A stretch of DNA of 64,000 bases. Origin: a virus. How positions within the stretch are numbered: the stretch's first letter is position 1; every line of letters begins with the position of its first letter. This document shows positions 1-64,000 of the stretch, piece by piece. The stretch lies in IMG/VR virus record IMGVR_UViG_3300005288_000001, positions 32,001 through 96,000 of that record; one strand, given 5' to 3'. The notes under the pieces were generated by a model. The model made no database searches and was not told the origin of the DNA. It worked only from the letters and a program-made list of their open reading frames with translations. A program made the translations under genes and the position numbers.

Positions 1-46
1 TTATACCATTCATTCACGGATTTACCGTGACGATACCACTTTTCGA

Positions 47-367
47 TTAAGGCTTCCATAGCGGGAATCCTTTCAGAAAGTGTCGTTCGCTTTGGATCAG
101 TGGTTCAGTGGCGAAAGCCGTATGACCATAGTTCCAATCCGGTTCAAAGAACATCTCGCTCCTAATCCCGCAGTATTCACAGTGGGCTTTGGCTCTATGG
201 AGGCTCTCTGCATCGGGAACAGTTAGCATAATAAGTGACGACGGTTCTTTAGAAACAGCCCCAAACACGATACCAGCCTCTAGCGCCGCATGGGCAGCTT
301 GGACTACTTGATCGGTTAGTGGAAGGTCCTTTCGAACAAACACATACACGTAGGTTTTATCCAACAC
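47..367 (-). CDS. Peptidyl-tRNA hydrolase 2 (Pth2)-like protein
   Basis: YVFVRKDL...QVVQAAHAALE and FFEPD..TAFAT resemble Pth2-fold phage proteins. In frame with the upstream ORF across a single TGA (368-370). Confidence 0.7.
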   Translation of the reverse strand: MLDKTYVYVFVRKDLPLTDQVVQAAHAALEAGIVFGAVSKEPSSLIMLTVPDAESLHRAKAHCEYCGIRSEMFFEPDWNYGHTAFATEPLIQSERHFLKGFPLWKP

Positions 368-556
368 TCACGATTCCATTTTGATTTCCTTTAGTAAATT
401 TCGTTTAAAGACGCTGCGAGCATGTTTATGCTCTTTCTTCTTGTCTCTAGCACGAGCCTTTTTAGAGCGTCGGCTAGAATAAGTTTCACAAGGATACTTA
501 TCATGCCCTGGGCAGCACCATCCAGGAGCACAGACAAAAATAATTTCTCGTTTCAT
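368..556 (-). CDS. Small basic Cys-containing protein (MKREIIFVCAPGWCCPGHD...)
   Basis: ATG at 556, just after the tRNA CCA. Lys/Arg-rich; ends in TGA in frame with the Pth2-like ORF. Confidence 0.5.
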   Translation of the reverse strand: MKREIIFVCAPGWCCPGHDKYPCETYSSRRSKKARARDKKKEHKHARSVFKRNLLKEIKMES

Positions 557-557
557 T

Positions 558-634
558 TGGTGGCCCGTGGGGGATTCGAACCCCCGACATTCGGTTTTGA
601 AGACCGCCGCTCTAACCAACTGAGCTAACGGGCC
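558..634 (-). tRNA. tRNA with UCA anticodon (opal suppressor, Trp-like anticodon arm)
   Basis: Cloverleaf: acceptor GGCCCGT/ACGGGCC-A-CCA, anticodon loop CTTCAAA, T-arm GGGGG-TTCGAAT-CCCCC. No Sec-type long arm. Confidence 0.9.
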
Positions 635-641
635 ATATCTA

Positions 642-1760
642 TCAGAAGGCGTGGAAGTTAAAGCCACCCGATTCAGGTTGGGGCTTGACCACGCGAACCA
701 GGATACGGTTCTTCTCAACAGGAGTGATGTACTCGTAAACGATGCTACCACCCTTCTCGATCTTCAGCACGCGCTCATCACTCAGCTCGAAGTCCGGACA
801 CTCGAAGTACAACGGATTGTCCTCAGCGTCCTTCTTACCGTTCGGAACGCCGTAGAAGTCCATTTCAGGCTTGCTATTGGCATCCGAGACCAGAGGCGAA
901 CCACGCAGCTGACGCGGGTGGTAGAAGCTCTCGAGAACCTTCTGGCCGTTGATCGAGACTTCGACGTCGTACGCACGGGTCGTCAGGTCGAACTCGAGAC
1001 GAGCGTTCACGTTCTGCATTGCGCTCGGTGCCGATTCGCTGTAACGGTTCATTTCTTCAACGACCGCTGCGAGCATGTCGAAGTTGAAGTTCGTGAAGCA
1101 GTCGGCGATGAGCACCAGACGATCGATTTGGGTCTTGTCGTTCAGGCAGTCTTCACAGTACTCGCGAATGAACTCAGCAGTCAGGCCACGATACGTATAC
1201 TGGTAGTAGATACGACCAGGACGGTTACGCATGTGGGGGTCGATGTAACCGGAGTTCATCGTCAGCAGGAAGAGCTTCTTGCTGGAGAATACACCGTCGA
1301 GCAGGGTCAGGAGCTTTTCCTGATCATCCTTATCGTACACCTTCTCGAACTCATCGAACAGCACCACGCAGGGTTGCTGGATGGTTTGGATAAACTTGTT
1401 GAAGCTATCGCCGTGGAAAGGAGTGTTGATGATCAAGGTTGGCACATTGTGCGTCTTGGCCAATTCAATCGACAGGCTCTTGGTCAGGAGCGTCTTACCC
1501 GAACCCTTTTCACCCGACAGCAGGACGCCAGTCGAACGAGGGCGGTCCATGAAGGTCTCGATGATACGGTCGCGGCGACCATCATTGGCACCGTAGACCT
1601 TCTTCGGCAGGGTAAACGTGTCAACTTCCTCGAGGAAGAACACGCCGAACTGGTCGATCTTCACGACGTAATTCGTGTTGGCCGGCAGAGCGTCATAAAC
1701 ATCCAGCGAACGACTGTCCTTAACTTGGACCGTGTTACCGCTCTTAAAATAATGCGTCAA
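642..1760 (-). CDS. AAA+ ATPase
   Basis: Walker A GEKGSGKT, Walker B VVLFDEFEK, sensor TMN, arginine finger RPGR. Confidence 0.85.
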   Translation of the reverse strand: MTHYFKSGNTVQVKDSRSLDVYDALPANTNYVVKIDQFGVFFLEEVDTFTLPKKVYGANDGRRDRIIETFMDRPRSTGVLLSGEKGSGKTLLTKSLSIELAKTHNVPTLIINTPFHGDSFNKFIQTIQQPCVVLFDEFEKVYDKDDQEKLLTLLDGVFSSKKLFLLTMNSGYIDPHMRNRPGRIYYQYTYRGLTAEFIREYCEDCLNDKTQIDRLVLIADCFTNFNFDMLAAVVEEMNRYSESAPSAMQNVNARLEFDLTTRAYDVEVSINGQKVLESFYHPRQLRGSPLVSDANSKPEMDFYGVPNGKKDAEDNPLYFECPDFELSDERVLKIEKGGSIVYEYITPVEKNRILVRVVKPQPESGGFNFHAF

Positions 1761-1814
1761 ATCAAATACTCCATCAAATCAAAAGTTAATTATAAACCAT
1801 GCTAAGGAACAAAC

Positions 1815-1890
1815 TGGTACCCCGACTGGGACTCGAACCCAGAGAAAACAGCTTTTGAGACTGCCGCGTATGCCATTCCGCCATCAGGGC
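1815..1890 (-). tRNA. tRNA-Leu(CAA), short variable arm
   Basis: Loop CTCAAAA, T-loop TTCGAGT, CCA end. Confidence 0.85.
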
Positions 1891-1896
1891 ATTGTT

Positions 1897-1983
1897 TGGT
1901 GCGAGATGCGGGCATCGAACCCGCATGACCTTCCGATCGTCAGATTTTAAGTCTGGTGTGTATACCAATTCCACCAATCTCGC
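1897..1983 (-). tRNA. tRNA-Leu(TAA)
   Basis: Loop CTTAAAA, long variable arm, CCA end. Confidence 0.9.
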
Positions 1984-2028
1984 GTGAAGAAAAGCCACGG
2001 TAACATACATCACTCGTGGCCTATCTTG

Positions 2029-2319
2029 TTATTTTCTCATCTGCAGTAGCTTAGTCGTGATGACATTGGCTACGGTCGATCCATTGTGTTTGTCGGGATG
2101 GCAGAGTCGAATTAGAGCCTTGATTTCGTCAGGGGAGAAAGTCGCCTTCGACATTTTACTGTCTATCGCTTCCAACCCACCACGATTTCTGATCCAGATA
2201 ATCAGATTGTTATAGTCGGTGACCAGATTGTTCATCTTGGCCCGCAAAACCTTGTTATCAGTCTCAAGTCGTTCGGACTTCTGTTTAGCCTCATCGTACT
2301 TTGCTTTTCGTACAAACAT
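2029..2319 (-). CDS. Coiled-coil protein with C-terminal truncated J-domain
   Basis: LIRLCHPDKHNG carries the HPD J-domain motif. Confidence 0.65.
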   Translation of the reverse strand: MFVRKAKYDEAKQKSERLETDNKVLRAKMNNLVTDYNNLIIWIRNRGGLEAIDSKMSKATFSPDEIKALIRLCHPDKHNGSTVANVITTKLLQMRK

Positions 2320-2332
2320 AATGTAATCCTAT

Positions 2333-2409
2333 TGGTGCCCTGGCGGGGCCTCGAACCCCGAAAACTACGCTTCTAAGGCGCATATGTATGCCAATTCCAT
2401 CACCTGGGC
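2333..2409 (-). tRNA. tRNA-Leu(TAG), short variable arm
   Basis: Loop CTTAGAA, CCA end. Confidence 0.85.
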
Positions 2410-2415
2410 AATATT

Positions 2416-2491
2416 TGGCCCGTCCTGTAGGTTACGCTCCTACCTCCCTGGGGTTTCAATCCAGTGCTATCACTAGGTCAGCTGAGGACGG
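2416..2491 (-). tRNA. tRNA-Phe(GAA), atypical T-loop
   Basis: Loop TTGAAAC, T-loop AGCGTAA, CCA end. Confidence 0.75.
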
Positions 2492-2496
2492 TTAAT

Positions 2497-2572
2497 TGGT
2501 CGGTCTAGAGGGATTCGAACCCCCACTCCCGGCTTCGTAGGCCAGTAGTCTATCCAGTTGGCGTATAGACCG
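2497..2572 (-). tRNA. tRNA-Arg(ACG)
   Basis: Loop CTACGAA, canonical T-arm, CCA end. Confidence 0.9.
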
Positions 2573-2577
2573 ATATT

Positions 2578-2653
2578 TGGAGCCGCTTGAGAATTCCGAG
2601 ATCTCAACCTCTCCCATACCAAGGGAGTGCTCTGCCTTTGGAGCTAAAGCGGC
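2578..2653 (-). tRNA. tRNA-Thr(GGT), atypical T-loop
   Basis: Loop TTGGTAT, T-arm GAGAT-CTCGGAA-TTCTC, CCA end. Confidence 0.8.
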
Positions 2654-2960
2654 AATTCCCTGGTACGCAGCGAACGTACAAACTCACCGTTATCTCGGTG
2701 TGTTGCATCATAGGGCGGGCCCATACAACTTCAGGGTAAAACTAACACTGTATACGATACACTTCTCGACCGTACTTCTTTCGAACGAACCAGTTGGCCC
2801 TTCTTCAGCATGTACCGCAGATCGCGATCGTATTTCAGCAATGGGCAATACTTTCGATTGACCATTATGTAATTGCCTGGAGTTGACGCAAGGTACTCGA
2901 GAATCTTTTTACGACGCTCGGCACCCTGTGGCCAGTTCCAGATCAAGTCTGTGTAATTAA

Positions 2961-3036
2961 TGGTGCGGGCTACAGGGTTCGAACCTGCGACATCCGCGTT
3001 GGCAACGCGGTGCTCTACCAACTGAGCTAAGCACGC
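2961..3036 (-). tRNA. tRNA-Gly(GCC)
   Basis: Loop TTGCCAA, canonical D and T arms, CCA end. Confidence 0.9.
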
Positions 3037-3150
3037 CTTTTTCTTACCACCACTTCGAGATAAAGTGGTACGCGACATAAGCAATCCCACCCCAAAAGGC
3101 GAGGACTAGAATGAAATAAATGCCAAACAAGGCAGATACTGCCTTCATCA

Positions 3151-3381
3151 TTACTTCTTGGCGGACTTACCACCACCCAAGCCATTCTGGCGAGGATCGC
3201 CACCCTTCCAACCATCAGGAGGTGGATAGGCGATATAAACACGGGGACGGCCTGAACCAGTACGTGATCCCTTGTTCTTCTTGTCGATTTGTTTCGACTT
3301 CCACGTACCCATAGAAAGGTAACGGGACTTTACGTCTCGGGGGACAGATACTGCCGGCCCTCTTGCTTTCGCCATAATCAA
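3151..3381 (-). CDS. Small basic hypothetical protein
   Basis: ORF between RNA genes with AAGGA upstream; K/R/G-rich. Confidence 0.4.
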   Translation of the reverse strand: MIMAKARGPAVSVPRDVKSRYLSMGTWKSKQIDKKNKGSRTGSGRPRVYIAYPPPDGWKGGDPRQNGLGGGKSAKK

Positions 3382-3407
3382 TCCTTCAGGATGGTTAATA
3401 AAATCAA

Positions 3408-3514
3408 CAGAATCGTTTTTGACATCCCGAGGACTCGAACCTCTGTCATACCCCCAGCGGGCCAGGCACTTGGTTTTGGTAGTGGTAGTGGTTTGTATTG
3501 CTGATACGATTCTA
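3408..3514 (-). ncRNA. Stem/CAGCAA ncRNA #1, containing a T-arm mimic
   Basis: Closing stem TAGAATCGT...ACGATTCTG, ATCAGCAA motif, internal GAGG-TTCGAGT-CCTC hairpin. Confidence 0.6.
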
Positions 3515-3518
3515 AAAT

Positions 3519-3594
3519 TGGTACGCCCCGCAGGTTTCGAACCTGCCTATTCTGGGTCAAAGCCAGATGCCTCCACCGAGTTGGCTTGGAGCGA
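3519..3594 (-). tRNA. tRNA-Gln(TTG)
   Basis: Loop CTTTGAC, T-loop TTCGAAA, CCA end. Confidence 0.85.
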
Positions 3595-3627
3595 ACGAGG
3601 ACTTCTCAAGCTGTCCTTTTTAAACTA

Positions 3628-3682
3628 CAGGTTCCGCTTTTTTCATTTCAATGTGAATTTTTGTATTGCTGAATGGAACCTA
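3628..3682 (-). ncRNA. Stem/CAGCAA ncRNA #2
   Basis: Stem TAGGTTCC...GGAACCTG, ATTCAGCAA motif. Confidence 0.6.
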
Positions 3683-3686
3683 AAAC

Positions 3687-3761
3687 TGGTAGTCGGTGAG
3701 AATTCCGAGATCTCAACTTCCTGGATGTCGACCAGGTACTCTGCCTTTGAGTTAACCGACT
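3687..3761 (-). tRNA. tRNA-Val(GAC), C33 and atypical T-loop
   Basis: CCTGG-TCGACAT-CCAGG, CCA end. Confidence 0.8.
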
Positions 3762-3767
3762 AAAAAC

Positions 3768-3842
3768 TGGTACGCGATGAGAATTTCGAAATCCCGACCT
3801 TCGCCTTGTAAGGGCGTTGCTCTGCCTCTGAGCTAATCGCGC
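3768..3842 (-). tRNA. tRNA-Val(TAC)
   Basis: Loop CTTACAA, CCA end. Confidence 0.9.
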
Positions 3843-3848
3843 ATAAAT

Positions 3849-3923
3849 TGGTAGTCCTAGGCAATTCCGAGATGCCGACCTTGTCCGTATGAAGGACCTG
3901 CTCTGCCGCTGAGCTATAGGACT
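3849..3923 (-). tRNA. tRNA-Met/Ile2(CAT)
   Basis: Loop TTCATAC, T-loop CTCGGAA, CCA end. Confidence 0.8.
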
Positions 3924-3934
3924 AGAATATTCTT

Positions 3935-4009
3935 AGGGTTGACCTATGGGTTACGCTCCCATTTAACCGGCTTCACAGGCCAGGTCCGTACTATATGGAT
4001 CAGGCCAAC
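3935..4009 (-). tRNA. tRNA-His(GTG), no encoded CCA, extended acceptor helix
   Basis: Loop CTGTGAA, G-1:C73 pair; ends CCT and pairs further with the 5' leader. Confidence 0.8.
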
Positions 4010-4019
4010 CCTAAGAACA

Positions 4020-4199
4020 CTATGTATACCAAACGTTGAACTCGTGTCCGCAATTCAGACACTTGTAACGATCAACGTCATCACATTCGTTAATTAACTC
4101 GACGTCTTCATGAAGCCACCATTGTTGGAGTTCGACTACCTTACCGGCAATCTCAATGGGCATTGGGCTTTCTTTTGTACAGCGATGTTCAGTTGTCAT
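4020..4199 (-). CDS. 59-aa zinc-ribbon-like protein (MTTEHRC...YKCLNCGHEF)
   Basis: Translated by hand; TATAAT lies 7 nt upstream of the ATG. Confidence 0.55.
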   Translation of the reverse strand: MTTEHRCTKESPMPIEIAGKVVELQQWWLHEDVELINECDDVDRYKCLNCGHEFNVWYT

Positions 4200-4219
4200 A
4201 CAGTTAATTATACGTTACT

Positions 4220-4309
4220 TGGCGGAAGAAGGAGGTATCGAACCCCATCCGAATTACTCCAGACTGACTGCTTAGCAGGCAGCACGTAACCCTGTTACGA
4301 TCATCTTCC
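4220..4309 (-). tRNA. tRNA-Ser(GCT)
   Basis: Loop CTGCTAA, long variable arm, G73, CCA end. Confidence 0.85.
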
Positions 4310-4314
4310 TAAAT

Positions 4315-4438
4315 TGGTGCCGATGGCCGGATTCGAACCGACGTCTCGTCCTTGAAATGGAGTGTAAAGTATGCTGGACAGAACCTTGTCAGGCTCCGGT
4401 TTGGTACATACGCGTGCTAACCATTACACCACATCGGC
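4315..4438 (-). tRNA. tRNA-like RNA (anticodon TTC) with 49-nt insert in the anticodon stem
   Basis: Acceptor, D and T arms are intact. Deleting 4362-4410 gives a 75-nt cloverleaf with CGTCC-ATTTCAA-GGACG. Confidence 0.75.
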
Positions 4439-4445
4439 ATTAAAC

Positions 4446-4521
4446 TGGCGGTTCTAGGGGGTAACGCTCCCCACTCTTCTGCAGTGACAGTGCAGTATGC
4501 ATCTATGAACATCTTAGAACC
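4446..4521 (-). tRNA. tRNA-Asp(GTC)
   Basis: CTGCA-CTGTCAC-TGCAG, T-loop AGCGTTA, GCCA end. Confidence 0.85.
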
Positions 4522-4527
4522 TAAACT

Positions 4528-4601
4528 TGGTACCCAGTGAAAGTAACGCTCTTTCGTTCTCGCCTTATCAAGACGCCGTTCTACTTTTGAACTAACCGGG
4601 C
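4528..4601 (-). tRNA. tRNA-Ile(GAT)
   Basis: Loop TTGATAA, T-loop AGCGTTA, CCA end. Confidence 0.85.
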
Positions 4602-4604
4602 AAA

Positions 4605-4675
4605 TGGTGGGGAGGCAGATCATATAACCATAGCCTCATCTTTTATCGCCCTTCTCGACCAGGGGCGACCTCCCC
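4605..4675 (-). ncRNA. CCA-ended non-cloverleaf mini-tRNA
   Basis: Acceptor helix GGGGAGG/CCTCCCC-A-CCA; internal TCGCCC/GGGCGA hairpin. Confidence 0.6.
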
Positions 4676-4684
4676 ATAAAAACT

Positions 4685-4761
4685 TGGCGGGCCAGAGTGG
4701 ACTCGAACCACTAACATTCGGTTTTGGAGACCGACGTTCTGCCAATTGGAACTACTGACCC
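4685..4761 (-). tRNA. tRNA-Trp(CCA)
   Basis: Loop CTCCAAA, canonical arms. Confidence 0.92.
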
Positions 4762-4770
4762 ATAAAACAA

Positions 4771-4826
4771 CAGGATGCTTATTTTTCAATTAAAAGTTGA
4801 ATTTTAAGATTGCTGAACGCATCCTA
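4771..4826 (-). ncRNA. Stem/CAGCAA ncRNA #3, with tRNA-Lys anticodon-loop mimic
   Basis: Stem TAGGATGC...GCATCCTG, TTCAGCAA, internal TTCAA-CTTTTAA-TTGAA hairpin. Confidence 0.65.
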
Positions 4827-4833
4827 GATACTA

Positions 4834-4912
4834 CAGAGAAGTAATAAGATTTAGGCTCTTATCGTTGCCCGCCTTTCGGCATCCAGATTAATGGTTTGCT
4901 GAATCTTCTCTA
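4834..4912 (-). ncRNA. Stem/CAGCAA ncRNA #4
   Basis: Stem TAGAGAAG...CTTCTCTG, TTCAGCAA, hairpins GCC-GAAA-GGC and ATAAGA-GCCTAAA-TCTTAT. Confidence 0.6.
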
Positions 4913-4917
4913 AAAAC

Positions 4918-4992
4918 TGGAGAGGCAAGTAGGTATCGCGCCTACCTTTACAGGGTTGCAATCTGTCACACATCTGTCTATGTCATTGCCTC
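4918..4992 (-). tRNA. tRNA-Cys(GCA)
   Basis: Loop TTGCAAC, U73, CCA end. Confidence 0.8.
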
Positions 4993-4997
4993 ATATT

Positions 4998-5069
4998 TGG
5001 AGCGGGCTACAGGGTTCGAACCTGCATCTTTCAGCTTGGAAGGCTAAACGTATTCCACAAACAACCCGC
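4998..5069 (-). tRNA. tRNA-Gly(TCC), reduced D-arm
   Basis: Loop CTTCCAA, U73, CCA end. Confidence 0.8.
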
Positions 5070-5078
5070 ATAAAAACT

Positions 5079-5153
5079 TGGTAGGCCCAGACGGTATCGA
5101 ACTGTCTTCTTCCGGTTAAGAGCCGGGTGCATCACCATTAATGCTTTGAACCT
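5079..5153 (-). tRNA. tRNA-Lys(CTT)
   Basis: Loop CTCTTAA, CCA end. Confidence 0.85.
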
Positions 5154-5155
5154 AT

Positions 5156-5227
5156 TGGTGCACTGGTGGCCCTGTTCATTAGTGGGTACGATAAGACCCA
5201 TCCTTTTACTTAGAACACTCACAATGC
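5156..5227 (-). ncRNA. CCA-ended non-cloverleaf mini-tRNA
   Basis: GCATTG/CAGTGC-A-CCA; inner helices TGTTC/GAACA and TGGGT-CTTATCGT-ACCCA. Confidence 0.5.
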
Positions 5228-5233
5228 GTAAAT

Positions 5234-5311
5234 TGGTGGAGGATATCGGCATCGAACCGATCTGTATCCTACGTGCAAGGCAGGTGTCCACCCCAAGCAG
5301 ACCCATCCCCC
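5234..5311 (-). tRNA. tRNA-Ala(TGC)
   Basis: Loop CTTGCAC, G3:U70, CCA end. Confidence 0.9.
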
Positions 5312-5317
5312 AATATT

Positions 5318-5373
5318 TGGTGATCTCGACGCGCTTACCCATGCATGGTTTCAGCGGCCACACTTTCGTGATC
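5318..5373 (-). ncRNA. CCA-ended mini-tRNA
   Basis: GATCACG/CGAGATC-A-CCA with one mismatch; spaced like the neighbouring tRNA genes. Confidence 0.45.
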
Positions 5374-5381
5374 AGTAACTT

Positions 5382-5459
5382 TGGTGCCCCCGGACGGACT
5401 CGAACCGCCAACCCTCTGCTTACAAGGCAGTCGCTCTACCAGTTAAGAGCTACAGGGGC
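5382..5459 (-). tRNA. tRNA-Thr(TGT)
   Basis: Loop CTTGTAA, canonical arms. Confidence 0.9.
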
Positions 5460-5468
5460 AAAATACAA

Positions 5469-5616
5469 CAGAGTGTCAGGAGCGTTTCGGCCGCGATTCC
5501 CAGGTGCCTGTACTACGATTTGGCAGGTAGCCTTCCTATCTGGCCTTGGAGGGGTTTGATGCCCTCTTACTTCACCAGCATTGCGATTTTATATATTTGT
5601 TGCAGAACACACTCTA
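5469..5616 (-). ncRNA. Stem/CTGCAA ncRNA #5 (long)
   Basis: Stem TAGAGTGT...ACACTCTG, TTCTGCAA motif, about 125-nt interior. Confidence 0.6.
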
Positions 5617-5622
5617 ATAACT

Positions 5623-5696
5623 TGGTCAGGGTGGTAGGTAACGCTCCTACGCTCCGAAGTTCCAAACCTCAGCGACTACTATTATCATACACCCAG
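5623..5696 (-). tRNA. tRNA-Pro(TGG) copy 1, atypical T-loop
   Basis: Loop TTTGGAA, T-loop AGCGTTA. Confidence 0.8.
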
Positions 5697-5700
5697 AAAT

Positions 5701-5742
5701 TGGTGTCGGGGGTTTCCAGATCATACTGGCAGCTATCCCGAC
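5701..5742 (-). ncRNA. 42-nt CCA-ended minihelix
   Basis: GTCGGG/CCCGAC-A-CCA plus CCAG-TATGAT-CTGG hairpin. Confidence 0.55.
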
Positions 5743-5763
5743 GGCTGTCCCATCCCGGAGATT

Positions 5764-5810
5764 TGGTGGAGTGGCCCAGAATTTAGTGAGCTCTGGTATT
5801 CAACCACTCC
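5764..5810 (-). ncRNA. 47-nt CCA-ended minihelix
   Basis: GGAGTGG/CCACTCC-A-CCA plus CCAGA/TCTGG hairpin. Confidence 0.6.
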
Positions 5811-5814
5811 GTAT

Positions 5815-5868
5815 TGGTGGGGAGGACCGCAACAAAGCGGTTGAGGCAACTAATTGAAGCTACTCCCC
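5815..5868 (-). ncRNA. 54-nt CCA-ended minihelix
   Basis: GGGGAG/CTCCCC-A-CCA plus ACCGC-TTTGTT-GCGGT hairpin at the T-arm position. Confidence 0.6.
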
Positions 5869-5873
5869 GAAAC

Positions 5874-5950
5874 TGGTCCGAGTACAAGGATTCGAACCTT
5901 GGACCCCCGCGTCCCAAACGCGGTGCGCTACCGGGCTGCGCTACACTCGG
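5874..5950 (-). tRNA. tRNA-Pro(TGG) copy 2
   Basis: CCGCG-TTTGGGA-CGCGG, canonical arms. Confidence 0.92.
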
Positions 5951-5952
5951 AT

Positions 5953-6026
5953 TGGCCCCTTATCATGGCAACGAACCACGGACCCCCGTCTTAAATAAAC
6001 GGTACTCTACACTGAGCTAATAAGGG
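5953..6026 (-). tRNA. tRNA-Lys(TTT)-like variant with A33 and G73
   Basis: CCGTT-TATTTAA-GACGG; acceptor CCCTTAT/ATAAGGG. Confidence 0.6.
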
Positions 6027-6036
6027 ATACATAACA

Positions 6037-6116
6037 TGGCGGCCGGGGGAGGATTCGAACCATCCGTTACAACGCGGATTAGGCGTAGTGTCCTGGAGCC
6101 GCTAGACGACCCGGCC
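6037..6116 (-). tRNA. Aberrant tRNA, Glu-like D-arm, loop CTAATCC (anticodon AAT?)
   Basis: GGCCGGG/CCCGGCC-G-CCA; bulged T-stem; identity undetermined. Confidence 0.55.
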
Positions 6117-6120
6117 ATGT

Positions 6121-6200
6121 TGGTTGCGCAGGGTGGATTCGCACCACCGATCTCGAGGGTTATGAGCCCTGCGGGGACGGCTAAACTCCCCTACCGCGCC
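6121..6200 (-). tRNA. Initiator-like tRNA-fMet(CAT)
   Basis: GGG-CTCATAA-CCC (three G:C pairs); unpaired 1:72. Confidence 0.8.
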
Positions 6201-6206
6201 AATTCA

Positions 6207-6413
6207 TTACTTCTTCTTTTTCTCTTTCGGAGTCTCATACTCCCGGGCAAACTCGAGAGCCTGACCGTAGTTCGTGAACACTTCCACACGGCGAAGAGGG
6301 CGGATGCCAGTCTTCTCGTGTTGGTCGCCATAGACCATTGCTTCATTGCCGCAAACAGCGACTACCGGGTGTTTATCACGTTCTTGCATTTCACTTCTTT
6401 CATGGTTAAACAA
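6207..6413 (-). CDS. Hypothetical protein
   Basis: 68-aa ORF filling the gap between tRNAs. Confidence 0.4.
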   Translation of the reverse strand: MFNHERSEMQERDKHPVVAVCGNEAMVYGDQHEKTGIRPLRRVEVFTNYGQALEFAREYETPKEKKKK

Positions 6414-6417
6414 ACTA

Positions 6418-6495
6418 TGGTGGGACTACTGAGATTCGAACTCAGGGTCTTACTGGTTAAAAGCCAGATGTTTTGGACCGCTAAACTATAATCCC
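6418..6495 (-). tRNA. tRNA-Lys(TTT)
   Basis: Loop CTTTTAA, CCA end. Confidence 0.9.
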
Positions 6496-6496
6496 T

Positions 6497-6571
6497 TGGT
6501 ATCCTGTATGGGTTACGCTCCCATCTATGCCGGTTGAAAGCCGGGTGACCACTCTAGCAGTCGCACAGGAT
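6497..6571 (-). tRNA. tRNA-Glu(TTC), atypical T-loop
   Basis: Loop CTTTCAA, T-loop AGCGTAA. Confidence 0.8.
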
Positions 6572-6582
6572 GTAAATACATT

Positions 6583-6661
6583 TGGCTCCACACACTGGAA
6601 TCGAACCAGTCTAATCATTGATTAACAGTCAAGTCCTTGCACCTTGCTTGGATTCTGTGGA
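6583..6661 (-). tRNA. tRNA-Asn(GTT)
   Basis: Loop CTGTTAA, GCCA end. Confidence 0.85.
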
Positions 6662-6669
6662 ACATAATA

Positions 6670-6747
6670 TGGTGGGGCAGGGTGGACTTGAACCACCGAC
6701 TCACCGGTGCAAAACCCGGCCGCTCTAATTCACTGAGCTACTACCCC
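6670..6747 (-). tRNA. tRNA with 8-nt anticodon loop (GTTTTGCA), identity undetermined
   Basis: Canonical acceptor, D and T arms; GCCGG-GTTTTGCA-CCGGT. Confidence 0.7.
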
Positions 6748-6754
6748 GAAAATT

Positions 6755-6837
6755 TGGTGGACGCCGTAGGTAACGCTCCTACTCAGTCGTAACGGGTGCT
6801 TTACAGGCACTTAGGCTCTCTTAGGCCCAGGACGTCC
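6755..6837 (-). tRNA. tRNA-Tyr(GTA)
   Basis: Loop CTGTAAA, extended variable region, T-loop AGCGTTA. Confidence 0.8.
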
Positions 6838-7060
6838 AAATTTATCATTAGAAAGAACACTCATTTTCGTCGTCCACCCACACTATTCTCGGGGCTTCAA
6901 GACCTATAAGAGCTCTTACTAATGATATCCCGACGGCGGCGCTTCACAGCGAGCCAAACGTTACTGCCGTACAAACTGGCAGCCGTTATAGTCAGGAATC
7001 ATTTCCTACAAATTTTTAAGGAGCGAAGCGGTAACTACGATCAGCTACCAGCGTTTAGTA

Positions 7061-7190
7061 ATTATACGCTACTTTCGTTAGAACAGCTAGCGTTTAACAA
7101 CCGATTTTACGACTTAGTAGTTTCAGCGTTTAGCTTCAACTACCGGGTCAGTACGTTAATTATACCGTGTATAAGCAGGGTTCACATAAA
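7061..7190 (-). promoter_or_regulatory. Tandem sigma70-like promoters driving the tRNA array
   Basis: GCGTATAAT (near 7061) and CGGTATAAT (near 7159), upstream of the first tRNA. Confidence 0.55.
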
Positions 7191-7210
7191 ACAAACTCAA
7201 CTGCTCCAAC

Positions 7211-7243
7211 AAAAAGACCCTGTCACTTTTCAGCGGCAGGGTC
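7211..7243 (-). terminator. Rho-independent terminator
   Basis: GACCCTGCCGC-TGAAAA-GTGACAGGGTC followed by TTTTT. Confidence 0.7.
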
Positions 7244-7423
7244 AAGTTATCATGGGGACGACTTGACGCACTACCGATCGAATTCTCCGCGAATTGCTTG
7301 AGCGACCGTATTCCAACCACAGGCTGGTACGTTATGCTTCGGCAGTGTATAGAGACTTTTTGTCATAGTGGACTACTTATACGCGATCTTCGAGTTATGG
7401 AGGAGAAATTACAAATATTTACT

Positions 7424-7675
7424 CTATCCAGCAAAAGTATCTGATGATCCTTCGATACAGGCTTGTCCATCGCTGGCCAGATCAGCCACACGGTGGACAC
7501 GAAGACCATTGACATATACTGAGGCGGATGCACCAACGGCAGTGGAACCGTCCTGATACAGGGAACCAACTACGGCACAAGGAATGCCGTTGATAAAGAC
7601 GCTGCCGGAATAGTTAGCAACGATTGGTGACAGGTTGGTTTTTCTGTCGAAGCGACGAGCAATATTAGAGGCCAT
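7424..7675 (-). CDS. PAAR-repeat spike tip protein (gp5.4-like)
   Basis: SVFINGIPCAVVG and SVYVNGLRVHRVAD repeats, C-terminal EGSSDTFAG; late-type CTAAATA upstream. Confidence 0.8.
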   Translation of the reverse strand: MASNIARRFDRKTNLSPIVANYSGSVFINGIPCAVVGSLYQDGSTAVGASASVYVNGLRVHRVADLASDGQACIEGSSDTFAG

Positions 7676-7678
7676 CCA

Positions 7679-8257
7679 TTATTTAGGCGGCAGTATGATA
7701 TGTACTTTGTCGTTATCGATACCAAGAATCTTTTCGCAGTCACGATAGTTCTTGAAACTGAAGCCTTCGTTAGCGTCACACTTGACAAAGTGATCGGACA
7801 GTTCATCGCGGAACTGTGTCACCCCATGAAACTGATCCACGTCATCTAGGATAATGAAGTTCTCAATGTTGAGCCCTTCGTTCAGTTCCAACCAACGATT
7901 GATTTCGTCACCACGTGTTCGCGTTGGAGTGGTGATGTCAGGAGTGGCATCGATGACTAGAGTGTAGTCAAGACCCAGTTCCTCCAGGTAAAGACCCATA
8001 CGAAACAGGTCTACCTGATCCCTTGAAAAGCCACCTTCAACTGCCACTGTACCAGGCAGTAGATAGTCGTACCGGTGGCTAGAGCTTAGGACAATGAGCA
8101 GGTTATTGTCCTTACAAAGACGATTAACCATGGCGACGGCAGTTTTGTCCATACCGTCGATCATGATCTGCTTAAAGGTCTTACTCTTCATCGGAGTTAC
8201 GAGAGCCGTACGACTGGAGTTAAGGACACCGTCGATGTCCAGGAATAGAATCTTCAT
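7679..8257 (-). CDS. HAD-superfamily phosphatase (RNA-repair 'Swiss Army Knife' type)
   Basis: FLDIDGVLN, IVLSSS, RGDEI, IILDD motifs. Confidence 0.8.
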   Translation of the reverse strand: MKILFLDIDGVLNSSRTALVTPMKSKTFKQIMIDGMDKTAVAMVNRLCKDNNLLIVLSSSHRYDYLLPGTVAVEGGFSRDQVDLFRMGLYLEELGLDYTLVIDATPDITTPTRTRGDEINRWLELNEGLNIENFIILDDVDQFHGVTQFRDELSDHFVKCDANEGFSFKNYRDCEKILGIDNDKVHIILPPK

Positions 8258-8802
8258 GATCTTCGGCGGGTTAGACCCGCCTTTACGTCTTTCATGTCTT
8301 CGTCAGAAACATACATAGGACCACCCTTGTTATACAGAGGAGCGGTCCTATGCGCTAGAGCAGCTTTCGCTTGCTCAAGGTCCTCATCATACGTAATAGT
8401 CCCTCCAGCCCCCATTGGCTGGCTTTTGATCCGCAGGCTTGGGTTCGTCGTGTCTCTTGGGATGGGGCCAAGGACTTTTGAGATAATCAGCGGTTCGCGA
8501 ACGGAGCGGGATGAAACCCTTCGGCTCGAAACCACGGTCGATTGCGGCTTGGAGTTCTTGTGCGAGGTCAGGGAGCGGGTGGGTTGAGGTGAGGATGGAC
8601 CCCCAGTCTGGCTCGAGAACTTTCCTGAAAGAGGATCCGTCTTCTCGTATGCAGTGAGTTTCCGGTCGGACTTCAGGGAATTCGTCTGGTATTTCCCGCT
8701 GAACGGCTGCAGCTTCTCGTATTTCGAAGTAATCCCATTCCACTGATCCTGCAGCTCTTGCTGCTTCTTCGTTAACTTCTTTGATGTCCGTGATTTTGTC
8801 AT
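8254..8802 (-). CDS. Basic hypothetical protein
   Basis: K/S-rich ORF with C-terminal APLYNKGGPMYV; ATGA-coupled to the HAD gene. Confidence 0.6.
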   Translation of the reverse strand: MTKSRTSKKLTKKQQELQDQWNGITSKYEKLQPFSGKYQTNSLKSDRKLTAYEKTDPLSGKFSSQTGGPSSPQPTRSLTSHKNSKPQSTVVSSRRVSSRSVREPLIISKVLGPIPRDTTNPSLRIKSQPMGAGGTITYDEDLEQAKAALAHRTAPLYNKGGPMYVSDEDMKDVKAGLTRRRS

Positions 8803-9277
8803 ACGCGATCTCTAAGTCAGTATTGAGATTATACCGTAGACTCAGACGATGTATAGCATCAATATCAGGCAACACTTTGTGAATCGTAGCGCCATTCTTA
8901 AGAAGAAATCGGAGACCTGCGTCATCCCTGTAGTGCCAACGGAAGTAGTAGTCGCGAACGCCTGCATGATAAAGGTCCTGGGCGCATTCAATACAAGGTG
9001 CATGGGTCACGAAAAGTGCTGCGCCAGTGGCCTTCTCGTTGGTGGTCCATAGCTTGTTAAGAGCATTGATCTCTGCATGTCGCACGGTTGGAAGGGTCTT
9101 ACCGTCGGCACCTTCACAACAGTTATCTTGACCAGGTTTGGTTCCATTGTATCCAATGGCAATCGGAGTCCCATCCTTAACAAGGAGAGCACCCACTTTG
9201 AGTCGCTGGCAAGAACTAAGTTTAGCATACTCTGTCGCCACATTCATGTGGGCGAATACGAATTTACGTTTGATCAA
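8387..9277 (-). CDS. cd: dCMP deaminase (ComEB-like) with long C-terminal overlap
   Basis: SSCQRLKVGA, GYNG, HAEINAL, PCIEC zinc motifs. Confidence 0.9.
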   Translation of the reverse strand: MIKRKFVFAHMNVATEYAKLSSCQRLKVGALLVKDGTPIAIGYNGTKPGQDNCCEGADGKTLPTVRHAEINALNKLWTTNEKATGAALFVTHAPCIECAQDLYHAGVRDYYFRWHYRDDAGLRFLLKNGATIHKVLPDIDAIHRLSLRYNLNTDLEIAYDKITDIKEVNEEAARAAGSVEWDYFEIREAAAVQREIPDEFPEVRPETHCIREDGSSFRKVLEPDWGSILTSTHPLPDLAQELQAAIDRGFEPKGFIPLRSRTADYLKSPWPHPKRHDEPKPADQKPANGGWRDYYV

Positions 9278-9624
9278 AACAGTTTACCTCCATGGCGAAA
9301 CGGCCGAGTTGAATTGTACGTCATCTTGGCCAACATAGCTTCCGCAATACGCAGATTGTTGGAAGCCGCATAGTCCATAACTCGAAGAACCACGTCAGCC
9401 AGTTCTTCCTCTTCACTTGTGTAATAAGGAATCTTTTCTGATGGTGGGTTACCGACTCGTAATGCGTCCTGGGTTTCAACCACTTCGCCAACGATCTGGA
9501 GCAGCTTCGAGTTACGCTCCATGATGGAATCCTCACCAGTGCGAGGACCCCAAACCTTGTCAGTAATATCTCGCGTCTCAGCCTGGGCGTCATACCAGGC
9601 TTCGATGAATTTACTCGGATTCAT
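9274..9624 (-). CDS. MazG-like nucleotide pyrophosphohydrolase
   Basis: GEVVE...EEELADV..R, KMTYNSTR. Confidence 0.8.
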   Translation of the reverse strand: MNPSKFIEAWYDAQAETRDITDKVWGPRTGEDSIMERNSKLLQIVGEVVETQDALRVGNPPSEKIPYYTSEEEELADVVLRVMDYAASNNLRIAEAMLAKMTYNSTRPFRHGGKLF

Positions 9625-10150
9625 TTACTCCTTCTGTTGATTCGCTATCAGCCACGGACTCGTCGTCTTTCGGCTTGTTCTTTGCACCAGGTGGACGACC
9701 CTTTCCACGAGGCTTTTCTTCACTTTTAGGAGGGGCCACGGCGGCAAACTCCTCTGGAATGTCAAGGATAATCTTCTTGATTACATCGAACGTAATGTTC
9801 GGGTAGAGACGACCGATGTCCTGATCCTTCATTGCGATAACCAGCTCAGCTTCGCTGACATGAAGTCCTTCCAGCAGCTGTACGAACTTTGCTTCACGGC
9901 GCAGCGGTGTTAGGTCGCTTCGCTTGTAGATGTAGAAGGTTCGCGTCTCCATCTGAAGGTTGCTTGGACTCATACCAAGAGGAGCTGCGTCCTGTCGGTA
10001 TGGTGGCGTTCCCTCCGGAAGCTCGAACTTGTTACGAGTATCGAAGCCATAGTAGAGCACCATGCGGAGGGCTACGTTGTCTTTGTATTTCAGAATGGCT
10101 TCAGGAGTTTCATTGATCTCCTTGAGAATCTCTACGATAAATTTTGTCAT
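9611..10150 (-). CDS. Conserved T4-like hypothetical protein with AT-hook-like tail
   Basis: LPEGTPPY, RREAKFVQLLEGLH..EAE, KGRPPG. Confidence 0.7.
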   Translation of the reverse strand: MTKFIVEILKEINETPEAILKYKDNVALRMVLYYGFDTRNKFELPEGTPPYRQDAAPLGMSPSNLQMETRTFYIYKRSDLTPLRREAKFVQLLEGLHVSEAELVIAMKDQDIGRLYPNITFDVIKKIILDIPEEFAAVAPPKSEEKPRGKGRPPGAKNKPKDDESVADSESTEGVNESE

Positions 10151-11064
10151 TAGAACTCTTGAATGTTGTCAATCAGTTGACGCATACGATGTTGGTTGAA
10201 ATAAGCCAGGATTTGCTTTTGGTCAGCTTTCCGGCCGCTCTTTGCTATGTAGTCAGCTACAATGTCGTCAGAAACTGACGCGGGGATTTGGGTCAGGTCA
10301 ACCAGCTTCTTGTTACGATCGAAGTTCTTACGTTCTTCATCGTTCAGGCAAGCGTCTCGACCCTTGATAACGAAATCTGCCAGGCGACCAGCGGTCACTG
10401 ACTTCTGGCGTGGCTTAGGGTCCAGCGTGAAGTGGTTATCTGGAGAATAGATGTTTGGTACACCGTCACCAGTATCACCCTTAACGATCTTCTCCATCAG
10501 ATCGAAAGCAATGCCGTCTCGGCTTGCCGTAACGTATTTCTTCAGAAGAGGGCTCCACTGACGCACGTTGGAATACTTGTGCAGCTGCTTAAAGTCGCCG
10601 TCAGACGAAAGGATAAGCGTTGGCTGTGGAACGTCGGTCTCAAGACCTACAGTGATCAGTTCATTCTCTTGGGTGAACTCACAGAGAACTGCGATTACGT
10701 CATCGGCTTCAGCCTCGTCTACACGAATCACTGGATAGGGGAAGATTTGAGTGAACTCTTCCTTAAACTGATTCGTCACGTCATGGATCAGTTGCCAGTC
10801 AAGTTCCGAGTCCTTGCGCATCTGTTTTCGCGACCACTTGTAGAACTCGAAGTCAGCACGGCGCCAGTAGTTACGACCGTCAGTGGCAATCACCACCTGA
10901 CCGTATTGGCGGCCGTACAGGCGCTTGTAAGACAACAGTGTAGCCAGGGTACTATGACGCACCAAATTGATGGCGGTGGCAGCATCGGTAACACCCTTCT
11001 TGAAGTCTTCAGGGTGTTGAACGATGTTGGCGATGCAGAGTTGAGAGAAGTCAGTTAGAATCAT
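10150..11064 (-). CDS. rnh: T4-type RNase H (5'-3' flap exonuclease)
   Basis: D-F-SQ, NYWRR, EADDVIA, SSDGDFKQL, KGDTGDGVPN. Confidence 0.95.
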   Translation of the reverse strand: MILTDFSQLCIANIVQHPEDFKKGVTDAATAINLVRHSTLATLLSYKRLYGRQYGQVVIATDGRNYWRRADFEFYKWSRKQMRKDSELDWQLIHDVTNQFKEEFTQIFPYPVIRVDEAEADDVIAVLCEFTQENELITVGLETDVPQPTLILSSDGDFKQLHKYSNVRQWSPLLKKYVTASRDGIAFDLMEKIVKGDTGDGVPNIYSPDNHFTLDPKPRQKSVTAGRLADFVIKGRDACLNDEERKNFDRNKKLVDLTQIPASVSDDIVADYIAKSGRKADQKQILAYFNQHRMRQLIDNIQEF

Positions 11065-11070
11065 AATGTG

Positions 11071-11286
11071 TTACATGAAGTCCTCGAGGTCCCCAAAGGT
11101 ATCCATCTTACCTGTTTGGGGAAGCACCTTTGGCTTGTCAGCCGGCGCATTCATGGACTGGAGTAGTTGATCGAGCGTTACGTTCTTAACGTAACCGTTG
11201 GCGATGAGGTATTGAGCGTGACGAATCTTCTTGTCACGCTCGTTTTCATCGGAGGGAAGTGTTGGTTCAGGTGCTACGGAGGTCAA
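11071..11286 (-). CDS. Small protein with C-terminal clamp-type peptide (LEDFM)
   Basis: 71-aa ORF coupled to its neighbours. Confidence 0.55.
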   Translation of the reverse strand: MTSVAPEPTLPSDENERDKKIRHAQYLIANGYVKNVTLDQLLQSMNAPADKPKVLPQTGKMDTFGDLEDFM

Positions 11287-12383
11287 GAGAATGCCTTAAT
11301 AAGGATCATGTCATCGGTAATACGAGCCGGAGGATTACCTCGCGAAGATTCGATACCAGCAAAGGCAGCACGCATGGATACCTTTCCTGTATTGAAGTTA
11401 GCGAAGAACTTCTCAGGCTTCTTCACGGTTTTGGCGCCGGAAGCTTCCTCGTCATAGTTCATAACCGTTTGGCCCGCGATACTCAGCTTCTCACCGGCCT
11501 TCGCCTTGTAGTAGATGAATCGGCGGTTCGTACGATAGGCGAAGAATTCATCAGCGCCAAGGATCGTTTCAGGATTAACTGATCGTAAGTTCAGTTCCAT
11601 AAACGATTCGAGATACTTCAGCTTGGCCACCGGTGAGGTCTTCGGAGCCTTGCTAACGCGAGGCTTACGCATCGCCTTGACGACTTGAGCGTGGTTCACC
11701 AGGTCCTGGAGAATGCCACGTACAAAGTCGTAAATTGTAGAGATTTCCTTTGCCTTCATGTGGGCATAGGCTTCATTGATAAACGGATCGGAACGTTCAA
11801 CCGCTGCCTTCAGTTCGAGAACCGTAGTGACGAGCTTCTCAGCCATCAGTTCGGCCACTGCAGGAGTGATATTGTTGTACAGGAGCCAGGGCTTCAGGGC
11901 GAACTCAGTTTTACCTGTCGTCCAGAATTCATCGACGGCACCCTGAATATCCTCACCATAGAACAGACGAGCGAGGGCTTCGTTTTTCTGATCAGCGGTA
12001 GGTCCGGCCTTAACGGCTTCAACGGGAGCCGCATCCTTCGCTTTGTACTTAGCGACGAGGCGGTTAACTTCCTTATCGATAAAGCTCAGATGCTCGTTCG
12101 ACAGATACATGTCGCGGTCGCGGGCATGCATCAGAGGACCGATTTGACTCAGTTCAAAGTCGGTAGAATCTTCAAGCCATTGGATGTCATCACGGCGATC
12201 CATCGATACCATACCGAACGCAACCCAGCGACGTCTTTCATCATCGCTCGAGCAGGTGGAATGGTAGTTCATATAATTCAGGATATCCTGATCATATGTA
12301 AGCATATTGATTGCAGGTTCCGCCTGACCCTTGATCGCATTACGCGCATGGGTTCGCTTTTCCTGTTCTGACATCTTGGCCAT
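11283..12383 (-). CDS. Conserved hypothetical phage protein
   Basis: 366-aa ORF with AGGAG RBS and upstream TATAAT. Confidence 0.75.
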   Translation of the reverse strand: MAKMSEQEKRTHARNAIKGQAEPAINMLTYDQDILNYMNYHSTCSSDDERRRWVAFGMVSMDRRDDIQWLEDSTDFELSQIGPLMHARDRDMYLSNEHLSFIDKEVNRLVAKYKAKDAAPVEAVKAGPTADQKNEALARLFYGEDIQGAVDEFWTTGKTEFALKPWLLYNNITPAVAELMAEKLVTTVLELKAAVERSDPFINEAYAHMKAKEISTIYDFVRGILQDLVNHAQVVKAMRKPRVSKAPKTSPVAKLKYLESFMELNLRSVNPETILGADEFFAYRTNRRFIYYKAKAGEKLSIAGQTVMNYDEEASGAKTVKKPEKFFANFNTGKVSMRAAFAGIESSRGNPPARITDDMILIKAFS

Positions 12384-12429
12384 ATTTACTCCTTTAGCAC
12401 ATTATACGTGCTTGAGTGGAAGGTTTGGC

Positions 12430-12582
12430 TGGTGGCCGACAAAGAGCCGGGACCGGCTTTCGCTTATTCTTCTGGGGTTTCGGGGAGACAGGTGTACTCT
12501 GGACTGACGATATTGTCGGTCGCAGAAGCCAAGCAACTTGCATAGGGATGGACGATGAGGGTTAATCGGTCACAGAGTACAT
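12430..12582 (-). ncRNA. Structured CCA-ended RNA downstream of tRNA(CAT)
   Basis: GACCGACAA/TTGTCGGCC-A-CCA; AGCCG-GTCC-CGGCT hairpin; TGTACTCTG/CAGAGTACA inverted repeat. Confidence 0.45.
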
Positions 12583-12589
12583 AATATAA

Positions 12590-12665
12590 TGGTGAGACGT
12601 GTTGGATTCGGACCAACGATCAAGGAATTATGAGTTCCCTGCTTTAACCTCTAAGCTAACGTCCC
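12590..12665 (-). tRNA. tRNA-Ile2/Met(CAT)
   Basis: GGGAA-CTCATAA-TTCCT, CCA end; GGTATAAT just upstream. Confidence 0.88.
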
Positions 12666-12710
12666 ACTTACCTCAATTATACCGCGACTATGCCCTGCGT
12701 AAAGAGCATA

Positions 12711-13115
12711 TCAATCTATTTTAACATGCTTAGTGTGGCAACGGAGCATGATCTGACGGTTGTAGAACTTGTCAGGGTTTTCTAGCACCCGTCTATCCAT
12801 CTGCTCACGAGCTTCAAGATAACCAAGGCTTCCCTTGTTCTTACAGTAATGGATGATCTGACGTAGGAAGGAATCTTCACCAAGCAATTCAATGTCAGCC
12901 TTCAGGAGCTCAGATGAACCCCAGTATTCCTTCCAATCTGAATCCACCTTGAAGCGTTTCTTCTTACCCTTCACCATCTTTGTCTTGGCGAACTTGGCGA
13001 GCTTCTTACCGATGTACTCGCGCCCGTCCTTTACGTTGATAATCCTATAGACAAAGCCAATGTATTCTTCTGGAATCGATTCAACGGGCATCCCGTTGTG
13101 ATCAATCCAAGTCAT
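12711..13115 (-). CDS. GIY-YIG family endonuclease
   Basis: GFVY..I...YIGKK, YWGSS, E..E, FYN. Confidence 0.8.
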   Translation of the reverse strand: MTWIDHNGMPVESIPEEYIGFVYRIINVKDGREYIGKKLAKFAKTKMVKGKKKRFKVDSDWKEYWGSSELLKADIELLGEDSFLRQIIHYCKNKGSLGYLEAREQMDRRVLENPDKFYNRQIMLRCHTKHVKID

Positions 13116-13254
13116 CTAAATCATCGTCTGGTTGACTAATGTCTGCAGCGCATACAGGACACACTGAGATATCGTGTTTCTTGAATTCGTCGTTCTTGAT
13201 TGTAATTTTGCCTTCGGCTCCGCAGCCGGGGCACTCGAAAAGTAGAGTAGCCAT
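13102..13254 (-). CDS. 50-aa zinc-ribbon protein
   Basis: Translated by hand: MATLLFECPGC...VCPVC...DDDLDDLD. Confidence 0.6.
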   Translation of the reverse strand: MATLLFECPGCGAEGKITIKNDEFKKHDISVCPVCAADISQPDDDLDDLD

Positions 13255-13273
13255 ATTGTTCCCTAGATGGTTG

Positions 13274-13297
13274 AAAAGGACCCCGAAAGGTCCTTTT
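13274..13297 (-). terminator. Rho-independent terminator after nrdA
   Basis: AAAAGGACC-TTTCGG-GGTCCTTTT. Confidence 0.8.
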
Positions 13298-13316
13298 ACT
13301 TAGGGATTTTTATCCT

Positions 13317-15032
13317 TTACATGCAGGCAGCACATTCTGCTTCAGTGGCACCTTGTACACCCGAAGACGTATACACGTAATACAGCCCCAGAATACGAGG
13401 GTCAAGGAAGGCAAGTTTGTGAATCTTGGCAATGTAACGAGGCGATGCATCGGCAGGGAAGAACAAGTTCAGTGATTGCCATTGATCCAGATATTGCGCA
13501 CGGGTCGAAGCCATACGAATGATTGCTTCTTGGGGAATCTCAAAGGCGGTGCGGAACACACGCTTCTCATCATCCGAAAGCCAATCAAACTGCTGGACCG
13601 ATCCCATACGATCCTTCAGGACCTTGAGAACCTTCTTGTTATGTACTCCGCGTTCCTTCATGATCTTCAGGAGCGCAGGGTTCACACGTTCAACTTCACC
13701 GGCAGATGTAAGCTGCGTAAAGCTCATAGCTGGGTCTGGATTGATACCTTCGCTAACGCCACCCATTAGAAGCGCAGTACTCTTTGTAGGAGCAATGGCC
13801 ATGCGGTGGGTATTGCGGATACCGTGTCCCTTACACCAGAACGGCTCACCCATTTCTTCTGCTAGATAGACAGAAGCACGGCGACTTTCCTTATTGATGT
13901 GATCGAAGATTTCCATGTTGGCAAAGTGCGCCTCCATAGAATCCCAGGCCATCATGTTATCTTGGAAGTAAGTATGAAGACCACAAGCACCAAGGCCCAG
14001 AGCCCGACCCTTTTCTGTAAAGCGAACGGCCTTTTCAAGACCGGGGATATTACGTGCACGTTCCAAAAACTCAGACACGACAGCGTCCAAGAAAACAGTT
14101 GCCCAAAATACTGCATCAGTGTCCTTCCATTCCTTGAAGCGAGCCACGTTCATAGACGAAAGCACACAAGTAAACGTGTGATCCTTGTCAGCGAACAGGG
14201 TGATTTCCGAGCAGAGGTTCGACGCCTTAACGAAAAGCTCATGCTCCTTGTAAGGGTTAGGACGTACACGGTTGATCTTGTCAGGGAACAAGAAGTATCC
14301 CTTGCCGTAGGTCATCTTCAGCTTCATGACCTTCTGGAAACGACGCAGGGCCTCGAAGTCCTTCGGGTCATCCAGACGCTTCAGGAATGCGTCGGAGATA
14401 TTCCAACCCACGTTAGCATCGTCAGGCTCAGCAAGAATGAAGTCTGCTAGCTCATCAAAGTCGCCATGTTCAATGTCCAGATAGCCAGCCCATGCACCAC
14501 GACGAGCGGTCCCTTGACTAACGTCGCGGGTCAGGTTGACGTGATCCTTATAGACTGGCATCATACCACTGGCTTTTCCACCAATGCTGATGTTCGCGCC
14601 ACGGTTACGGATATCGCCCATGTATGAAGAAGTGCCGAAGCCATTCTTCGTTAGCATAGCTGTCTCTAGCTGATTGTAATAGAAGCCATAAATCGAATCG
14701 TCAACCACACTCCCAGAACAGCTGATGGGGAGACCGCGATTAGTGCCCATGTTCGCCAAGACTGGAGTCGATGGCGAGAGCCAACCGTCCCAGAGAAGTC
14801 CGAAGAACTTGGTTTCAACGATGTCTTGGGAGTATCCCTTGAGGAAGACATGCTTGGCAGCGGTTTTTGCGATTCGCTCAAACTGTCCTCGGACCGAGCG
14901 ACCTTTGGTGTCGTATTCATACTTGTCCTTGAACATTTGATATCCGCCGGTGGAATACCACAGAGGGACTAGTCCCTCTAGCTGTAGACGTTTACGCTCT
15001 TCTGAGAGAGCTGTATATAGATTCTCTGACAT
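13317..15032 (-). CDS. nrdA: Ribonucleotide reductase class I alpha subunit
   Basis: PSTPVLAN, ISC, SNLCSEI, AIAPT, GLYY, C-terminal CAAC. Confidence 0.95.
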   Translation of the reverse strand: MSENLYTALSEERKRLQLEGLVPLWYSTGGYQMFKDKYEYDTKGRSVRGQFERIAKTAAKHVFLKGYSQDIVETKFFGLLWDGWLSPSTPVLANMGTNRGLPISCSGSVVDDSIYGFYYNQLETAMLTKNGFGTSSYMGDIRNRGANISIGGKASGMMPVYKDHVNLTRDVSQGTARRGAWAGYLDIEHGDFDELADFILAEPDDANVGWNISDAFLKRLDDPKDFEALRRFQKVMKLKMTYGKGYFLFPDKINRVRPNPYKEHELFVKASNLCSEITLFADKDHTFTCVLSSMNVARFKEWKDTDAVFWATVFLDAVVSEFLERARNIPGLEKAVRFTEKGRALGLGACGLHTYFQDNMMAWDSMEAHFANMEIFDHINKESRRASVYLAEEMGEPFWCKGHGIRNTHRMAIAPTKSTALLMGGVSEGINPDPAMSFTQLTSAGEVERVNPALLKIMKERGVHNKKVLKVLKDRMGSVQQFDWLSDDEKRVFRTAFEIPQEAIIRMASTRAQYLDQWQSLNLFFPADASPRYIAKIHKLAFLDPRILGLYYVYTSSGVQGATEAECAACM

Positions 15033-16024
15033 TATTCCTCACCCTCTTCGATCCAAACAAATTCCGACGCATCCCATTCACGGTGATACTGATTACCAAT
15101 TCCACTGAAGAAGTCGTTGAACGAGTATCCATTGATACCGTCATAGAACCAGTCAGCGATAGGGTTGTATTTCACTTCATAAATCTTTTCAAGACCCAAC
15201 TGTACCAGCTGTTCGTTGATACGTGATTGGGAGAAGTGATTCATTTGGAGACAAGTGATACCGGAGATCGTTCCCTTTTCAAAGATTTTCTCATTGATTC
15301 GGCATTCATGTTCATAGAGTTGTCGCGCAGCTGCATAGATCAGGGAAGTAACTTCCTCGAATTCTTCATCGGATAGCTGCTGTTCTTTCAGCAGCTCACG
15401 GAAGCACCAGGCGCCACCAAGGGCGTGGATGTTCTCATCGCGTACCGAGAAGTTAATGCCGCGCACGATGTTGGTGAGCTTATTCTTTCCTTGGCTTTGG
15501 AAGTGCTTGAGGAATGCAAACGAGCTATAGAGAATTGCGCCTTCGACCATGGAGAAGACGGCGAGGGATACAAGGTCAGATGGATGACTGAGAATATTGT
15601 CAATAAACTCCATTCGATCGTTGAGGACCGGGTCATTGACATATCCAAGATAGAAGTCATCGGTATTGAGGTGGAGTAACTCATTGATCTTGTTGTAGAA
15701 GGGAGCGTGTACAGCCAGTTCAAACATACTGAACACGGAACCCATACGAGTAAACTCGGGACGGGGGAACATTGTCTTGAACCGTCCGGACCAGTACTCG
15801 TCACCAGCCAGCAGTTCATACTTCGTAAACAGTCGTAAAGTGGTAATGACTCCGTGCTTCTCAGCAGGAGTCATATTCACCAAGATATCTTGAATATCCT
15901 TCTCGACTTTTACTTCACCATGAAGCCAAAAGACCGCCAATTGCTTGTCGGCCAGGGTGATTGGCTCTTGGTACTTAACGACGTATGACTCTGTCGGCGT
16001 TTGAATTCTTGTTTTTGCCGACAT
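15032..16024 (-). CDS. nrdB: Ribonucleotide reductase class I beta subunit
   Basis: FW..E, E.AVH..FY, EG..LYSSF, RDENIH. Confidence 0.95.
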   Translation of the reverse strand: MSAKTRIQTPTESYVVKYQEPITLADKQLAVFWLHGEVKVEKDIQDILVNMTPAEKHGVITTLRLFTKYELLAGDEYWSGRFKTMFPRPEFTRMGSVFSMFELAVHAPFYNKINELLHLNTDDFYLGYVNDPVLNDRMEFIDNILSHPSDLVSLAVFSMVEGAILYSSFAFLKHFQSQGKNKLTNIVRGINFSVRDENIHALGGAWCFRELLKEQQLSDEEFEEVTSLIYAAARQLYEHECRINEKIFEKGTISGITCLQMNHFSQSRINEQLVQLGLEKIYEVKYNPIADWFYDGINGYSFNDFFSGIGNQYHREWDASEFVWIEEGEE

Positions 16025-16027
16025 TTC

Positions 16028-16480
16028 TTATTTACCTGCGCGTTCCTGCAGAATCGACTTGATCATCGGTTCTGGTTTCCAGTAATTCGGACCCTTTTGG
16101 AGCTTACCACGTTCGTCATAGATTGGCTTACCGTCAGCACCCATCTTCGAGAAGTTCGATTGCATAATGGCATCCAAAGTCAGCTCTAGAGGGAGACCGA
16201 ACTTGGCCATTTCCGAGGCACAGTACACTTGAATGTCGCCCAGCAAGTCAGCAAGGGAAGTCAGAACATCAAGTTCGTCTGCACCGTCCTTAATGGATTC
16301 GATGATAGGAACGATTTCGGCAAGTTCTTCATCGAGGATATCACGGAAGTTTTCGAGGCGTTCGATTGCTGTTGCGGCCGTTTGGGAGTCAGCACGAAGC
16401 TTGTAGAGGGAAGGGGTGGTAGAGACTGGGAGTTTGTACATCGCGTTGAACTTCGCGATATCAGCTTGGAATTGGGACAT
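16028..16480 (-). CDS. PRA-PH/MazG-like NTP pyrophosphohydrolase
   Basis: EELAE, DLLGD..VY, SNFSK...GKP...GK..KGPNY. Confidence 0.85.
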   Translation of the reverse strand: MSQFQADIAKFNAMYKLPVSTTPSLYKLRADSQTAATAIERLENFRDILDEELAEIVPIIESIKDGADELDVLTSLADLLGDIQVYCASEMAKFGLPLELTLDAIMQSNFSKMGADGKPIYDERGKLQKGPNYWKPEPMIKSILQERAGK

Positions 16481-16509
16481 GTTTCCTTGAATTTTGATTA
16501 GAGGTGTAT

Positions 16510-16782
16510 TTAGCGTAAGTGGTCGGGTGGAATGGTATCAGGAGCTTTATTTTTCACTGCCCAATTGAATTTGCATTCAATACCATCCCAAACAAAAGAG
16601 AAACCAATTGGCTCGTTGTCTTGGCTATTCTTGAATTCACCGAATTCATATTGGTCAATCATGCTCTGCGAACAACGACGAGCGTAATCTTGCTTGTCCA
16701 TGGGACCGACGATATTACGCCAGTGTCCGTCAGTGATTAGGCCATTGGCCCAATGAATCTTAAAGAAATAGGGCATGCTCAT
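16510..16782 (-). CDS. Hypothetical protein
   Basis: ORF coupled to thyX. Confidence 0.5.
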   Translation of the reverse strand: MSMPYFFKIHWANGLITDGHWRNIVGPMDKQDYARRCSQSMIDQYEFGEFKNSQDNEPIGFSFVWDGIECKFNWAVKNKAPDTIPPDHLR

Positions 16783-17618
16783 TTTGGCACCTTGTTTTCT
16801 ACGAGTTGGCGGTATTGCAACCAGCCGATAAAGTTCTTCGACTGATACTCAGGGTCCTTAAGGGACATTGCCGAGTGTTCAGTGGGCGAAGCGTGAATAG
16901 GAACTGAACCGACGAGGCGCTCATACAACTCAAGATCCTTATCGACGCTTGGATGTTCACCGTCATGGGTCAGGTACGATACTCGGGCGCAGCGGGCAGT
17001 GCTCAGCTTAACGAGCAGATCAGTACCAACAGTTGCTCGTTCCTGATCGGAAACATAGGGCAGATGCCAGCAAGCCTGGTTCTGGAAGTCATATTCACCG
17101 TCCGGACGCAGCACAGGAGTGGATTCACCCATGGCGGTTTGCATCTGAACAGCAAGTTCCTGGAACTCAGGTTGAGCGTCAGGGTGCGCGCGAAGCATGA
17201 AGAAGTTTGCCCACTCAGTCGAAGTGACGAGGGTACGCATCCATTGGAACGGCTCGAGGATACGGTTGGCGACCTGCTTATGAGCGCCCAACTTATTCAT
17301 CTGTTCAGCAATCTTAGCTGCAGCTTCGGCAGCGTTTTGCCATTCGAGTTGAACAGCCAACAGGTTATCGCCTTCCAACTGTGTATTCGCTTGCATGCCA
17401 GGTTGGTTCTTACCCCAATGGATAGGTGTCGCTGGATTCGTGCGTACCTGTTCAATCATCTTTGCTACGGGAATAGCACGTGACGACATTGCATTACGAC
17501 TGAATAGTCGGTGAGTCATAACCTCACCATGAATGAATCGCTGATACTGTAACTCGAACGTGACAATTCGCTTGCCGCGTGGAGTAATAGAATCAGCTAC
17601 GATTTTTGCATAAATCAT
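16779..17618 (-). CDS. thyX: FAD-dependent thymidylate synthase (phage type)
   Basis: E.MTHR.FSRNAMSSRAIP, HKQVANR.LEPF, LRAHPDAQPE, HASPTEH. Confidence 0.9.
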   Translation of the reverse strand: MIYAKIVADSITPRGKRIVTFELQYQRFIHGEVMTHRLFSRNAMSSRAIPVAKMIEQVRTNPATPIHWGKNQPGMQANTQLEGDNLLAVQLEWQNAAEAAAKIAEQMNKLGAHKQVANRILEPFQWMRTLVTSTEWANFFMLRAHPDAQPEFQELAVQMQTAMGESTPVLRPDGEYDFQNQACWHLPYVSDQERATVGTDLLVKLSTARCARVSYLTHDGEHPSVDKDLELYERLVGSVPIHASPTEHSAMSLKDPEYQSKNFIGWLQYRQLVENKVPK

Positions 17619-18653
17619 TTAGCACTTTTTCCATGTAGTGAAACGTAATTGAGCGCGAAGTCCCTGGAAGCAATTAGCATCAATAATTGCCTTCAATTCT
17701 TCACGAGTCATACCTTCCTTAATAGCCTGATTCAGGTCTTTAAAGGGAAAGTTTTCAGGGGGTAAAAAGCAATTATACCCTTCTTGGATAGTCTTCGCTA
17801 CTATCTTAGTCACCTCTTTGCTCCGTGGTTCATTGTCGTGAATCAGGATCAAATTGCTTTTGAGGGCTTCCATTGGTGGCGACATGAACGACGACGCACC
17901 ACCAACAGCAACACAGTTATCCAACATTAGGGAGTCGAACTCACCTTCTGTTGCATAGATTTTCTTGGCGTAATCAATCCTATCTAGTCCGTATATCTTT
18001 TCCGCATCGTCGTCTAGGCGAATCATCATATACTTCGGTTCACGATCGTCCATTGCCCGAGCGTTGAAGTGGACGACTTTACCGTGGCGGTTGAAGTAAG
18101 GAATGATTAGGCGTGGATGTTCGTTTTCGAGGTTAGTAAACTTCTTAACGATACCATTCACATATGCTTTAAACTCAGGAGCATAGTAGAAGAGCTTTTC
18201 AAATTCAGCAGGTATCTTGCGACCCTGTATATATTTTCTAGCTGGGTGATCCCCCAAAGTATCAAGACGTTGGAGTGGAGCAAGAACGTCATCGAGCAGT
18301 TCCTCTTCGATTGGAATAGTAAGCACTTTGCTTGGCTGGAACAAAGCACCGATATCCTTGTGGTCAGAGAACTTGGAGACGTTATTTTGGTAACGTTCGA
18401 CTACATACTGCTTATAGAGTACTTCGTCGAAGTGTTTGATGAGATTTCCAACATTCGAACCATGTCCACAATGGTGGCATTTGGTGAAAAGGTCAGTCTT
18501 CTTTCGATAGATGTATGCGCGGGCCTTCGGCTTCTCAGAACTCCAGTCGGAGCAGTGAGGGCACGTATATTGCCATACATATTGTCCTTTCTGCTTGAAG
18601 TTCTTGATCCGGCCACCTACGAGTGCGGCATATTTTACGTCAACGTACAGCAT
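17619..18653 (-). CDS. 61: DNA primase (gp61)
   Basis: Zinc finger CPHC..CHHC, TOPRIM EGEFD, DNEPR, KDLN. Confidence 0.95.
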   Translation of the reverse strand: MLYVDVKYAALVGGRIKNFKQKGQYVWQYTCPHCSDWSSEKPKARAYIYRKKTDLFTKCHHCGHGSNVGNLIKHFDEVLYKQYVVERYQNNVSKFSDHKDIGALFQPSKVLTIPIEEELLDDVLAPLQRLDTLGDHPARKYIQGRKIPAEFEKLFYYAPEFKAYVNGIVKKFTNLENEHPRLIIPYFNRHGKVVHFNARAMDDREPKYMMIRLDDDAEKIYGLDRIDYAKKIYATEGEFDSLMLDNCVAVGGASSFMSPPMEALKSNLILIHDNEPRSKEVTKIVAKTIQEGYNCFLPPENFPFKDLNQAIKEGMTREELKAIIDANCFQGLRAQLRFTTWKKC

Positions 18654-18736
18654 TATATAAACAAGGGTGAGTTAGACCGACTAGTATACCTGACCCCTGA
18701 TGGAATGTTTAAATTTCAACCTTCCGCGGAACAGCC

Positions 18737-18774
18737 CTTTACTTCTACTTTACAGGGGCGCATAATAGCGGTGT
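18737..18774 (+). promoter_or_regulatory. 38-bp repeated promoter-like element, copy 1
   Basis: TTTACT-N17-CATAAT; 35/38 identical to 61401-61438. Confidence 0.65.
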
Positions 18775-18816
18775 AGTGTTTGAGAGATAGACTGAATACA
18801 GTTATTGAGTACGACT

Positions 18817-18969
18817 ATGAAACAATACGACGACCTGAAGTTTGACATCTATAAGTTAACAAAGAAGCCTGAAACGCGTGAGGAGTATATGGCTCTGTTA
18901 CAGGAAGCGATACTAATAGTGCAAAACCTGAACGAAGACCTTGAGGATATCCTCAATCGCCCTTCTTAG
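18817..18969 (+). CDS. 50-aa plus-strand protein (MKQYDDLKFDIYKL...)
   Basis: Translated by hand; downstream of the plus-strand promoter-like element. Confidence 0.5.
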   Translation: MKQYDDLKFDIYKLTKKPETREEYMALLQEAILIVQNLNEDLEDILNRPS

Positions 18970-19300
18970 TTTTGTCCCAGTTCTTCTTTTGTTCATTGAT
19001 CCACTTCTGCAGCTTCTCTAGCTGTATGTTAGTGAGATTTTGATTGGTAAGATTGATGGCCTGAACTCGGCCCACCTCAGACAGCTTAGTGTCTACAGGA
19101 TCATCATTACTTAGAGTTGCCGGTGGCTCCGGTAGCAGGAGTGGTGGTTTTGCCTGTTGCATCAGTTCCGCCGGTGGCTTCGGGAAGTCCGGTATTTTTG
19201 GCTGCCTCGTTAAGAAGCCGCACGAAACCTGCAGGCACAGGACAACGCTTATCAGACTCCACTGTAATGTACGTAGGAATTTTGACGACAATTTGTTCAC
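18953..19300 (-). CDS. o-spanin (Rz1-like lipoprotein)
   Basis: Signal peptide with lipobox-like QVSC, Pro-rich; overlaps the i-spanin. Confidence 0.7.
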   Translation of the reverse strand: MNKLSSKFLRTLQWSLISVVLCLQVSCGFLTRQPKIPDFPKPPAELMQQAKPPLLLPEPPATLSNDDPVDTKLSEVGRVQAINLTNQNLTNIQLEKLQKWINEQKKNWDKTKKGD

Positions 19301-19622
19301 CCTTTTGTTTGACGATCTTCACTCGATCGACGTATTCAGTAACGATTTCAGATGTGATTTCAGGAGCACGACTTTCTAGCTGACTGATCTTCTGATTGAG
19401 CACGGCTACTTCGGCCTTTCGGCTGGACTCGGAAGCATCAATTCCGTACCAGACAAGTCCGAGGACCAAACACGCCACTGAGATGACTTTGAAGGCCCAC
19501 TGGTACGGACCAATGAACGGTATCGTCGGTACAAAGGCAGCAAGAAGCGAACCAATAATGCCGAAGACCAAGACGAAATGTAAAAGAGCCGCAGGAAGCA
19601 GCTCGTAGAGGAAAAGCATCAT
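19107..19622 (-). CDS. i-spanin (Rz-like)
   Basis: N-terminal TM segments, coiled coil, VTEYVDRVKIV...CPVPAGFVRL. Confidence 0.75.
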   Translation of the reverse strand: MMLFLYELLPAALLHFVLVFGIIGSLLAAFVPTIPFIGPYQWAFKVISVACLVLGLVWYGIDASESSRKAEVAVLNQKISQLESRAPEITSEIVTEYVDRVKIVKQKGEQIVVKIPTYITVESDKRCPVPAGFVRLLNEAAKNTGLPEATGGTDATGKTTTPATGATGNSK

Positions 19623-19626
19623 AGGC

Positions 19627-20601
19627 TTAATTAGGCGAACCCTTGGTGACCGTGAAGTTAATCGTCGGCGCTTCGTTGAGAGTAATGTTCGTTGTCAGGT
19701 TCTGCACAAGGACTCGGAAACCACCGGTCACGACTTTGTGGGCATAGACCCAATACGTGCCAATCGCACCACCGGAACCTTGGACAGCAACCACTGTGTC
19801 TCCCTCAACTACAGTGTTATTTGAGACGTTGAAAATAACCATCTCTCCAGGTGCCATAATCGACGAGAACATCGTAATGATACCACAGGGACGATTAACA
19901 GTTACGTCAGTGGACTTGCTGGTAGATTGATTTATCGCACCACCTGCTCCTGGGGCATAACCGATACCACCTGTTGGAGATGAAGAACGGATCGATCCTG
20001 CCGACCAAAGCGCACCAGTGATAGCGTTGACTGTGTACACATCGGTGCCGAGGGCATAGACACGGAAAGCATTGGCGAAACTAGCACCAGCACCACCATC
20101 TCCAACGTAGTATCCATCTCCAGTATTCATGCCATAATTCTTCACCACGGTCATACCATAGTGTTTGTTATGCACATTGTCCACGATGCCAATAGCAGTC
20201 TGGATACCTTCGGTGATTACGTTACCGGAAATAGCACTGGTAGTTGATTCCATCGCAGCCATGAAGCCAGTCCCGTAGGTGGCTACGTTGGCTAGAATAG
20301 CACAAGAATCGGATGTTGGACCGCCTTGGCGAACAACGATGTTCAACCCGTCCATCTCGCCGGGAACTGTTGTACTGGAGAAGTTCTTTTTGATAATCGA
20401 AATGGTCTGGCCGAAGTCAGCATTCGTTGGTCCGTTGGCGCCTGATCCTACAGGACGACTCTCGATGGCAACGACGCTATCGTCGGAACCAACATGGGAG
20501 CCAGCGTTAGACGTACGCAATATACTCTTGGCTGTATGCGTGTTCTCACCTGATTCGAGATACATATTGACCTTCGAATCATCAAAATTAGTGGAAGACA
20601 T
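19627..20601 (-). CDS. Putative virion structural / fibre-associated protein
   Basis: G/S/T/N-rich, beta-type composition, late-gene context. Confidence 0.55.
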   Translation of the reverse strand: MSSTNFDDSKVNMYLESGENTHTAKSILRTSNAGSHVGSDDSVVAIESRPVGSGANGPTNADFGQTISIIKKNFSSTTVPGEMDGLNIVVRQGGPTSDSCAILANVATYGTGFMAAMESTTSAISGNVITEGIQTAIGIVDNVHNKHYGMTVVKNYGMNTGDGYYVGDGGAGASFANAFRVYALGTDVYTVNAITGALWSAGSIRSSSPTGGIGYAPGAGGAINQSTSKSTDVTVNRPCGIITMFSSIMAPGEMVIFNVSNNTVVEGDTVVAVQGSGGAIGTYWVYAHKVVTGGFRVLVQNLTTNITLNEAPTINFTVTKGSPN

Positions 20602-20606
20602 GGAAT

Positions 20607-20795
20607 TTATAGAGGAGAGTGGCGTTCAGCACCAACAGCAAGCATTTTACGATTAAGCGTCTTAGGCTTCTTCGTATTTACGTTGGTAGATGTCGCATTG
20701 GGTTGAGCCGGAGGGCTAATACCAGAAGGAAGGCCAACCGAGTTGGCAGGAGCATCCTCATTCAGCTTACGCATAAGCTCTTTGAATGTGATCAT
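20607..20795 (-). CDS. Small late protein (LNEDAPANSVG)
   Basis: TFKE..LNE motif resembles T4-like head-associated peptides. Confidence 0.5.
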   Translation of the reverse strand: MITFKELMRKLNEDAPANSVGLPSGISPPAQPNATSTNVNTKKPKTLNRKMLAVGAERHSPL

Positions 20796-21163
20796 AATTT
20801 TCGTAGTGCCTCAATAATTCTATCGTCGATGACGATCTCTGATAGATTGATTCCGTATTCAGGAATCTCGTTGGGCATTCGGTGAAGGTAGAGAAGAAAA
20901 GCTATCATAGGTTCCCAACATTCTTTGTCGATCTTGAAGAATAACATCGGAAGTGCTGCGCTGCCAAAGACGTTGAAAAGAACGATGATGTGATTAAGAA
21001 TCAATCGTTCTTTCAGTTCTCCGTCGCGCTTGTACCTGAGGATTAGTTTTCTCAGGTACAAGAACTTCTTAACATCTTCTTCAAATTCAGCTAACGACAA
21101 GCAGTTAGTCTTGTCGTAGTGATGCATCGCGAAGACGAGGAAATTATCCTCTGATAGCTTCAT
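20792..21163 (-). CDS. Conserved T4-like hypothetical protein
   Basis: NF..FAM.HY, EFEED, ERLILNHII.LFNVFG. Confidence 0.75.
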   Translation of the reverse strand: MKLSEDNFLVFAMHHYDKTNCLSLAEFEEDVKKFLYLRKLILRYKRDGELKERLILNHIIVLFNVFGSAALPMLFFKIDKECWEPMIAFLLYLHRMPNEIPEYGINLSEIVIDDRIIEALRKL

Positions 21164-21168
21164 TCAGA

Positions 21169-21972
21169 TTACGTTCCGAATGTCAGCGTTGCAGCCGAGC
21201 TATTCAGTGCCTTAGCACCGCCGCCGGACAGAACAACACGGTACTTCTTGCCGGTATCACCAGTAACCACACCAGCCAGGACCAGAGTCGAGGCAGTTTC
21301 ACCAACGATATTGGTGAACTTGGTTGGAGCAGCTGCTGTAGCGACTTGCCATTGGTACAGGATCGTTCCACCGCCAGTAATAGCAGCAGTAACACCGAAG
21401 GTTGCAGCACCAGCAACGGAAGTTTGGTTAGCTGGTTGTACCGAGATCGACAGAACAGCTTCAACGTCAGGAGCGATCAGGTCTTCTTCCTTATCACCGG
21501 TTCCAGTTGTTACGCTGGTAATCGAGACAAGCAGTTCAGCCTTGTACTTTGTATCGCCATTGCTGTCTGGGAAAGTCACGAATTTCCACCAGCCTGGGCT
21601 GTGGATACCCTTGGACTTCGTAACTGCCAGGGCAGCTTCCGTATCATCAACGAACACGATGTTAGCGTTCAGGTCGTTAAGCGGCTGGCGCTTAGCAAGG
21701 AACGTTGCACCAGTACCGCCAGGAACGGTGAAGGTTGGATCGGACGTGTAGCCATAACCACCGGACGTGACAGTGATCGACTGAACGATCCCGCCAACCA
21801 CCAGCGCAGTAGCTGTAGCACCCGTACCACCGCCACCAGTAATGGTGACAGTCGCTGCGACGTTATTTGTATATCCTGTACCACCAGTTAGAACCGAAAC
21901 GCCATGAAGACGACCGATCTCAACGTACTTTGGTAGAGACGCCAGAGCGTCAGTTTTTCCCCATAGAGGCAT
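21169..21972 (-). CDS. Virion decoration protein with C-terminal Ig-like domain
   Basis: MPLWGKTD start; ISVQP...YQWQ...YRVV Ig pattern. Confidence 0.7.
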   Translation of the reverse strand: MPLWGKTDALASLPKYVEIGRLHGVSVLTGGTGYTNNVAATVTITGGGGTGATATALVVGGIVQSITVTSGGYGYTSDPTFTVPGGTGATFLAKRQPLNDLNANIVFVDDTEAALAVTKSKGIHSPGWWKFVTFPDSNGDTKYKAELLVSITSVTTGTGDKEEDLIAPDVEAVLSISVQPANQTSVAGAATFGVTAAITGGGTILYQWQVATAAAPTKFTNIVGETASTLVLAGVVTGDTGKKYRVVLSGGGAKALNSSAATLTFGT

Positions 21973-21996
21973 AAGTTTCTCCTAATAGTTTATTTA

Positions 21997-23577
21997 TTAC
22001 TTGTTCTTCTTATAAGAACCATACTTACCAGCTGGACGTCCACGACCGCGTTTCTCAGTGGATGGAGCTGCTGCCTTTTCGGATGCACGCTTCTTAGGCG
22101 CCAGACGTTGGACAGTTGTACCCTTTTCGTGGTAATGGAATTCACGCACTTCACCTTCGTGATCTACGTGACGGATAACGGCCTTCTTTGCTTTGTGATC
22201 ATAGTCGTGGTGAACGACCATACCGCTATTCTTGTGGTTAGCCAGCTTCGATTCGAAGTCAGAATGGCTAATGAATTCTTCGGACAGTTCTTCTGCTTCG
22301 AAAACAAACGCTTCCGAAATAGTGCCTTCCTTGAGGTAGTCCTTAAATGAGATCAAAGTATCTTCCTTCTTTACGTCATTGGCGAATTGCTTCTTTGTGG
22401 CCTTAACGATACCACTGAAGCGCTTGTTTCCGCGAGCAAAATTGCCTGCCTTGTCAGCGGCCGAAGCATCAGCACCAGCTGCTTTCTTGTACTTTCCCAG
22501 AGTGTCGTTAGATAGCTCGTCGATCTGCTCAACTTCTTCCTTGACTTGTGTGCCGGGAACTTCTACGTTAGTGTGAGAAGCGTACTTTGCCTTCTGGACC
22601 ATAGCCAGCATCTTCAGCTGACCCTTGGTAGATAGCTTAACATGTTCAGCTGCCTTTGGCGCCTGACCGATATCACCACACATTTCGTCATGTGCTGGAA
22701 TCTTTACAGCTTCACCAAGACGCTTCTCCGCACGTTCAACTCCGGCCATACGCATATGAGCCTTGGCGCTTGTCTTCTTGTCAGATTCGCTCGATGGACC
22801 AGACTTCTTCATGGCCTTTCCGAGATGCGTGATCTTCTTATCCAGGTCACCTTCAGCCTTGTGCTTGTAGCTGTTCAGAGTGTCACGGTTCAATTCGTCG
22901 ATTTGTTCAGCTTCCTCATGAACCTTTGCGCCACGTTTCACGGTAACGTCATAGTGATGTCCCCAAACGTCGCCAGTTGGTTTTGCCGCTGTACGTTCGC
23001 CTTCTTTGCGCTCACTGTGACGCGCAGCTGCTGCACGGGCCTTACGCTCGGCGTGTGCCTTGGAAGCCTTTTGTGCCTTGGAAGCACCGAAGAGTCCCTT
23101 CACCGCATCAACAACACCCTCACTTAGCCCCTCAGCGCGCTCATCGAGGCGCTTGGTGGCCGCCTGAACGCCTTGCTGGCGCTTACGAGCGGTTGCCAAA
23201 ATACGACCCGCAGTAGTGTCACCACCCTTTGTGATTGGGGCCGAAGCTGCAGCCTTTTTATAGTTCGTAAGAGTGCTGTTGGATAGTTCGTCGATTTGTT
23301 CCACGTCTTCCTTTACTTGTTTCTTTAGGTGATCAAGATGCTTTGCAGTTTTGGCATGATAGTCACGGCCAATATCTCGCATCTTGTCAAGCAGTGGGTG
23401 GCCCGTTGGCTTATCCGCCACCTTGTGGTTAGCCAGTTCCTTTTCCGTATTGTGGACAGCCTTCTTCAGCAACGAATTAACATGCTGTTTGTGGCGAACG
23501 TGCGTGTCATGCACAGGATCCATCTTTTCTTGGATATTTTTATCGGTCATTTTATTCCTTCGATTCTGGAGCACCAC
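21997..23577 (-). CDS. Internal head / prohead-core-like repeat protein
   Basis: Three E(V/A)EQIDEL(S/N)..TL..YK repeats, K/E/A-rich, C-terminal KRGRGRP. Confidence 0.7.
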   Translation of the reverse strand: MVLQNRRNKMTDKNIQEKMDPVHDTHVRHKQHVNSLLKKAVHNTEKELANHKVADKPTGHPLLDKMRDIGRDYHAKTAKHLDHLKKQVKEDVEQIDELSNSTLTNYKKAAASAPITKGGDTTAGRILATARKRQQGVQAATKRLDERAEGLSEGVVDAVKGLFGASKAQKASKAHAERKARAAAARHSERKEGERTAAKPTGDVWGHHYDVTVKRGAKVHEEAEQIDELNRDTLNSYKHKAEGDLDKKITHLGKAMKKSGPSSESDKKTSAKAHMRMAGVERAEKRLGEAVKIPAHDEMCGDIGQAPKAAEHVKLSTKGQLKMLAMVQKAKYASHTNVEVPGTQVKEEVEQIDELSNDTLGKYKKAAGADASAADKAGNFARGNKRFSGIVKATKKQFANDVKKEDTLISFKDYLKEGTISEAFVFEAEELSEEFISHSDFESKLANHKNSGMVVHHDYDHKAKKAVIRHVDHEGEVREFHYHEKGTTVQRLAPKKRASEKAAAPSTEKRGRGRPAGKYGSYKKNK

Positions 23578-24136
23578 CGGTAGTCTCGCCCGAGTTTACT
23601 CGTTTGTGATGCTTTGGTGGAATTGGGTGAACGGTCTTATCGAGCTTACGCACGAAAGACTTAAGAGAACGTCTATCGTCATCATTCTTAATTAGGTTCT
23701 TGTATGGATTGCTCACTGGCTCAGGCTTAAGAGTGAGTGGCTTACCAACGCGGTGCGTGTCTTTCACGATACGCTTGGACTTCGTAATCATACCACTGTT
23801 CGCGAATTCGATTCGCTTAATGTGATTCTTACGACGTGAGCCGTCTTTATTCTTTGTCTGGGAGTAAACGTAGTCGGCGCCGTATTGGTCTTCGTTAACT
23901 TGAACGAGAGTTAGTTCCTGTGGAAACTTTCGAACGGTTTCGCCTGCCTCATTTTCGAGGACTAGATGGTTTGTACCGCGATAGACAATCTTGTATTGAA
24001 TGCCTGCGGTTTCAACGATGTCGCCAATGTTGAAGATTTTGCCTTGAAAGTACTGTTCACGGATTGGGTCCGTAGTTGGTACTGAAGCCACAGGATGTGG
24101 CTGTAGGTCTTCCAGCAGTTGCTTTAGTGTCTTCAT
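23552..24136 (-). CDS. Late hypothetical protein
   Basis: MKTLKQLLE start; REQY..G.IFNIGD; CTAAATA upstream. Confidence 0.6.
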   Translation of the reverse strand: MKTLKQLLEDLQPHPVASVPTTDPIREQYFQGKIFNIGDIVETAGIQYKIVYRGTNHLVLENEAGETVRKFPQELTLVQVNEDQYGADYVYSQTKNKDGSRRKNHIKRIEFANSGMITKSKRIVKDTHRVGKPLTLKPEPVSNPYKNLIKNDDDRRSLKSFVRKLDKTVHPIPPKHHKRVNSGETTGGAPESKE

Positions 24137-24350
24137 AAGCCCATTAAGATAATTAACGAGCTATTTAGCGTATTTAAATTTTCTAGCCGAATGTACGCTT
24201 GGCCATATGAAGATCTTTATTGATTAGACTGGTGAAATAATCTTCCCGTCTATTCTCAAGAACACAACACCCGGCACGGCAGGTGTGAGTTTTCTTACCA
24301 CGCATTTTCAGGCGACCACTGCCGCCACCACGTTGCTTCATCTATCTCCT

Positions 24351-24623
24351 TTATCGTTGAGGACCTCTTGAAACTACCTTATCTTCCCAGACCTGCGGCT
24401 TTGGGCCAGCATCCGGTGCCTTGATATCACGAATATTCTTCGTGTCAATATAGACCTTTTCATTGCAGACTGGGCAATTGAAGACAGCGTTCGATCGCTG
24501 ACCCGGATCACCGTATTGCCACTCGACTTCCTTCTTCTGGAACTGGAGGGTAGAGTTGCAATTGGTGCAATCACATTCCTTCCAGTATTCATCTGGGCGA
24601 ACACCACGTTTTACGATAATCAT
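24351..24623 (-). CDS. Zinc-ribbon protein, paralog 1
   Basis: CTNC..CPVC. Confidence 0.65.
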   Translation of the reverse strand: MIIVKRGVRPDEYWKECDCTNCNSTLQFQKKEVEWQYGDPGQRSNAVFNCPVCNEKVYIDTKNIRDIKAPDAGPKPQVWEDKVVSRGPQR

Positions 24624-24624
24624 A

Positions 24625-24870
24625 TTAATCCTTGAAAATTAGGTCGTTTGGGAGATGTAAATGGCTCTTTGGTATGGTCACTACCTTATTGGCCGTCGTA
24701 ATCGCTGCGCGTGAGCAAACAGGGCACTGGAACTCAACGTAAGATCCCTCGCGTTGGCTGTGCTCCCAGCGAACTTCCTTCTTCATAAATTCCAAAACTG
24801 AGGAGCAGTGATTACAACGAGCCTGATAAAGCTCTTCTTCAGGAAGAGCGCCCTTGACGATGACTTTCAT
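24625..24870 (-). CDS. Zinc-ribbon protein, paralog 2
   Basis: CNHC..CPVC; shares F.KKEV.W with paralog 1. Confidence 0.65.
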   Translation of the reverse strand: MKVIVKGALPEEELYQARCNHCSSVLEFMKKEVRWEHSQREGSYVEFQCPVCSRAAITTANKVVTIPKSHLHLPNDLIFKD

Positions 24871-24888
24871 TATTTATCTCCCGGCTCC

Positions 24889-26433
24889 TTATCGGTGCCA
24901 TTTTCCTTTGATGATGTTGACGAGTTGTCGCTTACCGTTGCTGTGGATGATACAGTGGGTATTGAGCCAACTGCTCGGGCCACTGTTGTACTCAAGGTCG
25001 AGGTACGAACTTGTTCCGACTTGATAACAGCCCTTTTCAATGCCCGGAGAATGACTGTGGCCGATGATCGTTTTAGAAGGTAGTTGAGAGAACTGTTTAC
25101 GACTTCCCCGTGAGCCATTTGATCCTTTATCGCCATGATTCGCTACCTCGATATCTTTGATTTTGTAAACTTCTCGTCGTTCCACGAAACGAACATTGGT
25201 AGCTCGTGCCTTGAATAGTGGTTCAGTATAAAGTTGGAAGGGGTTAGGATAAGCCGTACCTGTTTCAGTAGAGCGTGTACGCTTGAGCATTTCATACATG
25301 AGACCGTGGTAAAGCACGGCGTTCCAAGGTTCTTCTTTTGGGTCACATTCCATCAGCCAACGAGTCAGATGGTCGTTGTGGTTCGACGATACAATAATAT
25401 TGACAGCGCCTGGTGGAGTCGTGTTGACCACGTGGTTAATCGTGTCTTCAAGCTCATCCTCCATACGATTCATACCCGATTGATTTTTCGCGAACTGGAT
25501 AAAAGGGTTGTGTTTGTGGTGATGCGATACAGCGTAGCAGTCCAGAAGGTCGTGTCGGACGATTTGCTTTGGCTTGAGTACAGCAGCAATGGACGTCTTG
25601 CTACCATAAGTCGCTTCTCGAACTGTCGGGTCTGCGAATATAGCGTGTTCATCGCCTGTGACCAGGGCTTCAATGGACTCATGGCTTACCAGATCAGAGG
25701 CATATCGCGTATCAAGGTCATGGAAACTTTCACCGTCCCAGTTGAGATGTCGTAGGTGAAAGATGGGACCATCGAGTTCAACCACAACGGCTGAAAACGA
25801 ATGGTTGAATCCAGCTTTGTACCCGCTCTTCGTTTCAGAATATGCACGCTCGGAGATAGTTCCGGTGGAGCACATGATGACGGGATGGTCGTCGGAGTTG
25901 ACCGGAAGTGTGGTGAGCTGGAGCTGATTGTGTCCGACCACAATTGAATCTCCTTGAGAAATTGCTGCAAGTCCGGTGAGGGGATTTTCGGTTGTGGCGG
26001 AGATACGAATAGATCCAAGTAATCGTAGATTATCATGGAGTCGGACATTGTTTTCGACGATGTACTGTTTGATGTGGTCGTCGAAATGATGCTCTCGAGA
26101 AGTTGTTCCGTACTTAATGGGAACGATAAAGAGCTCTGCTTTTCGGTGTCCGCAGTAGGCGAGAAGGGTATCAAAGAATTTGTCATTGACTGGGGAATTA
26201 CTTTGAGCGGAGGTGATAACGAAAGTCTGTGCCTTTAGCTTCGGCTTGAACCATGCATCGTCACGGACGAATGATTCAACGCTATCTTCCACAGGCTCAC
26301 CACCATGTTCAAATGGCGTTGTATGGTACTTGCCACAATCTCCGCAGAGATATTGGTAGCGAGGTTCACCTGTGGTTGTAGTTCGAGTTGCTTTGAGTTT
26401 TAGATTTTCTGATTCGCAATTTGGGCAGGTCAT
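24889..26433 (-). CDS. Zinc ribbon plus calcineurin-like metallophosphoesterase
   Basis: CPNC..CGDC; GDEH, HDLLD, SNHNDH, HGD, GHSH. Confidence 0.75.
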   Translation of the reverse strand: MTCPNCESENLKLKATRTTTTGEPRYQYLCGDCGKYHTTPFEHGGEPVEDSVESFVRDDAWFKPKLKAQTFVITSAQSNSPVNDKFFDTLLAYCGHRKAELFIVPIKYGTTSREHHFDDHIKQYIVENNVRLHDNLRLLGSIRISATTENPLTGLAAISQGDSIVVGHNQLQLTTLPVNSDDHPVIMCSTGTISERAYSETKSGYKAGFNHSFSAVVVELDGPIFHLRHLNWDGESFHDLDTRYASDLVSHESIEALVTGDEHAIFADPTVREATYGSKTSIAAVLKPKQIVRHDLLDCYAVSHHHKHNPFIQFAKNQSGMNRMEDELEDTINHVVNTTPPGAVNIIVSSNHNDHLTRWLMECDPKEEPWNAVLYHGLMYEMLKRTRSTETGTAYPNPFQLYTEPLFKARATNVRFVERREVYKIKDIEVANHGDKGSNGSRGSRKQFSQLPSKTIIGHSHSPGIEKGCYQVGTSSYLDLEYNSGPSSWLNTHCIIHSNGKRQLVNIIKGKWHR

Positions 26434-26608
26434 GTAACTAATTATACCTTGCCGTCTGGAAGGATTGGCGGTCCCGCAATTAGGGAAAGTTTGTCATTTC
26501 CCATCGCGGCATAGAGTCGGTCATCGACGATTTCAATAGTGATATTCTCCATATCTGGTGCGTCCAGAATCATACAAAAGAGAACATCAGTTTCGTGTTG
26601 GGTGAGTT

Positions 26609-27151
26609 TCATAGAATCTCCCTAATCATATTGATAATCTTGTACATGTCTGTCGGGTTCTCGTTCGGGACTTCAGTGATGTAGTCCATGTAATCGAAGT
26701 TGGACAGGATGTTGTCGATCTTCGATGCACGGCCAGCCAGGAACGTTTCATTCTGGTCGCTACCACGGTCAGCGTATCGCTTCTCGAGAATATCTTTGGC
26801 AGGCTTCTTTAGAACGATGAAGGTCACTTCGGTTTCCGGAAGAGCCAGCAGAGCATCATAAAACTTCTGCCCGGTGAGCCTATCGCCTTCATACAGCACG
26901 TTAGAACTATGCGACTGAAGCCATTTTGTTACTTCAGGTTGACATGCCATTGAGAGCTTGTCCGTACCAGCAAACACTTCGCCGTCTTCATACTTGCCGA
27001 GGATGTGAAGGTCGAGTTCCTTACAATACATTGTCTCAACCAACTTCGCGGGAGACTGTCGTTCCCAGTCGTAGCTGTCCATGAAGTTGCGCATAAGGGT
27101 GGTCTTACCCGTGCCGGGCACACCAGCAATAGCAATGATTTGTCGTGTCAT
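26609..27151 (-). CDS. P-loop kinase (candidate 5-hydroxymethylpyrimidine-DNA kinase)
   Basis: GVPGTGKTT, GTDKLSM, YEGDRL, RY..RGSDQ. Confidence 0.75.
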   Translation of the reverse strand: MTRQIIAIAGVPGTGKTTLMRNFMDSYDWERQSPAKLVETMYCKELDLHILGKYEDGEVFAGTDKLSMACQPEVTKWLQSHSSNVLYEGDRLTGQKFYDALLALPETEVTFIVLKKPAKDILEKRYADRGSDQNETFLAGRASKIDNILSNFDYMDYITEVPNENPTDMYKIINMIREIL

Positions 27152-27501
27152 TAGAAAAGAGATTTTTGGATATTACAAGGTGGAAGCATTGGATTCATCC
27201 AAGAGATATAGTCCGGCGGACCTTCAATCTTCTTGAGTGACGAGCAGTCCTTCCAAACTGCGTCATAGATAGTGTCGCCAAGTTCAAACGATTGGGTCAG
27301 AACATGGGTTTTCTTGTTGTACTTTGCTTTGGTATTGTGGTGTCTATTGATGAATTCCCAAATGTCGCTGAACATAGGGTCGTCGAAATCGACATGTCGT
27401 CGCCAGACTCCTTTGTAGAATTTGTACAGAAACTCATATTCTGCAGTGTTCAGACGAGGATCGTCAGGATCATTGGCGAGTTGATTGATTTGGCTGGACA
27501 T
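27151..27501 (-). CDS. Hypothetical protein
   Basis: ORF coupled to the kinase gene. Confidence 0.55.
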   Translation of the reverse strand: MSSQINQLANDPDDPRLNTAEYEFLYKFYKGVWRRHVDFDDPMFSDIWEFINRHHNTKAKYNKKTHVLTQSFELGDTIYDAVWKDCSSLKKIEGPPDYISWMNPMLPPCNIQKSLF

Positions 27502-27544
27502 AGTTCACCTTTAAGCAGCGATCCCACGATTGGGATCACATTAC

Positions 27545-27952
27545 TTATTCGTCGAACATATGCTCAATAGTCGCTATGGCCGCTTCTTTATAGAAGTCTT
27601 TCCGGACGTAGTTGTAGATATAGACCGGCTTGCCCGACTTCTGGGATAGCTTGATCGTATTCTTGGTGCCCGCGCTTTCGCCGTCCCAGAAGGCAACGAT
27701 GATGTCGCTGTTCTGGACGATGGTACGGTTTCTCATCATACCAGCGCTCTTACCATACTGGTCCCACTCAGGACGGAACACAATCATGGGGATACCGTTG
27801 TCGTGGGCGTAGCATTCACCCAGAGTGTCGGCACCATTAGCTCCACCAGAAATGATGGCTTCAACGACAAGACCTTCAGTGACGATAGCCATGTAAGCCT
27901 TAACAGCTTCATAGTCGTCAAAGGTACGAGTCCCCACGATTGCGATTTTCAT
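27545..27952 (-). CDS. SLOG/YspA-like (DUF2493) protein
   Basis: IVGTR.F.DY, SGGANGAD, AGMMRN, FWDGESAGT. Confidence 0.85.
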   Translation of the reverse strand: MKIAIVGTRTFDDYEAVKAYMAIVTEGLVVEAIISGGANGADTLGECYAHDNGIPMIVFRPEWDQYGKSAGMMRNRTIVQNSDIIVAFWDGESAGTKNTIKLSQKSGKPVYIYNYVRKDFYKEAAIATIEHMFDE

Positions 27953-28209
27953 GTTCTTCCGTATATTTGGGTTTGGGTTTCGAGATACGAGATTCGGTTA
28001 CTTTGGGCCCGAACCAGTTTCTCAAGTTCGCGAACCCTTATGGCCAAATCCATTATGACCATCGTGTCGGGAACTTTACTCCCGCCAGTACGAATCATTT
28101 CCTCAGCGCGTTCCATGTTGCCTTCGCACATGACGAGGCACATTTTACACTGCATCAGCGGAGCATCGGTTTTGTCACGAAGCTCCTGGACCATAATCGC
28201 AGTGATCAT
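27949..28209 (-). CDS. EF-Ts N-terminal (UBA-like) domain protein
   Basis: ITAIMVQELRDKTDAPLMQCKMCL..CEGNMERA matches the EF-Ts N-domain pattern. Confidence 0.7.
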   Translation of the reverse strand: MITAIMVQELRDKTDAPLMQCKMCLVMCEGNMERAEEMIRTGGSKVPDTMVIMDLAIRVRELEKLVRAQSNRISYLETQTQIYGRT

Positions 28210-28940
28210 TTCCCGATCAACCTTCCGAACGCGAGATCATGGTGGGCCTCCATCTTGGCCAGGGCGGCTTCGCCAGCCATACGCTGAAGGGTTTCGCGAT
28301 GGAACACTTCGTCCGGGAGAATGATCTTCAGGGCGTAGCGGACATCAACGTCAGTATCAGGGTGGTCCAGGATAATTTCGAATCGCTCAGCGGCCAGCGA
28401 CTCACCGAAGTGGTTAACCGCTGCGTACGTCTTCAAATCATCGTACTGTTGATTCATGTAAGTCCAGTAGGAACTACACGTTTCAATCGTTGGTTCGACC
28501 AGTTCGATTCCACGATAATTCATCAGACCAGTAAGGATGTTTGAGTGTTTCATCTCATCCTCCGCAATGTTCATCAAAATCTTGGCCGAACGTTCGTCGT
28601 ATCCGATACCACTTTTGAGGAAGTCAACGTGGTCAGTATAGCCGCCGATTTCAGTAATCTGCAGCTTCTGCATCCACTTAACGAAGCGAGCGGAGTCCTT
28701 GCAAACCGCCGACCACCACGTCTTCGTGAATTCTATTTCGTCCTTATTCACTGCCAGCCTTGGCGTGGAAGTCGTTGAGACGATCCAGGGTTTTCTGGGC
28801 CATTTCCAAGGTCTTGCTGCGATGGACACATTGGCAATCCCAGAAAACACAATGCTTGTCACTGACTGGAATGATGAAGTTGCGGGTGCCTTTTTCAAGG
28901 GCAATTGCTTCCAGATCGATCTGGGCGATAATGGTGTCAA
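28206..28940 (-). CDS. Ferritin-like di-iron protein (true start probably near 28720)
   Basis: E...EDEMKH...E..AAE...DEVFH four-helix di-iron pattern. Confidence 0.7.
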   Translation of the reverse strand: MTPLSPRSIWKQLPLKKAPATSSFQSVTSIVFSGIANVSIAARPWKWPRKPWIVSTTSTPRLAVNKDEIEFTKTWWSAVCKDSARFVKWMQKLQITEIGGYTDHVDFLKSGIGYDERSAKILMNIAEDEMKHSNILTGLMNYRGIELVEPTIETCSSYWTYMNQQYDDLKTYAAVNHFGESLAAERFEIILDHPDTDVDVRYALKIILPDEVFHRETLQRMAGEAALAKMEAHHDLAFGRLIGK

Positions 28941-28985
28941 TACCGTGTGTCATAAGTCTATGTCAATATCAAAGTCAAGATTGAG

Positions 28986-29555
28986 TCAGTCGAAACTGCT
29001 CGACGAAGAGCTACTGTCCGACGAGGAATAGCTGTCGCTGGAACTGTAGCTTGAGGAACTCGAATAGCTCGGAGCTGGCGCACTGTACGTTGGTTCGTAC
29101 GAAGGTGCCGGAGCAGGCGATGGCGAATACGTTGGCGGGTCGATCGTTCGATCCTCGGTCTTCACCTCAACGTGAGGAGCCGGCGCTGGCGTAATTGGCA
29201 TCTTCGGAACCGAGTGGGTGCTCAGAACAGATTGCATCAGGAGCGCATCAGCAACCGCGTCAGAAGCGTCGCTAGTAGTGCTACGGGTGCTATCGAAAGA
29301 AGCCTTTGGTGGGGCTGTACGGGCCTTGGCTGAGGGTTGGTAGCCGTCGGTCGGGCGGCGTGGCGGATAGCTTGGCGTCAGGACTTCACGGCGAGCTTCG
29401 CGCGATTCCCACTTCTTCACGGCCTTGGGGCCACCGTTCTTGAAGACTTCGGCACGCTTCTTTTGTTGCGCGATGTACGCATCGCCAATCGAAGGTGGAC
29501 GCAGGTCCGCTTCAGCGGGCTTCGACTTGAAAAGGTTCTTGAGCCAGTTAATCAT
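28986..29555 (-). CDS. Hypothetical protein with Pro/Ser-rich tail
   Basis: MINWLKNLF start; poly-Ser C-terminus. Confidence 0.65.
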   Translation of the reverse strand: MINWLKNLFKSKPAEADLRPPSIGDAYIAQQKKRAEVFKNGGPKAVKKWESREARREVLTPSYPPRRPTDGYQPSAKARTAPPKASFDSTRSTTSDASDAVADALLMQSVLSTHSVPKMPITPAPAPHVEVKTEDRTIDPPTYSPSPAPAPSYEPTYSAPAPSYSSSSSYSSSDSYSSSDSSSSSSSFD

Positions 29556-29702
29556 AATTCCTCAGAGATGTTTCGATTTCGTGTTCAAAGATCATGTACA
29601 TACCACGCCCTTCAGGGAACTGTACCTTCAGTTCTTCTTTGCTAAACGTGTTAGCATCGAATACTCCTACAATACAATCCCAACCAAGGTCAAGACCAGT
29701 AA

Positions 29703-30122
29703 CTACAAAGACTTTTTGTGCCATACGTTTTCTGGACTGTGCCAGACATTTTCCTTATTGGTTATATCGTGGACAAGACGCACGACCGTGGTCGGAGTCA
29801 AACCCTTCAATGCCTCTTCGATAATCTTAGCCTGAACCTCGTCATCCTCGAAGTGCACGTTGATAGTATAACCGCTACGATAGAGCATTAGCAGCGTACG
29901 AGCCTTATGTGCTCCCGAGGTTTCACGGGACTTGTGTTCGAAACGGCACGTGTTGAAGAAGATTTGGTTGTGAATACCGGCCGCATCGAGTTGACGACGG
30001 GTGGCAGTAAACTCCTCAACCGAACGACCAGTGATGATCACATCCTTCGGACCTGGATAAACACCAATCAATCCTTCTTCAAGAACGATGACGCCGTCGA
30101 TGTCAAAACTATTCATTCTCAA
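29703..30122 (-). CDS. Small capless HAD phosphatase
   Basis: FDIDGV, ITGRS, K, FEDD. Confidence 0.8.
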   Translation of the reverse strand: MRMNSFDIDGVIVLEEGLIGVYPGPKDVIITGRSVEEFTATRRQLDAAGIHNQIFFNTCRFEHKSRETSGAHKARTLLMLYRSGYTINVHFEDDEVQAKIIEEALKGLTPTTVVRLVHDITNKENVWHSPENVWHKKSL

Positions 30123-30398
30123 ACTCCTTCTTCAGTTGTTCGTATTGTTTGCGGCGGTATGCCTTCTGTTCGCTTTCCAGACCATACAGGCGATCGACTT
30201 CAGACTTGGTCATTGGTCGCTCCCATTGCAGGCGAATGGCGGGATAACCCTTGCCATCTTCTTCGAGCCACATATGCAGACTCGCTTCGTATTCTTCGGG
30301 AACCTTGGCTCCGATCATTTCACCGATGTACTTCAGGAAGTTATCGGGACGCATGGCGCCGGGGATACGAATCCAATCACCTTGTTGGATAGTGTTTG

Positions 30399-30644
30399 TC
30401 ATTGTGCTCTGCACTCCATAGGAATATTCTTGGTTAAACGGATTGATTGTCGATAGGAAACTGTCGCGCAAGAGTCAACTACCTCGTCCCAATCGTTGTA
30501 TTTGGTGGCCTGAGGACCCACTGGGAGACCCTTCATGCAAGCATTGAACAGTTCTGCTCTAATGCATTGATTCGGAGAATTGTCTGGCGGACCCTCGCAA
30601 CCAACGAGAAAAGCAGCGGTAAGAATAATCAAAAGTTTCTTCAT
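30399..30644 (-). CDS. Putative lipoprotein
   Basis: MKK signal peptide plus LVGC lipobox. Confidence 0.65.
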   Translation of the reverse strand: MKKLLIILTAAFLVGCEGPPDNSPNQCIRAELFNACMKGLPVGPQATKYNDWDEVVDSCATVSYRQSIRLTKNIPMECRAQ

Positions 30645-30647
30645 AGT

Positions 30648-30668
30648 AAAAAGCCACCCGAAGGTGGC
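30648..30668 (-). terminator. Rho-independent terminator after ino1
   Basis: GCCACC-TTCG-GGTGGC-TTTTT. Confidence 0.85.
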
Positions 30669-30675
30669 GTAGAGT

Positions 30676-31971
30676 TTATTCGTAGTCGTTCTTAACGTCT
30701 TGGAAGGTGTACTTCAGATCAGCGGCCTTCGGAGCGTTTTCCTTCAGCTGTGCCTTGGTCAGATCAGTCAGGACTCGGCGGGACAGAGCATCGCATTCCC
30801 ACTTGGCGTCTTCGGTTTTCATCTGAAGAGGCGGGGTCTTTTGGGTCCAGGCTGAAGCTCCGCGGATAAAGCCCACGATACCCATCTCCGAGGCAACTTT
30901 GCAGAAACGAATCGCGCTGACCACGACCGAGCCGCTGTTAGGCGAATCTTGGACTGACAGACGGGCCGACATTTCGTAACGTGCACCACCGAACCCATAG
31001 GCAACAATATCAAAATTGGCGATCTTGTTATCCGACCCGACATACTGACCACCCGGTTTTTGTTGGACCGTGAGAGACGGTCCAGCGTAAAGGGTAGTGC
31101 CCGCGACGCTTTCGCCTCGGACCGTGCTTTGGCCTTTGAGAACATTTTCTTTGCTGATGTGCTTCGAGTGGAGACGTTCCTGCTTGGCCATATTCAGGAA
31201 GTCAGTATTGGCAGTACGACCGGTTCGGATATGTTCCTGACCTTGGGTCGAACCAGCGGCCATGTTCATTTGAATATGCTGGGTAACGTACAGGCCACTG
31301 TCCATCATCGCTCCTTGCAGAACTTCGGACATACGGCTGGCACCCCAACCCGAACGCATATCGGAACCGATGATTGTCAGACCCTTATCGATGAACTTCT
31401 GTTCAACTTCGCGGGCCTTCTCGATACCAATCATGGTGGGGATGCAATTCACGAAGTGGCAACCAGCGTTCAGGGCAGCTTGAACGTAGAACTCGGTAGC
31501 TTCTTCGGAACCGACTGGCAGGTAGTTGATGACGACGTCGACGCGAGCTTGCTTCAGCAGATGCGTTGCAGCTTCCAGATCGATGTGTTGCGGCAAGGTA
31601 TCCGGACGAACACGGAAAGAAACTTCACCAGGATAGTCCAGCATGTGGGGAGCCACGCCGTCAAGAACAGGGCCTGGCCATACCTTAGCACCAGGTTCGA
31701 TACAGAGTTCGTTAACGTATCCCACATGATCCATAGCACAGTTCGGAGCAGCTCGAATAGCTTCACGAAGTGGCTTGTTAATCTTGCGGGAATCAACGTC
31801 AAACCCAATCACGAACTCGATGTCGTTGACGGTGTATCCGCCGATGTCTTCATACATCAGACCGACTTTGTCTTGGGGATTTTCGATGTAGTATTGGATG
31901 CCTTCTACGAGAGACTTCGCACAGTTACCAACACCAACGATTGCTACGCGGATGCGTTCTTTATTTGACAT
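30676..31971 (-). CDS. ino1: myo-Inositol-1-phosphate synthase
   Basis: IVGVGNCAKSL, YLPVGSEEA, FVNCIP, NTDFLNM..RL.SK.ISK, DNK, DSPNS. Confidence 0.93.
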   Translation of the reverse strand: MSNKERIRVAIVGVGNCAKSLVEGIQYYIENPQDKVGLMYEDIGGYTVNDIEFVIGFDVDSRKINKPLREAIRAAPNCAMDHVGYVNELCIEPGAKVWPGPVLDGVAPHMLDYPGEVSFRVRPDTLPQHIDLEAATHLLKQARVDVVINYLPVGSEEATEFYVQAALNAGCHFVNCIPTMIGIEKAREVEQKFIDKGLTIIGSDMRSGWGASRMSEVLQGAMMDSGLYVTQHIQMNMAAGSTQGQEHIRTGRTANTDFLNMAKQERLHSKHISKENVLKGQSTVRGESVAGTTLYAGPSLTVQQKPGGQYVGSDNKIANFDIVAYGFGGARYEMSARLSVQDSPNSGSVVVSAIRFCKVASEMGIVGFIRGASAWTQKTPPLQMKTEDAKWECDALSRRVLTDLTKAQLKENAPKAADLKYTFQDVKNDYE

Positions 31972-32328
31972 GATTTCCTTTTTCATATGTCAGTTGTTTC
32001 CCAGTTTTGGTGAGACTGGAGGCAGAAGTTCTTGACGGAGGGGACCGTGTAGCTGCCTTACTAACTCAATTATACGCCGGAGTTACCCGGCGCACAAGTT
32101 TATTTAGGGAAATTTTACTTTGGTCTAGCTAACCAATCAACTAAAACAGTCAAACCACCAGGGCGCCAAGTAAGAGAAATTTCTTTGAGACCCTTCTCTA
32201 CCAGTCGGCAGGTCAGCATATAATCGAAAACGTGTTTGGCTTCGTTATATGCAGCCTCGGTGTAATATCCACTGACGTCTTCAAAACTGCCAAGCAAGAC
32301 ACCATCTCTGGTGACGTACTTGACTGTA

Positions 32329-33462
32329 TTAGAAGAAGTCTTCGAGGCTACCGCCTTTGCCGTACTTTTCGATTTTGTCTTTGATGATCGACTCATATTT
32401 TCCTTCAGGATCAAATAACCACTCCGGGTTAATCCCCAGCACTTCATACATGTTTGGCATGTCTTTGTACTGCTCATGCATATTGATTGGACTACCCGTT
32501 GCTTCGAACAATTTCATCAGGGCTTTTGACTCTCGCTTCCACTGAATAGTTGGATATATTTTATCATTGACCGTGTCCCGAAAGCCGTCGAAATTGATTT
32601 CAGGCCACTTTGCTTTGAATTCCAAGTAGCGGTTAACGGCATCGCCCGTATTCTGACCAGGATAATCTCGCCCGACGAAGAGCTTTTTACACTGACAGAG
32701 GTGGGTTTCGAGAGTGAAGTATGATAGATAATGATCGCTAATTCTATCGCGTGCCTTGGCCATGAGCTCTTTCTCCCACTTTGCAGCGCGCTCGCGGTCT
32801 TGCGGAGTTGGTTTGTGATTCGCGTAATGCTCGCCGACGGTGTACTGTTCTGCATTGTTGAGGAAGTGAAGACCGTTCCACACCGAAGTGTTGGCGGGAT
32901 CGTTGATGAACATTGTGTCGGGACGAATTGGCAGATCGCAAGTTTCCGCAAGAGCTTGGCTAAACAACCAACCAGTCATACGCCCAAACTTATGGAGCTT
33001 CTGAATCTCTTCGTTTACGTTGTGGTAAGATTGAGTTTCGGAATCGACCAAGCACGACTCAAACGCATCTTTAATTGACCCTTTACCTCTACGATCCACA
33101 AATTCCTGTAAGGATTGGACCATCTTGACGATATGTCCTTTGTTATATCGAGTGTCCGTAGCGAACTTTTGTCTGGGCATGGTTTCACGATTCCATTCAT
33201 CCAGAAGCTTGAAGTCCAGTTTGTCATAATCGGGGAAGGTTTGGTAGAAAATCCAAGCCATAGAACTCTGATACGTCATACCGAACAGGTAAGCGAACCA
33301 AAACTTCTGGTCTTCAGTCATAGGAGCGCCAGTAACACTGTGCGCTGTATCACGGTAGCCATTATTCCACAAATAATGATCAATGCCACCTCCCTTCAAC
33401 CGCCAGTCCAGCCAGCGGAAGAAGAGTTCATCACGGTTTTCGTTTAATCGCCAGTCTTTCAA
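32329..33462 (-). CDS. aGPT-Pplase / amino acid:DNA transferase-like enzyme (HhH glycosylase fold)
   Basis: W..YL.G.TY, TD.RY.K, FGRM..W, LETHLCQCKK; C-terminal SLEDFF. Confidence 0.8.
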   Translation of the reverse strand: MKDWRLNENRDELFFRWLDWRLKGGGIDHYLWNNGYRDTAHSVTGAPMTEDQKFWFAYLFGMTYQSSMAWIFYQTFPDYDKLDFKLLDEWNRETMPRQKFATDTRYNKGHIVKMVQSLQEFVDRRGKGSIKDAFESCLVDSETQSYHNVNEEIQKLHKFGRMTGWLFSQALAETCDLPIRPDTMFINDPANTSVWNGLHFLNNAEQYTVGEHYANHKPTPQDRERAAKWEKELMAKARDRISDHYLSYFTLETHLCQCKKLFVGRDYPGQNTGDAVNRYLEFKAKWPEINFDGFRDTVNDKIYPTIQWKRESKALMKLFEATGSPINMHEQYKDMPNMYEVLGINPEWLFDPEGKYESIIKDKIEKYGKGGSLEDFF

Positions 33463-34340
33463 AAGAAGTCCTCAAGAGTATTCGCACTGTCATCCGGTTT
33501 ATCCTGCATAAACCCAGACCAGCGGAGCTCTTTACTTAGGGGAAATTGCTTACGGAGCTCACGGATGTTTTTCAGGCGCAAGCTGTAGAAGTTCATTGAT
33601 TCGATAAAGACGGGATCTTGTTGGTAATAATCGCGAACGTAGGGCTCCTGCAAAGCTCGATAACAAGCATCCTTAGTTGCAGTTGCTCGTTCGTCGGTTC
33701 CTCGATCTCCTGAAGATTGCATACCTCCTCGGTTAGTGCCAACAGCTGTTGTGGCAACAAGCCAGTTGATAGAACCAACTCCGCCGTGGTTATGAAGAGC
33801 TCGAGCAGTTCTGATGTTATCGTCTTCATGGGACTGTTCTGTTCTAAGGGCTGACTTGTCATTGACGGCTCCCCACCAGGCGCCACCGATTTTGCGGAGC
33901 TTGAATTCAGCAAAGGGTTTCCCTTGCTTGAACATGAGATTTGGGGTGAAATCAAATCCAAAAGGCGTGGATCCAAAACATCCAAACGCGTATCCAAAAA
34001 GTCTTCCCAGAGCGACTTCATTGTCACGGCTGTCCTTATCCATAATGTCTTTGTACATCTTCACGGCAGAAATGTCATCGTCCATGAAGATAATCTTTTC
34101 CCCATCTGGGAAGTAATCGATCAGACCGTTGGTGGCGTTGTGGCCACCCTTCGGTACGATGATCATATCCAGCATAGGAACAGCTGGCAACTCAGCCTTG
34201 TATAGAGGATACTCGTCCTTCGTAACAGCCAGCACAAGCTGACGACCAAGGTCCAAGTCTGTCTGAGCGCTCAGGGTGCTGAGTGTTTTCTTCCAGATGT
34301 CTTTATGACGGCCATATGACCGTACAGCGATCTTAATCAT
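33459..34340 (-). CDS. GT-A fold GREB1/TAGT-like glycosyltransferase
   Basis: IAVRSYGR, IFMDDDI, EDD..RT, GGMQ; C-terminal TLEDFF. Confidence 0.75.
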   Translation of the reverse strand: MIKIAVRSYGRHKDIWKKTLSTLSAQTDLDLGRQLVLAVTKDEYPLYKAELPAVPMLDMIIVPKGGHNATNGLIDYFPDGEKIIFMDDDISAVKMYKDIMDKDSRDNEVALGRLFGYAFGCFGSTPFGFDFTPNLMFKQGKPFAEFKLRKIGGAWWGAVNDKSALRTEQSHEDDNIRTARALHNHGGVGSINWLVATTAVGTNRGGMQSSGDRGTDERATATKDACYRALQEPYVRDYYQQDPVFIESMNFYSLRLKNIRELRKQFPLSKELRWSGFMQDKPDDSANTLEDFF

Positions 34341-34674
34341 TCGTGGTACACCCGCATTCCGGTAGACAAGGTTTGCTCAAGAGCCATACCTTCTGTCATC
34401 TTCTTCAGTGTCTCTTTGTCCTTAGCCATCAGGGCTTCTAAATCACCATTCTTTCTGCGGACCATGAAGAATATTTTCTTAATCATAGATTGTCCAATCT
34501 TTCACTTTTAGCTTCCTATCGCCAATCTGTTTATAGGTTCCGGCTTCGATACGATCCAGAGTTTCAACGATCTCTTTGGCCACCTTCGGGTTCCAACCAA
34601 TGCCAGGGATATGGCAGCTGCAAAAGGATCCATCGTGGCGGGGATCAAGTCTCTGGCAAATTCGGCAAGGCCCA

Positions 34675-34908
34675 TCAAACATGCTCATCTGGTATCTCCA
34701 TTAGTGGCATCCAATGCGTTGGATTTCGTTCAGGGTGGTCTGTGACATGGATTGTCACACCTGAAGATGTGACCCAGTTGGTGATAAAATATCCCGCCAT
34801 CCATGGACGCTTATCACCAGGCCACACCACGATACATTGTTGGCCCTGCTGTGGCTTTTCGTCCTCAAACTTGTACCACTTCATTGCTTCGTGTAGGAAT
34901 ATGTCCAA
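34675..34908 (-). CDS. DUF551-like protein
   Basis: W....KP ... PTHWMPL. Confidence 0.6.
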   Translation of the reverse strand: MDIFLHEAMKWYKFEDEKPQQGQQCIVVWPGDKRPWMAGYFITNWVTSSGVTIHVTDHPERNPTHWMPLMEIPDEHV

Positions 34909-35074
34909 GTTCCCATTTTTGTTTGAGGATTGAACGTTGCTCGATAGACCATCGAGATGATGGGATTACCCACAGTCATGGAGACACCTTGTGTACCACA
35001 GAATTCCTCAGTGGGTTCTGGCAAGGCGCCAACATAGTCAGGTGTAAATCCCTTTCGGGAGATTGGAGTATGTA

Positions 35075-36409
35075 TCAAAAGAAATCCTCAAGTGATGCAC
35101 CCTTCTCGGCGTTCGGGTGGTGTTTCAGTAGTTCTTCCCGGCCCACGCGTTTCTCGCAATACTCAAACCACTCCTCCGAGTCCCACATACCTGGAGCGAT
35201 TCCGTTCCACTTGTAGCGTTGAAGCGGATGGCTAGGATCAAGGCGTCGACCCTCGACGAAATCTTCACGCGCTTTCTCATATTCGTAGCTGCCCAGCTCC
35301 AGCATGCCCTCTCGTAAGTAAACAACAAGACTTACTCTCTCGGAGTCTGGACTACCGAGAACAATTGGCGTGTTCCCATGAATAATGTCGTGGTTATTGA
35401 CGAGTAGTAGGTCCCCAGGCCGTACATTGACGGCCACTCGATACTCTGGGAATACGAGGTAGCCTCCGGTGTAATTTCCATCATTGGAGAGGACGAGGAG
35501 GTTAGACATACCTTCTGTATAATCGCCCGCGTCCCGATGGGCAGCCGTCCGAAACGTTGAGTTGACCGTAATCGTCGTGAATGGAGTACCCGGGATAACG
35601 AACGCTGGATCAATACTATCGGAAGCAGCTTTTTGGTTTGCGTATCGAGCCGGTAGCAAATCTCGGAACCCTTCGGCGAGACGCTGTAGAAATGGATATG
35701 CTTTGATGAAGTCTTCATAATGATCTCGTGTGTATCCAGTTGCACGGCCGAACGGGATGCGGGGATAGCGATCAAACCATCCAGCGATACCCGAACGAAC
35801 CTTGTTGCCATAGGTCGAAGTGGAGATGTAACCTGCTACTTCCTGAACTTTCTTATGGCGCTCAGGCTTCGCAAGAGGAATAAGGGAATCAACCCAACGC
35901 TCAAAATCGAAAGAAGGATCAAAACGAGCATAAACCCAAACAGTGTGCTTACCATTCCCGGTGACGACTTCTCGGCTTTCTTTCGTTGGGTAGCGCGCGC
36001 GAATTTTGTCAATTATTTCTTCCTCGACCAAAGCGGACGTAACCGAGTCTTCATCAATGGCTTCCAACATATCGTGTTGGTAATTTGTGACAAAGGCCCG
36101 AGCAACACGACCTTCTTCTGTTGTATGGCCTTCAAGGATCCCAGATGCCAGACCGCGATTTTCTGTTTCACGCGCCGCAGCACGTAAGCCTTCATATGCG
36201 GCTTGTTGGTCTTCCGTACGGAAATAATTTTTACGAAACTTGAACGCAATGCGTTTTTCGTCAAGGGGCGAACCCCCGACCGATTGGTCCGGTATGTAAC
36301 AGTCAGTGTCTTCATTGACTAGAATGTCGTAATGTGAATCGTCGATGAATCGGCCGATGGTGTTTTCGGCTTCTTCGTATCGTTGGGGAGCTACTAGAAT
36401 TTTTGTCAT
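35075..36409 (-). CDS. TET/JBP-family 2OG-Fe(II) dioxygenase (5-methylpyrimidine oxygenase)
   Basis: FTTITVN...AAHRDAGD (HxD), GGYLVFP, HGNT, RVSLVVYLRE; C-terminal SLEDFF. Confidence 0.85.
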   Translation of the reverse strand: MTKILVAPQRYEEAENTIGRFIDDSHYDILVNEDTDCYIPDQSVGGSPLDEKRIAFKFRKNYFRTEDQQAAYEGLRAAARETENRGLASGILEGHTTEEGRVARAFVTNYQHDMLEAIDEDSVTSALVEEEIIDKIRARYPTKESREVVTGNGKHTVWVYARFDPSFDFERWVDSLIPLAKPERHKKVQEVAGYISTSTYGNKVRSGIAGWFDRYPRIPFGRATGYTRDHYEDFIKAYPFLQRLAEGFRDLLPARYANQKAASDSIDPAFVIPGTPFTTITVNSTFRTAAHRDAGDYTEGMSNLLVLSNDGNYTGGYLVFPEYRVAVNVRPGDLLLVNNHDIIHGNTPIVLGSPDSERVSLVVYLREGMLELGSYEYEKAREDFVEGRRLDPSHPLQRYKWNGIAPGMWDSEEWFEYCEKRVGREELLKHHPNAEKGASLEDFF

Positions 36410-36427
36410 CAGTTATATAGATTGCTT

Positions 36428-37834
36428 TTAAAAGTTGAAGTCAAAGCCACCGCGCTTCTCAGCCGACTGTCCCTTTCCGAAACTAGTCTTATCAAAGGCT
36501 GGACCGGTGTCCTTGCCGCCAGAGTCAGCCAAGTCATCTTGGGCATCGTCTTCGACATTATACAACTTCATTCGAGCTTTGTCAACACCAACAACGAATC
36601 GCTTATAATAGCTTGGATCGCCATATCGATTCTTCAATTGCTTAATCATTAGCTGGTTCAACTCATCTAGCTCTTCAGTACGTATTATAGCTAGATAAAG
36701 ATCAAGCGCGTGGACGAGGCCCATAGACTCCGACGTATCGGTCATGGAAATATCCGACGAACCAATACCACCACGATTAACCTGGGTCGCCGTCAGGATA
36801 GGAACATTGTATTCCACAGCCAGACCACGGACTTCTTCGGCAATCGCCTTAACCGTCGTGTAGCTATTCGCGTTGGCGTTCGCACGGATACGCTGCGAGG
36901 CACAGATGTTCAGGTAATCGATAACGATCAAGTCTGGAACGAAACCACGCTTCTGCTTCAGATCCTCGATAAGAGCACGGAAGTGTCCAGCATGAGCACC
37001 GGAGGTTGGATACTCCTTGACGATTAGCTTACCAGTCGTACGGGAGGTAATCTTTCCCATACGCGAGTTGAACGTTCCCTGATCGATGTTTCTAAGTTGC
37101 TTGATCGGAGTATTGAACAGGTTCGCATCAATACGTTCCGCATAGCTGAACTCGGACATTTCCATCGAGATGATCAGGACGTTCTTACCCTGCATCAAAG
37201 TCGCTGCGGCGATGTGAGACATAACCAAAGACTTACCACCACCGGTTTCGGCGGCCAAACAGGTCAGGGTCTTGTTTCGTAAGCCGATACCATCCGTGAT
37301 CTTGTTGAGCAGATCAATGTCGAACTTGATACCAGTTTCTTGGGAGTGATAGTGTGCAAAACGATCGTCTGCATTCTCGAAGTAATCGTGACCAATGTTC
37401 GTGTCAAACGAAACGGCCAGGGCTTCTTGAAGCAGGGTTGGAATAGATTCTTGGGTACGCTTCTTGTCAACACCTTCCACAATCGCAATGGAATTGTAGA
37501 TAGCATTGTATACCGCCTTGGCCTTACAGAACTTCTCAGTTTCGTCTAGGAGCCATTGCTCGTTAACAGTTTCTGCCGCGAGCCCGTCAATAATTTCCGT
37601 CGTTGTTTTAATGTCCGCTTCCGTCAAATCCTTACGATTTGCAATAGCGATATTCAGCACCTCATGTGTACATGCCTTGGAGTACTTCTCAAAGAACTCC
37701 ACTGCGGATTCAATAAGCACTCGCTCATGACGATTCTCAAAGTATTCTGGCTTTAAGAAAGGTACAACCTTTCGGGTGTACTTTTCGTCATAGAGCAAGT
37801 GGGAAAGGATAGACTGCTCAATGCGTGCTGTCAA
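36428..37834 (-). CDS. 41: Replicative helicase (gp41)
   Basis: GHDY, GGGKS, SMEM, DYLNIC, TATQVNR, KNRY. Confidence 0.95.
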   Translation of the reverse strand: MTARIEQSILSHLLYDEKYTRKVVPFLKPEYFENRHERVLIESAVEFFEKYSKACTHEVLNIAIANRKDLTEADIKTTTEIIDGLAAETVNEQWLLDETEKFCKAKAVYNAIYNSIAIVEGVDKKRTQESIPTLLQEALAVSFDTNIGHDYFENADDRFAHYHSQETGIKFDIDLLNKITDGIGLRNKTLTCLAAETGGGKSLVMSHIAAATLMQGKNVLIISMEMSEFSYAERIDANLFNTPIKQLRNIDQGTFNSRMGKITSRTTGKLIVKEYPTSGAHAGHFRALIEDLKQKRGFVPDLIVIDYLNICASQRIRANANANSYTTVKAIAEEVRGLAVEYNVPILTATQVNRGGIGSSDISMTDTSESMGLVHALDLYLAIIRTEELDELNQLMIKQLKNRYGDPSYYKRFVVGVDKARMKLYNVEDDAQDDLADSGGKDTGPAFDKTSFGKGQSAEKRGGFDFNF

Positions 37835-37836
37835 GA

Positions 37837-38112
37837 TTAGGTTCCACCTGTGTAAATAATAGAGTTTTTCTGCACTCCTTCTCGAAGCAGGTCCGTCAGG
37901 TGATCACCTAATTCCTGCTCAAAGGCTTCAACATCGAATTCCTCGAGGGGATTTTCGATGATATCATAATCAAATTTAAGTGCCAGCTGATCGTTCTTTT
38001 TGTCTTCAAGCAGCTGAACCTTGGAGTAACTAAAAATTATACCCGCAAACGGTCCCTCTGTAAAGGCCAAGGCCTCGATTGGTCCGTTGATGTGGCTCTC
38101 AGTGTTTCTCAT
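37837..38112 (-). CDS. gp40-like protein
   Basis: Lies between uvsX and 41; acidic. Confidence 0.5.
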   Translation of the reverse strand: MRNTESHINGPIEALAFTEGPFAGIIFSYSKVQLLEDKKNDQLALKFDYDIIENPLEEFDVEAFEQELGDHLTDLLREGVQKNSIIYTGGT

Positions 38113-38320
38113 TTACACCCTTCGTAATGTAGTCGGCTGGATAATGTGCTCCGTTAGGGAGTCGAATGTAGAACTTGTCCCATGGAACAGTCATGTAATA
38201 GGTCGTCAGGATAACATCGAATGGACCGGTGATAACATCGATCCATCGCTCACCCTGGAAACCCACCAAGACACATCCCTTCTTGTACTCGAAAAGCTGC
38301 TCGATGATTTCCTTCTTCAT

Positions 38321-39439
38321 TTATTCCACCTTTAGGTTAATTCCAATTGGTTCGTCTAGGTCGGAGTAGTCGTCATCCAGAAGTGAATCTGCAATGTCGT
38401 CATCCATATCGCTAGACATGATGTTACCGTTCGCTACTTGGTACTTCTGACGAATCCATTCCTTGAACGTTTCATCTGCCAGAATCTGATTCCAGAACAC
38501 CGAGTGATTCGTCTGCGCTTCACGCCAGTTCTTTTCCTCGATCTCACCAGTACCAGTGTTCACACGAGCGTACCAGCCGTTCTTTGGCTTGATAACGTGG
38601 CCGGATTCAAGTGCCATATCCAACAGACCGGACCACTTGTTAATCCCCTTCTCGTACATAACGTTGATAATGATCTTCGACTTTTCGCGAACGTAACGTG
38701 ACTTCTCAACATTAATCACGAAGTTCCAACCAACGATCTCAGTACCGTCCTTCTCTTGCTGACGACCGATAATGTAGATGTTATCTGCCGAGTAGTAAAT
38801 ACCCGTACCACCAGAAACGACTGCCTTCGAGTACATTTCCTGGGTTTGGTATGTATGGTTAACAACGTCCATCTTGATGTCCTTCAACTTCAAGTGAGGA
38901 GTGACCATACGGAAGACCGACTTCAGCTGTTTAGCACGAGTCATGTCGCCAACCGACTTACTATCAAGAGCGTCGTCAACTTCCTTCTTGGATGCCAGGT
39001 TACCAATCGAGTCAACAGCGATGAATACCTTATCACCACGTTCGATACCGTCCAGCTGGTTCATGACGTCAAATTTGAATTCTTCGATGTTGGTAATCGG
39101 AACGTGTAGCACACGAGACATGTCGATGTTGTATGCCTGGAAGTATGCTTGGGGAGTACCAAACTCACTATCATAGAAGATACAGATTGAGTCCTTATAC
39201 TTGTCCAGATACGACTTGATCATCAGGAGAAGATAGGAGGTCTTGAAGTGCTTGGAAGGACCGGCCCAGATGGTCAGGCCAGGTTCAAATCCACCATCAA
39301 GGTCACCCGAAAGGGCAACGTTAATTGCGGGGACTTGGGTTGTGATCATGTCCTTCTTATGGAAGAACTTAGAAACAGCTAGAACAGCCGTATCCTTGAT
39401 CGTTGAGTTTTTCTGTAGTTTATCGAGTAGTTTGGACAT
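38321..39439 (-). CDS. uvsX: RecA-like recombinase
   Basis: GPSKHFKT, YDSEFG, DSIGNLASKKE, GGTGIYYSAD. Confidence 0.97.
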   Translation of the reverse strand: MSKLLDKLQKNSTIKDTAVLAVSKFFHKKDMITTQVPAINVALSGDLDGGFEPGLTIWAGPSKHFKTSYLLLMIKSYLDKYKDSICIFYDSEFGTPQAYFQAYNIDMSRVLHVPITNIEEFKFDVMNQLDGIERGDKVFIAVDSIGNLASKKEVDDALDSKSVGDMTRAKQLKSVFRMVTPHLKLKDIKMDVVNHTYQTQEMYSKAVVSGGTGIYYSADNIYIIGRQQEKDGTEIVGWNFVINVEKSRYVREKSKIIINVMYEKGINKWSGLLDMALESGHVIKPKNGWYARVNTGTGEIEEKNWREAQTNHSVFWNQILADETFKEWIRQKYQVANGNIMSSDMDDDIADSLLDDDYSDLDEPIGINLKVE

Positions 39440-39477
39440 ATGTGTTAGAAGTATAGTAAAATAGTAAGAAGCCTTAC

Positions 39478-42018
39478 TTAGCCGAAGAAATCTTCAAGCG
39501 ATGCAGTCTCCTCAGCCGCCCACCCAAGAGGACCAATAACGGCGTTCAACGGTGCCAGGAAGGCTTTATCAAACATCGTGTCGTAGTCAATGTGCTGGTC
39601 AATCTTGAACTCTGCAGGGATCTTACTGATGTACGAAATAACGTTTTCGTGAAACGCGTTGGGCATACGGAGGTACGTATATTTGACCTTGTCTCCTTCC
39701 TGGATCATCGGATATTTGGTGTCGATCTTAAGTCGCTTCGCATGATGGTTGAAGAGCAGGGCGCCACGAACTTGGATAGGTGTGCCGGAACGATAGACCG
39801 GACTACCGGACCACTTGGCCAATCCATTACAACCACGAGGGAATGCAATCTCATTCACGTCCAACTTCATAAATTCCTGACGCGTATTCGCCACCAGCTT
39901 CTGTACGGACTTTTCGTCACCATACAGAACTGTCTCAACGGCGGAACGCAACTGTGTACGAACCACTGCTGGAGTAGACGACTTAACCAGGGCCAGACCA
40001 CGCACCTTCAACTTCGGCTTCTCATAACGAACACCTTCAGAGTCCCACACGCTGAGCGCGTAGTTCTTCTTGGCAACGAAGACCGAAACGTCAGCAAGAA
40101 CTTCTCGCTTCATGGACATCGCTTGTTTATACGAGTTCATGTATTTCGCCAGGTCTTCATACGATTGCTTAATCAGCGGCTGGATGACCTGCTCACAGAC
40201 CTTATCCATGAAGTCAATCTGGGACTTCACATCCTTGCCCGGCATCGTCTTATCTACAAGAGCCTCAAGAGTCAGGTAGAACGCGTCCGTGTCAATCGTG
40301 ATAACGTAATCCTTATCCTTCGTACCAAGAATCTTGTTCATCTTCTCGTTCATACGGTTAGCCATCCAGCGAATTGCCAGCTGACCAGATAGGGTAATGC
40401 CTTCGGCGATACGGAGATCGTAATAGCGGAAGTAGTTGGAACCGATCGCACCATAAGCCGAGTTCAGCTGAATCTTACGAGCCAGCTGCAGATTGTTCAG
40501 GCGAGCAATTTCATTGAGCAGGCTTGAGTCCTTCGTCTTCTCATACTTATCCTCAAGCGCAAGCATTTCCTTCTTAAACTTCTTACGTTCAGCATACATC
40601 TTCTCCATCAGGAACGGCAAGAAGCCTTGCTTAGACCTGGTATAGCAGACGCCGTTGGCCGTCATCGTCGCGTTGTTATCGTAGAGCCATTGAAGGTCCG
40701 TATCCTGTTCCAGGAGCCCATCCACTGTCACGTTGAAACGCTTATCCTGGATCATTGTCTCAGGACTGATGTTTGCCCACATCATAATGTGTGGATACAG
40801 ACTGTCCAAGTCGAACGAGGCGACGTTACGGTGCTTACCGACAATCGGAGGCTTAACGTAAGCTCCTTCGAACTGGCCACCCTTGCTGGTATGGGTCTTG
40901 TTCGGGATAACGATCTTCAGGTCACGGAAGTGATTGTAAATCAGGACGTCCCAGACTCGAATCTGACCAGACACGTCTTCATAGTTAACCTTCGCGTCAT
41001 AGGCCACCGTCAGCGTCAGGTCTAGCAGCTTATGCTTCGCGTCAATACCACGGACAATTTCATTGTCGATAATATTGTATGCTACGAACTTGTCCCAGTT
41101 CCCTTCATAGAATGCTCGGAAGGTATCGAACTCATCGTGGTTCAGTTTCTTTCGCTTCAGTTCTACGTCACCGATGTGGTCCAGACGATAGTTCTCTTGC
41201 TTCGGAATCGATGTCGACTTCTTATAGATTTCGATGTAATCGATGGCAGAAATACCGGCGATGAAGTAATAGATGGTCGTGTCTTCCTCAACGACTACTC
41301 GCTTCTCACGGATGACACCCCATGGCGAAATTTGCTTTGCGAAGTCTTCTCCCATCACCTTAATCATCCGACGAATCATGTAGGGGACGTCGAAGGTATC
41401 GATGTTCCAACCAGTGATAACGTCTGGATAATTATTGGCCCAGAACTTCATGAACTCTTTGAAGAGCGAAATCTCATCGGCACAGATCGTCTTCTCAATG
41501 ACAGGAATATTCTCCGGGTCATGCTCAAAGTATTCCTTCTTGATGGTAAAGTCTTTGGCCGAGAAGACATGATAGCGTTTGTGGAGGCTATCATAGAAGG
41601 AGATAAGCAGCACTTCCTGGTCGGTGGTTTCCATGTTCGGGAAGCCGTTTTCAGCACGGGTCTCGATGTCCAGGAAGTAGGTCCGAATCATATTCATATC
41701 CGGAGAACGAATGCCAGGATATGTGTCGGCGATGTACTGATACTCATAGCTGGTCATTCCATAGACGTTGAATCCATGGACATCCTTGTACTGCTCAATG
41801 AAGTTTCTACAGTCTTTGATGCTACCAGGCTTTACTGGATAGACTGGTTTACCCTCAAGAGTCGTCCACTCTGAGGTCACGCCTGTTTTCTTGGCGTCCG
41901 TGAAAAGCGTTGGTTCGAACTTGACCTTGCGCATGAATCTTTCGCCATTCCGAAAGTATCCACGTTCTAAAATCTGATTCCCGTATTGGAAAACGTTAAG
42001 GTAATTGTCTTGGCTCAT
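39478..42018 (-). CDS. 43: Family B DNA polymerase (gp43)
   Basis: DIET, GWN...FD, SFDLDSLYP, KIQLNSAYG, DTD; C-terminal SLEDFFG. Confidence 0.98.
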   Translation of the reverse strand: MSQDNYLNVFQYGNQILERGYFRNGERFMRKVKFEPTLFTDAKKTGVTSEWTTLEGKPVYPVKPGSIKDCRNFIEQYKDVHGFNVYGMTSYEYQYIADTYPGIRSPDMNMIRTYFLDIETRAENGFPNMETTDQEVLLISFYDSLHKRYHVFSAKDFTIKKEYFEHDPENIPVIEKTICADEISLFKEFMKFWANNYPDVITGWNIDTFDVPYMIRRMIKVMGEDFAKQISPWGVIREKRVVVEEDTTIYYFIAGISAIDYIEIYKKSTSIPKQENYRLDHIGDVELKRKKLNHDEFDTFRAFYEGNWDKFVAYNIIDNEIVRGIDAKHKLLDLTLTVAYDAKVNYEDVSGQIRVWDVLIYNHFRDLKIVIPNKTHTSKGGQFEGAYVKPPIVGKHRNVASFDLDSLYPHIMMWANISPETMIQDKRFNVTVDGLLEQDTDLQWLYDNNATMTANGVCYTRSKQGFLPFLMEKMYAERKKFKKEMLALEDKYEKTKDSSLLNEIARLNNLQLARKIQLNSAYGAIGSNYFRYYDLRIAEGITLSGQLAIRWMANRMNEKMNKILGTKDKDYVITIDTDAFYLTLEALVDKTMPGKDVKSQIDFMDKVCEQVIQPLIKQSYEDLAKYMNSYKQAMSMKREVLADVSVFVAKKNYALSVWDSEGVRYEKPKLKVRGLALVKSSTPAVVRTQLRSAVETVLYGDEKSVQKLVANTRQEFMKLDVNEIAFPRGCNGLAKWSGSPVYRSGTPIQVRGALLFNHHAKRLKIDTKYPMIQEGDKVKYTYLRMPNAFHENVISYISKIPAEFKIDQHIDYDTMFDKAFLAPLNAVIGPLGWAAEETASLEDFFG

Positions 42019-42032
42019 TAATCTCCAAAGGT

Positions 42033-42067
42033 AAAAAGACCGGTTACCACCTATTGTAACCGGTCTT
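42033..42067 (-). terminator. Hairpin/terminator immediately upstream of gene 43
   Basis: AAGACCGGTTAC-AATAGGTG-GTAACCGGTCTTTTT. Confidence 0.7.
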
Positions 42068-42445
42068 GGAGGGTTTGGCTAGTTTTCAGCTTTTACTGTT
42101 CGCTGCCATAAAGATTTTCTTGTACGAAGCGATGCTGCCCATGAAGTTGATGTGGCAAGCGTCTTTGTCTTTCATCGGCTGCACCTTATTCAAGTGCTCG
42201 ATAAAATGCTTCCAGGCTTCTTCAAGTTCCGTAGAAGTCATTGACTAGTTTCGTTAGTGATGCCATATCTTGGGCTACTGTCAACGGCGAACGCGACTTG
42301 AACACGTCGACTTGGTTGACTGTATCGATTACAAGGCTGGCTCGTGCCATCAAGTCTTGAGGAACTGACTTAAAGGTCCCCTCGACCAGGAAGTTCTGGA
42401 CTTGTGATCCGCTCCTTGCACTGAACGCGGAGAACTGTAAGAAAA

Positions 42446-43006
42446 TCACTTGCCGTACCTCATCATCATAATGTCGTATGCGCAGTCATGGACTGGGTCG
42501 TGCTTCTTGACTTCGGTCTTATCGAAGCCAGGAACATCGCAGTATCCATTCTTGGCCGTTTCACATAGCAAATCAATTGCCGTACGAACGTCTCGATACA
42601 CCCAGAATTTGGCTAGATCAGGGACCCCGGCCGAACGTGTGAGCGAATCGATGGCGAGTTGGTCGAGCGAACCTCGAACCCAAATCGTATCTCCCTTGAC
42701 AGGAGCATTCTTGTAGTAGTCGCGAAGCGCATCCATACCTTCGTCCACATCATGATCGAGAGCATGAGGGACGAGACTCAGGTTGCGAGCGTGATCAGAT
42801 TGTTGTGCCCACCAGTCGAGGGTGGACTTATCCGTCGAACGCTTGTACTTCTTGATCTGCTCGGAAGCATCAAACTTGATAAACTTAGCTCGCTTGATCA
42901 AGTCATTGTAGGTGAATTCTTCTTCATGCGTCCAATGAATGATCGCAGCGGAAAGAACGACGGAGGTGGATTCAATACCTGCCGTCTCAATGTCGAACAT
43001 GAACAT
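42446..43006 (-). CDS. DEDDh 3'-5' exonuclease (DexA-like)
   Basis: FDIET, RDVRT, HDPVHD. Confidence 0.8.
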   Translation of the reverse strand: MFMFDIETAGIESTSVVLSAAIIHWTHEEEFTYNDLIKRAKFIKFDASEQIKKYKRSTDKSTLDWWAQQSDHARNLSLVPHALDHDVDEGMDALRDYYKNAPVKGDTIWVRGSLDQLAIDSLTRSAGVPDLAKFWVYRDVRTAIDLLCETAKNGYCDVPGFDKTEVKKHDPVHDCAYDIMMMRYGK

Positions 43007-43413
43007 TAGCTTTGTGCGGCAATTGCCGTTGTTCGCATGTGAATTGGGGGATTCAGTAGATCATTGATCATACGAGCCCAGGCATCATCTGCCAGAGCAC
43101 CCAACTTCATGTAGGTTTCGAAGAAGGGATTAAGCATTGCCGCCACCACGCAGAACGATACGAGCCATGGTGGAGACTGCTGCGCCGTCGCCAGCGTCAG
43201 CAAAGTCCTTTGCCATGAAGTAGAGAGGCGAGATCACCTTCTCTTGCTTGCCGGTCGTTTCGTTGATTTGGAACGAGGTCATCTGTTCCTTAATGAAACG
43301 GAGCGGGCGCACGATAATGGCTGGACCAAGGGCTTGCCATGCAGCCAGCTTTGCCTTCTTGGCGGCAATACGGTTTTCGGTGTCGAATTGTAGAGTCATT
43401 TGTTTCTTTCTGA

Positions 43414-43869
43414 TTAGTCGTGCGAGTATTCGTCGACGCTGATGCCTTCTTTGGTGGCGGTCACACGAACATGGTTACCGAAGAGCGCTTCGAACAAGTC
43501 ATCCATCACGCTGAAACCCCAGAGGCCGGTCAGCTCATCCATGGCTGCTTCTTCAGCTGCTGTTGGTGTACCTGAATATTCGCCATAAGCGTCTTCACCA
43601 TACAGCCAAGAATCTTCAAGTTCGCTCTCGAGTTCATCGTACTCGATTTCACCATCTGCATCGTTCGTGAACGTAGGATAGTTCACACTGAAGACACATT
43701 CATCGCCGTCATTGAAGTATGGTGAATACTGAGTCCAGGTGAACTTGGCAATGCCGGGATTTACTTCGAAGAACTTCTTAAATTCTTCAGTCAGGAGGGT
43801 CTTACCATTCTCAATAAATGCTGCTTGGGCGGCAGCAATTTCTTTGACCATATCAATCAATGTACTCAT
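43414..43869 (-). CDS. Acidic conserved phage protein
   Basis: WTQYSPYFNDGDEC.F. Confidence 0.65.
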   Translation of the reverse strand: MSTLIDMVKEIAAAQAAFIENGKTLLTEEFKKFFEVNPGIAKFTWTQYSPYFNDGDECVFSVNYPTFTNDADGEIEYDELESELEDSWLYGEDAYGEYSGTPTAAEEAAMDELTGLWGFSVMDDLFEALFGNHVRVTATKEGISVDEYSHD

Positions 43870-44236
43870 TGTCGTCTTTCTTAAAAGGAATAAATGTGGC
43901 CTTAGCCGTGTTACGTTTCTCGGTACCAGACATCCAAGGCTGGATTGTCATGTTCAGAAGATACTGCTCCATCGTTGGGATGAAACCGAGGTCTTGTAGA
44001 ATATGATCTTCAGCAACATCACGGGGCGAATATTCTTTGCCATCGGAGTTGAGTCGAGTTCTACCGAATACTTGCTCTACGATAAAGCAGCCAAAGGCAG
44101 AATGTAGAATTGCCCTATGGCGAATGTCAGGCATCGCTGCTTTGGAGCTATCGATGAAGTCGTCGATGTCGGCATAGTCTTCAGCCTTGCCGCCATACTT
44201 CTTCACATGGATTCGACTATGCAGAAACGGCTTCAT
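43853..44236 (-). CDS. His-rich conserved phage protein (DUF6915-like)
   Basis: H....K.GG..EDY, D.RHRAILHS, AE.H...DLGFIP. Confidence 0.7.
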   Translation of the reverse strand: MKPFLHSRIHVKKYGGKAEDYADIDDFIDSSKAAMPDIRHRAILHSAFGCFIVEQVFGRTRLNSDGKEYSPRDVAEDHILQDLGFIPTMEQYLLNMTIQPWMSGTEKRNTAKATFIPFKKDDNEYID

Positions 44237-44402
44237 TTCATGCTAGCCGTGGCATCAACGAGAAGAAGGATACCAAGCAAAAGCCAGAATGAAATGGTGA
44301 AAGCATTTATACCATTCTGTCCGAGGATGTATCCAAACAACCCGTACAAAAGCAAGCTTAGAATAAGTTTCATATTACCTCTATTATAACCGCTGGACTG
44401 GA

Positions 44403-44834
44403 TCAGTCCGGCAGCTGTTCCAGCAGGCTGGAAATGTCGTATTGGAATCGTTCCTTCATCGCATCCAGAACGTCGTCAGGAACACCGTGTACGTTGCCCC
44501 AGTTGGTTTGGCAGACGAAGACCGTAGGTTGCTTCCCATAGGTATGGATCATGTCAACATACGGCTTCATTTCCTTGAGGGTCGTGAAGGTATTCGAGAC
44601 GATAACATGCCCGCCACGTCCCAGTGCTTCGGCCGTAGACTGCTGACACCAAGCATGGGCCTGGCGCAGCTTCTGGCGGTCAAACTTGTATTCCCGGCCA
44701 TCCATGAAATACTGGTCAGCCTCGAAATGATAGCCCACAAGACCCAGAGAAATCCACGAATTAACCAAATTCTTTGCCAAGGTAGACTTACCTGATCCAG
44801 GGATGCCACGAATAAGAGTGAGAGAAGGATTCAT
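44403..44834 (-). CDS. Polynucleotide-kinase-like P-loop protein (AAA_33)
   Basis: RGIPGSGKST, EADQYF, VSNTFT, HGVP. Confidence 0.85.
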   Translation of the reverse strand: MNPSLTLIRGIPGSGKSTLAKNLVNSWISLGLVGYHFEADQYFMDGREYKFDRQKLRQAHAWCQQSTAEALGRGGHVIVSNTFTTLKEMKPYVDMIHTYGKQPTVFVCQTNWGNVHGVPDDVLDAMKERFQYDISSLLEQLPD

Positions 44835-45430
44835 CAGTCAGTTCCCGATCCATGAGTTTTGATATCGCCGGTGAGGCAGTATCCTACAACGTCATCCATT
44901 CGACGAACCACAGCACCGTCAGAATAGACAGCAGAATCAACACCAACGTCCATTGCACGATAACGCTCCAGACCACTAACCGAACCGTGAAGGTGTCCAT
45001 ATAGGTGTACCGCACCATGATGGCAGCGATTCCATTCGGCAATCGGGAAATGGAACATAACGACCTTGACAGGCTTCTTAGGTTCATTCTCACGTGGTTC
45101 TTCCAAGGTGTATTCGATTTCGAGATAGTCGTGGATACTCACGAATTGCTTCCGGAACCGATCGTTTTGCAACATCTTCTTGTCGTGGTTACCCACAACC
45201 AGAATCTTCTTGCCGAACAGACGATAGGCAATATCAGTTGCCTTGTCCGCAGCCAGGAAGGCGAAGTCTCCAAGAATGAAAACCGTGTCGGTCGGATGAA
45301 CCTTGGTGTTCCACTCTTGGATGAACTTCTCATTCATTTCATCGATATCCGCAAACTTCCGGGTTGCCGGATTGAATTTGAGGATGTTAGCGTGACCGAA
45401 ATGCAGATCACTCGTTACCCATGTTGTCAT
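44834..45430 (-). CDS. Calcineurin-like metallophosphoesterase
   Basis: SDLHFGH, LGD, GNHD, HFP, GHLH, DVGVD. Confidence 0.9.
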   Translation of the reverse strand: MTTWVTSDLHFGHANILKFNPATRKFADIDEMNEKFIQEWNTKVHPTDTVFILGDFAFLAADKATDIAYRLFGKKILVVGNHDKKMLQNDRFRKQFVSIHDYLEIEYTLEEPRENEPKKPVKVVMFHFPIAEWNRCHHGAVHLYGHLHGSVSGLERYRAMDVGVDSAVYSDGAVVRRMDDVVGYCLTGDIKTHGSGTD

Positions 45431-45434
45431 TCTT

Positions 45435-45917
45435 TTACCAATCAAACGTGAAGCTGTGGTATCCTTCGGCCAGGATAGCTTCCTTAAAGTCATCGAGATT
45501 CGCCGGAGTGAATGGCTTCATGCGTTCCAGATTTTCCGGATCCACTTCGGTTTCGCCGTCTTCGAGTTCAAAGTAGCTGGCGATTTGTTCATCTACCAAA
45601 TCAAGCAGTTCTACGCTGTCGTACTTAGAATCCACGAAAGTGTCGTACCATTCGATGTCGCCATGCTTCTTCTCAAATTCAGGGAAGTGCATGATCCATT
45701 GATGGTTGTCGCGCAGTTCATTAGGAACTCCACGGAAGAAGTACCACCGTTCATCCAAGGAAAGTTCCTTATCAGTGTAGATGCTACGCAGTTCCTTCTT
45801 CATCGCCTTGATCGAATCGACCAAAACGCCGCAAACTTCCAGACATGCGTCCGGGCCAGTGGTATCAAGTTGTTGTTCCATAATCTTCCTTAGAGAGGTA
45901 TTGTTCAATAAAAGCAC
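45435..45917 (-). CDS. Acidic hypothetical protein
   Basis: ORF between the ligase and the phosphoesterase. Confidence 0.55.
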   Translation of the reverse strand: MLLLNNTSLRKIMEQQLDTTGPDACLEVCGVLVDSIKAMKKELRSIYTDKELSLDERWYFFRGVPNELRDNHQWIMHFPEFEKKHGDIEWYDTFVDSKYDSVELLDLVDEQIASYFELEDGETEVDPENLERMKPFTPANLDDFKEAILAEGYHSFTFDW

Positions 45918-46761
45918 GACGTTCTTGTTCTTCCATCACGTCGAACGTCTCACGGTTCGCGGAGAGGTAATCGAGGAGAGGATAGTACTCCTCATCGATC
46001 TTCTGCTTCGCGTTTCGTGCAATCAACGTTTCCATATCCCGGCCACGCATAAACAGCTTCTTCACCAGGTAATGGGGTGACTTAATTTTAGCTGAAACGC
46101 CGTCCTCGGTATAGAACACGTAGCCCTCGTGCTGGCAGGTCTTGATCTGTTCCTTGAGGGCACCGATAGTTGTATACCAAGCCATCGGACGACCATACTG
46201 GGTCCACATATGTTCCATGCCACGAGTGATGTCGTTGTAACGGACGCCGATTTCGTACATTCCCGGTGCTTCATAGATGATATGTGGGTCTTCGGGATGG
46301 CAGCACTCGAACAACATGGTGGCGTTCTTTCCGCGCAGGTATGCGTTGAGCGAATCCATATAATCCGTTCCCATCTTTTCCAGCATTTCAGTTGCCATTA
46401 GGGCAAACGACGAATCAATTGATCCGGTCGTCGAAACGAACAGCTTACCCTTGTACGAGCTGACAGCGGCCATGAAGCCATTGTACTTTCGCATCGCCAC
46501 AATTTTGGTATCGTCGGCCAGCTTCGGAGCTTCCTTCTCGATGCCATAGTTATAGACCTTCCGGAAGGGAAGGCTGACGATGTTCCAGTCCTTGTCAACC
46601 ACGGTCCCTCGACAGTCTTCCAGGAAGCGATTCCACAGACCATCGTAGAAGACCTTACGCTTGTACTTCAGCACAAACAGGTCGGGATTGCTGGTTGGTT
46701 TCTTGTCTACCAGCTTCGGGTTTGCCTCAACCCAACGAATAAAATCAAGAGGAAGTTTCAT
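45865..46761 (-). CDS. RNA ligase (Rnl1-like)
   Basis: CRG.V, PF.K.YN, motif I KYNG, FE, EGYV, KIKS. Confidence 0.85.
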   Translation of the reverse strand: MKLPLDFIRWVEANPKLVDKKPTSNPDLFVLKYKRKVFYDGLWNRFLEDCRGTVVDKDWNIVSLPFRKVYNYGIEKEAPKLADDTKIVAMRKYNGFMAAVSSYKGKLFVSTTGSIDSSFALMATEMLEKMGTDYMDSLNAYLRGKNATMLFECCHPEDPHIIYEAPGMYEIGVRYNDITRGMEHMWTQYGRPMAWYTTIGALKEQIKTCQHEGYVFYTEDGVSAKIKSPHYLVKKLFMRGRDMETLIARNAKQKIDEEYYPLLDYLSANRETFDVMEEQERRAFIEQYLSKEDYGTTT

Positions 46762-46763
46762 AA

Positions 46764-47708
46764 TTAAGCCATTGCAGGTTGACCGACGTAAGGAGTGACC
46801 ACGCCAGATTTCACATCTTCCCAAAACTGATTGACATAATTGGGGTCATAAAGTTCCACGACAGCATCGTAGTGGTCCCAGGCAAACTCGCGGAACCATC
46901 CGGAAGTAATGCTGGTGCAAACCTTTTCGAGCGCCATCAGGAAACTCTCCAACGGAGTCTTCATCCCAGGGAATGGTATTTGTGAACGTTCAAGAGCCAG
47001 CACCATTGACTCCTCAAGAACGCCATGCAGGCGAATCTGTTGGGGAGCTGCATAGAACAGTTCCCTCGAACAGAAGACGTCTGCCTCATCTTCCTTGTAG
47101 ACTTCATACGCAGGTTGGTATCCTCGCATCACACTCCGATGAATCGAGTCGTGGTCATACTTGTAGTCCACGCCATCACCGTTGAAGAACCGCGACTTAC
47201 TAACATTGAGCTTTGGGTGCCCATAGTTGTAAGTCGCAATTTCTCGCCGGCGATAGAAATCCATATGGATTGGATCAATCTCAGCGCCAAGATTTCTCAT
47301 CATCTTGATGTCCGCCATTGTCTTGTGAAAGTGCGGCGAGTTCTTCAGATACCGATGACTCATCTTCAGCATGTACAGGAAGTTGAAGCTCGGCACAAAC
47401 ATCTGGGAAGACCTGATGTCATAGCCTTGTGTATCATCATCTGCCATTGCCGTCTCGTACAGGTCTTCTGCAGAACTGTCAGGCCAAACGATCTCAGCCT
47501 CGAAGATTTGGCTATTTTGGTACTTCGCTACCAGCTTCTTCCCTTGGCTGATTGGAATCAAACTACGAAGACCATGCTTCGATTTGAAATACTCAACCAG
47601 ATCATCGTAATATCCTACCAGGTCATAGTCCTGGCCATAGCTACGATGATCAATTGGGTGGTGAAAACGTGCAGCATGGCTACCAACCAAAAGCAAGGGA
47701 TGTTTCAT
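46764..47708 (-). CDS. Pol-beta-fold nucleotidyltransferase-like protein
   Basis: VGS.A...DYD; LKMSH; YDHD.IH; ALER; SGWFR. Confidence 0.65.
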   Translation of the reverse strand: MKHPLLLVGSHAARFHHPIDHRSYGQDYDLVGYYDDLVEYFKSKHGLRSLIPISQGKKLVAKYQNSQIFEAEIVWPDSSAEDLYETAMADDDTQGYDIRSSQMFVPSFNFLYMLKMSHRYLKNSPHFHKTMADIKMMRNLGAEIDPIHMDFYRRREIATYNYGHPKLNVSKSRFFNGDGVDYKYDHDSIHRSVMRGYQPAYEVYKEDEADVFCSRELFYAAPQQIRLHGVLEESMVLALERSQIPFPGMKTPLESFLMALEKVCTSITSGWFREFAWDHYDAVVELYDPNYVNQFWEDVKSGVVTPYVGQPAMA

Positions 47709-47709
47709 A

Positions 47710-47904
47710 TTAGCAGTTGCTGGAGTTCCAGCCAGAAGCTTCGGCAGAGTCGGTGACCAGGTCGTTGATCACCGAATTGTCGCTCAGGTCGAGACCAAGA
47801 CTGAAGTCGCGGTTGAGGGCGTTGAATTCACCGATCGCGTCCGCGATGATTTGGGTGATAACGCTTGCCTTTTCGAGGGCTTCTTCACGAGTCATTTGTG
47901 TCAT
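47710..47904 (-). CDS. GW-x-SS-x-C tail protein, paralog 1
   Basis: Ends GWNSSNC. Confidence 0.6.
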   Translation of the reverse strand: MTQMTREEALEKASVITQIIADAIGEFNALNRDFSLGLDLSDNSVINDLVTDSAEASGWNSSNC

Positions 47905-47913
47905 GTTTAGTCC

Positions 47914-48144
47914 TTAGCAGCTTTGGCTGGATGGATACCAACCGTTTTGGGATTCACCGTAACCACCACCTTCTTGGTCGGCATCGGCTCCTTTGAAGTA
48001 ACCACCCATTCCATAGGCGACTTCAAAGTTGAAGGTGAGATCGTATTCGATGGCAAGAGCCTCAGCAGCGTTGATAGAAGCATAAGCCGCAGCCAGGTGC
48101 TCAGAGATTTTAGCATTTGCTTCTTGTTTGGTGAGTGTTGTCAT
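47914..48144 (-). CDS. GW-x-SS-x-C tail protein, paralog 2
   Basis: Ends GWYPSSQSC. Confidence 0.65.
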   Translation of the reverse strand: MTTLTKQEANAKISEHLAAAYASINAAEALAIEYDLTFNFEVAYGMGGYFKGADADQEGGGYGESQNGWYPSSQSC

Positions 48145-48152
48145 ATTTCCTT

Positions 48153-48404
48153 TTAGCAGTAAGAGCTGCTATTTCGCCAGCCCGGTTGTTCAAGTTGTTC
48201 GCGTTGCCAGTCTTCATACCACTCGGCATCTTCAGGTTGGATACCTGGCTTGCCTTCGTAATATCCTTCGATGGATTCGTCGTGTTCGAAACGGAAGGTC
48301 AGACCGAACTGCTTGGCGAGTTCTTCACACTCGTTTAGCAACGCGGTCACTTCTTCCATCTTGACAGCGATTAGGGCATTCGCTTGTTGTTCCGTCAATG
48401 ACAT
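48153..48404 (-). CDS. GW-x-SS-x-C tail protein, paralog 3
   Basis: Ends GWRNSSSYC. Confidence 0.65.
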   Translation of the reverse strand: MSLTEQQANALIAVKMEEVTALLNECEELAKQFGLTFRFEHDESIEGYYEGKPGIQPEDAEWYEDWQREQLEQPGWRNSSSYC

Positions 48405-48467
48405 AGAGTCCTTGGTTAAGTTAATCAGCCTAAGCACTAATTTTACCTTTTGTCAAGGAGCAAATTG

Positions 48468-48490
48468 AAAAAGCGGCCGAAGCCGCTTTT
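48468..48490. terminator. Bidirectional terminator
   Basis: AAAAAGCGGC-CGAA-GCCGCTTTT. Confidence 0.8.
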
Positions 48491-48491
48491 G

Positions 48492-48782
48492 TTAAGGAAT
48501 TAGAATACCGGAAGTCTGTTTAGTGTATTCTTTGATGAGAGCTCCTACAGGCTCTCCAATGGCCACAATACCATTGGGTGGAAACACTGCAACGTTCTTT
48601 TCAACGTATGGGAGGAACGGGATAAGACCCATCTGCAGCTCACCTTGTGGCGACCATTGAGTCTTTACCTCGAATGGATCGTTCAGTTGGAAACAACCAT
48701 CGGTCTCATGGGCGTTCCAGGCATTGGAAACCTTGCCGATAATTTCTTGACCAGTGGTCAGCTTAAGAATAATGTAGCTCAT
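48492..48782 (-). CDS. Sm-like T4-family hypothetical protein
   Basis: ILKLTTGQEIIG ... SGILIP. Confidence 0.65.
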   Translation of the reverse strand: MSYIILKLTTGQEIIGKVSNAWNAHETDGCFQLNDPFEVKTQWSPQGELQMGLIPFLPYVEKNVAVFPPNGIVAIGEPVGALIKEYTKQTSGILIP

Positions 48783-49036
48783 AGAATGTAATTAGGGTCC
48801 GGTTACCAGTTCCGGAAGGTTGTCTAGGCCACCTGGAGTAAGCACCTCATAACCGGTCCTAAGGCTATGTTCTTTATCCGTTAAGCTGTTCAGGCTTCGC
48901 GGTTGTTTCGTTCGATTCAGTAACAGGTGGCGCGACTTGCTTGTCGCCCTGAGTCTTGATCGAATGGATGATGCTGGCCACTTCACCATAAGGAAGTGAC
49001 GATAGTGCCTTCAGGACGGTGTTCGTCTCGTCGACA

Positions 49037-49483
49037 TTAAGGTTGAGGTTTAGCATTTGTGTCATGTTCTTTCTTGGTATTTCCAATAGAGTATTTAGGA
49101 ACGAGAGTCCAGTTCACCTTTTCCTTGAATGAAACGATCTTAATCTGGTTCATAGGAGCCTGGGGAACAGCCTTGGTAGCGTCAACGATATATAGCAGAC
49201 CCCAATCTTGCAGAAGAACTGCGATCGAGTTTCGGCGCTCTACATCGTTGACGGAGATATCGGAAGCCTTAGAATCAAGATTGAATAGCTCCTTGAAGTG
49301 GACAATGTAATAGCGTCCTTGCTTATGGAGAATGTGACACGATTGAAACAGAGTTTGGTCCTTCTTGGACGCCACTCCGATTCGCGTCAGCGTTTCTCGA
49401 ATCTTCAAAAAGTTATCCGGAGTCGATAATGTAACCTCCAACATGGACGCAGGGGTCCATTCATAACGAACTGCTTCAGTCAT
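49037..49483 (-). CDS. regA: Translational repressor RegA
   Basis: PDNFLKIRETLTRIGVAS, QSCHILHKQGRYYIVHFKEL. Confidence 0.97.
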   Translation of the reverse strand: MTEAVRYEWTPASMLEVTLSTPDNFLKIRETLTRIGVASKKDQTLFQSCHILHKQGRYYIVHFKELFNLDSKASDISVNDVERRNSIAVLLQDWGLLYIVDATKAVPQAPMNQIKIVSFKEKVNWTLVPKYSIGNTKKEHDTNAKPQP

Positions 49484-49863
49484 CTTCCACCTTTATCGTG
49501 CATCTGAGCGATACACTTTAATTGATCAGGCGTGAGGAGCTTCAAAATCTCCAAGGCTTTCGGCTCGGAAACAGTGTAGTGCTTCTTCACTAGCGCAACT
49601 TCGGCTGAGCTTTCCTTTTTCGCCCACTTAGAAAACCGTTTACGCTTTGAAACACTACTTAGTAGAAACTCGTACTGGAGCTTCTTGTCAAGGAAGGAGT
49701 ACCGATTCATTTCGTTGGCGTGCATGACCGTGTCCGGAAAGTAGGACAGGCCACGATTGACCATGAAAGGCAGATAGCCTTTCTCGCTATCCGGGTCTTC
49801 CTTGATTAAGTTCGTCTTCGAATCATTGATGGTGTTGAGCCAGTCGAATGGATTACTTGACAT
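49480..49863 (-). CDS. 62: Clamp loader small subunit (gp62)
   Basis: Y.PFMVNRGLS, ANEMN, KRKRFSKW; synteny. Confidence 0.9.
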   Translation of the reverse strand: MSSNPFDWLNTINDSKTNLIKEDPDSEKGYLPFMVNRGLSYFPDTVMHANEMNRYSFLDKKLQYEFLLSSVSKRKRFSKWAKKESSAEVALVKKHYTVSEPKALEILKLLTPDQLKCIAQMHDKGGR

Positions 49864-50157
49864 CAAACCCCACTTTCTGCATTTCCGACAGCGAGGCATA
49901 GATATTCTTGCCAGGAAGGTTCAGCTTCACATGGGCAACCAATTCTTCCTTGGTCTTACCCTGACCCGCAAACTTTCCGTTCTGATCGTACGCATAGACA
50001 ATCCCGTTCTCTTCACGAGTCAGGGTGAGATGCGCCGTGTGGTACACCATTGACTCGAGAATCTCGTCCAGTTCTTCCTTTTGGGCAAGCCGAAACGATT
50101 TGTACGAATGGTATCCCCAAACAATTAGTCCGAAGCCGACGATGCAATAGAAGGTAT

Positions 50158-51105
50158 TCACTTGAACTCCACAGATGACATAATCTCAGTCATAGCTGCC
50201 ATGACATTGATTTCGGGGTCGGCCACGAACGCAGCCTTGTACTGGTAATCGGCAAGGATCAGGATCAGTTGAGGGATAGATGCCGGTACAAGAAGATCAA
50301 CAGACTTGTCGTAGAACATACGAAATAGAGCAGAAGTGTCCACATCGCTGTTCTTACCCACCCATTGTCGGACTTTGTTAAAAGCCTTCGCTCGAACGTT
50401 ATCAACCAGTTCTTTATACGATTCATCGCCAAGGTTCACCAGAATGCCAGCATCAATCTTTCCTGATACGGCATAGCTTTGCAGTTCGTTGAGGGTGCGA
50501 CGGAAGTCCGGAAAGTACTTCGTCACCAGTTCCGCCACTACTTTGGCGTCAAACTCAACACCCTCGGCCTTCAGAATTTCAGTGACGCGCTTGTGGAATT
50601 GCATTGCAATCTTGGGCTTGTCAGCGGCCGCAACCTTGAACGAAATAGTTGTGCAACGGCTGTGGATCGGTTCAATGATCTTTGCCTTTTGGTTACACGT
50701 CAGAATGAACGAGCAGTTGGAGCTAACCGCTTCCATCACCGCTCGGAGCGCTGGTTGGAACGAGTTCGGGTTAAGGCCGTCAGCCTCGTCAATAATAATG
50801 ACCTTCTTTGCATCAGTCAGGGAGACGGTCGTTGCGAAGCCCATGAGTTTCGTGCGAAGCGTATCAATGCCAGACTCTTCCGAGCCATTAATAAGCATGT
50901 AGTCTGCACCGAGTTCGTTACATAAGGCCAATGCAATTGTGGTCTTACCAACTCCCGCAGTTCCGGGTAGAAGGAGGGACGGGATGTTTCCTTTTGCTGC
51001 ATATTCCTTGAAGATGTTCTTGATGTTGGCGGGGAGAATGCAATCGTCAATTTTGCTGGGACGGTACTTTTGATACCAGACGAATTCTTTAGCGTTGTGA
51101 TCCAT
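50158..51105 (-). CDS. 44: Clamp loader AAA+ subunit (gp44)
   Basis: KYRP, GTAGVGKTT, DEAD, SRC, PDFR. Confidence 0.97.
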   Translation of the reverse strand: MDHNAKEFVWYQKYRPSKIDDCILPANIKNIFKEYAAKGNIPSLLLPGTAGVGKTTIALALCNELGADYMLINGSEESGIDTLRTKLMGFATTVSLTDAKKVIIIDEADGLNPNSFQPALRAVMEAVSSNCSFILTCNQKAKIIEPIHSRCTTISFKVAAADKPKIAMQFHKRVTEILKAEGVEFDAKVVAELVTKYFPDFRRTLNELQSYAVSGKIDAGILVNLGDESYKELVDNVRAKAFNKVRQWVGKNSDVDTSALFRMFYDKSVDLLVPASIPQLILILADYQYKAAFVADPEINVMAAMTEIMSSVEFK

Positions 51106-51142
51106 AATGTAATAGAGTGAAAGTCAATTATACCGCAAACGA

Positions 51143-51445
51143 TTAGTCTTCGCCGCGTTCTTCCGGAGGCAGGTCTACAAAGAACTCGTCCGCGTAATCA
51201 TCGTCCAGAACACTGATTTGCAGCGACTCGGCCGTGCATTCAACCGGAACCTGGATGACGTCGTAGTGGAAACCATCACCGTCAACACCGATACCATTAT
51301 CGTAACACATCAGGTCCAGGTCATAAGCCTTCTGGAGCTTATCGATCAATTCTGAATTGAGTGAGTAGCGGGGATAGCTCGAGCCATCACCACCGTCGCT
51401 GGTCAGGACGTAAAGAGGTTTGGTTTTCATAATGTATTCAATCAA
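51143..51445 (-). CDS. Acidic hypothetical protein
   Basis: ORF between genes 45 and 44. Confidence 0.5.
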   Translation of the reverse strand: MIEYIMKTKPLYVLTSDGGDGSSYPRYSLNSELIDKLQKAYDLDLMCYDNGIGVDGDGFHYDVIQVPVECTAESLQISVLDDDYADEFFVDLPPEERGED

Positions 51446-51532
51446 AAAGAAGAACGAGGAAAAAGACTAAAAAGAGAAATAGGGCACCTGCCGCTATTCC
51501 TCCTAATAGCAACGCAAGCGCTGCCACAATTC

Positions 51533-52192
51533 TTACTCGAAAGTCGAGTCAGCTTCAATCGCGATGAAGTATTCCAGTTCGCCGTTGACAGCCTTGAAAC
51601 GGCTAATCTTCTTCGAGCTAATGGAAACGTCATACGAGCCAGCGACCAGCTTCAGGTTTTCCACCTTCAGGTTTACGCGGAACGTTCCGGTAGCAGCGCC
51701 AATCTCGATGACCGACTGGTTCGAGGTTGCGTTCTTCTTATCGGATACGACCACCGACAGCTTCGAGCCGTCACCGACAATAGCCAAGTCACCACCACGG
51801 AGAACCGCACTGGTACGTTGAATCATGGCCAGGTCTTCTTGCGAGAGCGTGAAGTTGACTTCTGCCGTCGGGAAGGTAATCTTCTTGGTTGGAGTAACCA
51901 GAACCGAGCTATCGGCAGCGAAGTACTTGATCGAGTTCGAGCCTTCTTGGATCAGAACAAACTTCTCGGTGAAGGACAGTTCCGGTTCGTTGAAGAGGCT
52001 CAGGGCGCCCAGGAATTCGCTCAGGTCATAGATACCGAACTCAGCGTCGAAGGTCTCGGTCACGACTGCGGAAGCCATGATGTTCTTCTGTGCGCTGATA
52101 GTTGCGATTTCGTTACCCGGCTTCAGCAAGAGATTGCTGTTGATGCTAGCGAAGTTCTTGAAGCGGGCGAGGGTGTCTTTGGATAGTTTCAT
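51533..52192 (-). CDS. 45: Sliding clamp (gp45)
   Basis: MKLSKDT..FKNFASIN, FGIYDLSEFL, YFIAIE. Confidence 0.95.
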   Translation of the reverse strand: MKLSKDTLARFKNFASINSNLLLKPGNEIATISAQKNIMASAVVTETFDAEFGIYDLSEFLGALSLFNEPELSFTEKFVLIQEGSNSIKYFAADSSVLVTPTKKITFPTAEVNFTLSQEDLAMIQRTSAVLRGGDLAIVGDGSKLSVVVSDKKNATSNQSVIEIGAATGTFRVNLKVENLKLVAGSYDVSISSKKISRFKAVNGELEYFIAIEADSTFE

Positions 52193-52646
52193 AATTAATT
52201 GGTTTCTTCAATGATAATGCGGCGGCTGGAGTGGATGAACTGCTCGGAGAGTTGGGTGGGATTGTTGAGCGAGGTAATCACGTCGTCAACCCATTCGCCA
52301 GCAGCGTTCTTCACTTGGACAATCAACTTCACCTTGTGAGTCGAGAGGTCCGCGTTTTCAATTCGTACTAGTTTTGTCATTTCGTTTCTTTGGCTTATAC
52401 TCCAACGGAGCATCAATTTTCGGTTTGGATTTAACGGGAAGTTTCGCGTCAGCCCTGTCGATCCAGTTCAGATTAATGGTCCAACCAGACCATTCAAAGA
52501 GTGCATCGACATAGGCGTCAGCACGGTCCTGTCCGCGACCGTATGAAAACTCATCTACTCTACGTATTTTACCGTTGACTTCAACGGTTACGTAGCGATA
52601 AGACTGCTGAAACTTCTTGTCCGTTTCCAGATAATGTGTGACGACA

Positions 52647-53069
52647 TCAACCCGGACCGGCCCCGACTTTAGGACCAGGGATTCGGTCGAAATTTGCGGC
52701 ATCTCGGTTTCGCTTGGCGTCAGCGAGCTGGAGGTCGGCAATGAACTGGAGACAACAGATGGCGTGGGCCATGTGGTGGAGTCCAGTTTCTTGGTCGTAC
52801 GTTTGACCTTGCTTCCAGGCCCAGAGGTGGCGTTGGGCGGCGTCAAAGTATCGGTCGATACCGTTGGGGACTCGACGCCAGTTGTCGGGTTCGTATTTTT
52901 GCGCGCCAAAAGTCAGTACCTTAACGTTCTCTTCAAGAGCAAGTGGTGGCAGCAAGCCGTAAAGAAGTTTACCGGCATCGAACTTTCGTCCGCCGGTTGT
53001 TGCTGTTTGGGAGGCAGCAATCCGAGCGTTTGCTTGGCTCGGACTTTCCCCAGGGCGAAGCTCGATCAC
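52647..53069 (-). CDS. dATP/dGTP diphosphohydrolase-like (DUF5664)
   Basis: GRKFDAGK..Y.LLP, FGAQKY..DNW, RH, D.ETGLHH.AHA. Confidence 0.85.
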   Translation of the reverse strand: MIELRPGESPSQANARIAASQTATTGGRKFDAGKLLYGLLPPLALEENVKVLTFGAQKYEPDNWRRVPNGIDRYFDAAQRHLWAWKQGQTYDQETGLHHMAHAICCLQFIADLQLADAKRNRDAANFDRIPGPKVGAGPG

Positions 53070-53310
53070 TTCGCCTGGAGACCCTTCTTGATTCGTTCAG
53101 CGCGGCAAAGACCGGTAGAAGCGAATCGCTTGTTGCGGCGAACCACAGTGGCGTTCCATGCCTTGATGTCTTCAGCAGCCTGAAGACGGGCCGGTGCCGT
53201 CAGTTCAGCCTTGGCATGCATACGCTCCTGGGCTGGCGAGAGGTGGTTGTTGTAAGGTGATGCGCCCAGACGGGCGACCAGCTTCTGAATCAGACTTGGT
53301 TTGATTTCGA

Positions 53311-53526
53311 TCATGGCTTCACGGGTTGGATGGAGTACTCGACGATCGCGTGGCGACGCTTATTGATCGTTCGGGTGAGAGGCTTGGACACGATATTGAT
53401 ACCCATGTTTCGCAGGTAGTGAATGTGTCGGCCAGGGTTCTGGATGCCGTAGACCTTGGTAATGGTCGAGGCGGTGATCTTACGACCCTTTTGCAGGTCC
53501 TTAAGAAGGGAAGCGGTCATCGTCAT
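53311..53526 (-). CDS. Winged-HTH protein
   Basis: IT......YGI.N....I..LR..G.NI. Confidence 0.6.
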   Translation of the reverse strand: MTMTASLLKDLQKGRKITASTITKVYGIQNPGRHIHYLRNMGINIVSKPLTRTINKRRHAIVEYSIQPVKP

Positions 53527-53538
53527 AATAAACTCCGG

Positions 53539-53928
53539 TTAAAAGGAAATACCAGCGGCCAGCAGCTCAGCTTCAAACTCAGCGTCGGATAAGGTACGTT
53601 CAGGTTTCAATTGTACTACGTCTTCGTCCGTAGCACAACCCTTCTTCGGCAACTGTTCCACCTTGGTGAAGTTGTCGATATCTTCCTGGGAAGCGAAAGG
53701 CACAAGGCCTTCCGACTCACCAGTCTTATTTTCAACAAAGACCCATCGTGGCCAGCCGATCTTTTCGCCGCCATTCTCACGAGCGGCCAGCAATTCGTGA
53801 TGAAGGGTCCTCACGAAGCTGGAAGAAACTACACCGGAAGGATCGCGGTTGGGGCGATACTTCGCAAGGATGATGCAATAACGTTGTTGCGCTTTGGACA
53901 GTTGTGCAAAGTTAGTACGAAGCATCAT
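53539..53928 (-). CDS. Hypothetical protein
   Basis: ORF with AGGAG RBS. Confidence 0.6.
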   Translation of the reverse strand: MMLRTNFAQLSKAQQRYCIILAKYRPNRDPSGVVSSSFVRTLHHELLAARENGGEKIGWPRWVFVENKTGESEGLVPFASQEDIDNFTKVEQLPKKGCATDEDVVQLKPERTLSDAEFEAELLAAGISF

Positions 53929-53937
53929 GATCTCCTA

Positions 53938-55098
53938 TTAGAACGGGCTAGACTTGCTGTAGTTTGCGGCGGTTGGGCGATTCGTTTGAGTCGCAGCCTT
54001 AACTGGCACCGGCGTCAGCTTATCGAACAATTCGATGAAAGCGTTCTTGGTGGACTTGTCGAAACGGTTGCAGCACAGTTCGATGGCCTTCTTCTTGTTA
54101 CGGAAGACAGCGTAAGCGCGAATCACGTGACCGATACGACGAGTCGTGATGGTTTCATCGACCGCACCGTCGTCAAACGACTTACGAACCGACTCTGCCC
54201 ACTTGGTCAGGGTAGTTGCGAACTCCTGATCATCGATACCGAAGGACTCGAGCAGGCGAACGATAATCTTGTTCTCGATCAGCGCTGCCGGATATTCCTG
54301 GTTGAAGGTAACTGCGAAACGTTCCAGGAATGCCTCATTCAGCACATTCGTACCGATGTAGCGGCCGTCATCCGAACCCTTACCCTTTGTATTGGCGGAA
54401 GCGATGATGTTGAAGCCTTCTGCCGGAATGATCACTTCATTCTTCAACTTGAAGTAATACGGCTTGCCTTCCAGAATAGGTTGTAAGCAAAGCAGAGTGT
54501 TAGCCGCGCCAGCGTCAACTTCGTCCAGGAGCAGGGTCGCGCCAGTACGCATCGCGATAAGCACCGGACCTTCCACGATTTCGACGTCACCGTTCTTCAG
54601 GGTCTTCGAACCAATCAGAACTTCCTCGTCAACCATCACGTTCAGGTTAATTCGGATAAGCGGCTTCTTGTGCTTCGAGCAGATTTGTTCCACCATCGTG
54701 GACTTGCCGTTACCGGTCGGGCCGGACACGTATGCCGGATAGAACAGATTCGACGCGATGATCGTTTCGAGGTCTTTGAAGTTGCCGAAGGGAACAAAGT
54801 TCGGGTCCTTCTTCGGAATCAGAGACTTCAGATCGAAGCCGGAAGCCTTGCTCATCGCCTCGATATCGTAGGCAACCTTTGAGTCGGTGGCCTTCGCGAA
54901 CGGATCGAGATCCTCGGGATTCGCCTGTGGTTCGGTCAGAGCACGAATTCGATCTTCGCTTTCGTAGTTCGTTACACGGGCCAGCGTCTTTTCGGCACCT
55001 TCCTTGGTCTTGGAACGGTGCACGACCGAGCCTTGGAAGTAAACGAAGTAACGTTGAGTTCCGGTGTCGTACTCAATACCAGTCTTATTTGGGTCCAT
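53938..55098 (-). CDS. MoxR/CobS-like AAA+ ATPase
   Basis: GPTGNGKS, LLLDEVD, ANTKGKG, NEAFLERF. Confidence 0.9.
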   Translation of the reverse strand: MDPNKTGIEYDTGTQRYFVYFQGSVVHRSKTKEGAEKTLARVTNYESEDRIRALTEPQANPEDLDPFAKATDSKVAYDIEAMSKASGFDLKSLIPKKDPNFVPFGNFKDLETIIASNLFYPAYVSGPTGNGKSTMVEQICSKHKKPLIRINLNVMVDEEVLIGSKTLKNGDVEIVEGPVLIAMRTGATLLLDEVDAGAANTLLCLQPILEGKPYYFKLKNEVIIPAEGFNIIASANTKGKGSDDGRYIGTNVLNEAFLERFAVTFNQEYPAALIENKIIVRLLESFGIDDQEFATTLTKWAESVRKSFDDGAVDETITTRRIGHVIRAYAVFRNKKKAIELCCNRFDKSTKNAFIELFDKLTPVPVKAATQTNRPTAANYSKSSPF

Positions 55099-55159
55099 AT
55101 TTCTCCATGATAAAAATTCACACTCAGTCTATTATAACCTAAGACTGATTATTGACAAG

Positions 55160-57313
55160 TTACGCGATGCTTTTAATAAACCTATCCAGCAACACGCGGT
55201 TTCGCTTACGATTGTTCATTTGCGCCGTAAGAGCATTGGCTGCTTGTTCAGCAGTGGCCTTCCCAGTAACAGCATTCAGATTTGCGGTTTGGGTTGCAAG
55301 ACTCTGATTTGAGATGATGAACATCTCATCCCGGGATTTCGATTTCAGCATGTAGACGTTATCCTTCAGGATGTCCGCTCGACACTGCGTAGCCATTCTG
55401 GTAATTTCCACCGAATTGACCGAGCGTCCGATCATCGATTGAATGGCATGCCCATAACTCGTGCTGGACTCGATGTGGAAACCAATACTGGTCACCGTTG
55501 CCGTGTCCTTCAGATATGTGAGAATAGCATGTGTCTGTCCTGATTCTCCTTCGTTTACTTCATAGTCCACCTTCGTCTTTTCGTTACGAATCCAGTGGCG
55601 AGCCTTAACCGACTTACCACCCAGGTATGCTGTTGATGGGAAGGCATGGACGCTGTGTCCTTCACCATCCGTCATCGTAATGAAACTCAGCTTTTCCAGA
55701 TTGTGCTTTGCACGAAACTCCGGCAGATACCGAGTCATAAAGATCAGAGCTTCGTTAAGTGGTGTTCCACCAAGCCCGTATCCAGGAAGAGCCGTAAGTG
55801 CCTGTGAGAGTAAACGATCCGTCATACTCGAATATTCCTTATTCGTCATCTGGCTAGACAGCAGATTCAGCAAATGGAAGCGACCGTCACCAACCTGCAT
55901 CGCGTTCTTACTCTTTGCTTGACGAAGTTTCTCACCTTCACGAATCTTTGCATTGGCTGTTCCGGCACGTTGCTCTGGCGAATAAGCCAAATAGCCAGTC
56001 GTGAAAGCGAACACCTCAAAGGGAATTTGGCAGCGTCGGCAGAAAGTGGCAAGGTCAATCGTTTGACGCAGAACCTGGTCGATCGTATACATCATCGATC
56101 CACTCCAGTCAACCAAGAAGACCATACCATGGTTCTTACCCTTGGGGATAACTGAATTGCGTCTGAAGATGTCGTCCTTGAGCGAGTAGGCGAAGAGCTT
56201 CCTCGAATCAAGCATACCCGTCTTGGATACCGTTACACGCTTCTGTGCTTCGGCTGACTTGCGCATCTCGAATTCCTTAATCAGGAACCCGATGTCATTC
56301 TTGGAACGTTCCTTGAAGTCGCGGATGGAAGCAAGCTTGGCCTGAGTGATCGATTGGTCGATCGTAGCTGTTTCCTTGAGGACTCGTGCGAACGGGACCA
56401 CAGGATGGTTGCCATACAGCGGCACGATGGTGTGATAGTTGTACTTCACGTCCATCACAGCTGAGTTGGAAATCGCCTTATCGAATGCAGCGGTAGTCTT
56501 CGACTCCAGATAATTGGAAACACCCGGCTTGGATTTCAACCCACCGCCACCCATGCTTCCCTTCAGGCCAGGAGTGGTCTTTTGGCCATTCTTGCCATCG
56601 CCGTCTCCATCCTCAGAGTCACCATCACCTCCGCCACCTTCACCGTCCTCATCGCCGGAACACGAGTCACCGTCTTCTTCCTCACCATCTTTGTCGCCAG
56701 AAGAAGGTTGACCCTTGCCTTTGGATTGTTGCGGAGGCTTTGGGGGAATTGGTGGGACTTTGCCTTGACTACGTTGGTACTCGAAGATATCGGCAGCAAG
56801 GTCAAGAGCGTCTTGTTCGGACTCGGTTTGGCCGGCACGAACCACAAAATCGTATTCTTCGTCAGTGAAGTCAACGCCGCAATCGTGTCCAACCTTGTAA
56901 AAAAGATTGATACGGTCGATCAGGTTGTACTCGTCAAGGTTCTTTCCCTTGGCACCGAAGAAGTCCAGGTCATTGAGTTCCTTGTACATACCGGACAGCG
57001 ACTTGCGCAGACCAGGGAACTCACGCTTCATGTGCTTTTCGATGCGGACGTCTTCGACGACGTTGAAATAGCTAGGGAGGCGTTCGTCGATGTTGTTGGC
57101 TTTTTCGATAAGCTTCCACGACGTATGTTTGGCGTGTCCAACCTCATGGCCGACCATACCTTCTTCGATGGTGTCAGTCATTCCCTTGAAGATTGGCATG
57201 GTCAGGACACGTTCCACGACGTCAAAGGACGCAGTGCGAACGTTATCCCGAATCACAGATAGGTTTTCTGTCGCTAGGAGGCGGGCGACAATGTCAATGA
57301 CTTTTTCACTCAT
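55160..57313 (-). CDS. CobT-like protein: HExxH peptidase-like domain plus vWA
   Basis: HEVGH, NVVEDVRIE, MIDAS DWSGSM, GGTPL, TDGE. Confidence 0.85.
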   Translation of the reverse strand: MSEKVIDIVARLLATENLSVIRDNVRTASFDVVERVLTMPIFKGMTDTIEEGMVGHEVGHAKHTSWKLIEKANNIDERLPSYFNVVEDVRIEKHMKREFPGLRKSLSGMYKELNDLDFFGAKGKNLDEYNLIDRINLFYKVGHDCGVDFTDEEYDFVVRAGQTESEQDALDLAADIFEYQRSQGKVPPIPPKPPQQSKGKGQPSSGDKDGEEEDGDSCSGDEDGEGGGGDGDSEDGDGDGKNGQKTTPGLKGSMGGGGLKSKPGVSNYLESKTTAAFDKAISNSAVMDVKYNYHTIVPLYGNHPVVPFARVLKETATIDQSITQAKLASIRDFKERSKNDIGFLIKEFEMRKSAEAQKRVTVSKTGMLDSRKLFAYSLKDDIFRRNSVIPKGKNHGMVFLVDWSGSMMYTIDQVLRQTIDLATFCRRCQIPFEVFAFTTGYLAYSPEQRAGTANAKIREGEKLRQAKSKNAMQVGDGRFHLLNLLSSQMTNKEYSSMTDRLLSQALTALPGYGLGGTPLNEALIFMTRYLPEFRAKHNLEKLSFITMTDGEGHSVHAFPSTAYLGGKSVKARHWIRNEKTKVDYEVNEGESGQTHAILTYLKDTATVTSIGFHIESSTSYGHAIQSMIGRSVNSVEITRMATQCRADILKDNVYMLKSKSRDEMFIISNQSLATQTANLNAVTGKATAEQAANALTAQMNNRKRNRVLLDRFIKSIA

Positions 57314-57352
57314 ACCTCAAGTATACCTGAGGTTTTAGAGCAGTTTGGCCTG

Positions 57353-59074
57353 TTATTTCAGTTCAGCCATTGCCGAGTAATTACCCTTCTTCTCGAACTT
57401 CAGAACACGAGCGAATTTGTCAATATGCTTATCCACCGAGTGTGATACGACGAACACATGGGTGCCATCGGCAGCGAGCGCATTGATCAGGTCTTGAGCA
57501 GAGTCATTACCTTCATCATCCAGGGAACCGTCCATCACCTCATCAAGGATTAGCAAATTGGTATTTGCCGAGTTCTTCATGCGAGCAATCTGGCGCCATG
57601 TGAATAGAATAGATAAATCAATACGCTGACGTTCACCTTCAGAGAAAGATGCGTAAGAGAATTCATCCCGATAACGAGATTTAATAGTTTCTTCGAATTG
57701 TTCATCTAGTTCAAATTGAATAAAGCTATCCTGGACCTGGAGATACTTGTTAATGAGCTTGTTCATTAGCGGCAGATACTCGCGGACCACGTTGGTCTTA
57801 ATGCCGGAATCCTTTAGCAGCGTCGAGGCAACTTCTTGCAGATTACGCTTCTCGGTTAGCTCGATCTTCTCTTCCAACATAGCAGTAATAGCTGCTGCAA
57901 GGGTTTTCAGCTTGACCTTTTCCTTATCTATGTCACCAGTGTTCGCGCTCAATTCCTTAATTTGATTTTCATAATCAACTGTCTGGCGGCGAATAGTTCG
58001 AACTTCAGATTGGATACCTGAATGATCAATCTGCAATTGCTGGAGGTCTGCATAGCATTGGTCGAATTGATTGCTCTTATCGATCAGTTCTTGTTGCTTT
58101 ATCTTTAGTTCGTTACGACTAATATGGATATCTTGGCGTTCGGACTCAAGTTTTTCATTGATTTCATGCTTGTGTTCGGTGTCAATACCCTGTCGGCAAA
58201 CCGAACACTCATCATGGTTTTCAAAGAAACTGAGTTCACTCATCACTTCCTGAAGGCGGCTGATCTTTTGACGGATATCAGAATTGACTTTTTCCAGGTC
58301 TTCCTTGAAAGAAAAGGACTCAAGTTCAAGTTTCTTAGCCTGCATCTGGTCTTCCAGAATTGTCAGGTCTTTCTCAAGAGCTTCGATGCGGCGATTGTTA
58401 TTATCAATCTTATGCTCAAGATCAGCTGTATTGTCTTCTTTGGACTTCTTCATTAAGTCAATGAAGGATCGCTGCGATTCGATTTGATTCTTGAGAGACG
58501 CGATATTCAAATTGATATCGGCCAATGCGGTCTTGGCTTCCGCTACCTTTTCCTTAAGGACGACTCCCATTGTCGAGAAAATCTTGATGTCAAGAATGTC
58601 CTCAATAACTTCGCGACGGTGACCAGCGGGCAGCTTCATAAAAGGAGTGAAGCTTGACGCGCCCAGGATGACTACTTGGGTAAAGGTCTTGTGGTTGAAT
58701 TTAAGGATTTGCGTTTCAAGAACCTTTTGATAGTCCTTTGTGGCCGCGTCTTGTTGAAGGAGCTTTCCGTCAATCTTAATCTCGAACAGATTCGGCTTAA
58801 TTCCACGTGTGACTTCGTAGTGTTTTCCTTCAGTCTTGAAGTTAACGCAAACCTTACACGCCTTTCCATTAACCGAATTGACAAGCTGGTTCTTAGTGAT
58901 ATTACGGAACGGTTTGCCAAAAAGAGCAAAGCATAAAGCGTCAAGGAGGGTGCTTTTGCCGTGGCCGTTCTTCCCGATGACGAGTGTGGTCGGCGCGCCG
59001 TTAAGCGAGATCTTAGTCCCGGCATTACCCGTCGAAAGGAAGTTTTGCCAGAAGACATCTTCAAAGTTAATCAT
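57353..59074 (-). CDS. 46: Rad50/SbcC-like recombination ATPase (gp46)
   Basis: GKNGHGKS, CSVC hook, FSEGE, LDEVMD, SH. Confidence 0.97.
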   Translation of the reverse strand: MINFEDVFWQNFLSTGNAGTKISLNGAPTTLVIGKNGHGKSTLLDALCFALFGKPFRNITKNQLVNSVNGKACKVCVNFKTEGKHYEVTRGIKPNLFEIKIDGKLLQQDAATKDYQKVLETQILKFNHKTFTQVVILGASSFTPFMKLPAGHRREVIEDILDIKIFSTMGVVLKEKVAEAKTALADINLNIASLKNQIESQRSFIDLMKKSKEDNTADLEHKIDNNNRRIEALEKDLTILEDQMQAKKLELESFSFKEDLEKVNSDIRQKISRLQEVMSELSFFENHDECSVCRQGIDTEHKHEINEKLESERQDIHISRNELKIKQQELIDKSNQFDQCYADLQQLQIDHSGIQSEVRTIRRQTVDYENQIKELSANTGDIDKEKVKLKTLAAAITAMLEEKIELTEKRNLQEVASTLLKDSGIKTNVVREYLPLMNKLINKYLQVQDSFIQFELDEQFEETIKSRYRDEFSYASFSEGERQRIDLSILFTWRQIARMKNSANTNLLILDEVMDGSLDDEGNDSAQDLINALAADGTHVFVVSHSVDKHIDKFARVLKFEKKGNYSAMAELK

Positions 59075-59223
59075 GTTTGTTGAGAATTTTCTTCGCTGTT
59101 TGTTCCAGCGTCAATTTGTTTTGCGAATGTTTCCAACGTGTATATCTTCGAGACATTTCGCCATACATCTCATCGTACGCCCAAACTGTACGACACATTA
59201 TGGCCAACGCATATTCAACGAAA

Positions 59224-60270
59224 TTATGTTTCAATGTTAATTGCCTCAATGTACAGAGATTTCATATATGATTTGATCTTCTCTTTATCGGCCGTTGTTT
59301 CTACCGAGTCAACATAGCTGCTCATGAGGGAAAGGGTATCTTCCAGATCAACCGTTTCGTCCACTGTGCCTTGCTTAAACTCGGTCATGTCCTCGATGAT
59401 CTTTACCTCGTATGCATTGGCTGTTTGGATGCCAGTCATAAAGGCGTCGAACTTCTTAATGTCTTTCTTATTGGTCACGACAATACGAACGAACTTTTCA
59501 AAGCACTCAGCAGGGTCAAGAGTAATTGGCTTATCCTCGTCGTATTCATAGCGGATATGAATCGTATGTGGATTCTCAATGAACTCTAGTTTTCGCGTTT
59601 CGGTGTCGAAGACATGAAAGCCACGAGGATCACCTGCATCTTGCCAGGTAAGTTCGTAAGGAGTTCCAACATAAGTGATGTTTCCATTTTCAGATCTTGT
59701 ATGGAAGTGACCGGAGAGTACTCTCTCATATTTCGCGAATACAGATGGAGAAAGACCACCGTGAGCGGCCATACCACGATACATTGCAAAACCGTCAATC
59801 TCAAAATGTCCAACGCAAAGATCAGACTTCGAGTCCTGAATGTATTCATTGATTGCATCGTAATTCTCTTTGCATATCCAGGGGATAACGTCGATACTCG
59901 TTCCGTCGCAATCCAATGTGGTTGGGCTATCGTAACACCAAACGTTCCCGAATTCACCGAGGACCTGTTGGGTAGAATTAACCTTCAGACTTTCACGATA
60001 ATAGATGTCGTGATTGCCTAGGAGGGTGTGGATTTCGTATTGGCCACCCGATGCTGGCGCGAAGAATTGAGCCTTGCAGTCAGCCAGCGACTGCATATTG
60101 ATATACTTCCGAACGTCAAAAAGATCGCCAAGTTGTATAATATATTTGATCCCGTTCGCCCGAAGGTATGGGAAGAAGATATCTTGGTAGAAATATCCCA
60201 TATACTTCGAGAAAGCCGGCGAAGCATTTCGCGCGCCAAAGTGTGTATCGCCTAAGATTGCAATCTTCAT
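59224..60270 (-). CDS. 47: Mre11/SbcD-like nuclease (gp47)
   Basis: GDTHFG, GDLFD, GNHD, GHFE, SGHFH. Confidence 0.97.
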   Translation of the reverse strand: MKIAILGDTHFGARNASPAFSKYMGYFYQDIFFPYLRANGIKYIIQLGDLFDVRKYINMQSLADCKAQFFAPASGGQYEIHTLLGNHDIYYRESLKVNSTQQVLGEFGNVWCYDSPTTLDCDGTSIDVIPWICKENYDAINEYIQDSKSDLCVGHFEIDGFAMYRGMAAHGGLSPSVFAKYERVLSGHFHTRSENGNITYVGTPYELTWQDAGDPRGFHVFDTETRKLEFIENPHTIHIRYEYDEDKPITLDPAECFEKFVRIVVTNKKDIKKFDAFMTGIQTANAYEVKIIEDMTEFKQGTVDETVDLEDTLSLMSSYVDSVETTADKEKIKSYMKSLYIEAINIET

Positions 60271-60660
60271 GGATTAGCTGACGGTTTTAGAATGTCCTCA
60301 ACCAGTTTCACAGGGAGAACAAACATATGGCCCATTATCATTTCGGAGTCTTTTTCGGGCATATCAGTTTTCGTGAATGTGATATCGTCTATGAGCATTT
60401 GAGCCAGAGCCAGAGCCATTTGGCGCTTGACCGAGATCTTCCATTCTTGCTCAGAATTGTACAATTCACGATTACCACTGGCAACCTCCATACGAACTTC
60501 GTACAGATGCTTGTCCATCTTAACAGCCAAGAGACCCATCTTAGTCCATTTGGCGTAAGGAGTTCCTTCTGGCTCCTTCACGACCGCAACTACTCGATGT
60601 TGCTGGCTAAGAGTTCCACCAAGTTTGGGATCGTAAGCGTCAGGAAGGGGAAGCAAGGTT

Positions 60661-61320
60661 TTAGGAGTCGTCATCATTAAGTAAGTCTTCAGGAATTGGA
60701 AGACCCTCAAAGTCTGGGTCAGCCAACTCTTCTATCACAGGGTCCTCGACAAATTCGGCGAGGGACGGTTCGCTACTCTTCTTGGATTTCTTAGGCTTCT
60801 TTTTATCGAATACCGAAGTATCTACGTCGGAATGTTGTTGCATGAATTCAACCATAGAATTCGTGAACAAGCCGTCTTCATCATGCACTTGGAGGTCAAA
60901 CTGATTCTCCCATAGCATGCTGGTAACCATCTTTCCCTTAATCGCAGCTTGCTTCTTTTCGCGCGTAATGCGGCGAACGAAAGCATAGTAATTGATCTGG
61001 GTAAAATAGGCAAACGGCTTTGCGTAGTTGTAGGGATCGTAATTATCCAAATATCGAAGACAGTTTTCGATCCCGTCACTAATCATTTCGTCGCGGTATG
61101 AGTAACCTATAAAGTTTGACTTATAAGCTAGATGGCGCGCTATCTGGTAGATGCATGTTCCAATATACTCGGAAACTTGTGGCTTTTCTAAGCCTGCTTC
61201 TTTGGCAGCGTCGACTGCGGCACGGCGTTCCAGCATCGCAGCTTGGAACATCTCGTTATCCACGTAGTGGTGGGCGGTCGATTCAGGGGGATTTTCGGGG
61301 GTCAGTTCTGGCTCACTCAT
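60661..61320 (-). CDS. 55: Late-transcription sigma factor (gp55)
   Basis: HYVDN, NFIGYSYRDEMISDGIEN, PFAYFTQI. Confidence 0.95.
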   Translation of the reverse strand: MSEPELTPENPPESTAHHYVDNEMFQAAMLERRAAVDAAKEAGLEKPQVSEYIGTCIYQIARHLAYKSNFIGYSYRDEMISDGIENCLRYLDNYDPYNYAKPFAYFTQINYYAFVRRITREKKQAAIKGKMVTSMLWENQFDLQVHDEDGLFTNSMVEFMQQHSDVDTSVFDKKKPKKSKKSSEPSLAEFVEDPVIEELADPDFEGLPIPEDLLNDDDS

Positions 61321-61400
61321 AGATAAATTATACCCTAAGATGGACAGAATGGCTAGTTTCACTCCAACTGGGTAATAGTTGGTAAAATAGTGGAACACCG

Positions 61401-61438
61401 CTTTACTTCTACTTTACAGGGTGTCATAATAGCGGTGT
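61401..61438 (+). promoter_or_regulatory. 38-bp repeated promoter-like element, copy 2
   Basis: 35/38 identical to 18737-18774. Confidence 0.65.
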
Positions 61439-61463
61439 GGTGTCTGAAGTATGCCGTTGAAGT

Positions 61464-61814
61464 CTATTGCAAAGTATCTACGGGTTCTACGTAAAATGTT
61501 TCTAAGTTATCTACGCGAGCAGGTTCGTCGGGAGCCGCTTCGTAGGCATCAACCATGTCCTTGTACGCCTGCATTAGCTCTTCCTTGAGAGGGGCAATGT
61601 AGATAAAGTGCTCGGGGTTCATCATCAGAACCTTGTCATCTGTGTAAGGACAGAAGGGTCGTAACATAGTTTTCACAACCATATAATCTCCATCCTGTAC
61701 AGTTTCCTTGGTCACCTCGAATGGGCATACGAGCTGAAGAATGTCTTTGTGAGGTTCACCGGCCAGAGCCACGATAGTTTCACCGGTGATAAGTTTGCCA
61801 ACGAGATAGTCCAT
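61464..61814 (-). CDS. Sm-like hypothetical protein
   Basis: KLITGETIV; lies between uvsW and 55. Confidence 0.65.
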   Translation of the reverse strand: MDYLVGKLITGETIVALAGEPHKDILQLVCPFEVTKETVQDGDYMVVKTMLRPFCPYTDDKVLMMNPEHFIYIAPLKEELMQAYKDMVDAYEAAPDEPARVDNLETFYVEPVDTLQ

Positions 61815-61821
61815 ATCCTAC

Positions 61822-63315
61822 TTAGCTGCTGATTGGTACGTTGATAATTTCGTACTCAAACTGCTCTGCATTATAAATTTTCACCCGTTCCATACAATGA
61901 ACCAAAGTCATGTTGGGCTTCTTTTTATAGCTCAAATCGTCGGCCAAATCAAAGAGACGGCAGAACTTCTTTCCGTCCTGGAGGCGGATACCGCGACCGA
62001 TGGATTGGAGGTTTCTGATCTTGCCTTTGCTCGGGCTGCTGAATATAATGTTGGCAATTTTCGGAAGGTTCTGGCCGGTCGCGAAGCTCTGCGAGCTAGC
62101 AAAGAGCACCGCATTCTCTTCACGAGAAAGAGCGTCCTTAATTCTGTCACGCTCCGCCGTACTGATTCCTCCATGGATGAGGTACGCTGGCGTGTCCGGG
62201 AACTGCGCCCTGAATGCTTCGTAGAGTGGCTTCCCGTGTTTTTCCACGAACTGGAAGAGCACGAGCGTGACGCCCTTCTGAGCTGCTGCGAGCTTGCAGA
62301 TCATTTTGTTACGCTTACCATTTCGCACTATCCAATCGAGTTCGCCCTGGTATTCGAGGTCCTTAACAAACGCCTTATCCTCCGCCGAGTAACCAAGCAT
62401 GAGAATCTTGATCTTGAGATCAGAAACTCGTCCGGCGTCCATAAGCTCCCGAGTCGTTGATACCTGGTGAACGGGTCCGAAGTGTCCTTCTAGAGTTAGC
62501 TTGTTCACCTTGCCGTCTTTGATTGTGCCCGTCGTGCCGATACGATAGGACACATCAGTCATCTTGGCCATGCAAGTCGAAAGGCTTGCTGCCGCAAACA
62601 GGTGCGCTTCGTCACCGATCACACAATCGAATTGGTTAAACCAGCTTGCAGGCTGTTTGTAAACACTCTGCCAGGTGGAAACCACCACCTTCGTGTTCAC
62701 CGTCTTGGTGAAGCCAGAGAAGATTGGTTGAGTGTGTTCTTCCACATCCCAGCCATTGGCCGTTGAGTAGTCAGCAAAGTCGGCGCGTAGCTGTGTCACC
62801 AGCGTCGTGGTTGGTACGAGGATTAGAATGGTGAAACCATGCTTGACCAAGAGCCAACGCATGATAAGGTAGATGATAAGCGATTTACCACTTGCCGTTG
62901 GGCTCAGTAGGAGTCGACGCTTATCATTAAGTCCGATAAGGCATGCCAGAGATTGGTAGTCGTAAACTTCGATGGATTTTCCTCGGGCGTGGATGTCCAG
63001 GTCGGAGATAAACTCAGCAAGGTCATCAGCTGACACTGTTGCAACTGGCTCAGGACTCGGACCCACGGTTTGAAGTTCGATGTCGCGCTCTGCGCAGAAG
63101 TGTTTGAGGTATCCATAGAGTCCTGCTGGAAGTGTTTTACGGACGATTGAATACATCCGTGCTTTGCCGTCCCACAGCTTCGCGCGGAACTTTGGCATGA
63201 ATTTGTAGCCGTCAACGAAGAACGAGAAATAATCCTCGAGCGCGTATTCGACGTCAGCGTCGCCCCAAACTAGCAGGTTACTTTCGTCCCGCTTTTCGAC
63301 TTTCAGAATTGACAT
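61822..63315 (-). CDS. uvsW: SF2 helicase UvsW
   Basis: YMPK-like FMPK..WDGK, SPTASGKS, DEAH, GTTGT, LQSIGR. Confidence 0.95.
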   Translation of the reverse strand: MSILKVEKRDESNLLVWGDADVEYALEDYFSFFVDGYKFMPKFRAKLWDGKARMYSIVRKTLPAGLYGYLKHFCAERDIELQTVGPSPEPVATVSADDLAEFISDLDIHARGKSIEVYDYQSLACLIGLNDKRRLLLSPTASGKSLIIYLIMRWLLVKHGFTILILVPTTTLVTQLRADFADYSTANGWDVEEHTQPIFSGFTKTVNTKVVVSTWQSVYKQPASWFNQFDCVIGDEAHLFAAASLSTCMAKMTDVSYRIGTTGTIKDGKVNKLTLEGHFGPVHQVSTTRELMDAGRVSDLKIKILMLGYSAEDKAFVKDLEYQGELDWIVRNGKRNKMICKLAAAQKGVTLVLFQFVEKHGKPLYEAFRAQFPDTPAYLIHGGISTAERDRIKDALSREENAVLFASSQSFATGQNLPKIANIIFSSPSKGKIRNLQSIGRGIRLQDGKKFCRLFDLADDLSYKKKPNMTLVHCMERVKIYNAEQFEYEIINVPISS

Positions 63316-63505
63316 AATTTATCTTTGGAATGGTTCGCAAGTTCTTCATCAGATCAAGCTGGAATTGTGTAGTAGTGTGTGACGGAGTGTAAGTGTTATC
63401 TTGGCCAGGTATGTATGGCGCAAAGAAATAGCCAGTGTCTATTGTTGTCTGGCCCTTGTATCCAATGTCAACCGCTGGATACTTATCAACGTAGATATTC
63501 ATCAT
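63278..63505 (-). CDS. Small protein carrying a major-capsid (gp23)-like peptide
   Basis: GYKGQTTIDTGYFFAPYIP; ATGA-coupled to uvsY. Confidence 0.55.
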   Translation of the reverse strand: MMNIYVDKYPAVDIGYKGQTTIDTGYFFAPYIPGQDNTYTPSHTTTQFQLDLMKNLRTIPKINYVNSESRKAGRK

Positions 63506-63939
63506 GCGCCTGCCAGGAATTTCTTATATTCAATTGCGTTCTTGATATCCCAGCCTCGCGACTTGATACCGTTCATAATCGACTCAAGGAAGTAAACCAT
63601 GGTTTCCATGTATTCAATCTTGATGGCGATCTTCGTCAGGTTGCCGTCGCCTTCCAGCAATTCATCCATAACGTTCTTGATTGGTTTGACGCCTTGATAC
63701 TGTTCCCATTTCTGGGCATCAAGTTCTTCACGGGTGAGTTCGCCTCGATAGTAACGGAAGCGAAGCTGACGCATGTTGTTGTATTCCATATTCAACGCCG
63801 ACTTTTTCATGCGCGCGTCGATAAGCAACCGAACATATTTTGCGTGAAGTTTTACGGTCTTCAGGGATTCATCATCTAGGTGGAGAGGATTGATTTCACA
63901 ATCGCGTTCCCACTCGTCCTTCAAGTCATCTAATTTCAT
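63502..63939 (-). CDS. uvsY: Recombination mediator UvsY
   Basis: W..D..I, LHAKY, YY.G, RGWDIKNAIE..KF.AG. Confidence 0.93.
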   Translation of the reverse strand: MKLDDLKDEWERDCEINPLHLDDESLKTVKLHAKYVRLLIDARMKKSALNMEYNNMRQLRFRYYRGELTREELDAQKWEQYQGVKPIKNVMDELLEGDGNLTKIAIKIEYMETMVYFLESIMNGIKSRGWDIKNAIEYKKFLAGA

Positions 63940-64000
63940 AACTGTAGTTATACAGTCTTAAACTAGCGTGAAATAGTCGTATGTAAAGGTCGCCTGGCAG

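Follow-up and report, generated by a model that had tools for sequence, protein, structure and literature searches.

A complete T4-like phage genome (172,501 bp, with direct terminal repeats) carries six genes that, in our judgement with somewhat short of an even chance, form a module that hypermodifies thymidine after replication, with a small-molecule donor synthesised by the phage itself. The gene identities, catalytic motifs, C-terminal tails and conserved linkage of the cluster are established here. A myo-inositol-3-phosphate synthase homologue (Ino1) and a HAD phosphatase accompany a TET/JBP dioxygenase (TET), a GT-A glycosyltransferase (GT), an aGPT-Pplase2-type transferase (AADT) and a P-loop kinase. 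A sequence-only reading of this DNA had presented the whole pathway as a candidate new one. That view holds for the inositol link, which we did not find in the literature searched, but TET, kinase and AADT together are an already published pathway type (PMC8989533, PMC13229309). Its statement that no inositol-modified base has been described agrees with our literature search, which found none.

The gene cluster and its genome

The window, the whole 64-kb stretch of DNA that was analysed, holds all six ORFs on its minus strand, where they follow a DnaB-like helicase, with UvsX and PolB as further flanking genes:

17115..17564, minus strand: ThyX match (context)
26609..27151, minus strand: P-loop kinase (Ploopntkinase3), candidate 5hmU DNA kinase
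29703..30122, minus strand: small capless HAD phosphatase, constant partner of Ino1 (HAD motifs and AF2 model)
30653..30668, minus strand: terminator-like hairpin and T-run immediately following the stop codon of Ino1 (consensus match only)
30676..31986, minus strand: myo-inositol-3-phosphate synthase homologue (Ino1-like), NAD-dependent, no clamp tail
32329..33462, minus strand: AADT / aGPT-Pplase2-type group:DNA transferase, invariant Glu252 and Cys256, C-terminal SLEDFF
33459..34340, minus strand: GT-A glycosyltransferase, TAGT-like, invariant DDD motif, C-terminal TLEDFF
35075..36409, minus strand: TET/JBP-family 5-methylpyrimidine dioxygenase (profile and motifs), C-terminal SLEDFF
36428-37834: DnaB-like helicase, flank of the module
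36557..36585, minus strand: sigma-70-like promoter TTGACA-17-TATAAT (12/12), ~150 nt upstream of the TET start (consensus match only)
39478..42018, minus strand: family B DNA polymerase, C-terminal SLEDFFG (context: source of the shared tail)
51533..52192, minus strand: gp45-like sliding clamp (context: presumed dock for the LEDFF tails)

All six genes had been named from the sequence in this orientation and position, and the ORFs are all present with families and motifs that hold. Five were delimited as given here, while Ino1, previously ended at 31971, starts 15 nt upstream, at 31986. TET, GT, AADT and Ino1 are bracketed by the consensus promoter and the terminator-like site.

ThyX and dCMP deaminase, both reported earlier, were matched in the complete genome. 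A profile search of that genome found no match to the C5-MTase family PF00145, and neither a ThyA-like hydroxymethylase nor ParB (PF02195) was matched in it, so that the earlier observation of no hydroxymethylase or C5-methylase extends to the complete genome. As ThyX is present, the phage would make dTMP and T would be the substrate base; together with the two absences, this supports the proposal that T is converted to 5hmU after replication. The dioxygenase scored 83.7 bits against Pfam Tet_JBP (PF12851; cut-off 34.9), and 10 homologues all share its HxD...H triad and arginine (H291, D293, H344, R358); in this fold, the triad would supply the Fe(II) ligands and R358 would bind 2OG. With ThyX and dCMP deaminase encoded and C5-MTase, ThyA-like hydroxymethylase and ParB lacking, the sequence fits a stand-alone, ParB-independent thymine dioxygenase, and a ParB-independent subclass of phage T-dioxygenases is known (PMC13229309).

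The AADT scored 80.8 bits against Pfam ADDT (PF18724; cut-off 26.2), a model to which gp247 of phage ViI scores 197.6, and both E252 and C256 are invariant in an alignment that includes gp247. The Cys with its neighbouring Glu is essential in these enzymes (PMC8989533), and the closest characterised one is gp247 itself, an O-linking serine:DNA transferase with 24% identity. Nucleophiles of AADTs are diverse (amine, hydroxyl, putrescine, a thiol), and the characterised enzymes all use amino acids or putrescine (PMC8989533). The kinase has a Walker A motif and matches Ploopntkinase3 (PF18751) at 54.5 bits (cut-off 27); its likeness to the characterised 5hmU kinase ViI gp243 (PF18747) is confined to the P-loop (E 0.003). 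Of the profile checks proposed earlier, those for Tet_JBP and aGPT-Pplase therefore came out above cut-off, but the GT reached only 18.5 bits against TAGT (PF20691; cut-off 27.5), with 19.7 for its Cr30 homologue. Its DDD motif (residues 87-89) is invariant among homologues, and its AF2 model (pLDDT 90) gave Foldseek matches to AvpGT, TarP/TarS and RmlT (E 1e-5 to 3e-4, TM 0.42-0.48); motif and predicted model confirm the ORF as a GT-A enzyme. Sugar nucleotidyltransferases of the GT-A fold were also among the Foldseek matches.

Ino1 scored 37 bits against Pfam Inos-1-P_synth (PF01658; cut-off 27) and 218 bits over the full length of TIGR03450, a model named mycothiol_INO1, which is far under the equivalog cut-off of 638. 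Its best solved relative is Ino1 of M. tuberculosis (1gr0, E 4e-53, residues 11-395), followed among PDB sequence matches by a five-membered-cyclitol-phosphate synthase (6k96, E 5e-27). The motifs N-x-D-F, SK..SK, DNK, DSPNS and K-x-PP are invariant in four phage proteins aligned to 1gr0, and we take the Lys and Asp motifs to be the MIPS active site with its known catalytic roles. Given the sub-equivalog TIGR03450 score, and since the protein has two insertions close to these motifs that 1gr0, Cr30 and Mendera lack, the product could, judging by sequence, be another cyclitol. The HAD had no Pfam match, but its motifs I-IV (D7/D9, T31, K73, D93/D94) are invariant in 27 sequences and its AF2 model has a pLDDT of 91. 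Its nearest Foldseek folds, all weak matches (E 2e-3, TM ~0.55), are HAD enzymes that act on polymers or lipids: the T4 Pnkp 3'-phosphatase and lipins. Among the scanned window ORFs, a set covering all but four ORFs of 58-81 aa, no small-molecule enzymes besides Ino1 and HAD were recognised. PLP, radical-SAM, flavin and acetyltransferase tailoring families had no match in that set, and the cluster showed no nucleotidyltransferase that could turn inositol phosphate into an activated donor.

Among the 1565 reading frames of the whole genome (stop to stop, at least 50 aa), a C-terminal (S/T)LEDFF occurs only in the polymerase, TET, GT and AADT, and not in Ino1, HAD or the kinase. Homologues keep the motif, and related loci have the same split, with tails on DNA-acting enzymes and none on Ino1, HAD, kinase or FkbM methyltransferase. 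A prediction of three clamp subunits with the AADT tail reached an ipSAE of 0.56, against 0.31 for the best control (partner pLDDT at least 50, run agreement at least 55% of contacts), which supports docking weakly and possibly reflects memory of solved clamp-peptide complexes; only 5 of 78 solved complexes passed at an ipSAE of 0.60 or below, and so did each of the 4 passing mismatches.

The Ino1-HAD pair in other phages

Of 83 related viral loci, about 80 have Ino1 and HAD as neighbours, a count inflated by shared synteny because most of these loci belong to related T4-like phages. The set of TET, AADT, Ino1, HAD and kinase is also found in phage Cr30 and at loci L005, L015, L038-L048 and L086, while L088/L090 keep all six functions in a tight, rearranged block that lies elsewhere in the genome and has a non-orthologous HAD as its phosphatase. 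The linkage of ino1 to these genes in related phages, on which the sequence-only reading had made its case depend, is present in all of these. In TET-type loci, AADT is always found next to Ino1. The GT is absent from some related loci, and in others its place is taken by a tail-less FkbM-type O-methyltransferase, so the GT stands as a GT-A enzyme but as an optional member of the module in which it had been placed.

The pair has other settings as well. In 5hmC-type clusters, with a TS-like gene ~55% identical to T4 gp42, it is flanked by PF18723-like and BGT-like proteins, both clamp-tailed, and there is no AADT; it also lies inside 7-deazaguanine clusters (FolE/DpdA-like/QueC/QueE) and, in PolA-type phages (class D), alongside AADT, PF18723 and TS-like genes. 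Phage RP13, the nearest cultured holder of the window Ino1 (60% identity), also carries the pair with base-modification genes, and its DNA is heavily modified (PMC12686479, PMC13697223). Caulobacter phage Cr30 and Ralstonia phage RP13, both cultured, carry the pair with modification genes. The complete Mendera genome carries Ino1-HAD but none of TET, TS-like, ADDT, PF18723, HMUD2 and Ploopntkinase3, so the pair has no need for 5hmU chemistry. The proposed coupling of Ino1 to a 5hmU cluster is thus borne out as linkage and not as specificity. Within every context class, the pair lies among modification genes and not at their edge, and the classes are interleaved in a quick Ino1 tree. Ino1 is also the best-conserved protein of the neighbourhood (71-76% identity vs ~38% for the polymerase). 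The recurrence of these inositol genes together with base-modification genes in many unrelated phages points to a putative inositol-bearing DNA base.

A candidate pathway and its alternatives

In the pathway that we favour, ThyX would supply dTMP, so that DNA is synthesised with T, and the TET/JBP enzyme, docked on the clamp via its LEDFF tail, would convert T to 5hmU. The P-loop kinase would phosphorylate the hydroxymethyl group, and the Cys/Glu pair of the AADT would expel the phosphate to leave an exocyclic methylene at C5, for which ViI gp247 and M6 gp51 are precedents. A hydroxyl of myo-inositol, made from glucose-6-phosphate by Ino1 and then dephosphorylation by HAD, would add to this methylene to give an ether-linked 5-(inosityl-oxymethyl)uracil; alternatively, inositol phosphate may be added first and trimmed by HAD afterwards. 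The clamp-tailed GT-A enzyme may then put a hexose on the inositol adduct or on leftover 5hmU. What we infer is which substrate the kinase takes, which nucleophile is used and in what sequence the steps run. Counting against this pathway are the kinase, which has no clamp tail and shares only the P-loop with ViI gp243, the weak fold matches of HAD to enzymes of other substrates, the low TIGR03450 score and insertions of Ino1, and the presence of the pair in 5hmC-type clusters, 7-deazaguanine clusters and Mendera. In a broader and tentative form of this proposal, a carbocyclic polyol, either myo-inositol or a closely similar cyclitol, would be ether-bonded to the C5-methylene of DNA pyrimidines, with Ino1-HAD as a portable donor cassette for several activation chemistries. 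Its inputs would be TET-made 5hmU, 5hmC from a gp42-like hydroxymethylase and possibly a 7-deazaguanine carboxylate activated by a QueC-like enzyme.

It is also conceivable, if unlikely, that TET, kinase and AADT, with or without the GT, make a conventional hypermodified thymine, the AADT adding an amino acid or amine and the GT a sugar, and that Ino1-HAD is an unrelated auxiliary metabolic pair residing by inheritance in a nucleotide-metabolism and replication region, where it may serve envelope inositol, an osmolyte, carbon-flux control or some other use. The substrates of every characterised AADT (PMC8989533) agree with this, as do Mendera, which holds the pair without hydroxymethylpyrimidine enzymes, the occurrence of the pair beside three different base chemistries, and the top conservation of Ino1, which is expected for a housekeeping-type enzyme. 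Mere inheritance is harder to reconcile with a pair that is mid-cluster among modification genes in every class, that accompanied them into PolA-type phages and RP13, and whose linkage survives the L088/L090 rearrangement even with a non-orthologous phosphatase; nor were amino-acid tailoring enzymes found among the scanned window ORFs.

We consider it improbable that the Ino1-HAD product reaches DNA without the AADT, for example as a glycosyl-inositol unit handled by GT-A, GT-B-like or PF18723-like transferases (compare Ino1, MshA and a phosphatase in mycothiol synthesis), or that the Ino1-like enzyme makes a different cyclitol. The constancy of AADT beside Ino1 in TET-type loci, where the GT is dispensable, argues for the AADT route, as does the lack of an activating nucleotidyltransferase in the cluster, even though the clamp tail of the window GT, the 5hmC-type loci with clamp-tailed transferases and no AADT, the 6k96 match and the tail-less methyltransferase in the GT position would suit this reading. 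Very improbable, in our estimate, is 5-methylcytosine as the dioxygenase substrate, which would make this a cytosine hypermodification cluster. Some phage TETs do oxidise 5mC (cited in PMC13229309), and 5hmC clusters contain relatives of Ino1-HAD, but the complete genome is missing a C5-methyltransferase, AADT and P-loop kinase belong to thymidine pathways (PMC8989533), and C5-MT co-occurs with only ~6% of 5mYOX pathways (PMC13229309).

If DNA does carry a cyclitol, as we propose, this would add a chemically new class to the natural base modifications, a family of bases with the same mass as glycosylated ones. Routine mass spectrometry would miss such an adduct because its mass equals that of a hexose adduct, and the bases would probably resist glycosidases and sugar-recognising modification-dependent nucleases. 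The substrate range of AADT-type enzymes would extend beyond amino acids and amines to include polyols, a gain for enzymatic DNA labelling, and the very conserved inositol synthase on hundreds of environmental phage contigs would be explained.

Comparison with known systems

Among the closest known systems is the 5-NeOmdU pathway of Salmonella phage ViI, with the 5-hmdU DNA kinases gp67/gp243, the serine:DNA transferase gp247 and a PLP decarboxylase (PMC8989533). Both systems have a kinase and a PF18724 AADT with the essential Glu/Cys pair, and gp247 links its substrate through oxygen, as proposed for the window AADT. In the window, however, 5hmU would come from a TET/JBP enzyme acting on DNA and not from a dUMP hydroxymethylase, the kinase is of PF18751 and not PF18747, the tailoring slots hold an inositol synthase, a HAD and a GT-A enzyme with no PLP decarboxylase, and enzymes bear presumed clamp-docking tails. 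Metavirome contigs with TET_JBP, 5-HMUDK and aGPT-Pplase2, as well as phage T-dioxygenases, have already been described (PMC8989533 section 21; PMC13229309). There, too, a 5mYOX provides post-replicative 5hmU for an adjoining kinase and AADT with no C5-MT nearby, and neither PMC8989533 nor PMC13229309 mentions an inositol-phosphate synthase or HAD partner in TET/kinase/AADT clusters. Linker-phosphate-oligosaccharide thymidines are found in SP-15, YerA41 and Carin-5 (PMC12686479, PMC13697223). RP13, whose DNA could not be sequenced, belongs to the same polymerase group and is the only cultured phage of that group in which tblastn found Ino1; unlike the window phage, phages of this group are of the PolA-UDG type and produce 5hmdU prior to replication.

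Base J of kinetoplastids is made by JBP1/2 and JGT, a TAGT-family glucosyltransferase. The window likewise combines a putative TET/JBP thymine dioxygenase with a TAGT-like GT-A enzyme, and an inositol ether of 5hmdU would equal the base J nucleoside in mass. In contrast to base J synthesis, the window GT is under the Pfam TAGT cut-off and optional, and kinase, AADT, Ino1 and HAD have no counterpart there. The mycothiol pathway starts with Ino1, MshA (GT-B) and a phosphatase, and so resembles the window in uniting an inositol-3-phosphate synthase, a glycosyltransferase and a phosphatase. Equivalents of MshB/C/D are absent, however, and because the window GT is a GT-A enzyme with a clamp tail, it most likely acts on DNA.

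Genes of the cluster and its surroundings

The source record is a complete virus, 172,501 bp long and carrying direct terminal repeats. All six genes named in the sequence-only reading are present, co-oriented on the minus strand and directly downstream of a DnaB-like helicase gene, as listed here with the upstream flank.

39478-42018, minus strand: PolB (upstream flank)
38321-39439, minus strand: UvsX (upstream flank)
36428-37834, minus strand: DnaB-like helicase (upstream flank)
35075-36409, minus strand: TET/JBP dioxygenase (TET); Pfam Tet_JBP 83.7 bits, above the curated cut-off
33459-34340, minus strand: GT-A glycosyltransferase (GT); TAGT 18.5 bits, below cut-off; DDD motif; AlphaFold model
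32329-33462, minus strand: AADT (aGPT-Pplase2); Pfam ADDT 80.8 bits, above the curated cut-off
30676-31986, minus strand: Ino1; Pfam Inos-1-P_synth 37 bits, above the curated cut-off
29703-30122, minus strand: HAD, 139 aa; four HAD motifs, without a Pfam match
26609-27151, minus strand: P-loop kinase; Pfam Ploopntkinase3 54.5 bits, above the curated cut-off

Profile searches bore out the earlier assignments of the dioxygenase and the AADT. That of the GT as a GT-A enzyme was borne out by other means, the TAGT profile having stayed below its cut-off: its DDD motif is invariant and common to 19 homologues, and its AlphaFold model (pLDDT 90) matches the GT-A glycosyltransferases AvpGT, TarP/TarS, and RmlT. 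One GT homologue (31% identity) lies in a locus, L089, without Pfam-detectable Ino1, TET or AADT. All four HAD motifs are kept in 27 homologues, and the solved folds nearest to the HAD model (pLDDT 91) in Foldseek are, weakly (E 2e-3), the capless HAD enzymes T4 Pnkp 3'-phosphatase and lipin/Pah. Ino1 matches M. tuberculosis inositol-3-phosphate synthase from end to end (E 4e-53) and retains the Lys/Asp motifs; it has two insertions, and its 218 bits are well short of the 638-bit NCBIfam equivalog cut-off. The kinase resembles a characterised 5hmU (5-hydroxymethyluracil) kinase at the P-loop only. The 9.8-kb stretch had no megablast match in cultured phages. Two putative transcription signals were also found.

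36557-36585, minus strand: sigma-70 consensus promoter (12/12), about 150 nt before TET, within the 3' end of the helicase gene
30653-30668, minus strand: terminator-like hairpin and T-run, directly after the Ino1 stop

These sites, both consensus matches only, suggest a single TET-GT-AADT-Ino1 transcription unit bracketed by them.

Between HAD and the kinase, ORFs of 244, 189, 120, 116, and 86 aa are kept only in the closest relative, L005, and fall outside the core. The 244-aa product (28206-28940, minus strand) has a weak Rubrerythrin match (E 0.006), its ESM-Atlas neighbours (score 0.92) being viral diiron proteins of the ferritin-like/MiaE-like kind, and may be a further enzyme of oxidative tailoring. 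Also between HAD and the kinase and outside the conserved core is a DprA-like SLOG-superfamily protein (27545-27952, minus strand; YAcAr 56.6 bits); SLOG domains bind nucleotide-derived ligands. Neither of two ORFs inside the cluster matches a known family: the 189-aa ORF (28986-29555, minus strand) has a long tail rich in Ser at its C-terminus, and one of 81 aa (30399-30644, minus strand) has a lipoprotein-like signal of a hydrophobic run followed by Cys.

Contexts of the Ino1-HAD pair in other viruses

Searching viral contigs with the Ino1 alignment yielded at least 436 relatives, of which the best 80 (71-89% identity) were taken for comparison. Ino1 and HAD are neighbours in about 80 of 83 loci, and gene clustering with Pfam scans of neighbour genes defined five contexts.

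Gene contexts of the Ino1-HAD pair
Class A (majority): DUF1599, TS-like, dCMP deaminase, Ino1, HAD, PF18723-like, BGT-like, C5-MT-like
Class B (the window's type): TET, (GT, FkbM methyltransferase or neither), AADT, Ino1, HAD, P-loop kinase
Class C: sugar epimerase, BGT-like, Ino1, HAD, PF18723-like
Class D (PolA/FEN-type phage): P-loop protein, TS-like, GT, AADT, PF18723, Ino1, HAD
Class E (as in Menderavirus phages, PMC9025141): FolE, DpdA-like protein, Ino1, HAD, QueC, QueE

The supposed linkage of ino1 to modification genes is seen in other phages, both in class B, which includes a 177-kb contig (L086) and the cultured Caulobacter phage Cr30 with the full TET-AADT-GT-Ino1-HAD-kinase set, and in two further loci, L088 and L090, where all six functions are gathered into a single compact block ordered HAD, GT, AADT, Ino1, kinase, TET. 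This block occupies another genome site, between UvsW and topoisomerase, and its HAD is non-orthologous. Class D phages and RP13 rely on different replication machinery, yet in them the pair lies next to AADT-like, PF18723, and HMUD2 genes. RP13 is a Ralstonia phage of the SP-15-like PolA-UDG kind, and direct sequencing of its DNA did not succeed (PMC12686479, PMC13697223). A quick Ino1 tree, in which the long branches (Cr30, L088, RP13) are unreliable, intermingles the context classes and nests class D among T4-like rows. These observations argue against mere inherited synteny, and class D, RP13, and the relocated block weaken pure synteny in T4-like phages as a full explanation.

In RP13, ORF133 (L002 13291-14547) matches Pfam HMUD2 (5-hmdU DNA kinase 2; 51 bits) and shares its P-loop, GTSGxGKG, with ViI gp243, and ORF120 (L002 4927-5901) matches PF18723 (162 bits); a published analysis of this phage reports finding no 5hmU DNA kinase (PMC13697223). 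In some class B loci (L038 8044-8775, L041 816-1547, and relatives), an FkbM-family methyltransferase without the putative clamp-docking tail replaces the GT between TET and AADT, and might O-methylate the cyclitol before transfer.

We rejected a 5hmU-type reading of the majority class, which had drawn on its TS-like gene and on PF18723 ("5-hmdU DNA kinase, helical domain"). In that class the TS-like gene shares about 55% identity with T4 gp42, a dCMP hydroxymethylase, so the largest class is of the 5hmC (5-hydroxymethylcytosine) type. The PF18723-like proteins are without a P-loop, and class A genomes are without PF18747 and PF18751 kinases. We did not find TET, TS-like, ADDT, PF18723, HMUD2 or Ploopntkinase3 in complete Mendera or in the 71%-complete class E contig of L062, nor the four of those families searched for in the 37%-complete contig of L035; the Ploopntkinase3, ADDT, HMUD2, and Tet_JBP searches gave nothing above cut-off in control genomes, and absence is read against the positives in other loci. 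Together, the 5hmC-type class A, its PF18723-like proteins, and Mendera indicate, at the level of gene content, that the Ino1-HAD pair belongs to DNA base-modification clusters broadly rather than to 5hmU.

In Mendera (L003), L062, L035, L066, and L073, the pair sits between FolE/DpdA-like and QueC/QueE genes, and these phages lack all hydroxymethylpyrimidine enzymes. One speculative idea is that a QueC-like ligase would join the carboxylate of 7-carboxy-7-deazaguanine to a cyclitol.

Putative clamp-docking tails

A C-terminal (S/T)LEDFF(G) was found in only four of the 1565 stop-to-stop reading frames of at least 50 aa in the genome, those of the polymerase, TET, GT, and AADT, and it is kept in their homologues. 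We take it to be a clamp-docking peptide by its likeness to the T4/RB69 polymerase tail, and by the same analogy it would dock on the sliding clamp. Predicting the AADT tail in complex with three copies of the phage clamp (51533-52192, minus strand) gives weak support (ipSAE 0.56 against 0.31 for the best control; pLDDT of the partner at least 50; agreement between runs in at least 55% of contacts), which may stem from solved clamp-peptide structures already known to the predictor. In related loci the tail is also found on PF18723-like, BGT-like, and C5-MT-like proteins, and never on Ino1, HAD, the P-loop kinase or the FkbM-type methyltransferase. This split is the pattern expected if TET, GT, and AADT act on new DNA, and Ino1 and HAD on small molecules.

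In class A loci (L013, L021, L034, and others), the C-terminus of every PF18723-like, BGT-like, and C5-MT-like protein is a polymerase-like LE(E/D)F(F/M) tail, suggesting that clamp tethering of DNA-modifying enzymes is general in this phage group.

The probable target base and a candidate route

In the route we favour, a clamp-tethered dioxygenase would oxidise T to 5hmU, which would be phosphorylated, the AADT would substitute phage-made inositol, and glycosylation would be optional and last. We consider this whole sequence the most likely mechanism, though at a little under even chances. The calculated mass of an inositol ether of 5hmdU, 258.2 + 180.2 - 18.0 = 420.4 Da, is that of the base J nucleoside, and a hexose would add 162. 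The remark in the sequence-only reading that no inositol-modified base is known agrees with the literature searched, where we found no paper linking inositol synthesis with DNA modification.

A less likely reading, and the strongest rival, is that Ino1 and HAD are an unrelated metabolic pair and that the AADT adduct is conventional. Known systems tailor amino-acid adducts with PLP, radical-SAM, flavin, and acetyltransferase enzymes, none of which was matched by the scanned ORFs of the cluster. Less likely again, the cyclitol may reach DNA via another transferase, or a different cyclitol may be made. A 5mC substrate is very improbable: the sequence-only reading had noted ThyX and dCMP deaminase without a dUMP hydroxymethylase or C5-methylase, and this holds across the complete genome, which is without a C5-cytosine methyltransferase, a ThyA-type synthase or hydroxymethylase, and ParB.

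Returning to the favoured route through T and 5hmU, the dioxygenase keeps HxD...H and Arg and, with the genome content, fits a group of phage thymine dioxygenases that was set apart in 2026 as a stand-alone subclass (PMC13229309). The cluster also fits the TET_JBP, 5-HMUDK, and aGPT-Pplase2 contigs noted in 2021 (PMC8989533), and therefore this part of the pathway is of an already known kind. Among characterised proteins the AADT is closest to ViI gp247, a serine:DNA transferase that makes its ether via the serine hydroxyl (PMC8989533). The Glu and Cys that are essential in gp247 (PMC8989533) are invariant in the AADT, as E252 and C256. Amines, a hydroxyl, putrescine, and even an added thiol can all react with the exocyclic methylene intermediate of this chemistry (PMC8989533), which makes a hydroxyl of a polyol a chemically plausible nucleophile.

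Follow-up and report, generated by a model that had tools for sequence, protein, structure and literature searches.

Why should three putative DNA-modifying enzymes of a T4-like phage end in the same few amino acids as its DNA polymerase? The question arises in a 64,000-nucleotide stretch of the IMG/VR record IMGVR_UViG_3300005288_000001 (record positions 32,001 to 96,000; "the window" below means this whole stretch), in which the gp43 polymerase, a TET/JBP-family dioxygenase, an amino-acid:DNA transferase (AADT, formerly called aGPT-Pplase) and a TAGT-family glycosyltransferase terminate in LEDFF or, in gp43, LEDFFG (Table 1). The original prediction read this peptide as a docking site for the gp45 sliding clamp, and all the C-termini that it listed are indeed present: ASLEDFFG in gp43, ASLEDFF in the dioxygenase, GSLEDFF in AADT, NTLEDFF in the glycosyltransferase and DLEDFM in the small protein orf71.

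A six-frame translation of the whole 172.5-kb genome contains LEDFF four times, and every copy is the C-terminus of a real gene, namely the polymerase, dioxygenase, AADT and glycosyltransferase genes. The chance expectation is ∼3e-4 genes with LEDFF within the last six residues and 0.03 copies anywhere in the proteome. The genome-wide C-terminal scan that had been proposed, run with a degenerate form of the motif, gave five C-terminal matches versus 0.01 expected from shuffled proteins. The synonymous codons of the tails vary (CTC/CTT, GAA/GAG, GAC/GAT, TTC/TTT), which indicates selection on the peptide, and the DNA 3′ of the tail-bearing genes is unrelated among the carriers; with the differing codons this means that the tail is not a DNA repeat. 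On DNA-acting enzymes, moreover, the motif is conserved as protein across hundreds of relatives. An origin by chance, or from a feature of the DNA itself (a repeat, a recombination scar or a regulatory element overlapping the gene ends), is refuted by the expectation, the codon differences and the protein-level conservation, and has a negligible probability.

Table 1. Features discussed in the text (positions are those of the window)
Feature	Position	Strand	Basis
gp43 family B DNA polymerase	39478..42018	(-)	Pfam DNA_pol_B and exonuclease domain; PHROG DNA polymerase, E 6e-303
gp43 tail, ASLEDFFG	39481-39504	(-)	Position-for-position alignment with T4 gp43 ASLDFLFG
TET/JBP-family 5-methylpyrimidine dioxygenase	35075..36409	(-)	Pfam Tet_JBP (PF12851), E 1e-23, 83.7 bits (cut-off 34.9)
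TET tail, ASLEDFF	35078-35098	(-)	Preceded by short variable linker
TAGT-family (TET-associated) glycosyltransferase	33459..34340	(-)	Pfam TAGT (PF20691) weak, E 2e-3; profile-profile 99% probability, E 8e-18
Glycosyltransferase tail, NTLEDFF	33462-33482	(-)	C-terminus read
Amino-acid:DNA transferase (AADT)	32329..33462	(-)	Pfam ADDT (PF18724), E 1.6e-22, 80.8 bits (cut-off 26.2)
AADT tail, GSLEDFF	32332-32352	(-)	C-terminus read
gp45 sliding clamp, proposed docking partner	51533..52192	(-)	Full-length match to T4/RB69 gp45 chains 1CZD, 1B77/1B8H, 6DRT, E about 1e-26
gp44 clamp loader	50158-51105	(-)	tblastn with annotated DLP_6 clamp-loader subunits
gp62 clamp loader	49480-49899	(-)	tblastn with annotated DLP_6 clamp-loader subunits
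gp55 late sigma factor	60661..61398	(-)	tblastn with DLP_6 and Cr30 gp55
orf71, small protein ending DLEDFM	11071..11286	(-)	Directly upstream of RNase H gene (rnh)
P-loop nucleotide/nucleobase kinase of modification island, tail-less	26609..27151	(-)	BLAST match to L028 Ploopntkinase3 via L026 homolog
myo-Inositol-1-phosphate synthase-like enzyme (Ino1), tail-less	30676..31986	(-)	Pfam Inos-1-P_synth, E 4e-9

The dioxygenase has an intact HxD...H iron triad and 2OG-binding arginine (H291, D293, H344 and R358, all invariant) and probably converts thymine to 5-hydroxymethyluracil. The glycosyltransferase scores below the Pfam TAGT cut-off (18.5 versus 27.5 bits); its profile-profile match was obtained with hhalign against the TAGT proteins of DLP_6, S-CBWM1 and two IMG/VR loci, and it has an invariant acidic DxD-type motif (D87-D88-D89). 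A megablast search of the modification island against the phage collection found no close relatives.

In all the carriers the tail is a short hydrophobic and acidic peptide at the extreme C-terminus, following a variable flexible linker. TET alignments display a conserved body, then the variable linker, then the tail, and in the AF2 model of the dioxygenase the body is confident and the tail is not, the pLDDT dropping to 68 and then 45 across the last 14 residues. When all C-termini of the genome are scored against its own polymerase tail (33 for the polymerase itself), AADT and TET score 31 and the glycosyltransferase 28; the next best are orf75 (22) and orf71 (21), and the remaining genes score 19 or less. 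The same scan on T4 gives 32 for gp43, 27 for gp55 and 21 for gp33 over a background of at most 16, and finds DNA ligase internally; it recovers only proven gp45 ligands. In T4, gp45 accepts the hydrophobic-acidic C-termini of gp43, gp55 and gp33 interchangeably as ligands (PMC2988020), and these T4/RB69 epitopes (PMC2988020; RB69 clamp-peptide structure 1B8H) are likewise short C-terminal peptides after a flexible linker. The T4 gp43 tail ASLDFLFG and the ASLEDFFG of the present polymerase are equal in position, length and pattern, and the latter would be the counterpart of the epitope that docks the T4/RB69 polymerases in a hydrophobic pocket of the trimeric clamp.

The phage encodes such a clamp together with its loader. 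Its gp45 is also matched by the DLP_6 and Cr30 clamps in tblastn searches, and the DLP_6 clamp-loader subunits match the region 49480..51105 with E values of 4e-29 and 2e-115. In having several potential clients per genome with a cognate gp45 and loader it resembles the T4/RB69 system, but the clients here are predicted base-modifying enzymes (dioxygenase, transferase and glycosyltransferase), whereas those of T4 are replication and transcription proteins. The late sigma factor gp55 has an internal SLAEFV motif (60748-60765), 28 residues before its C-terminus and followed by acidic residues, which is of the same class as the SLDFLY and acidic residues of T4 gp55. The protein orf71 is a plausible additional clamp client on the evidence of its tail, although a weak one, since that tail is kept in only its two closest relatives, L162 and L163. 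It is possibly a gp33 analogue; it has no BLAST similarity to T4 gp33 and no match in Pfam or PHROG.

The tail is not a general mark of the modification island. The original prediction held that Ino1, a HAD protein and the kinase lack it, and all three C-termini are tail-less, but the HAD assignment of the open reading frame at 29703-30122 finds no backing in Pfam, where this frame has no match. The distribution bears on a different kind of explanation, in which the tail is a degradation or timing signal, a protease-recognized degron that confines these early proteins to a limited period. Degrons can consist of short hydrophobic tags at the C-terminus, and the carriers all lie among the early or replication-region genes. 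Such a signal would leave unexplained why the tail coincides in position with the proven gp43 clamp epitope, why T4 tails of the same class mark exactly the gp45 ligands, and why only DNA-acting enzymes have it while the neighboring small-molecule enzymes of the island are tail-less; the degron explanation is very improbable.

Among the IMG/VR relatives almost every one of 85 TET homologs carries the motif, as do 33 of 33 polymerases. Tail variants are also found on the AADT, GNAT, TAGT and Dam proteins of these relatives, the AADT homologs retaining a tail of the G-L-E-x-F/L type, and the motif is absent from 34 kinases, 49 GATases, Ino1, gp44 and the clamp itself. Some DNA-acting proteins are nevertheless tail-less, including the P-loop kinase of this clade, the Cr30 AADT and the VPALA HMUD2. 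Within the TET clade covariation between polymerase and TET tails is weak (4.93 versus 4.61 of 8 positions; p about 0.02, uncorrected for phylogeny). A strict form of it, in which TET tails ending L-F pair with polymerases ending L-F, failed, as those polymerases end C-F-F; in the subclade whose TETs end E-D-L-F the polymerases end D-C-F-F, so that the class of motif is shared and the sequence is not.

More distant phages are more informative. In Ackermannviridae, Vibrio and Pseudomonas phages the AADT and 5-hmdU DNA kinase proteins have tails that are quite different from LEDFF and that match their own polymerase. This was quantified with seven complete genomes with unrelated tail types and 19 enzymes picked by Pfam alone (annotated coordinates were used for the GC-rich DLP_6 and Cygsa01, where greedy gene calls displaced the polymerase, TAGT and clamp). 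On average the 19 enzymes score 17.2 with the polymerase tail of their own genome and 8.0 with those of the other genomes, and 1 of 5040 label permutations attains the observed value (p about 2e-4). Cultivable phages with this pairing include Caulobacter phage Cr30, Stenotrophomonas phage DLP_6 and, for the kinases and AADT, ViI-like Ackermannviridae. At the level of sequence, this pairing of quite different tails with their own polymerases is the decisive evidence for a clamp-binding function. Since it recurs in unrelated phages with quite different peptides, DNA modification is probably carried out from the replication clamp in these phages.

By itself the covariation implies only a lineage-specific partner common to the polymerase and the enzymes, and does not name it. 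The partner could be something other than gp45, such as the host beta clamp, gp32 or a phage scaffold that the polymerase C-terminus also contacts. The bacterial beta-clamp motif is QL[SD]LF, and the Cr30 tails (D-L-S-S/K-L-F) resemble it; LEDFF does not match it. Variation of this kind between phages of related hosts would not be expected of a host partner. The equivalent T4/RB69 gp43 tail is proven to bind gp45, a gp45-like clamp is encoded in four of four outgroups, and a gp45 homolog is present in each of the examined genomes that carry tails. Phage S-CBWM1, which has neither a clamp nor a gp43-type polymerase, has a tail-less TET that stops exactly at the point where linker and tail start in other TETs. 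The charge of the clamp also follows that of the tail: in the five usable genomes the net clamp charge is -23, -15 and -9 with basic tails versus -4 and -6 with acidic tails, a relationship that in five genomes is suggestive only. A partner other than gp45 is therefore unlikely, though it is the least improbable of the alternatives.

The original reading of the tail as a shared gp45-binding peptide is supported by its position at the gp43 epitope, the presence of gp45 and its loader, the T4 calibration, the conservation and the covariation with the cognate polymerase, and it is likely that LEDFF is a portable gp45 sliding-clamp interaction peptide on three DNA-modifying enzymes. The further claim that it places all three on DNA in one pathway holds in part: the tail speaks for action of each enzyme on DNA, but a single pathway is not implied by it. 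Under clamp binding, the polymerase peptide with a short flexible linker would have been appended to the TET/JBP dioxygenase, AADT and the TAGT glycosyltransferase, and the clamps that gp44/62 loads onto phage DNA during replication would keep these enzymes bound to the duplex. Such tethering would make them locally more concentrated, allow sliding along the DNA, and limit modification to phage DNA that is being copied or has just been copied. We infer physical binding to gp45, action behind the fork and any joint work of the three enzymes on a single ring. Alternatively, the peptide that these co-functioning proteins have in common could be a shared assembly interface, by which the enzymes bind each other or the polymerase directly in a clamp-free modification complex. 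An identical short linear peptide on every member is, however, typical of clients that compete for one receptor site, and the receptor for this class of peptide is known in T4; there is little likelihood of such a complex.

Tethering by a short linear motif is well known in another domain of life, where maintenance and modification enzymes with a PIP box, such as DNMT1 and UNG2, are tethered to the replication clamp PCNA through an L-x-x-F-F core. The LEDFF tail fits that half of the PIP box, but it is PIP-like in its hydrophobic half only: T, G, S or K, not Q, lies three residues before the L, unlike the canonical Q-x-x-[LIM]-x-x-[FY]-[FY]. The clamp family is also different, and the chemistry here would be hypermodification rather than the methylation or repair of DNMT1 and UNG2. 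A closer parallel is T4 DNA ligase, whose resemblance to the gp43 tail led to the prediction that it binds gp45, which ITC and a crystal structure then bore out (PMC6212786; PDB 6DRT). Like the present enzymes it is a non-polymerase DNA enzyme with a copied polymerase-type clamp motif, but its motif lies within the protein, on an NTase-domain loop, and it is a replication enzyme, whereas the tails here are C-terminal and on modification enzymes.

That a DNA-modifying enzyme of a phage might travel on the sliding clamp, modifying DNA as it is replicated, has been suggested before: an interaction between T4 alpha-glucosyltransferase and gp45 is cited as a proposal of Sommer et al. 2004 (in PMC13216743). 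In 2026 this interaction could not be reproduced, either in vitro or in vivo, with C-terminally His-tagged enzymes (PMC13216743). The T4 sequences of alpha-GT, beta-GT and Dam have no polymerase-like tail, whereas the putative clamp motif is explicit in the enzymes described here. C-terminal His tags were also used in published studies of phage TET and GT enzymes. No publication was found that pairs a polymerase-like clamp tail with phage DNA-modifying enzymes.

Another DNA-encircling partner has been proposed for the ParB-dependent phage thymine dioxygenases (5mYOX), in which ParB would stabilize the dioxygenase on DNA (PMC13229309; gp45 goes unmentioned in that paper). These phages share with the present one the enzyme superfamily and the associated AADT, kinase and GATase machinery, but the accessory protein proposed here is the replication clamp, contacted through the polymerase-type tail. 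ParB was looked for in this genome and is absent, which rules it out as the partner of this dioxygenase. More tentatively, and with somewhat less than even confidence, large lytic phages (T4-like, Ackermannviridae, Vibrio and Pseudomonas phages) may as a rule tether post-replicative hypermodification to the replication clamp through a copied polymerase tail, with the trimeric ring serving as an assembly line for successive pathway enzymes, restricting modification to replicating phage DNA and functionally replacing the ParB clamp. Such a rule would account for cases in which a phage enzyme showed no activity in a heterologous assay or with a C-terminal tag.

It has long been asked whether the DNA-modifying enzymes of phages operate from the replisome, and the matter is now disputed, the 2004 alpha-GT-gp45 claim having been contradicted in 2026. 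The tails are explicit, testable evidence that dioxygenases, kinases, transferases, glycosyltransferases and even Dam methylases may be clamp clients in many phages. If this is correct, it accounts for the targeting of modification to freshly made phage DNA; reconstitution assays would need gp45 and its loader and enzymes without C-terminal tags, and a polymerase-like C-terminus would be a sequence-only predictor of new DNA-acting phage enzymes. It would also connect the ParB and replication clamps as two means of keeping a thymine dioxygenase in place on DNA.

The motif LEDFF occurs exactly four times in a six-frame translation of the whole genome (complete at 172.5 kb, with direct terminal repeats; the window is its bases 32001-96000), and all four copies lie at C-termini: those of the polymerase gp43, the dioxygenase TET/JBP, the amino-acid:DNA transferase AADT and a glycosyltransferase (GT). 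These C-termini, and that of orf71 (a 71-residue protein encoded upstream of the RNase H gene, rnh), read in translation as the original prediction had them. Amino-acid composition leads one to expect about 0.0003 genes with a C-terminal LEDFF by chance, and a genome scan with a degenerate motif gives five C-terminal matches versus 0.01 expected in shuffled proteins. Synonymous codons differ among the four tails and the DNA 3' of each is unrelated, so it is the protein sequence that is conserved. The shared tail is real and highly non-random.

Genes whose products carry LEDFF-type C-termini (window coordinates)
Gene	Position	Strand	C-terminus
AADT	32329-33462	minus	ends in LEDFF-type tail
GT	33459-34340	minus	LEDFF at C-terminus
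TET/JBP	35075-36409	minus	C-terminal LEDFF
gp43	39478-42018	minus	LEDFF within C-terminal tail
orf71	11071-11286		DLEDFM

The gp43 protein belongs to Pfam DNA_pol_B, TET/JBP matches Tet_JBP (E 1e-23) with its HxD...H...R set intact, and AADT matches ADDT (E 1.6e-22). GT matches Pfam TAGT weakly; in profile-profile comparison it matches the TAGT proteins of four other phages over its full length (99% probability, E 8e-18), and their tails align with each other. The genome also encodes gp44, gp62, RegA, gp55, gp41, UvsX, RNase H and the sliding clamp gp45, which aligns with its T4 and RB69 counterparts from end to end (E about 1e-26); the matched chains include those of 1B8H, crystallised with a polymerase peptide, and 6DRT, with DNA ligase.

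In T4, gp43, gp55 and gp33 are known to bind gp45 through interchangeable hydrophobic-acidic C-termini (PMC2988020). In the T4 record these C-termini share the pattern S/T-L-D-F-L-F/Y/L, and the tail of gp43 here aligns with that of T4 gp43 position by position. A resemblance between an internal loop of T4 DNA ligase and the gp43 tail led to the prediction that the ligase binds gp45, which ITC and a crystal structure later bore out (PMC6212786); inference of this kind thus has a precedent of success. When the C-terminus of every T4 gene is scored against the T4 gp43 tail, gp43 (32), gp55 (27) and gp33 (21) stand above a background of at most 16, and the sole further hit from a scan of internal positions is DNA ligase. 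The same scoring of the present genome ranks the polymerase first (33), then AADT (31), TET (31), GT (28), orf75 (22) and orf71 (21). The 75-residue orf75 (window 42222-42449), whose score is as high as that of gp33 in T4, adjoins the polymerase gene, ends V-N-D-F-Y-G-T and has no family match. In the gp55 protein here, SLAEFV with acidic residues after it lies 28 residues before the C-terminus. Adjoining gp55, where phage DLP_6 has the UvsW helicase, lies a 497-residue protein (window 61822-63315) with an internal D-L-A-E-F-I at residue 98, which could be chance.

A large clade of T4-like relatives with this TET (at least 575 confirmed) emerged from tblastn searches and two scans of IMG/VR, and tails were surveyed at 85 loci with genes assigned by local BLAST. 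Nearly all of the 85 TETs end in an S/T-L-E/D-x-F/L-F/L type tail, as do all 33 polymerases, and about 35 of 40 AADTs have G-L-E-x-F/L variant ends. GNAT acetyltransferases of one subclade end P-S-L-E-E-F-L, and the few TAGT and Dam methyltransferases present are tailed; two Dam-type N6-adenine methyltransferases (Pfam MethyltransfD12) have the polymerase-like tails T-L-D-A-F-F-G (phage C48C1, L025:3989-4873) and N-L-D-D-F-F (L063:7110-7985). The exceptional TETs are those of L063 and L064, which end SLDEPF, and of L061 (3240-5342) and L065, which have lost the tail; in this last pair a TAGT gene starting directly at the TET stop codon encodes the end S-T-L-E-E-F-F. The tail is absent in this survey from 34 P-loop kinases, 49 glutamine amidotransferases (GATases), gp44, the clamp and Ino1, the last as had been claimed. 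GATase homologs of the modification islands (L028-L112) have a conserved D-L-Q close to the C-terminus, which is a different end motif. In the TET alignment a conserved body is followed by a short linker of variable length and then the tail; the AF2 model is confident for the body (mean pLDDT 80.9) and falls to 45 at the final residues. Within-clade covariation of polymerase and TET is weak (identity over 8-residue cores 4.93 within genomes versus 4.61 shuffled, p about 0.02, for 29 distinct pairs uncorrected for phylogeny), and a strict prediction of tight matching failed, since the E-D-L-F TET subclade has D-C-F-F polymerases. The clade signal is therefore one of a shared conserved motif class and not of tight co-evolution.

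Between phage families polymerase and enzyme tails covary strongly. Homologs of AADT at 23-25% identity are encoded by phages whose polymerase tails differ greatly, and the sequences read from those records include Shigella phage ChubbyThor (Ackermannviridae; polymerase V-N-L-L-A-M-M plus lysines, AADT V-N-L-M-A-L-L, 5-hmdU DNA kinase L-L-D-L-M plus lysines), Vibrio phage D506 (R/K-K/R-L-W on the polymerase, AADT and two 5-hmdU DNA kinases) and Pseudomonas phage Cygsa01 (polymerase V-M-D-F-F, AADT L-M-G-F-F, kinases V-L/F-D-L-F). The tagged proteins belong to Pfam ADDT, HMUD2 and HMUDK_hel, and in unbiased whole-genome scans they rank right behind the polymerase in each of these genomes. For 19 enzymes picked by Pfam alone from seven complete genomes, the mean tail score is 17.2 against their own polymerase versus 8.0 against those of other genomes; 13 of the 19 score highest with their own polymerase, and among permutations of the polymerase labels only the true assignment reaches the observed mean (1/5040). 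Each of the four outgroups has a gene for a gp45-like clamp. Synechococcus phage S-CBWM1 has neither a family B polymerase nor gp45, and its TET ends at the point where the linker would begin. Net charge of the gp45 homologs ranges between -4 and -23, with the most negative values alongside basic client tails (-23, -15 and -9, versus -4 and -6 with acidic tails; five genomes), a suggestive pattern consistent with electrostatic clamp-tail matching. The large terminase subunit of Cygsa01 (L145:1-1710) ends S-L-D-D-F-F-N-N, resembling its polymerase tail, which hints at a packaging-clamp link.

Some DNA-acting enzymes are tailless, namely the P-loop kinase of the T4-like TET clade, Cr30 AADT and VPALA HMUD2, and the tail of Cr30 TET is no more than vestigial. 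The orf71 protein is conserved in two close relatives only and is not identifiable as gp33 by comparison with T4 gp33; relatives at a greater distance have upstream of rnh an ORF of about 115-128 residues that ends F-L-E-D-M-Y plus acidic residues and looks gp33-like. Each outgroup has one small polymerase-tailed protein (71-103 residues, no Pfam match; record coordinates ChubbyThor 60711-60926, D506 55591-55890, Cygsa01 109399-109710), and these are candidate gp33-like late-transcription coactivators. Other conserved ends differ from the clamp motif. The gp41 helicase (window 36428-37834) has a conserved aromatic tail, G-F-D-F-N-F here and F-x-G-F-K-F in at least 50 relatives (L026-L111), which probably serves to dock a different partner in the replisome, and UvsX likewise has its own conserved end in the 85-locus survey. 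A 189-residue ORF (window 28986-29555; no Pfam match) has a long serine-rich C-terminus ending F-D, kept in the 95%-identical L026.

Full-text literature searches (clamp binding with aGPT-Pplase, TET, hypermodification or glycosyltransferase) returned no report of such tails. The main thymidine hypermodification pathway paper mentions neither clamp nor replisome, and a 2026 paper on ParB-linked phage thymine dioxygenases discusses ParB and not gp45 (PMC13229309), whereas gp45 is the partner proposed here. The sole related claim, that T4 alpha-GT binds gp45, was not reproduced in 2026 with C-terminally tagged enzymes (PMC13216743); a C-terminal His tag was likewise used in published assays of phage TET and GT enzymes. 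In the T4 record alpha-GT, beta-GT and Dam have no polymerase-like tail, unlike GT and the other tailed modification enzymes here.

It seems quite likely from the sequence, comparative and calibration evidence that the modification enzymes are tethered to the clamp. The gp44/62 clamp loader would put gp45 trimers on replicating phage DNA, and TET, AADT and GT would dock through their tails in the one pocket of each subunit, for which gp43 and the late-transcription proteins would compete as well, and so be held on the duplex to be modified. Ino1, the GATase and the sugar-nucleotide enzymes may lack the tail because makers of small-molecule precursors would need no tether. Tail homology, conservation, covariation and the T4 calibration thus favor the proposed placement of these enzymes on gp45; that they act behind the fork, as also proposed, we infer only, like gp45 binding itself and a hand-over between enzymes on one ring. 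With such tethering, modification would be efficient and limited to phage DNA undergoing replication, and the polymerase's clamp-binding peptide, apparently copied onto enzymes that modify DNA bases, would be a known device put to a new use.
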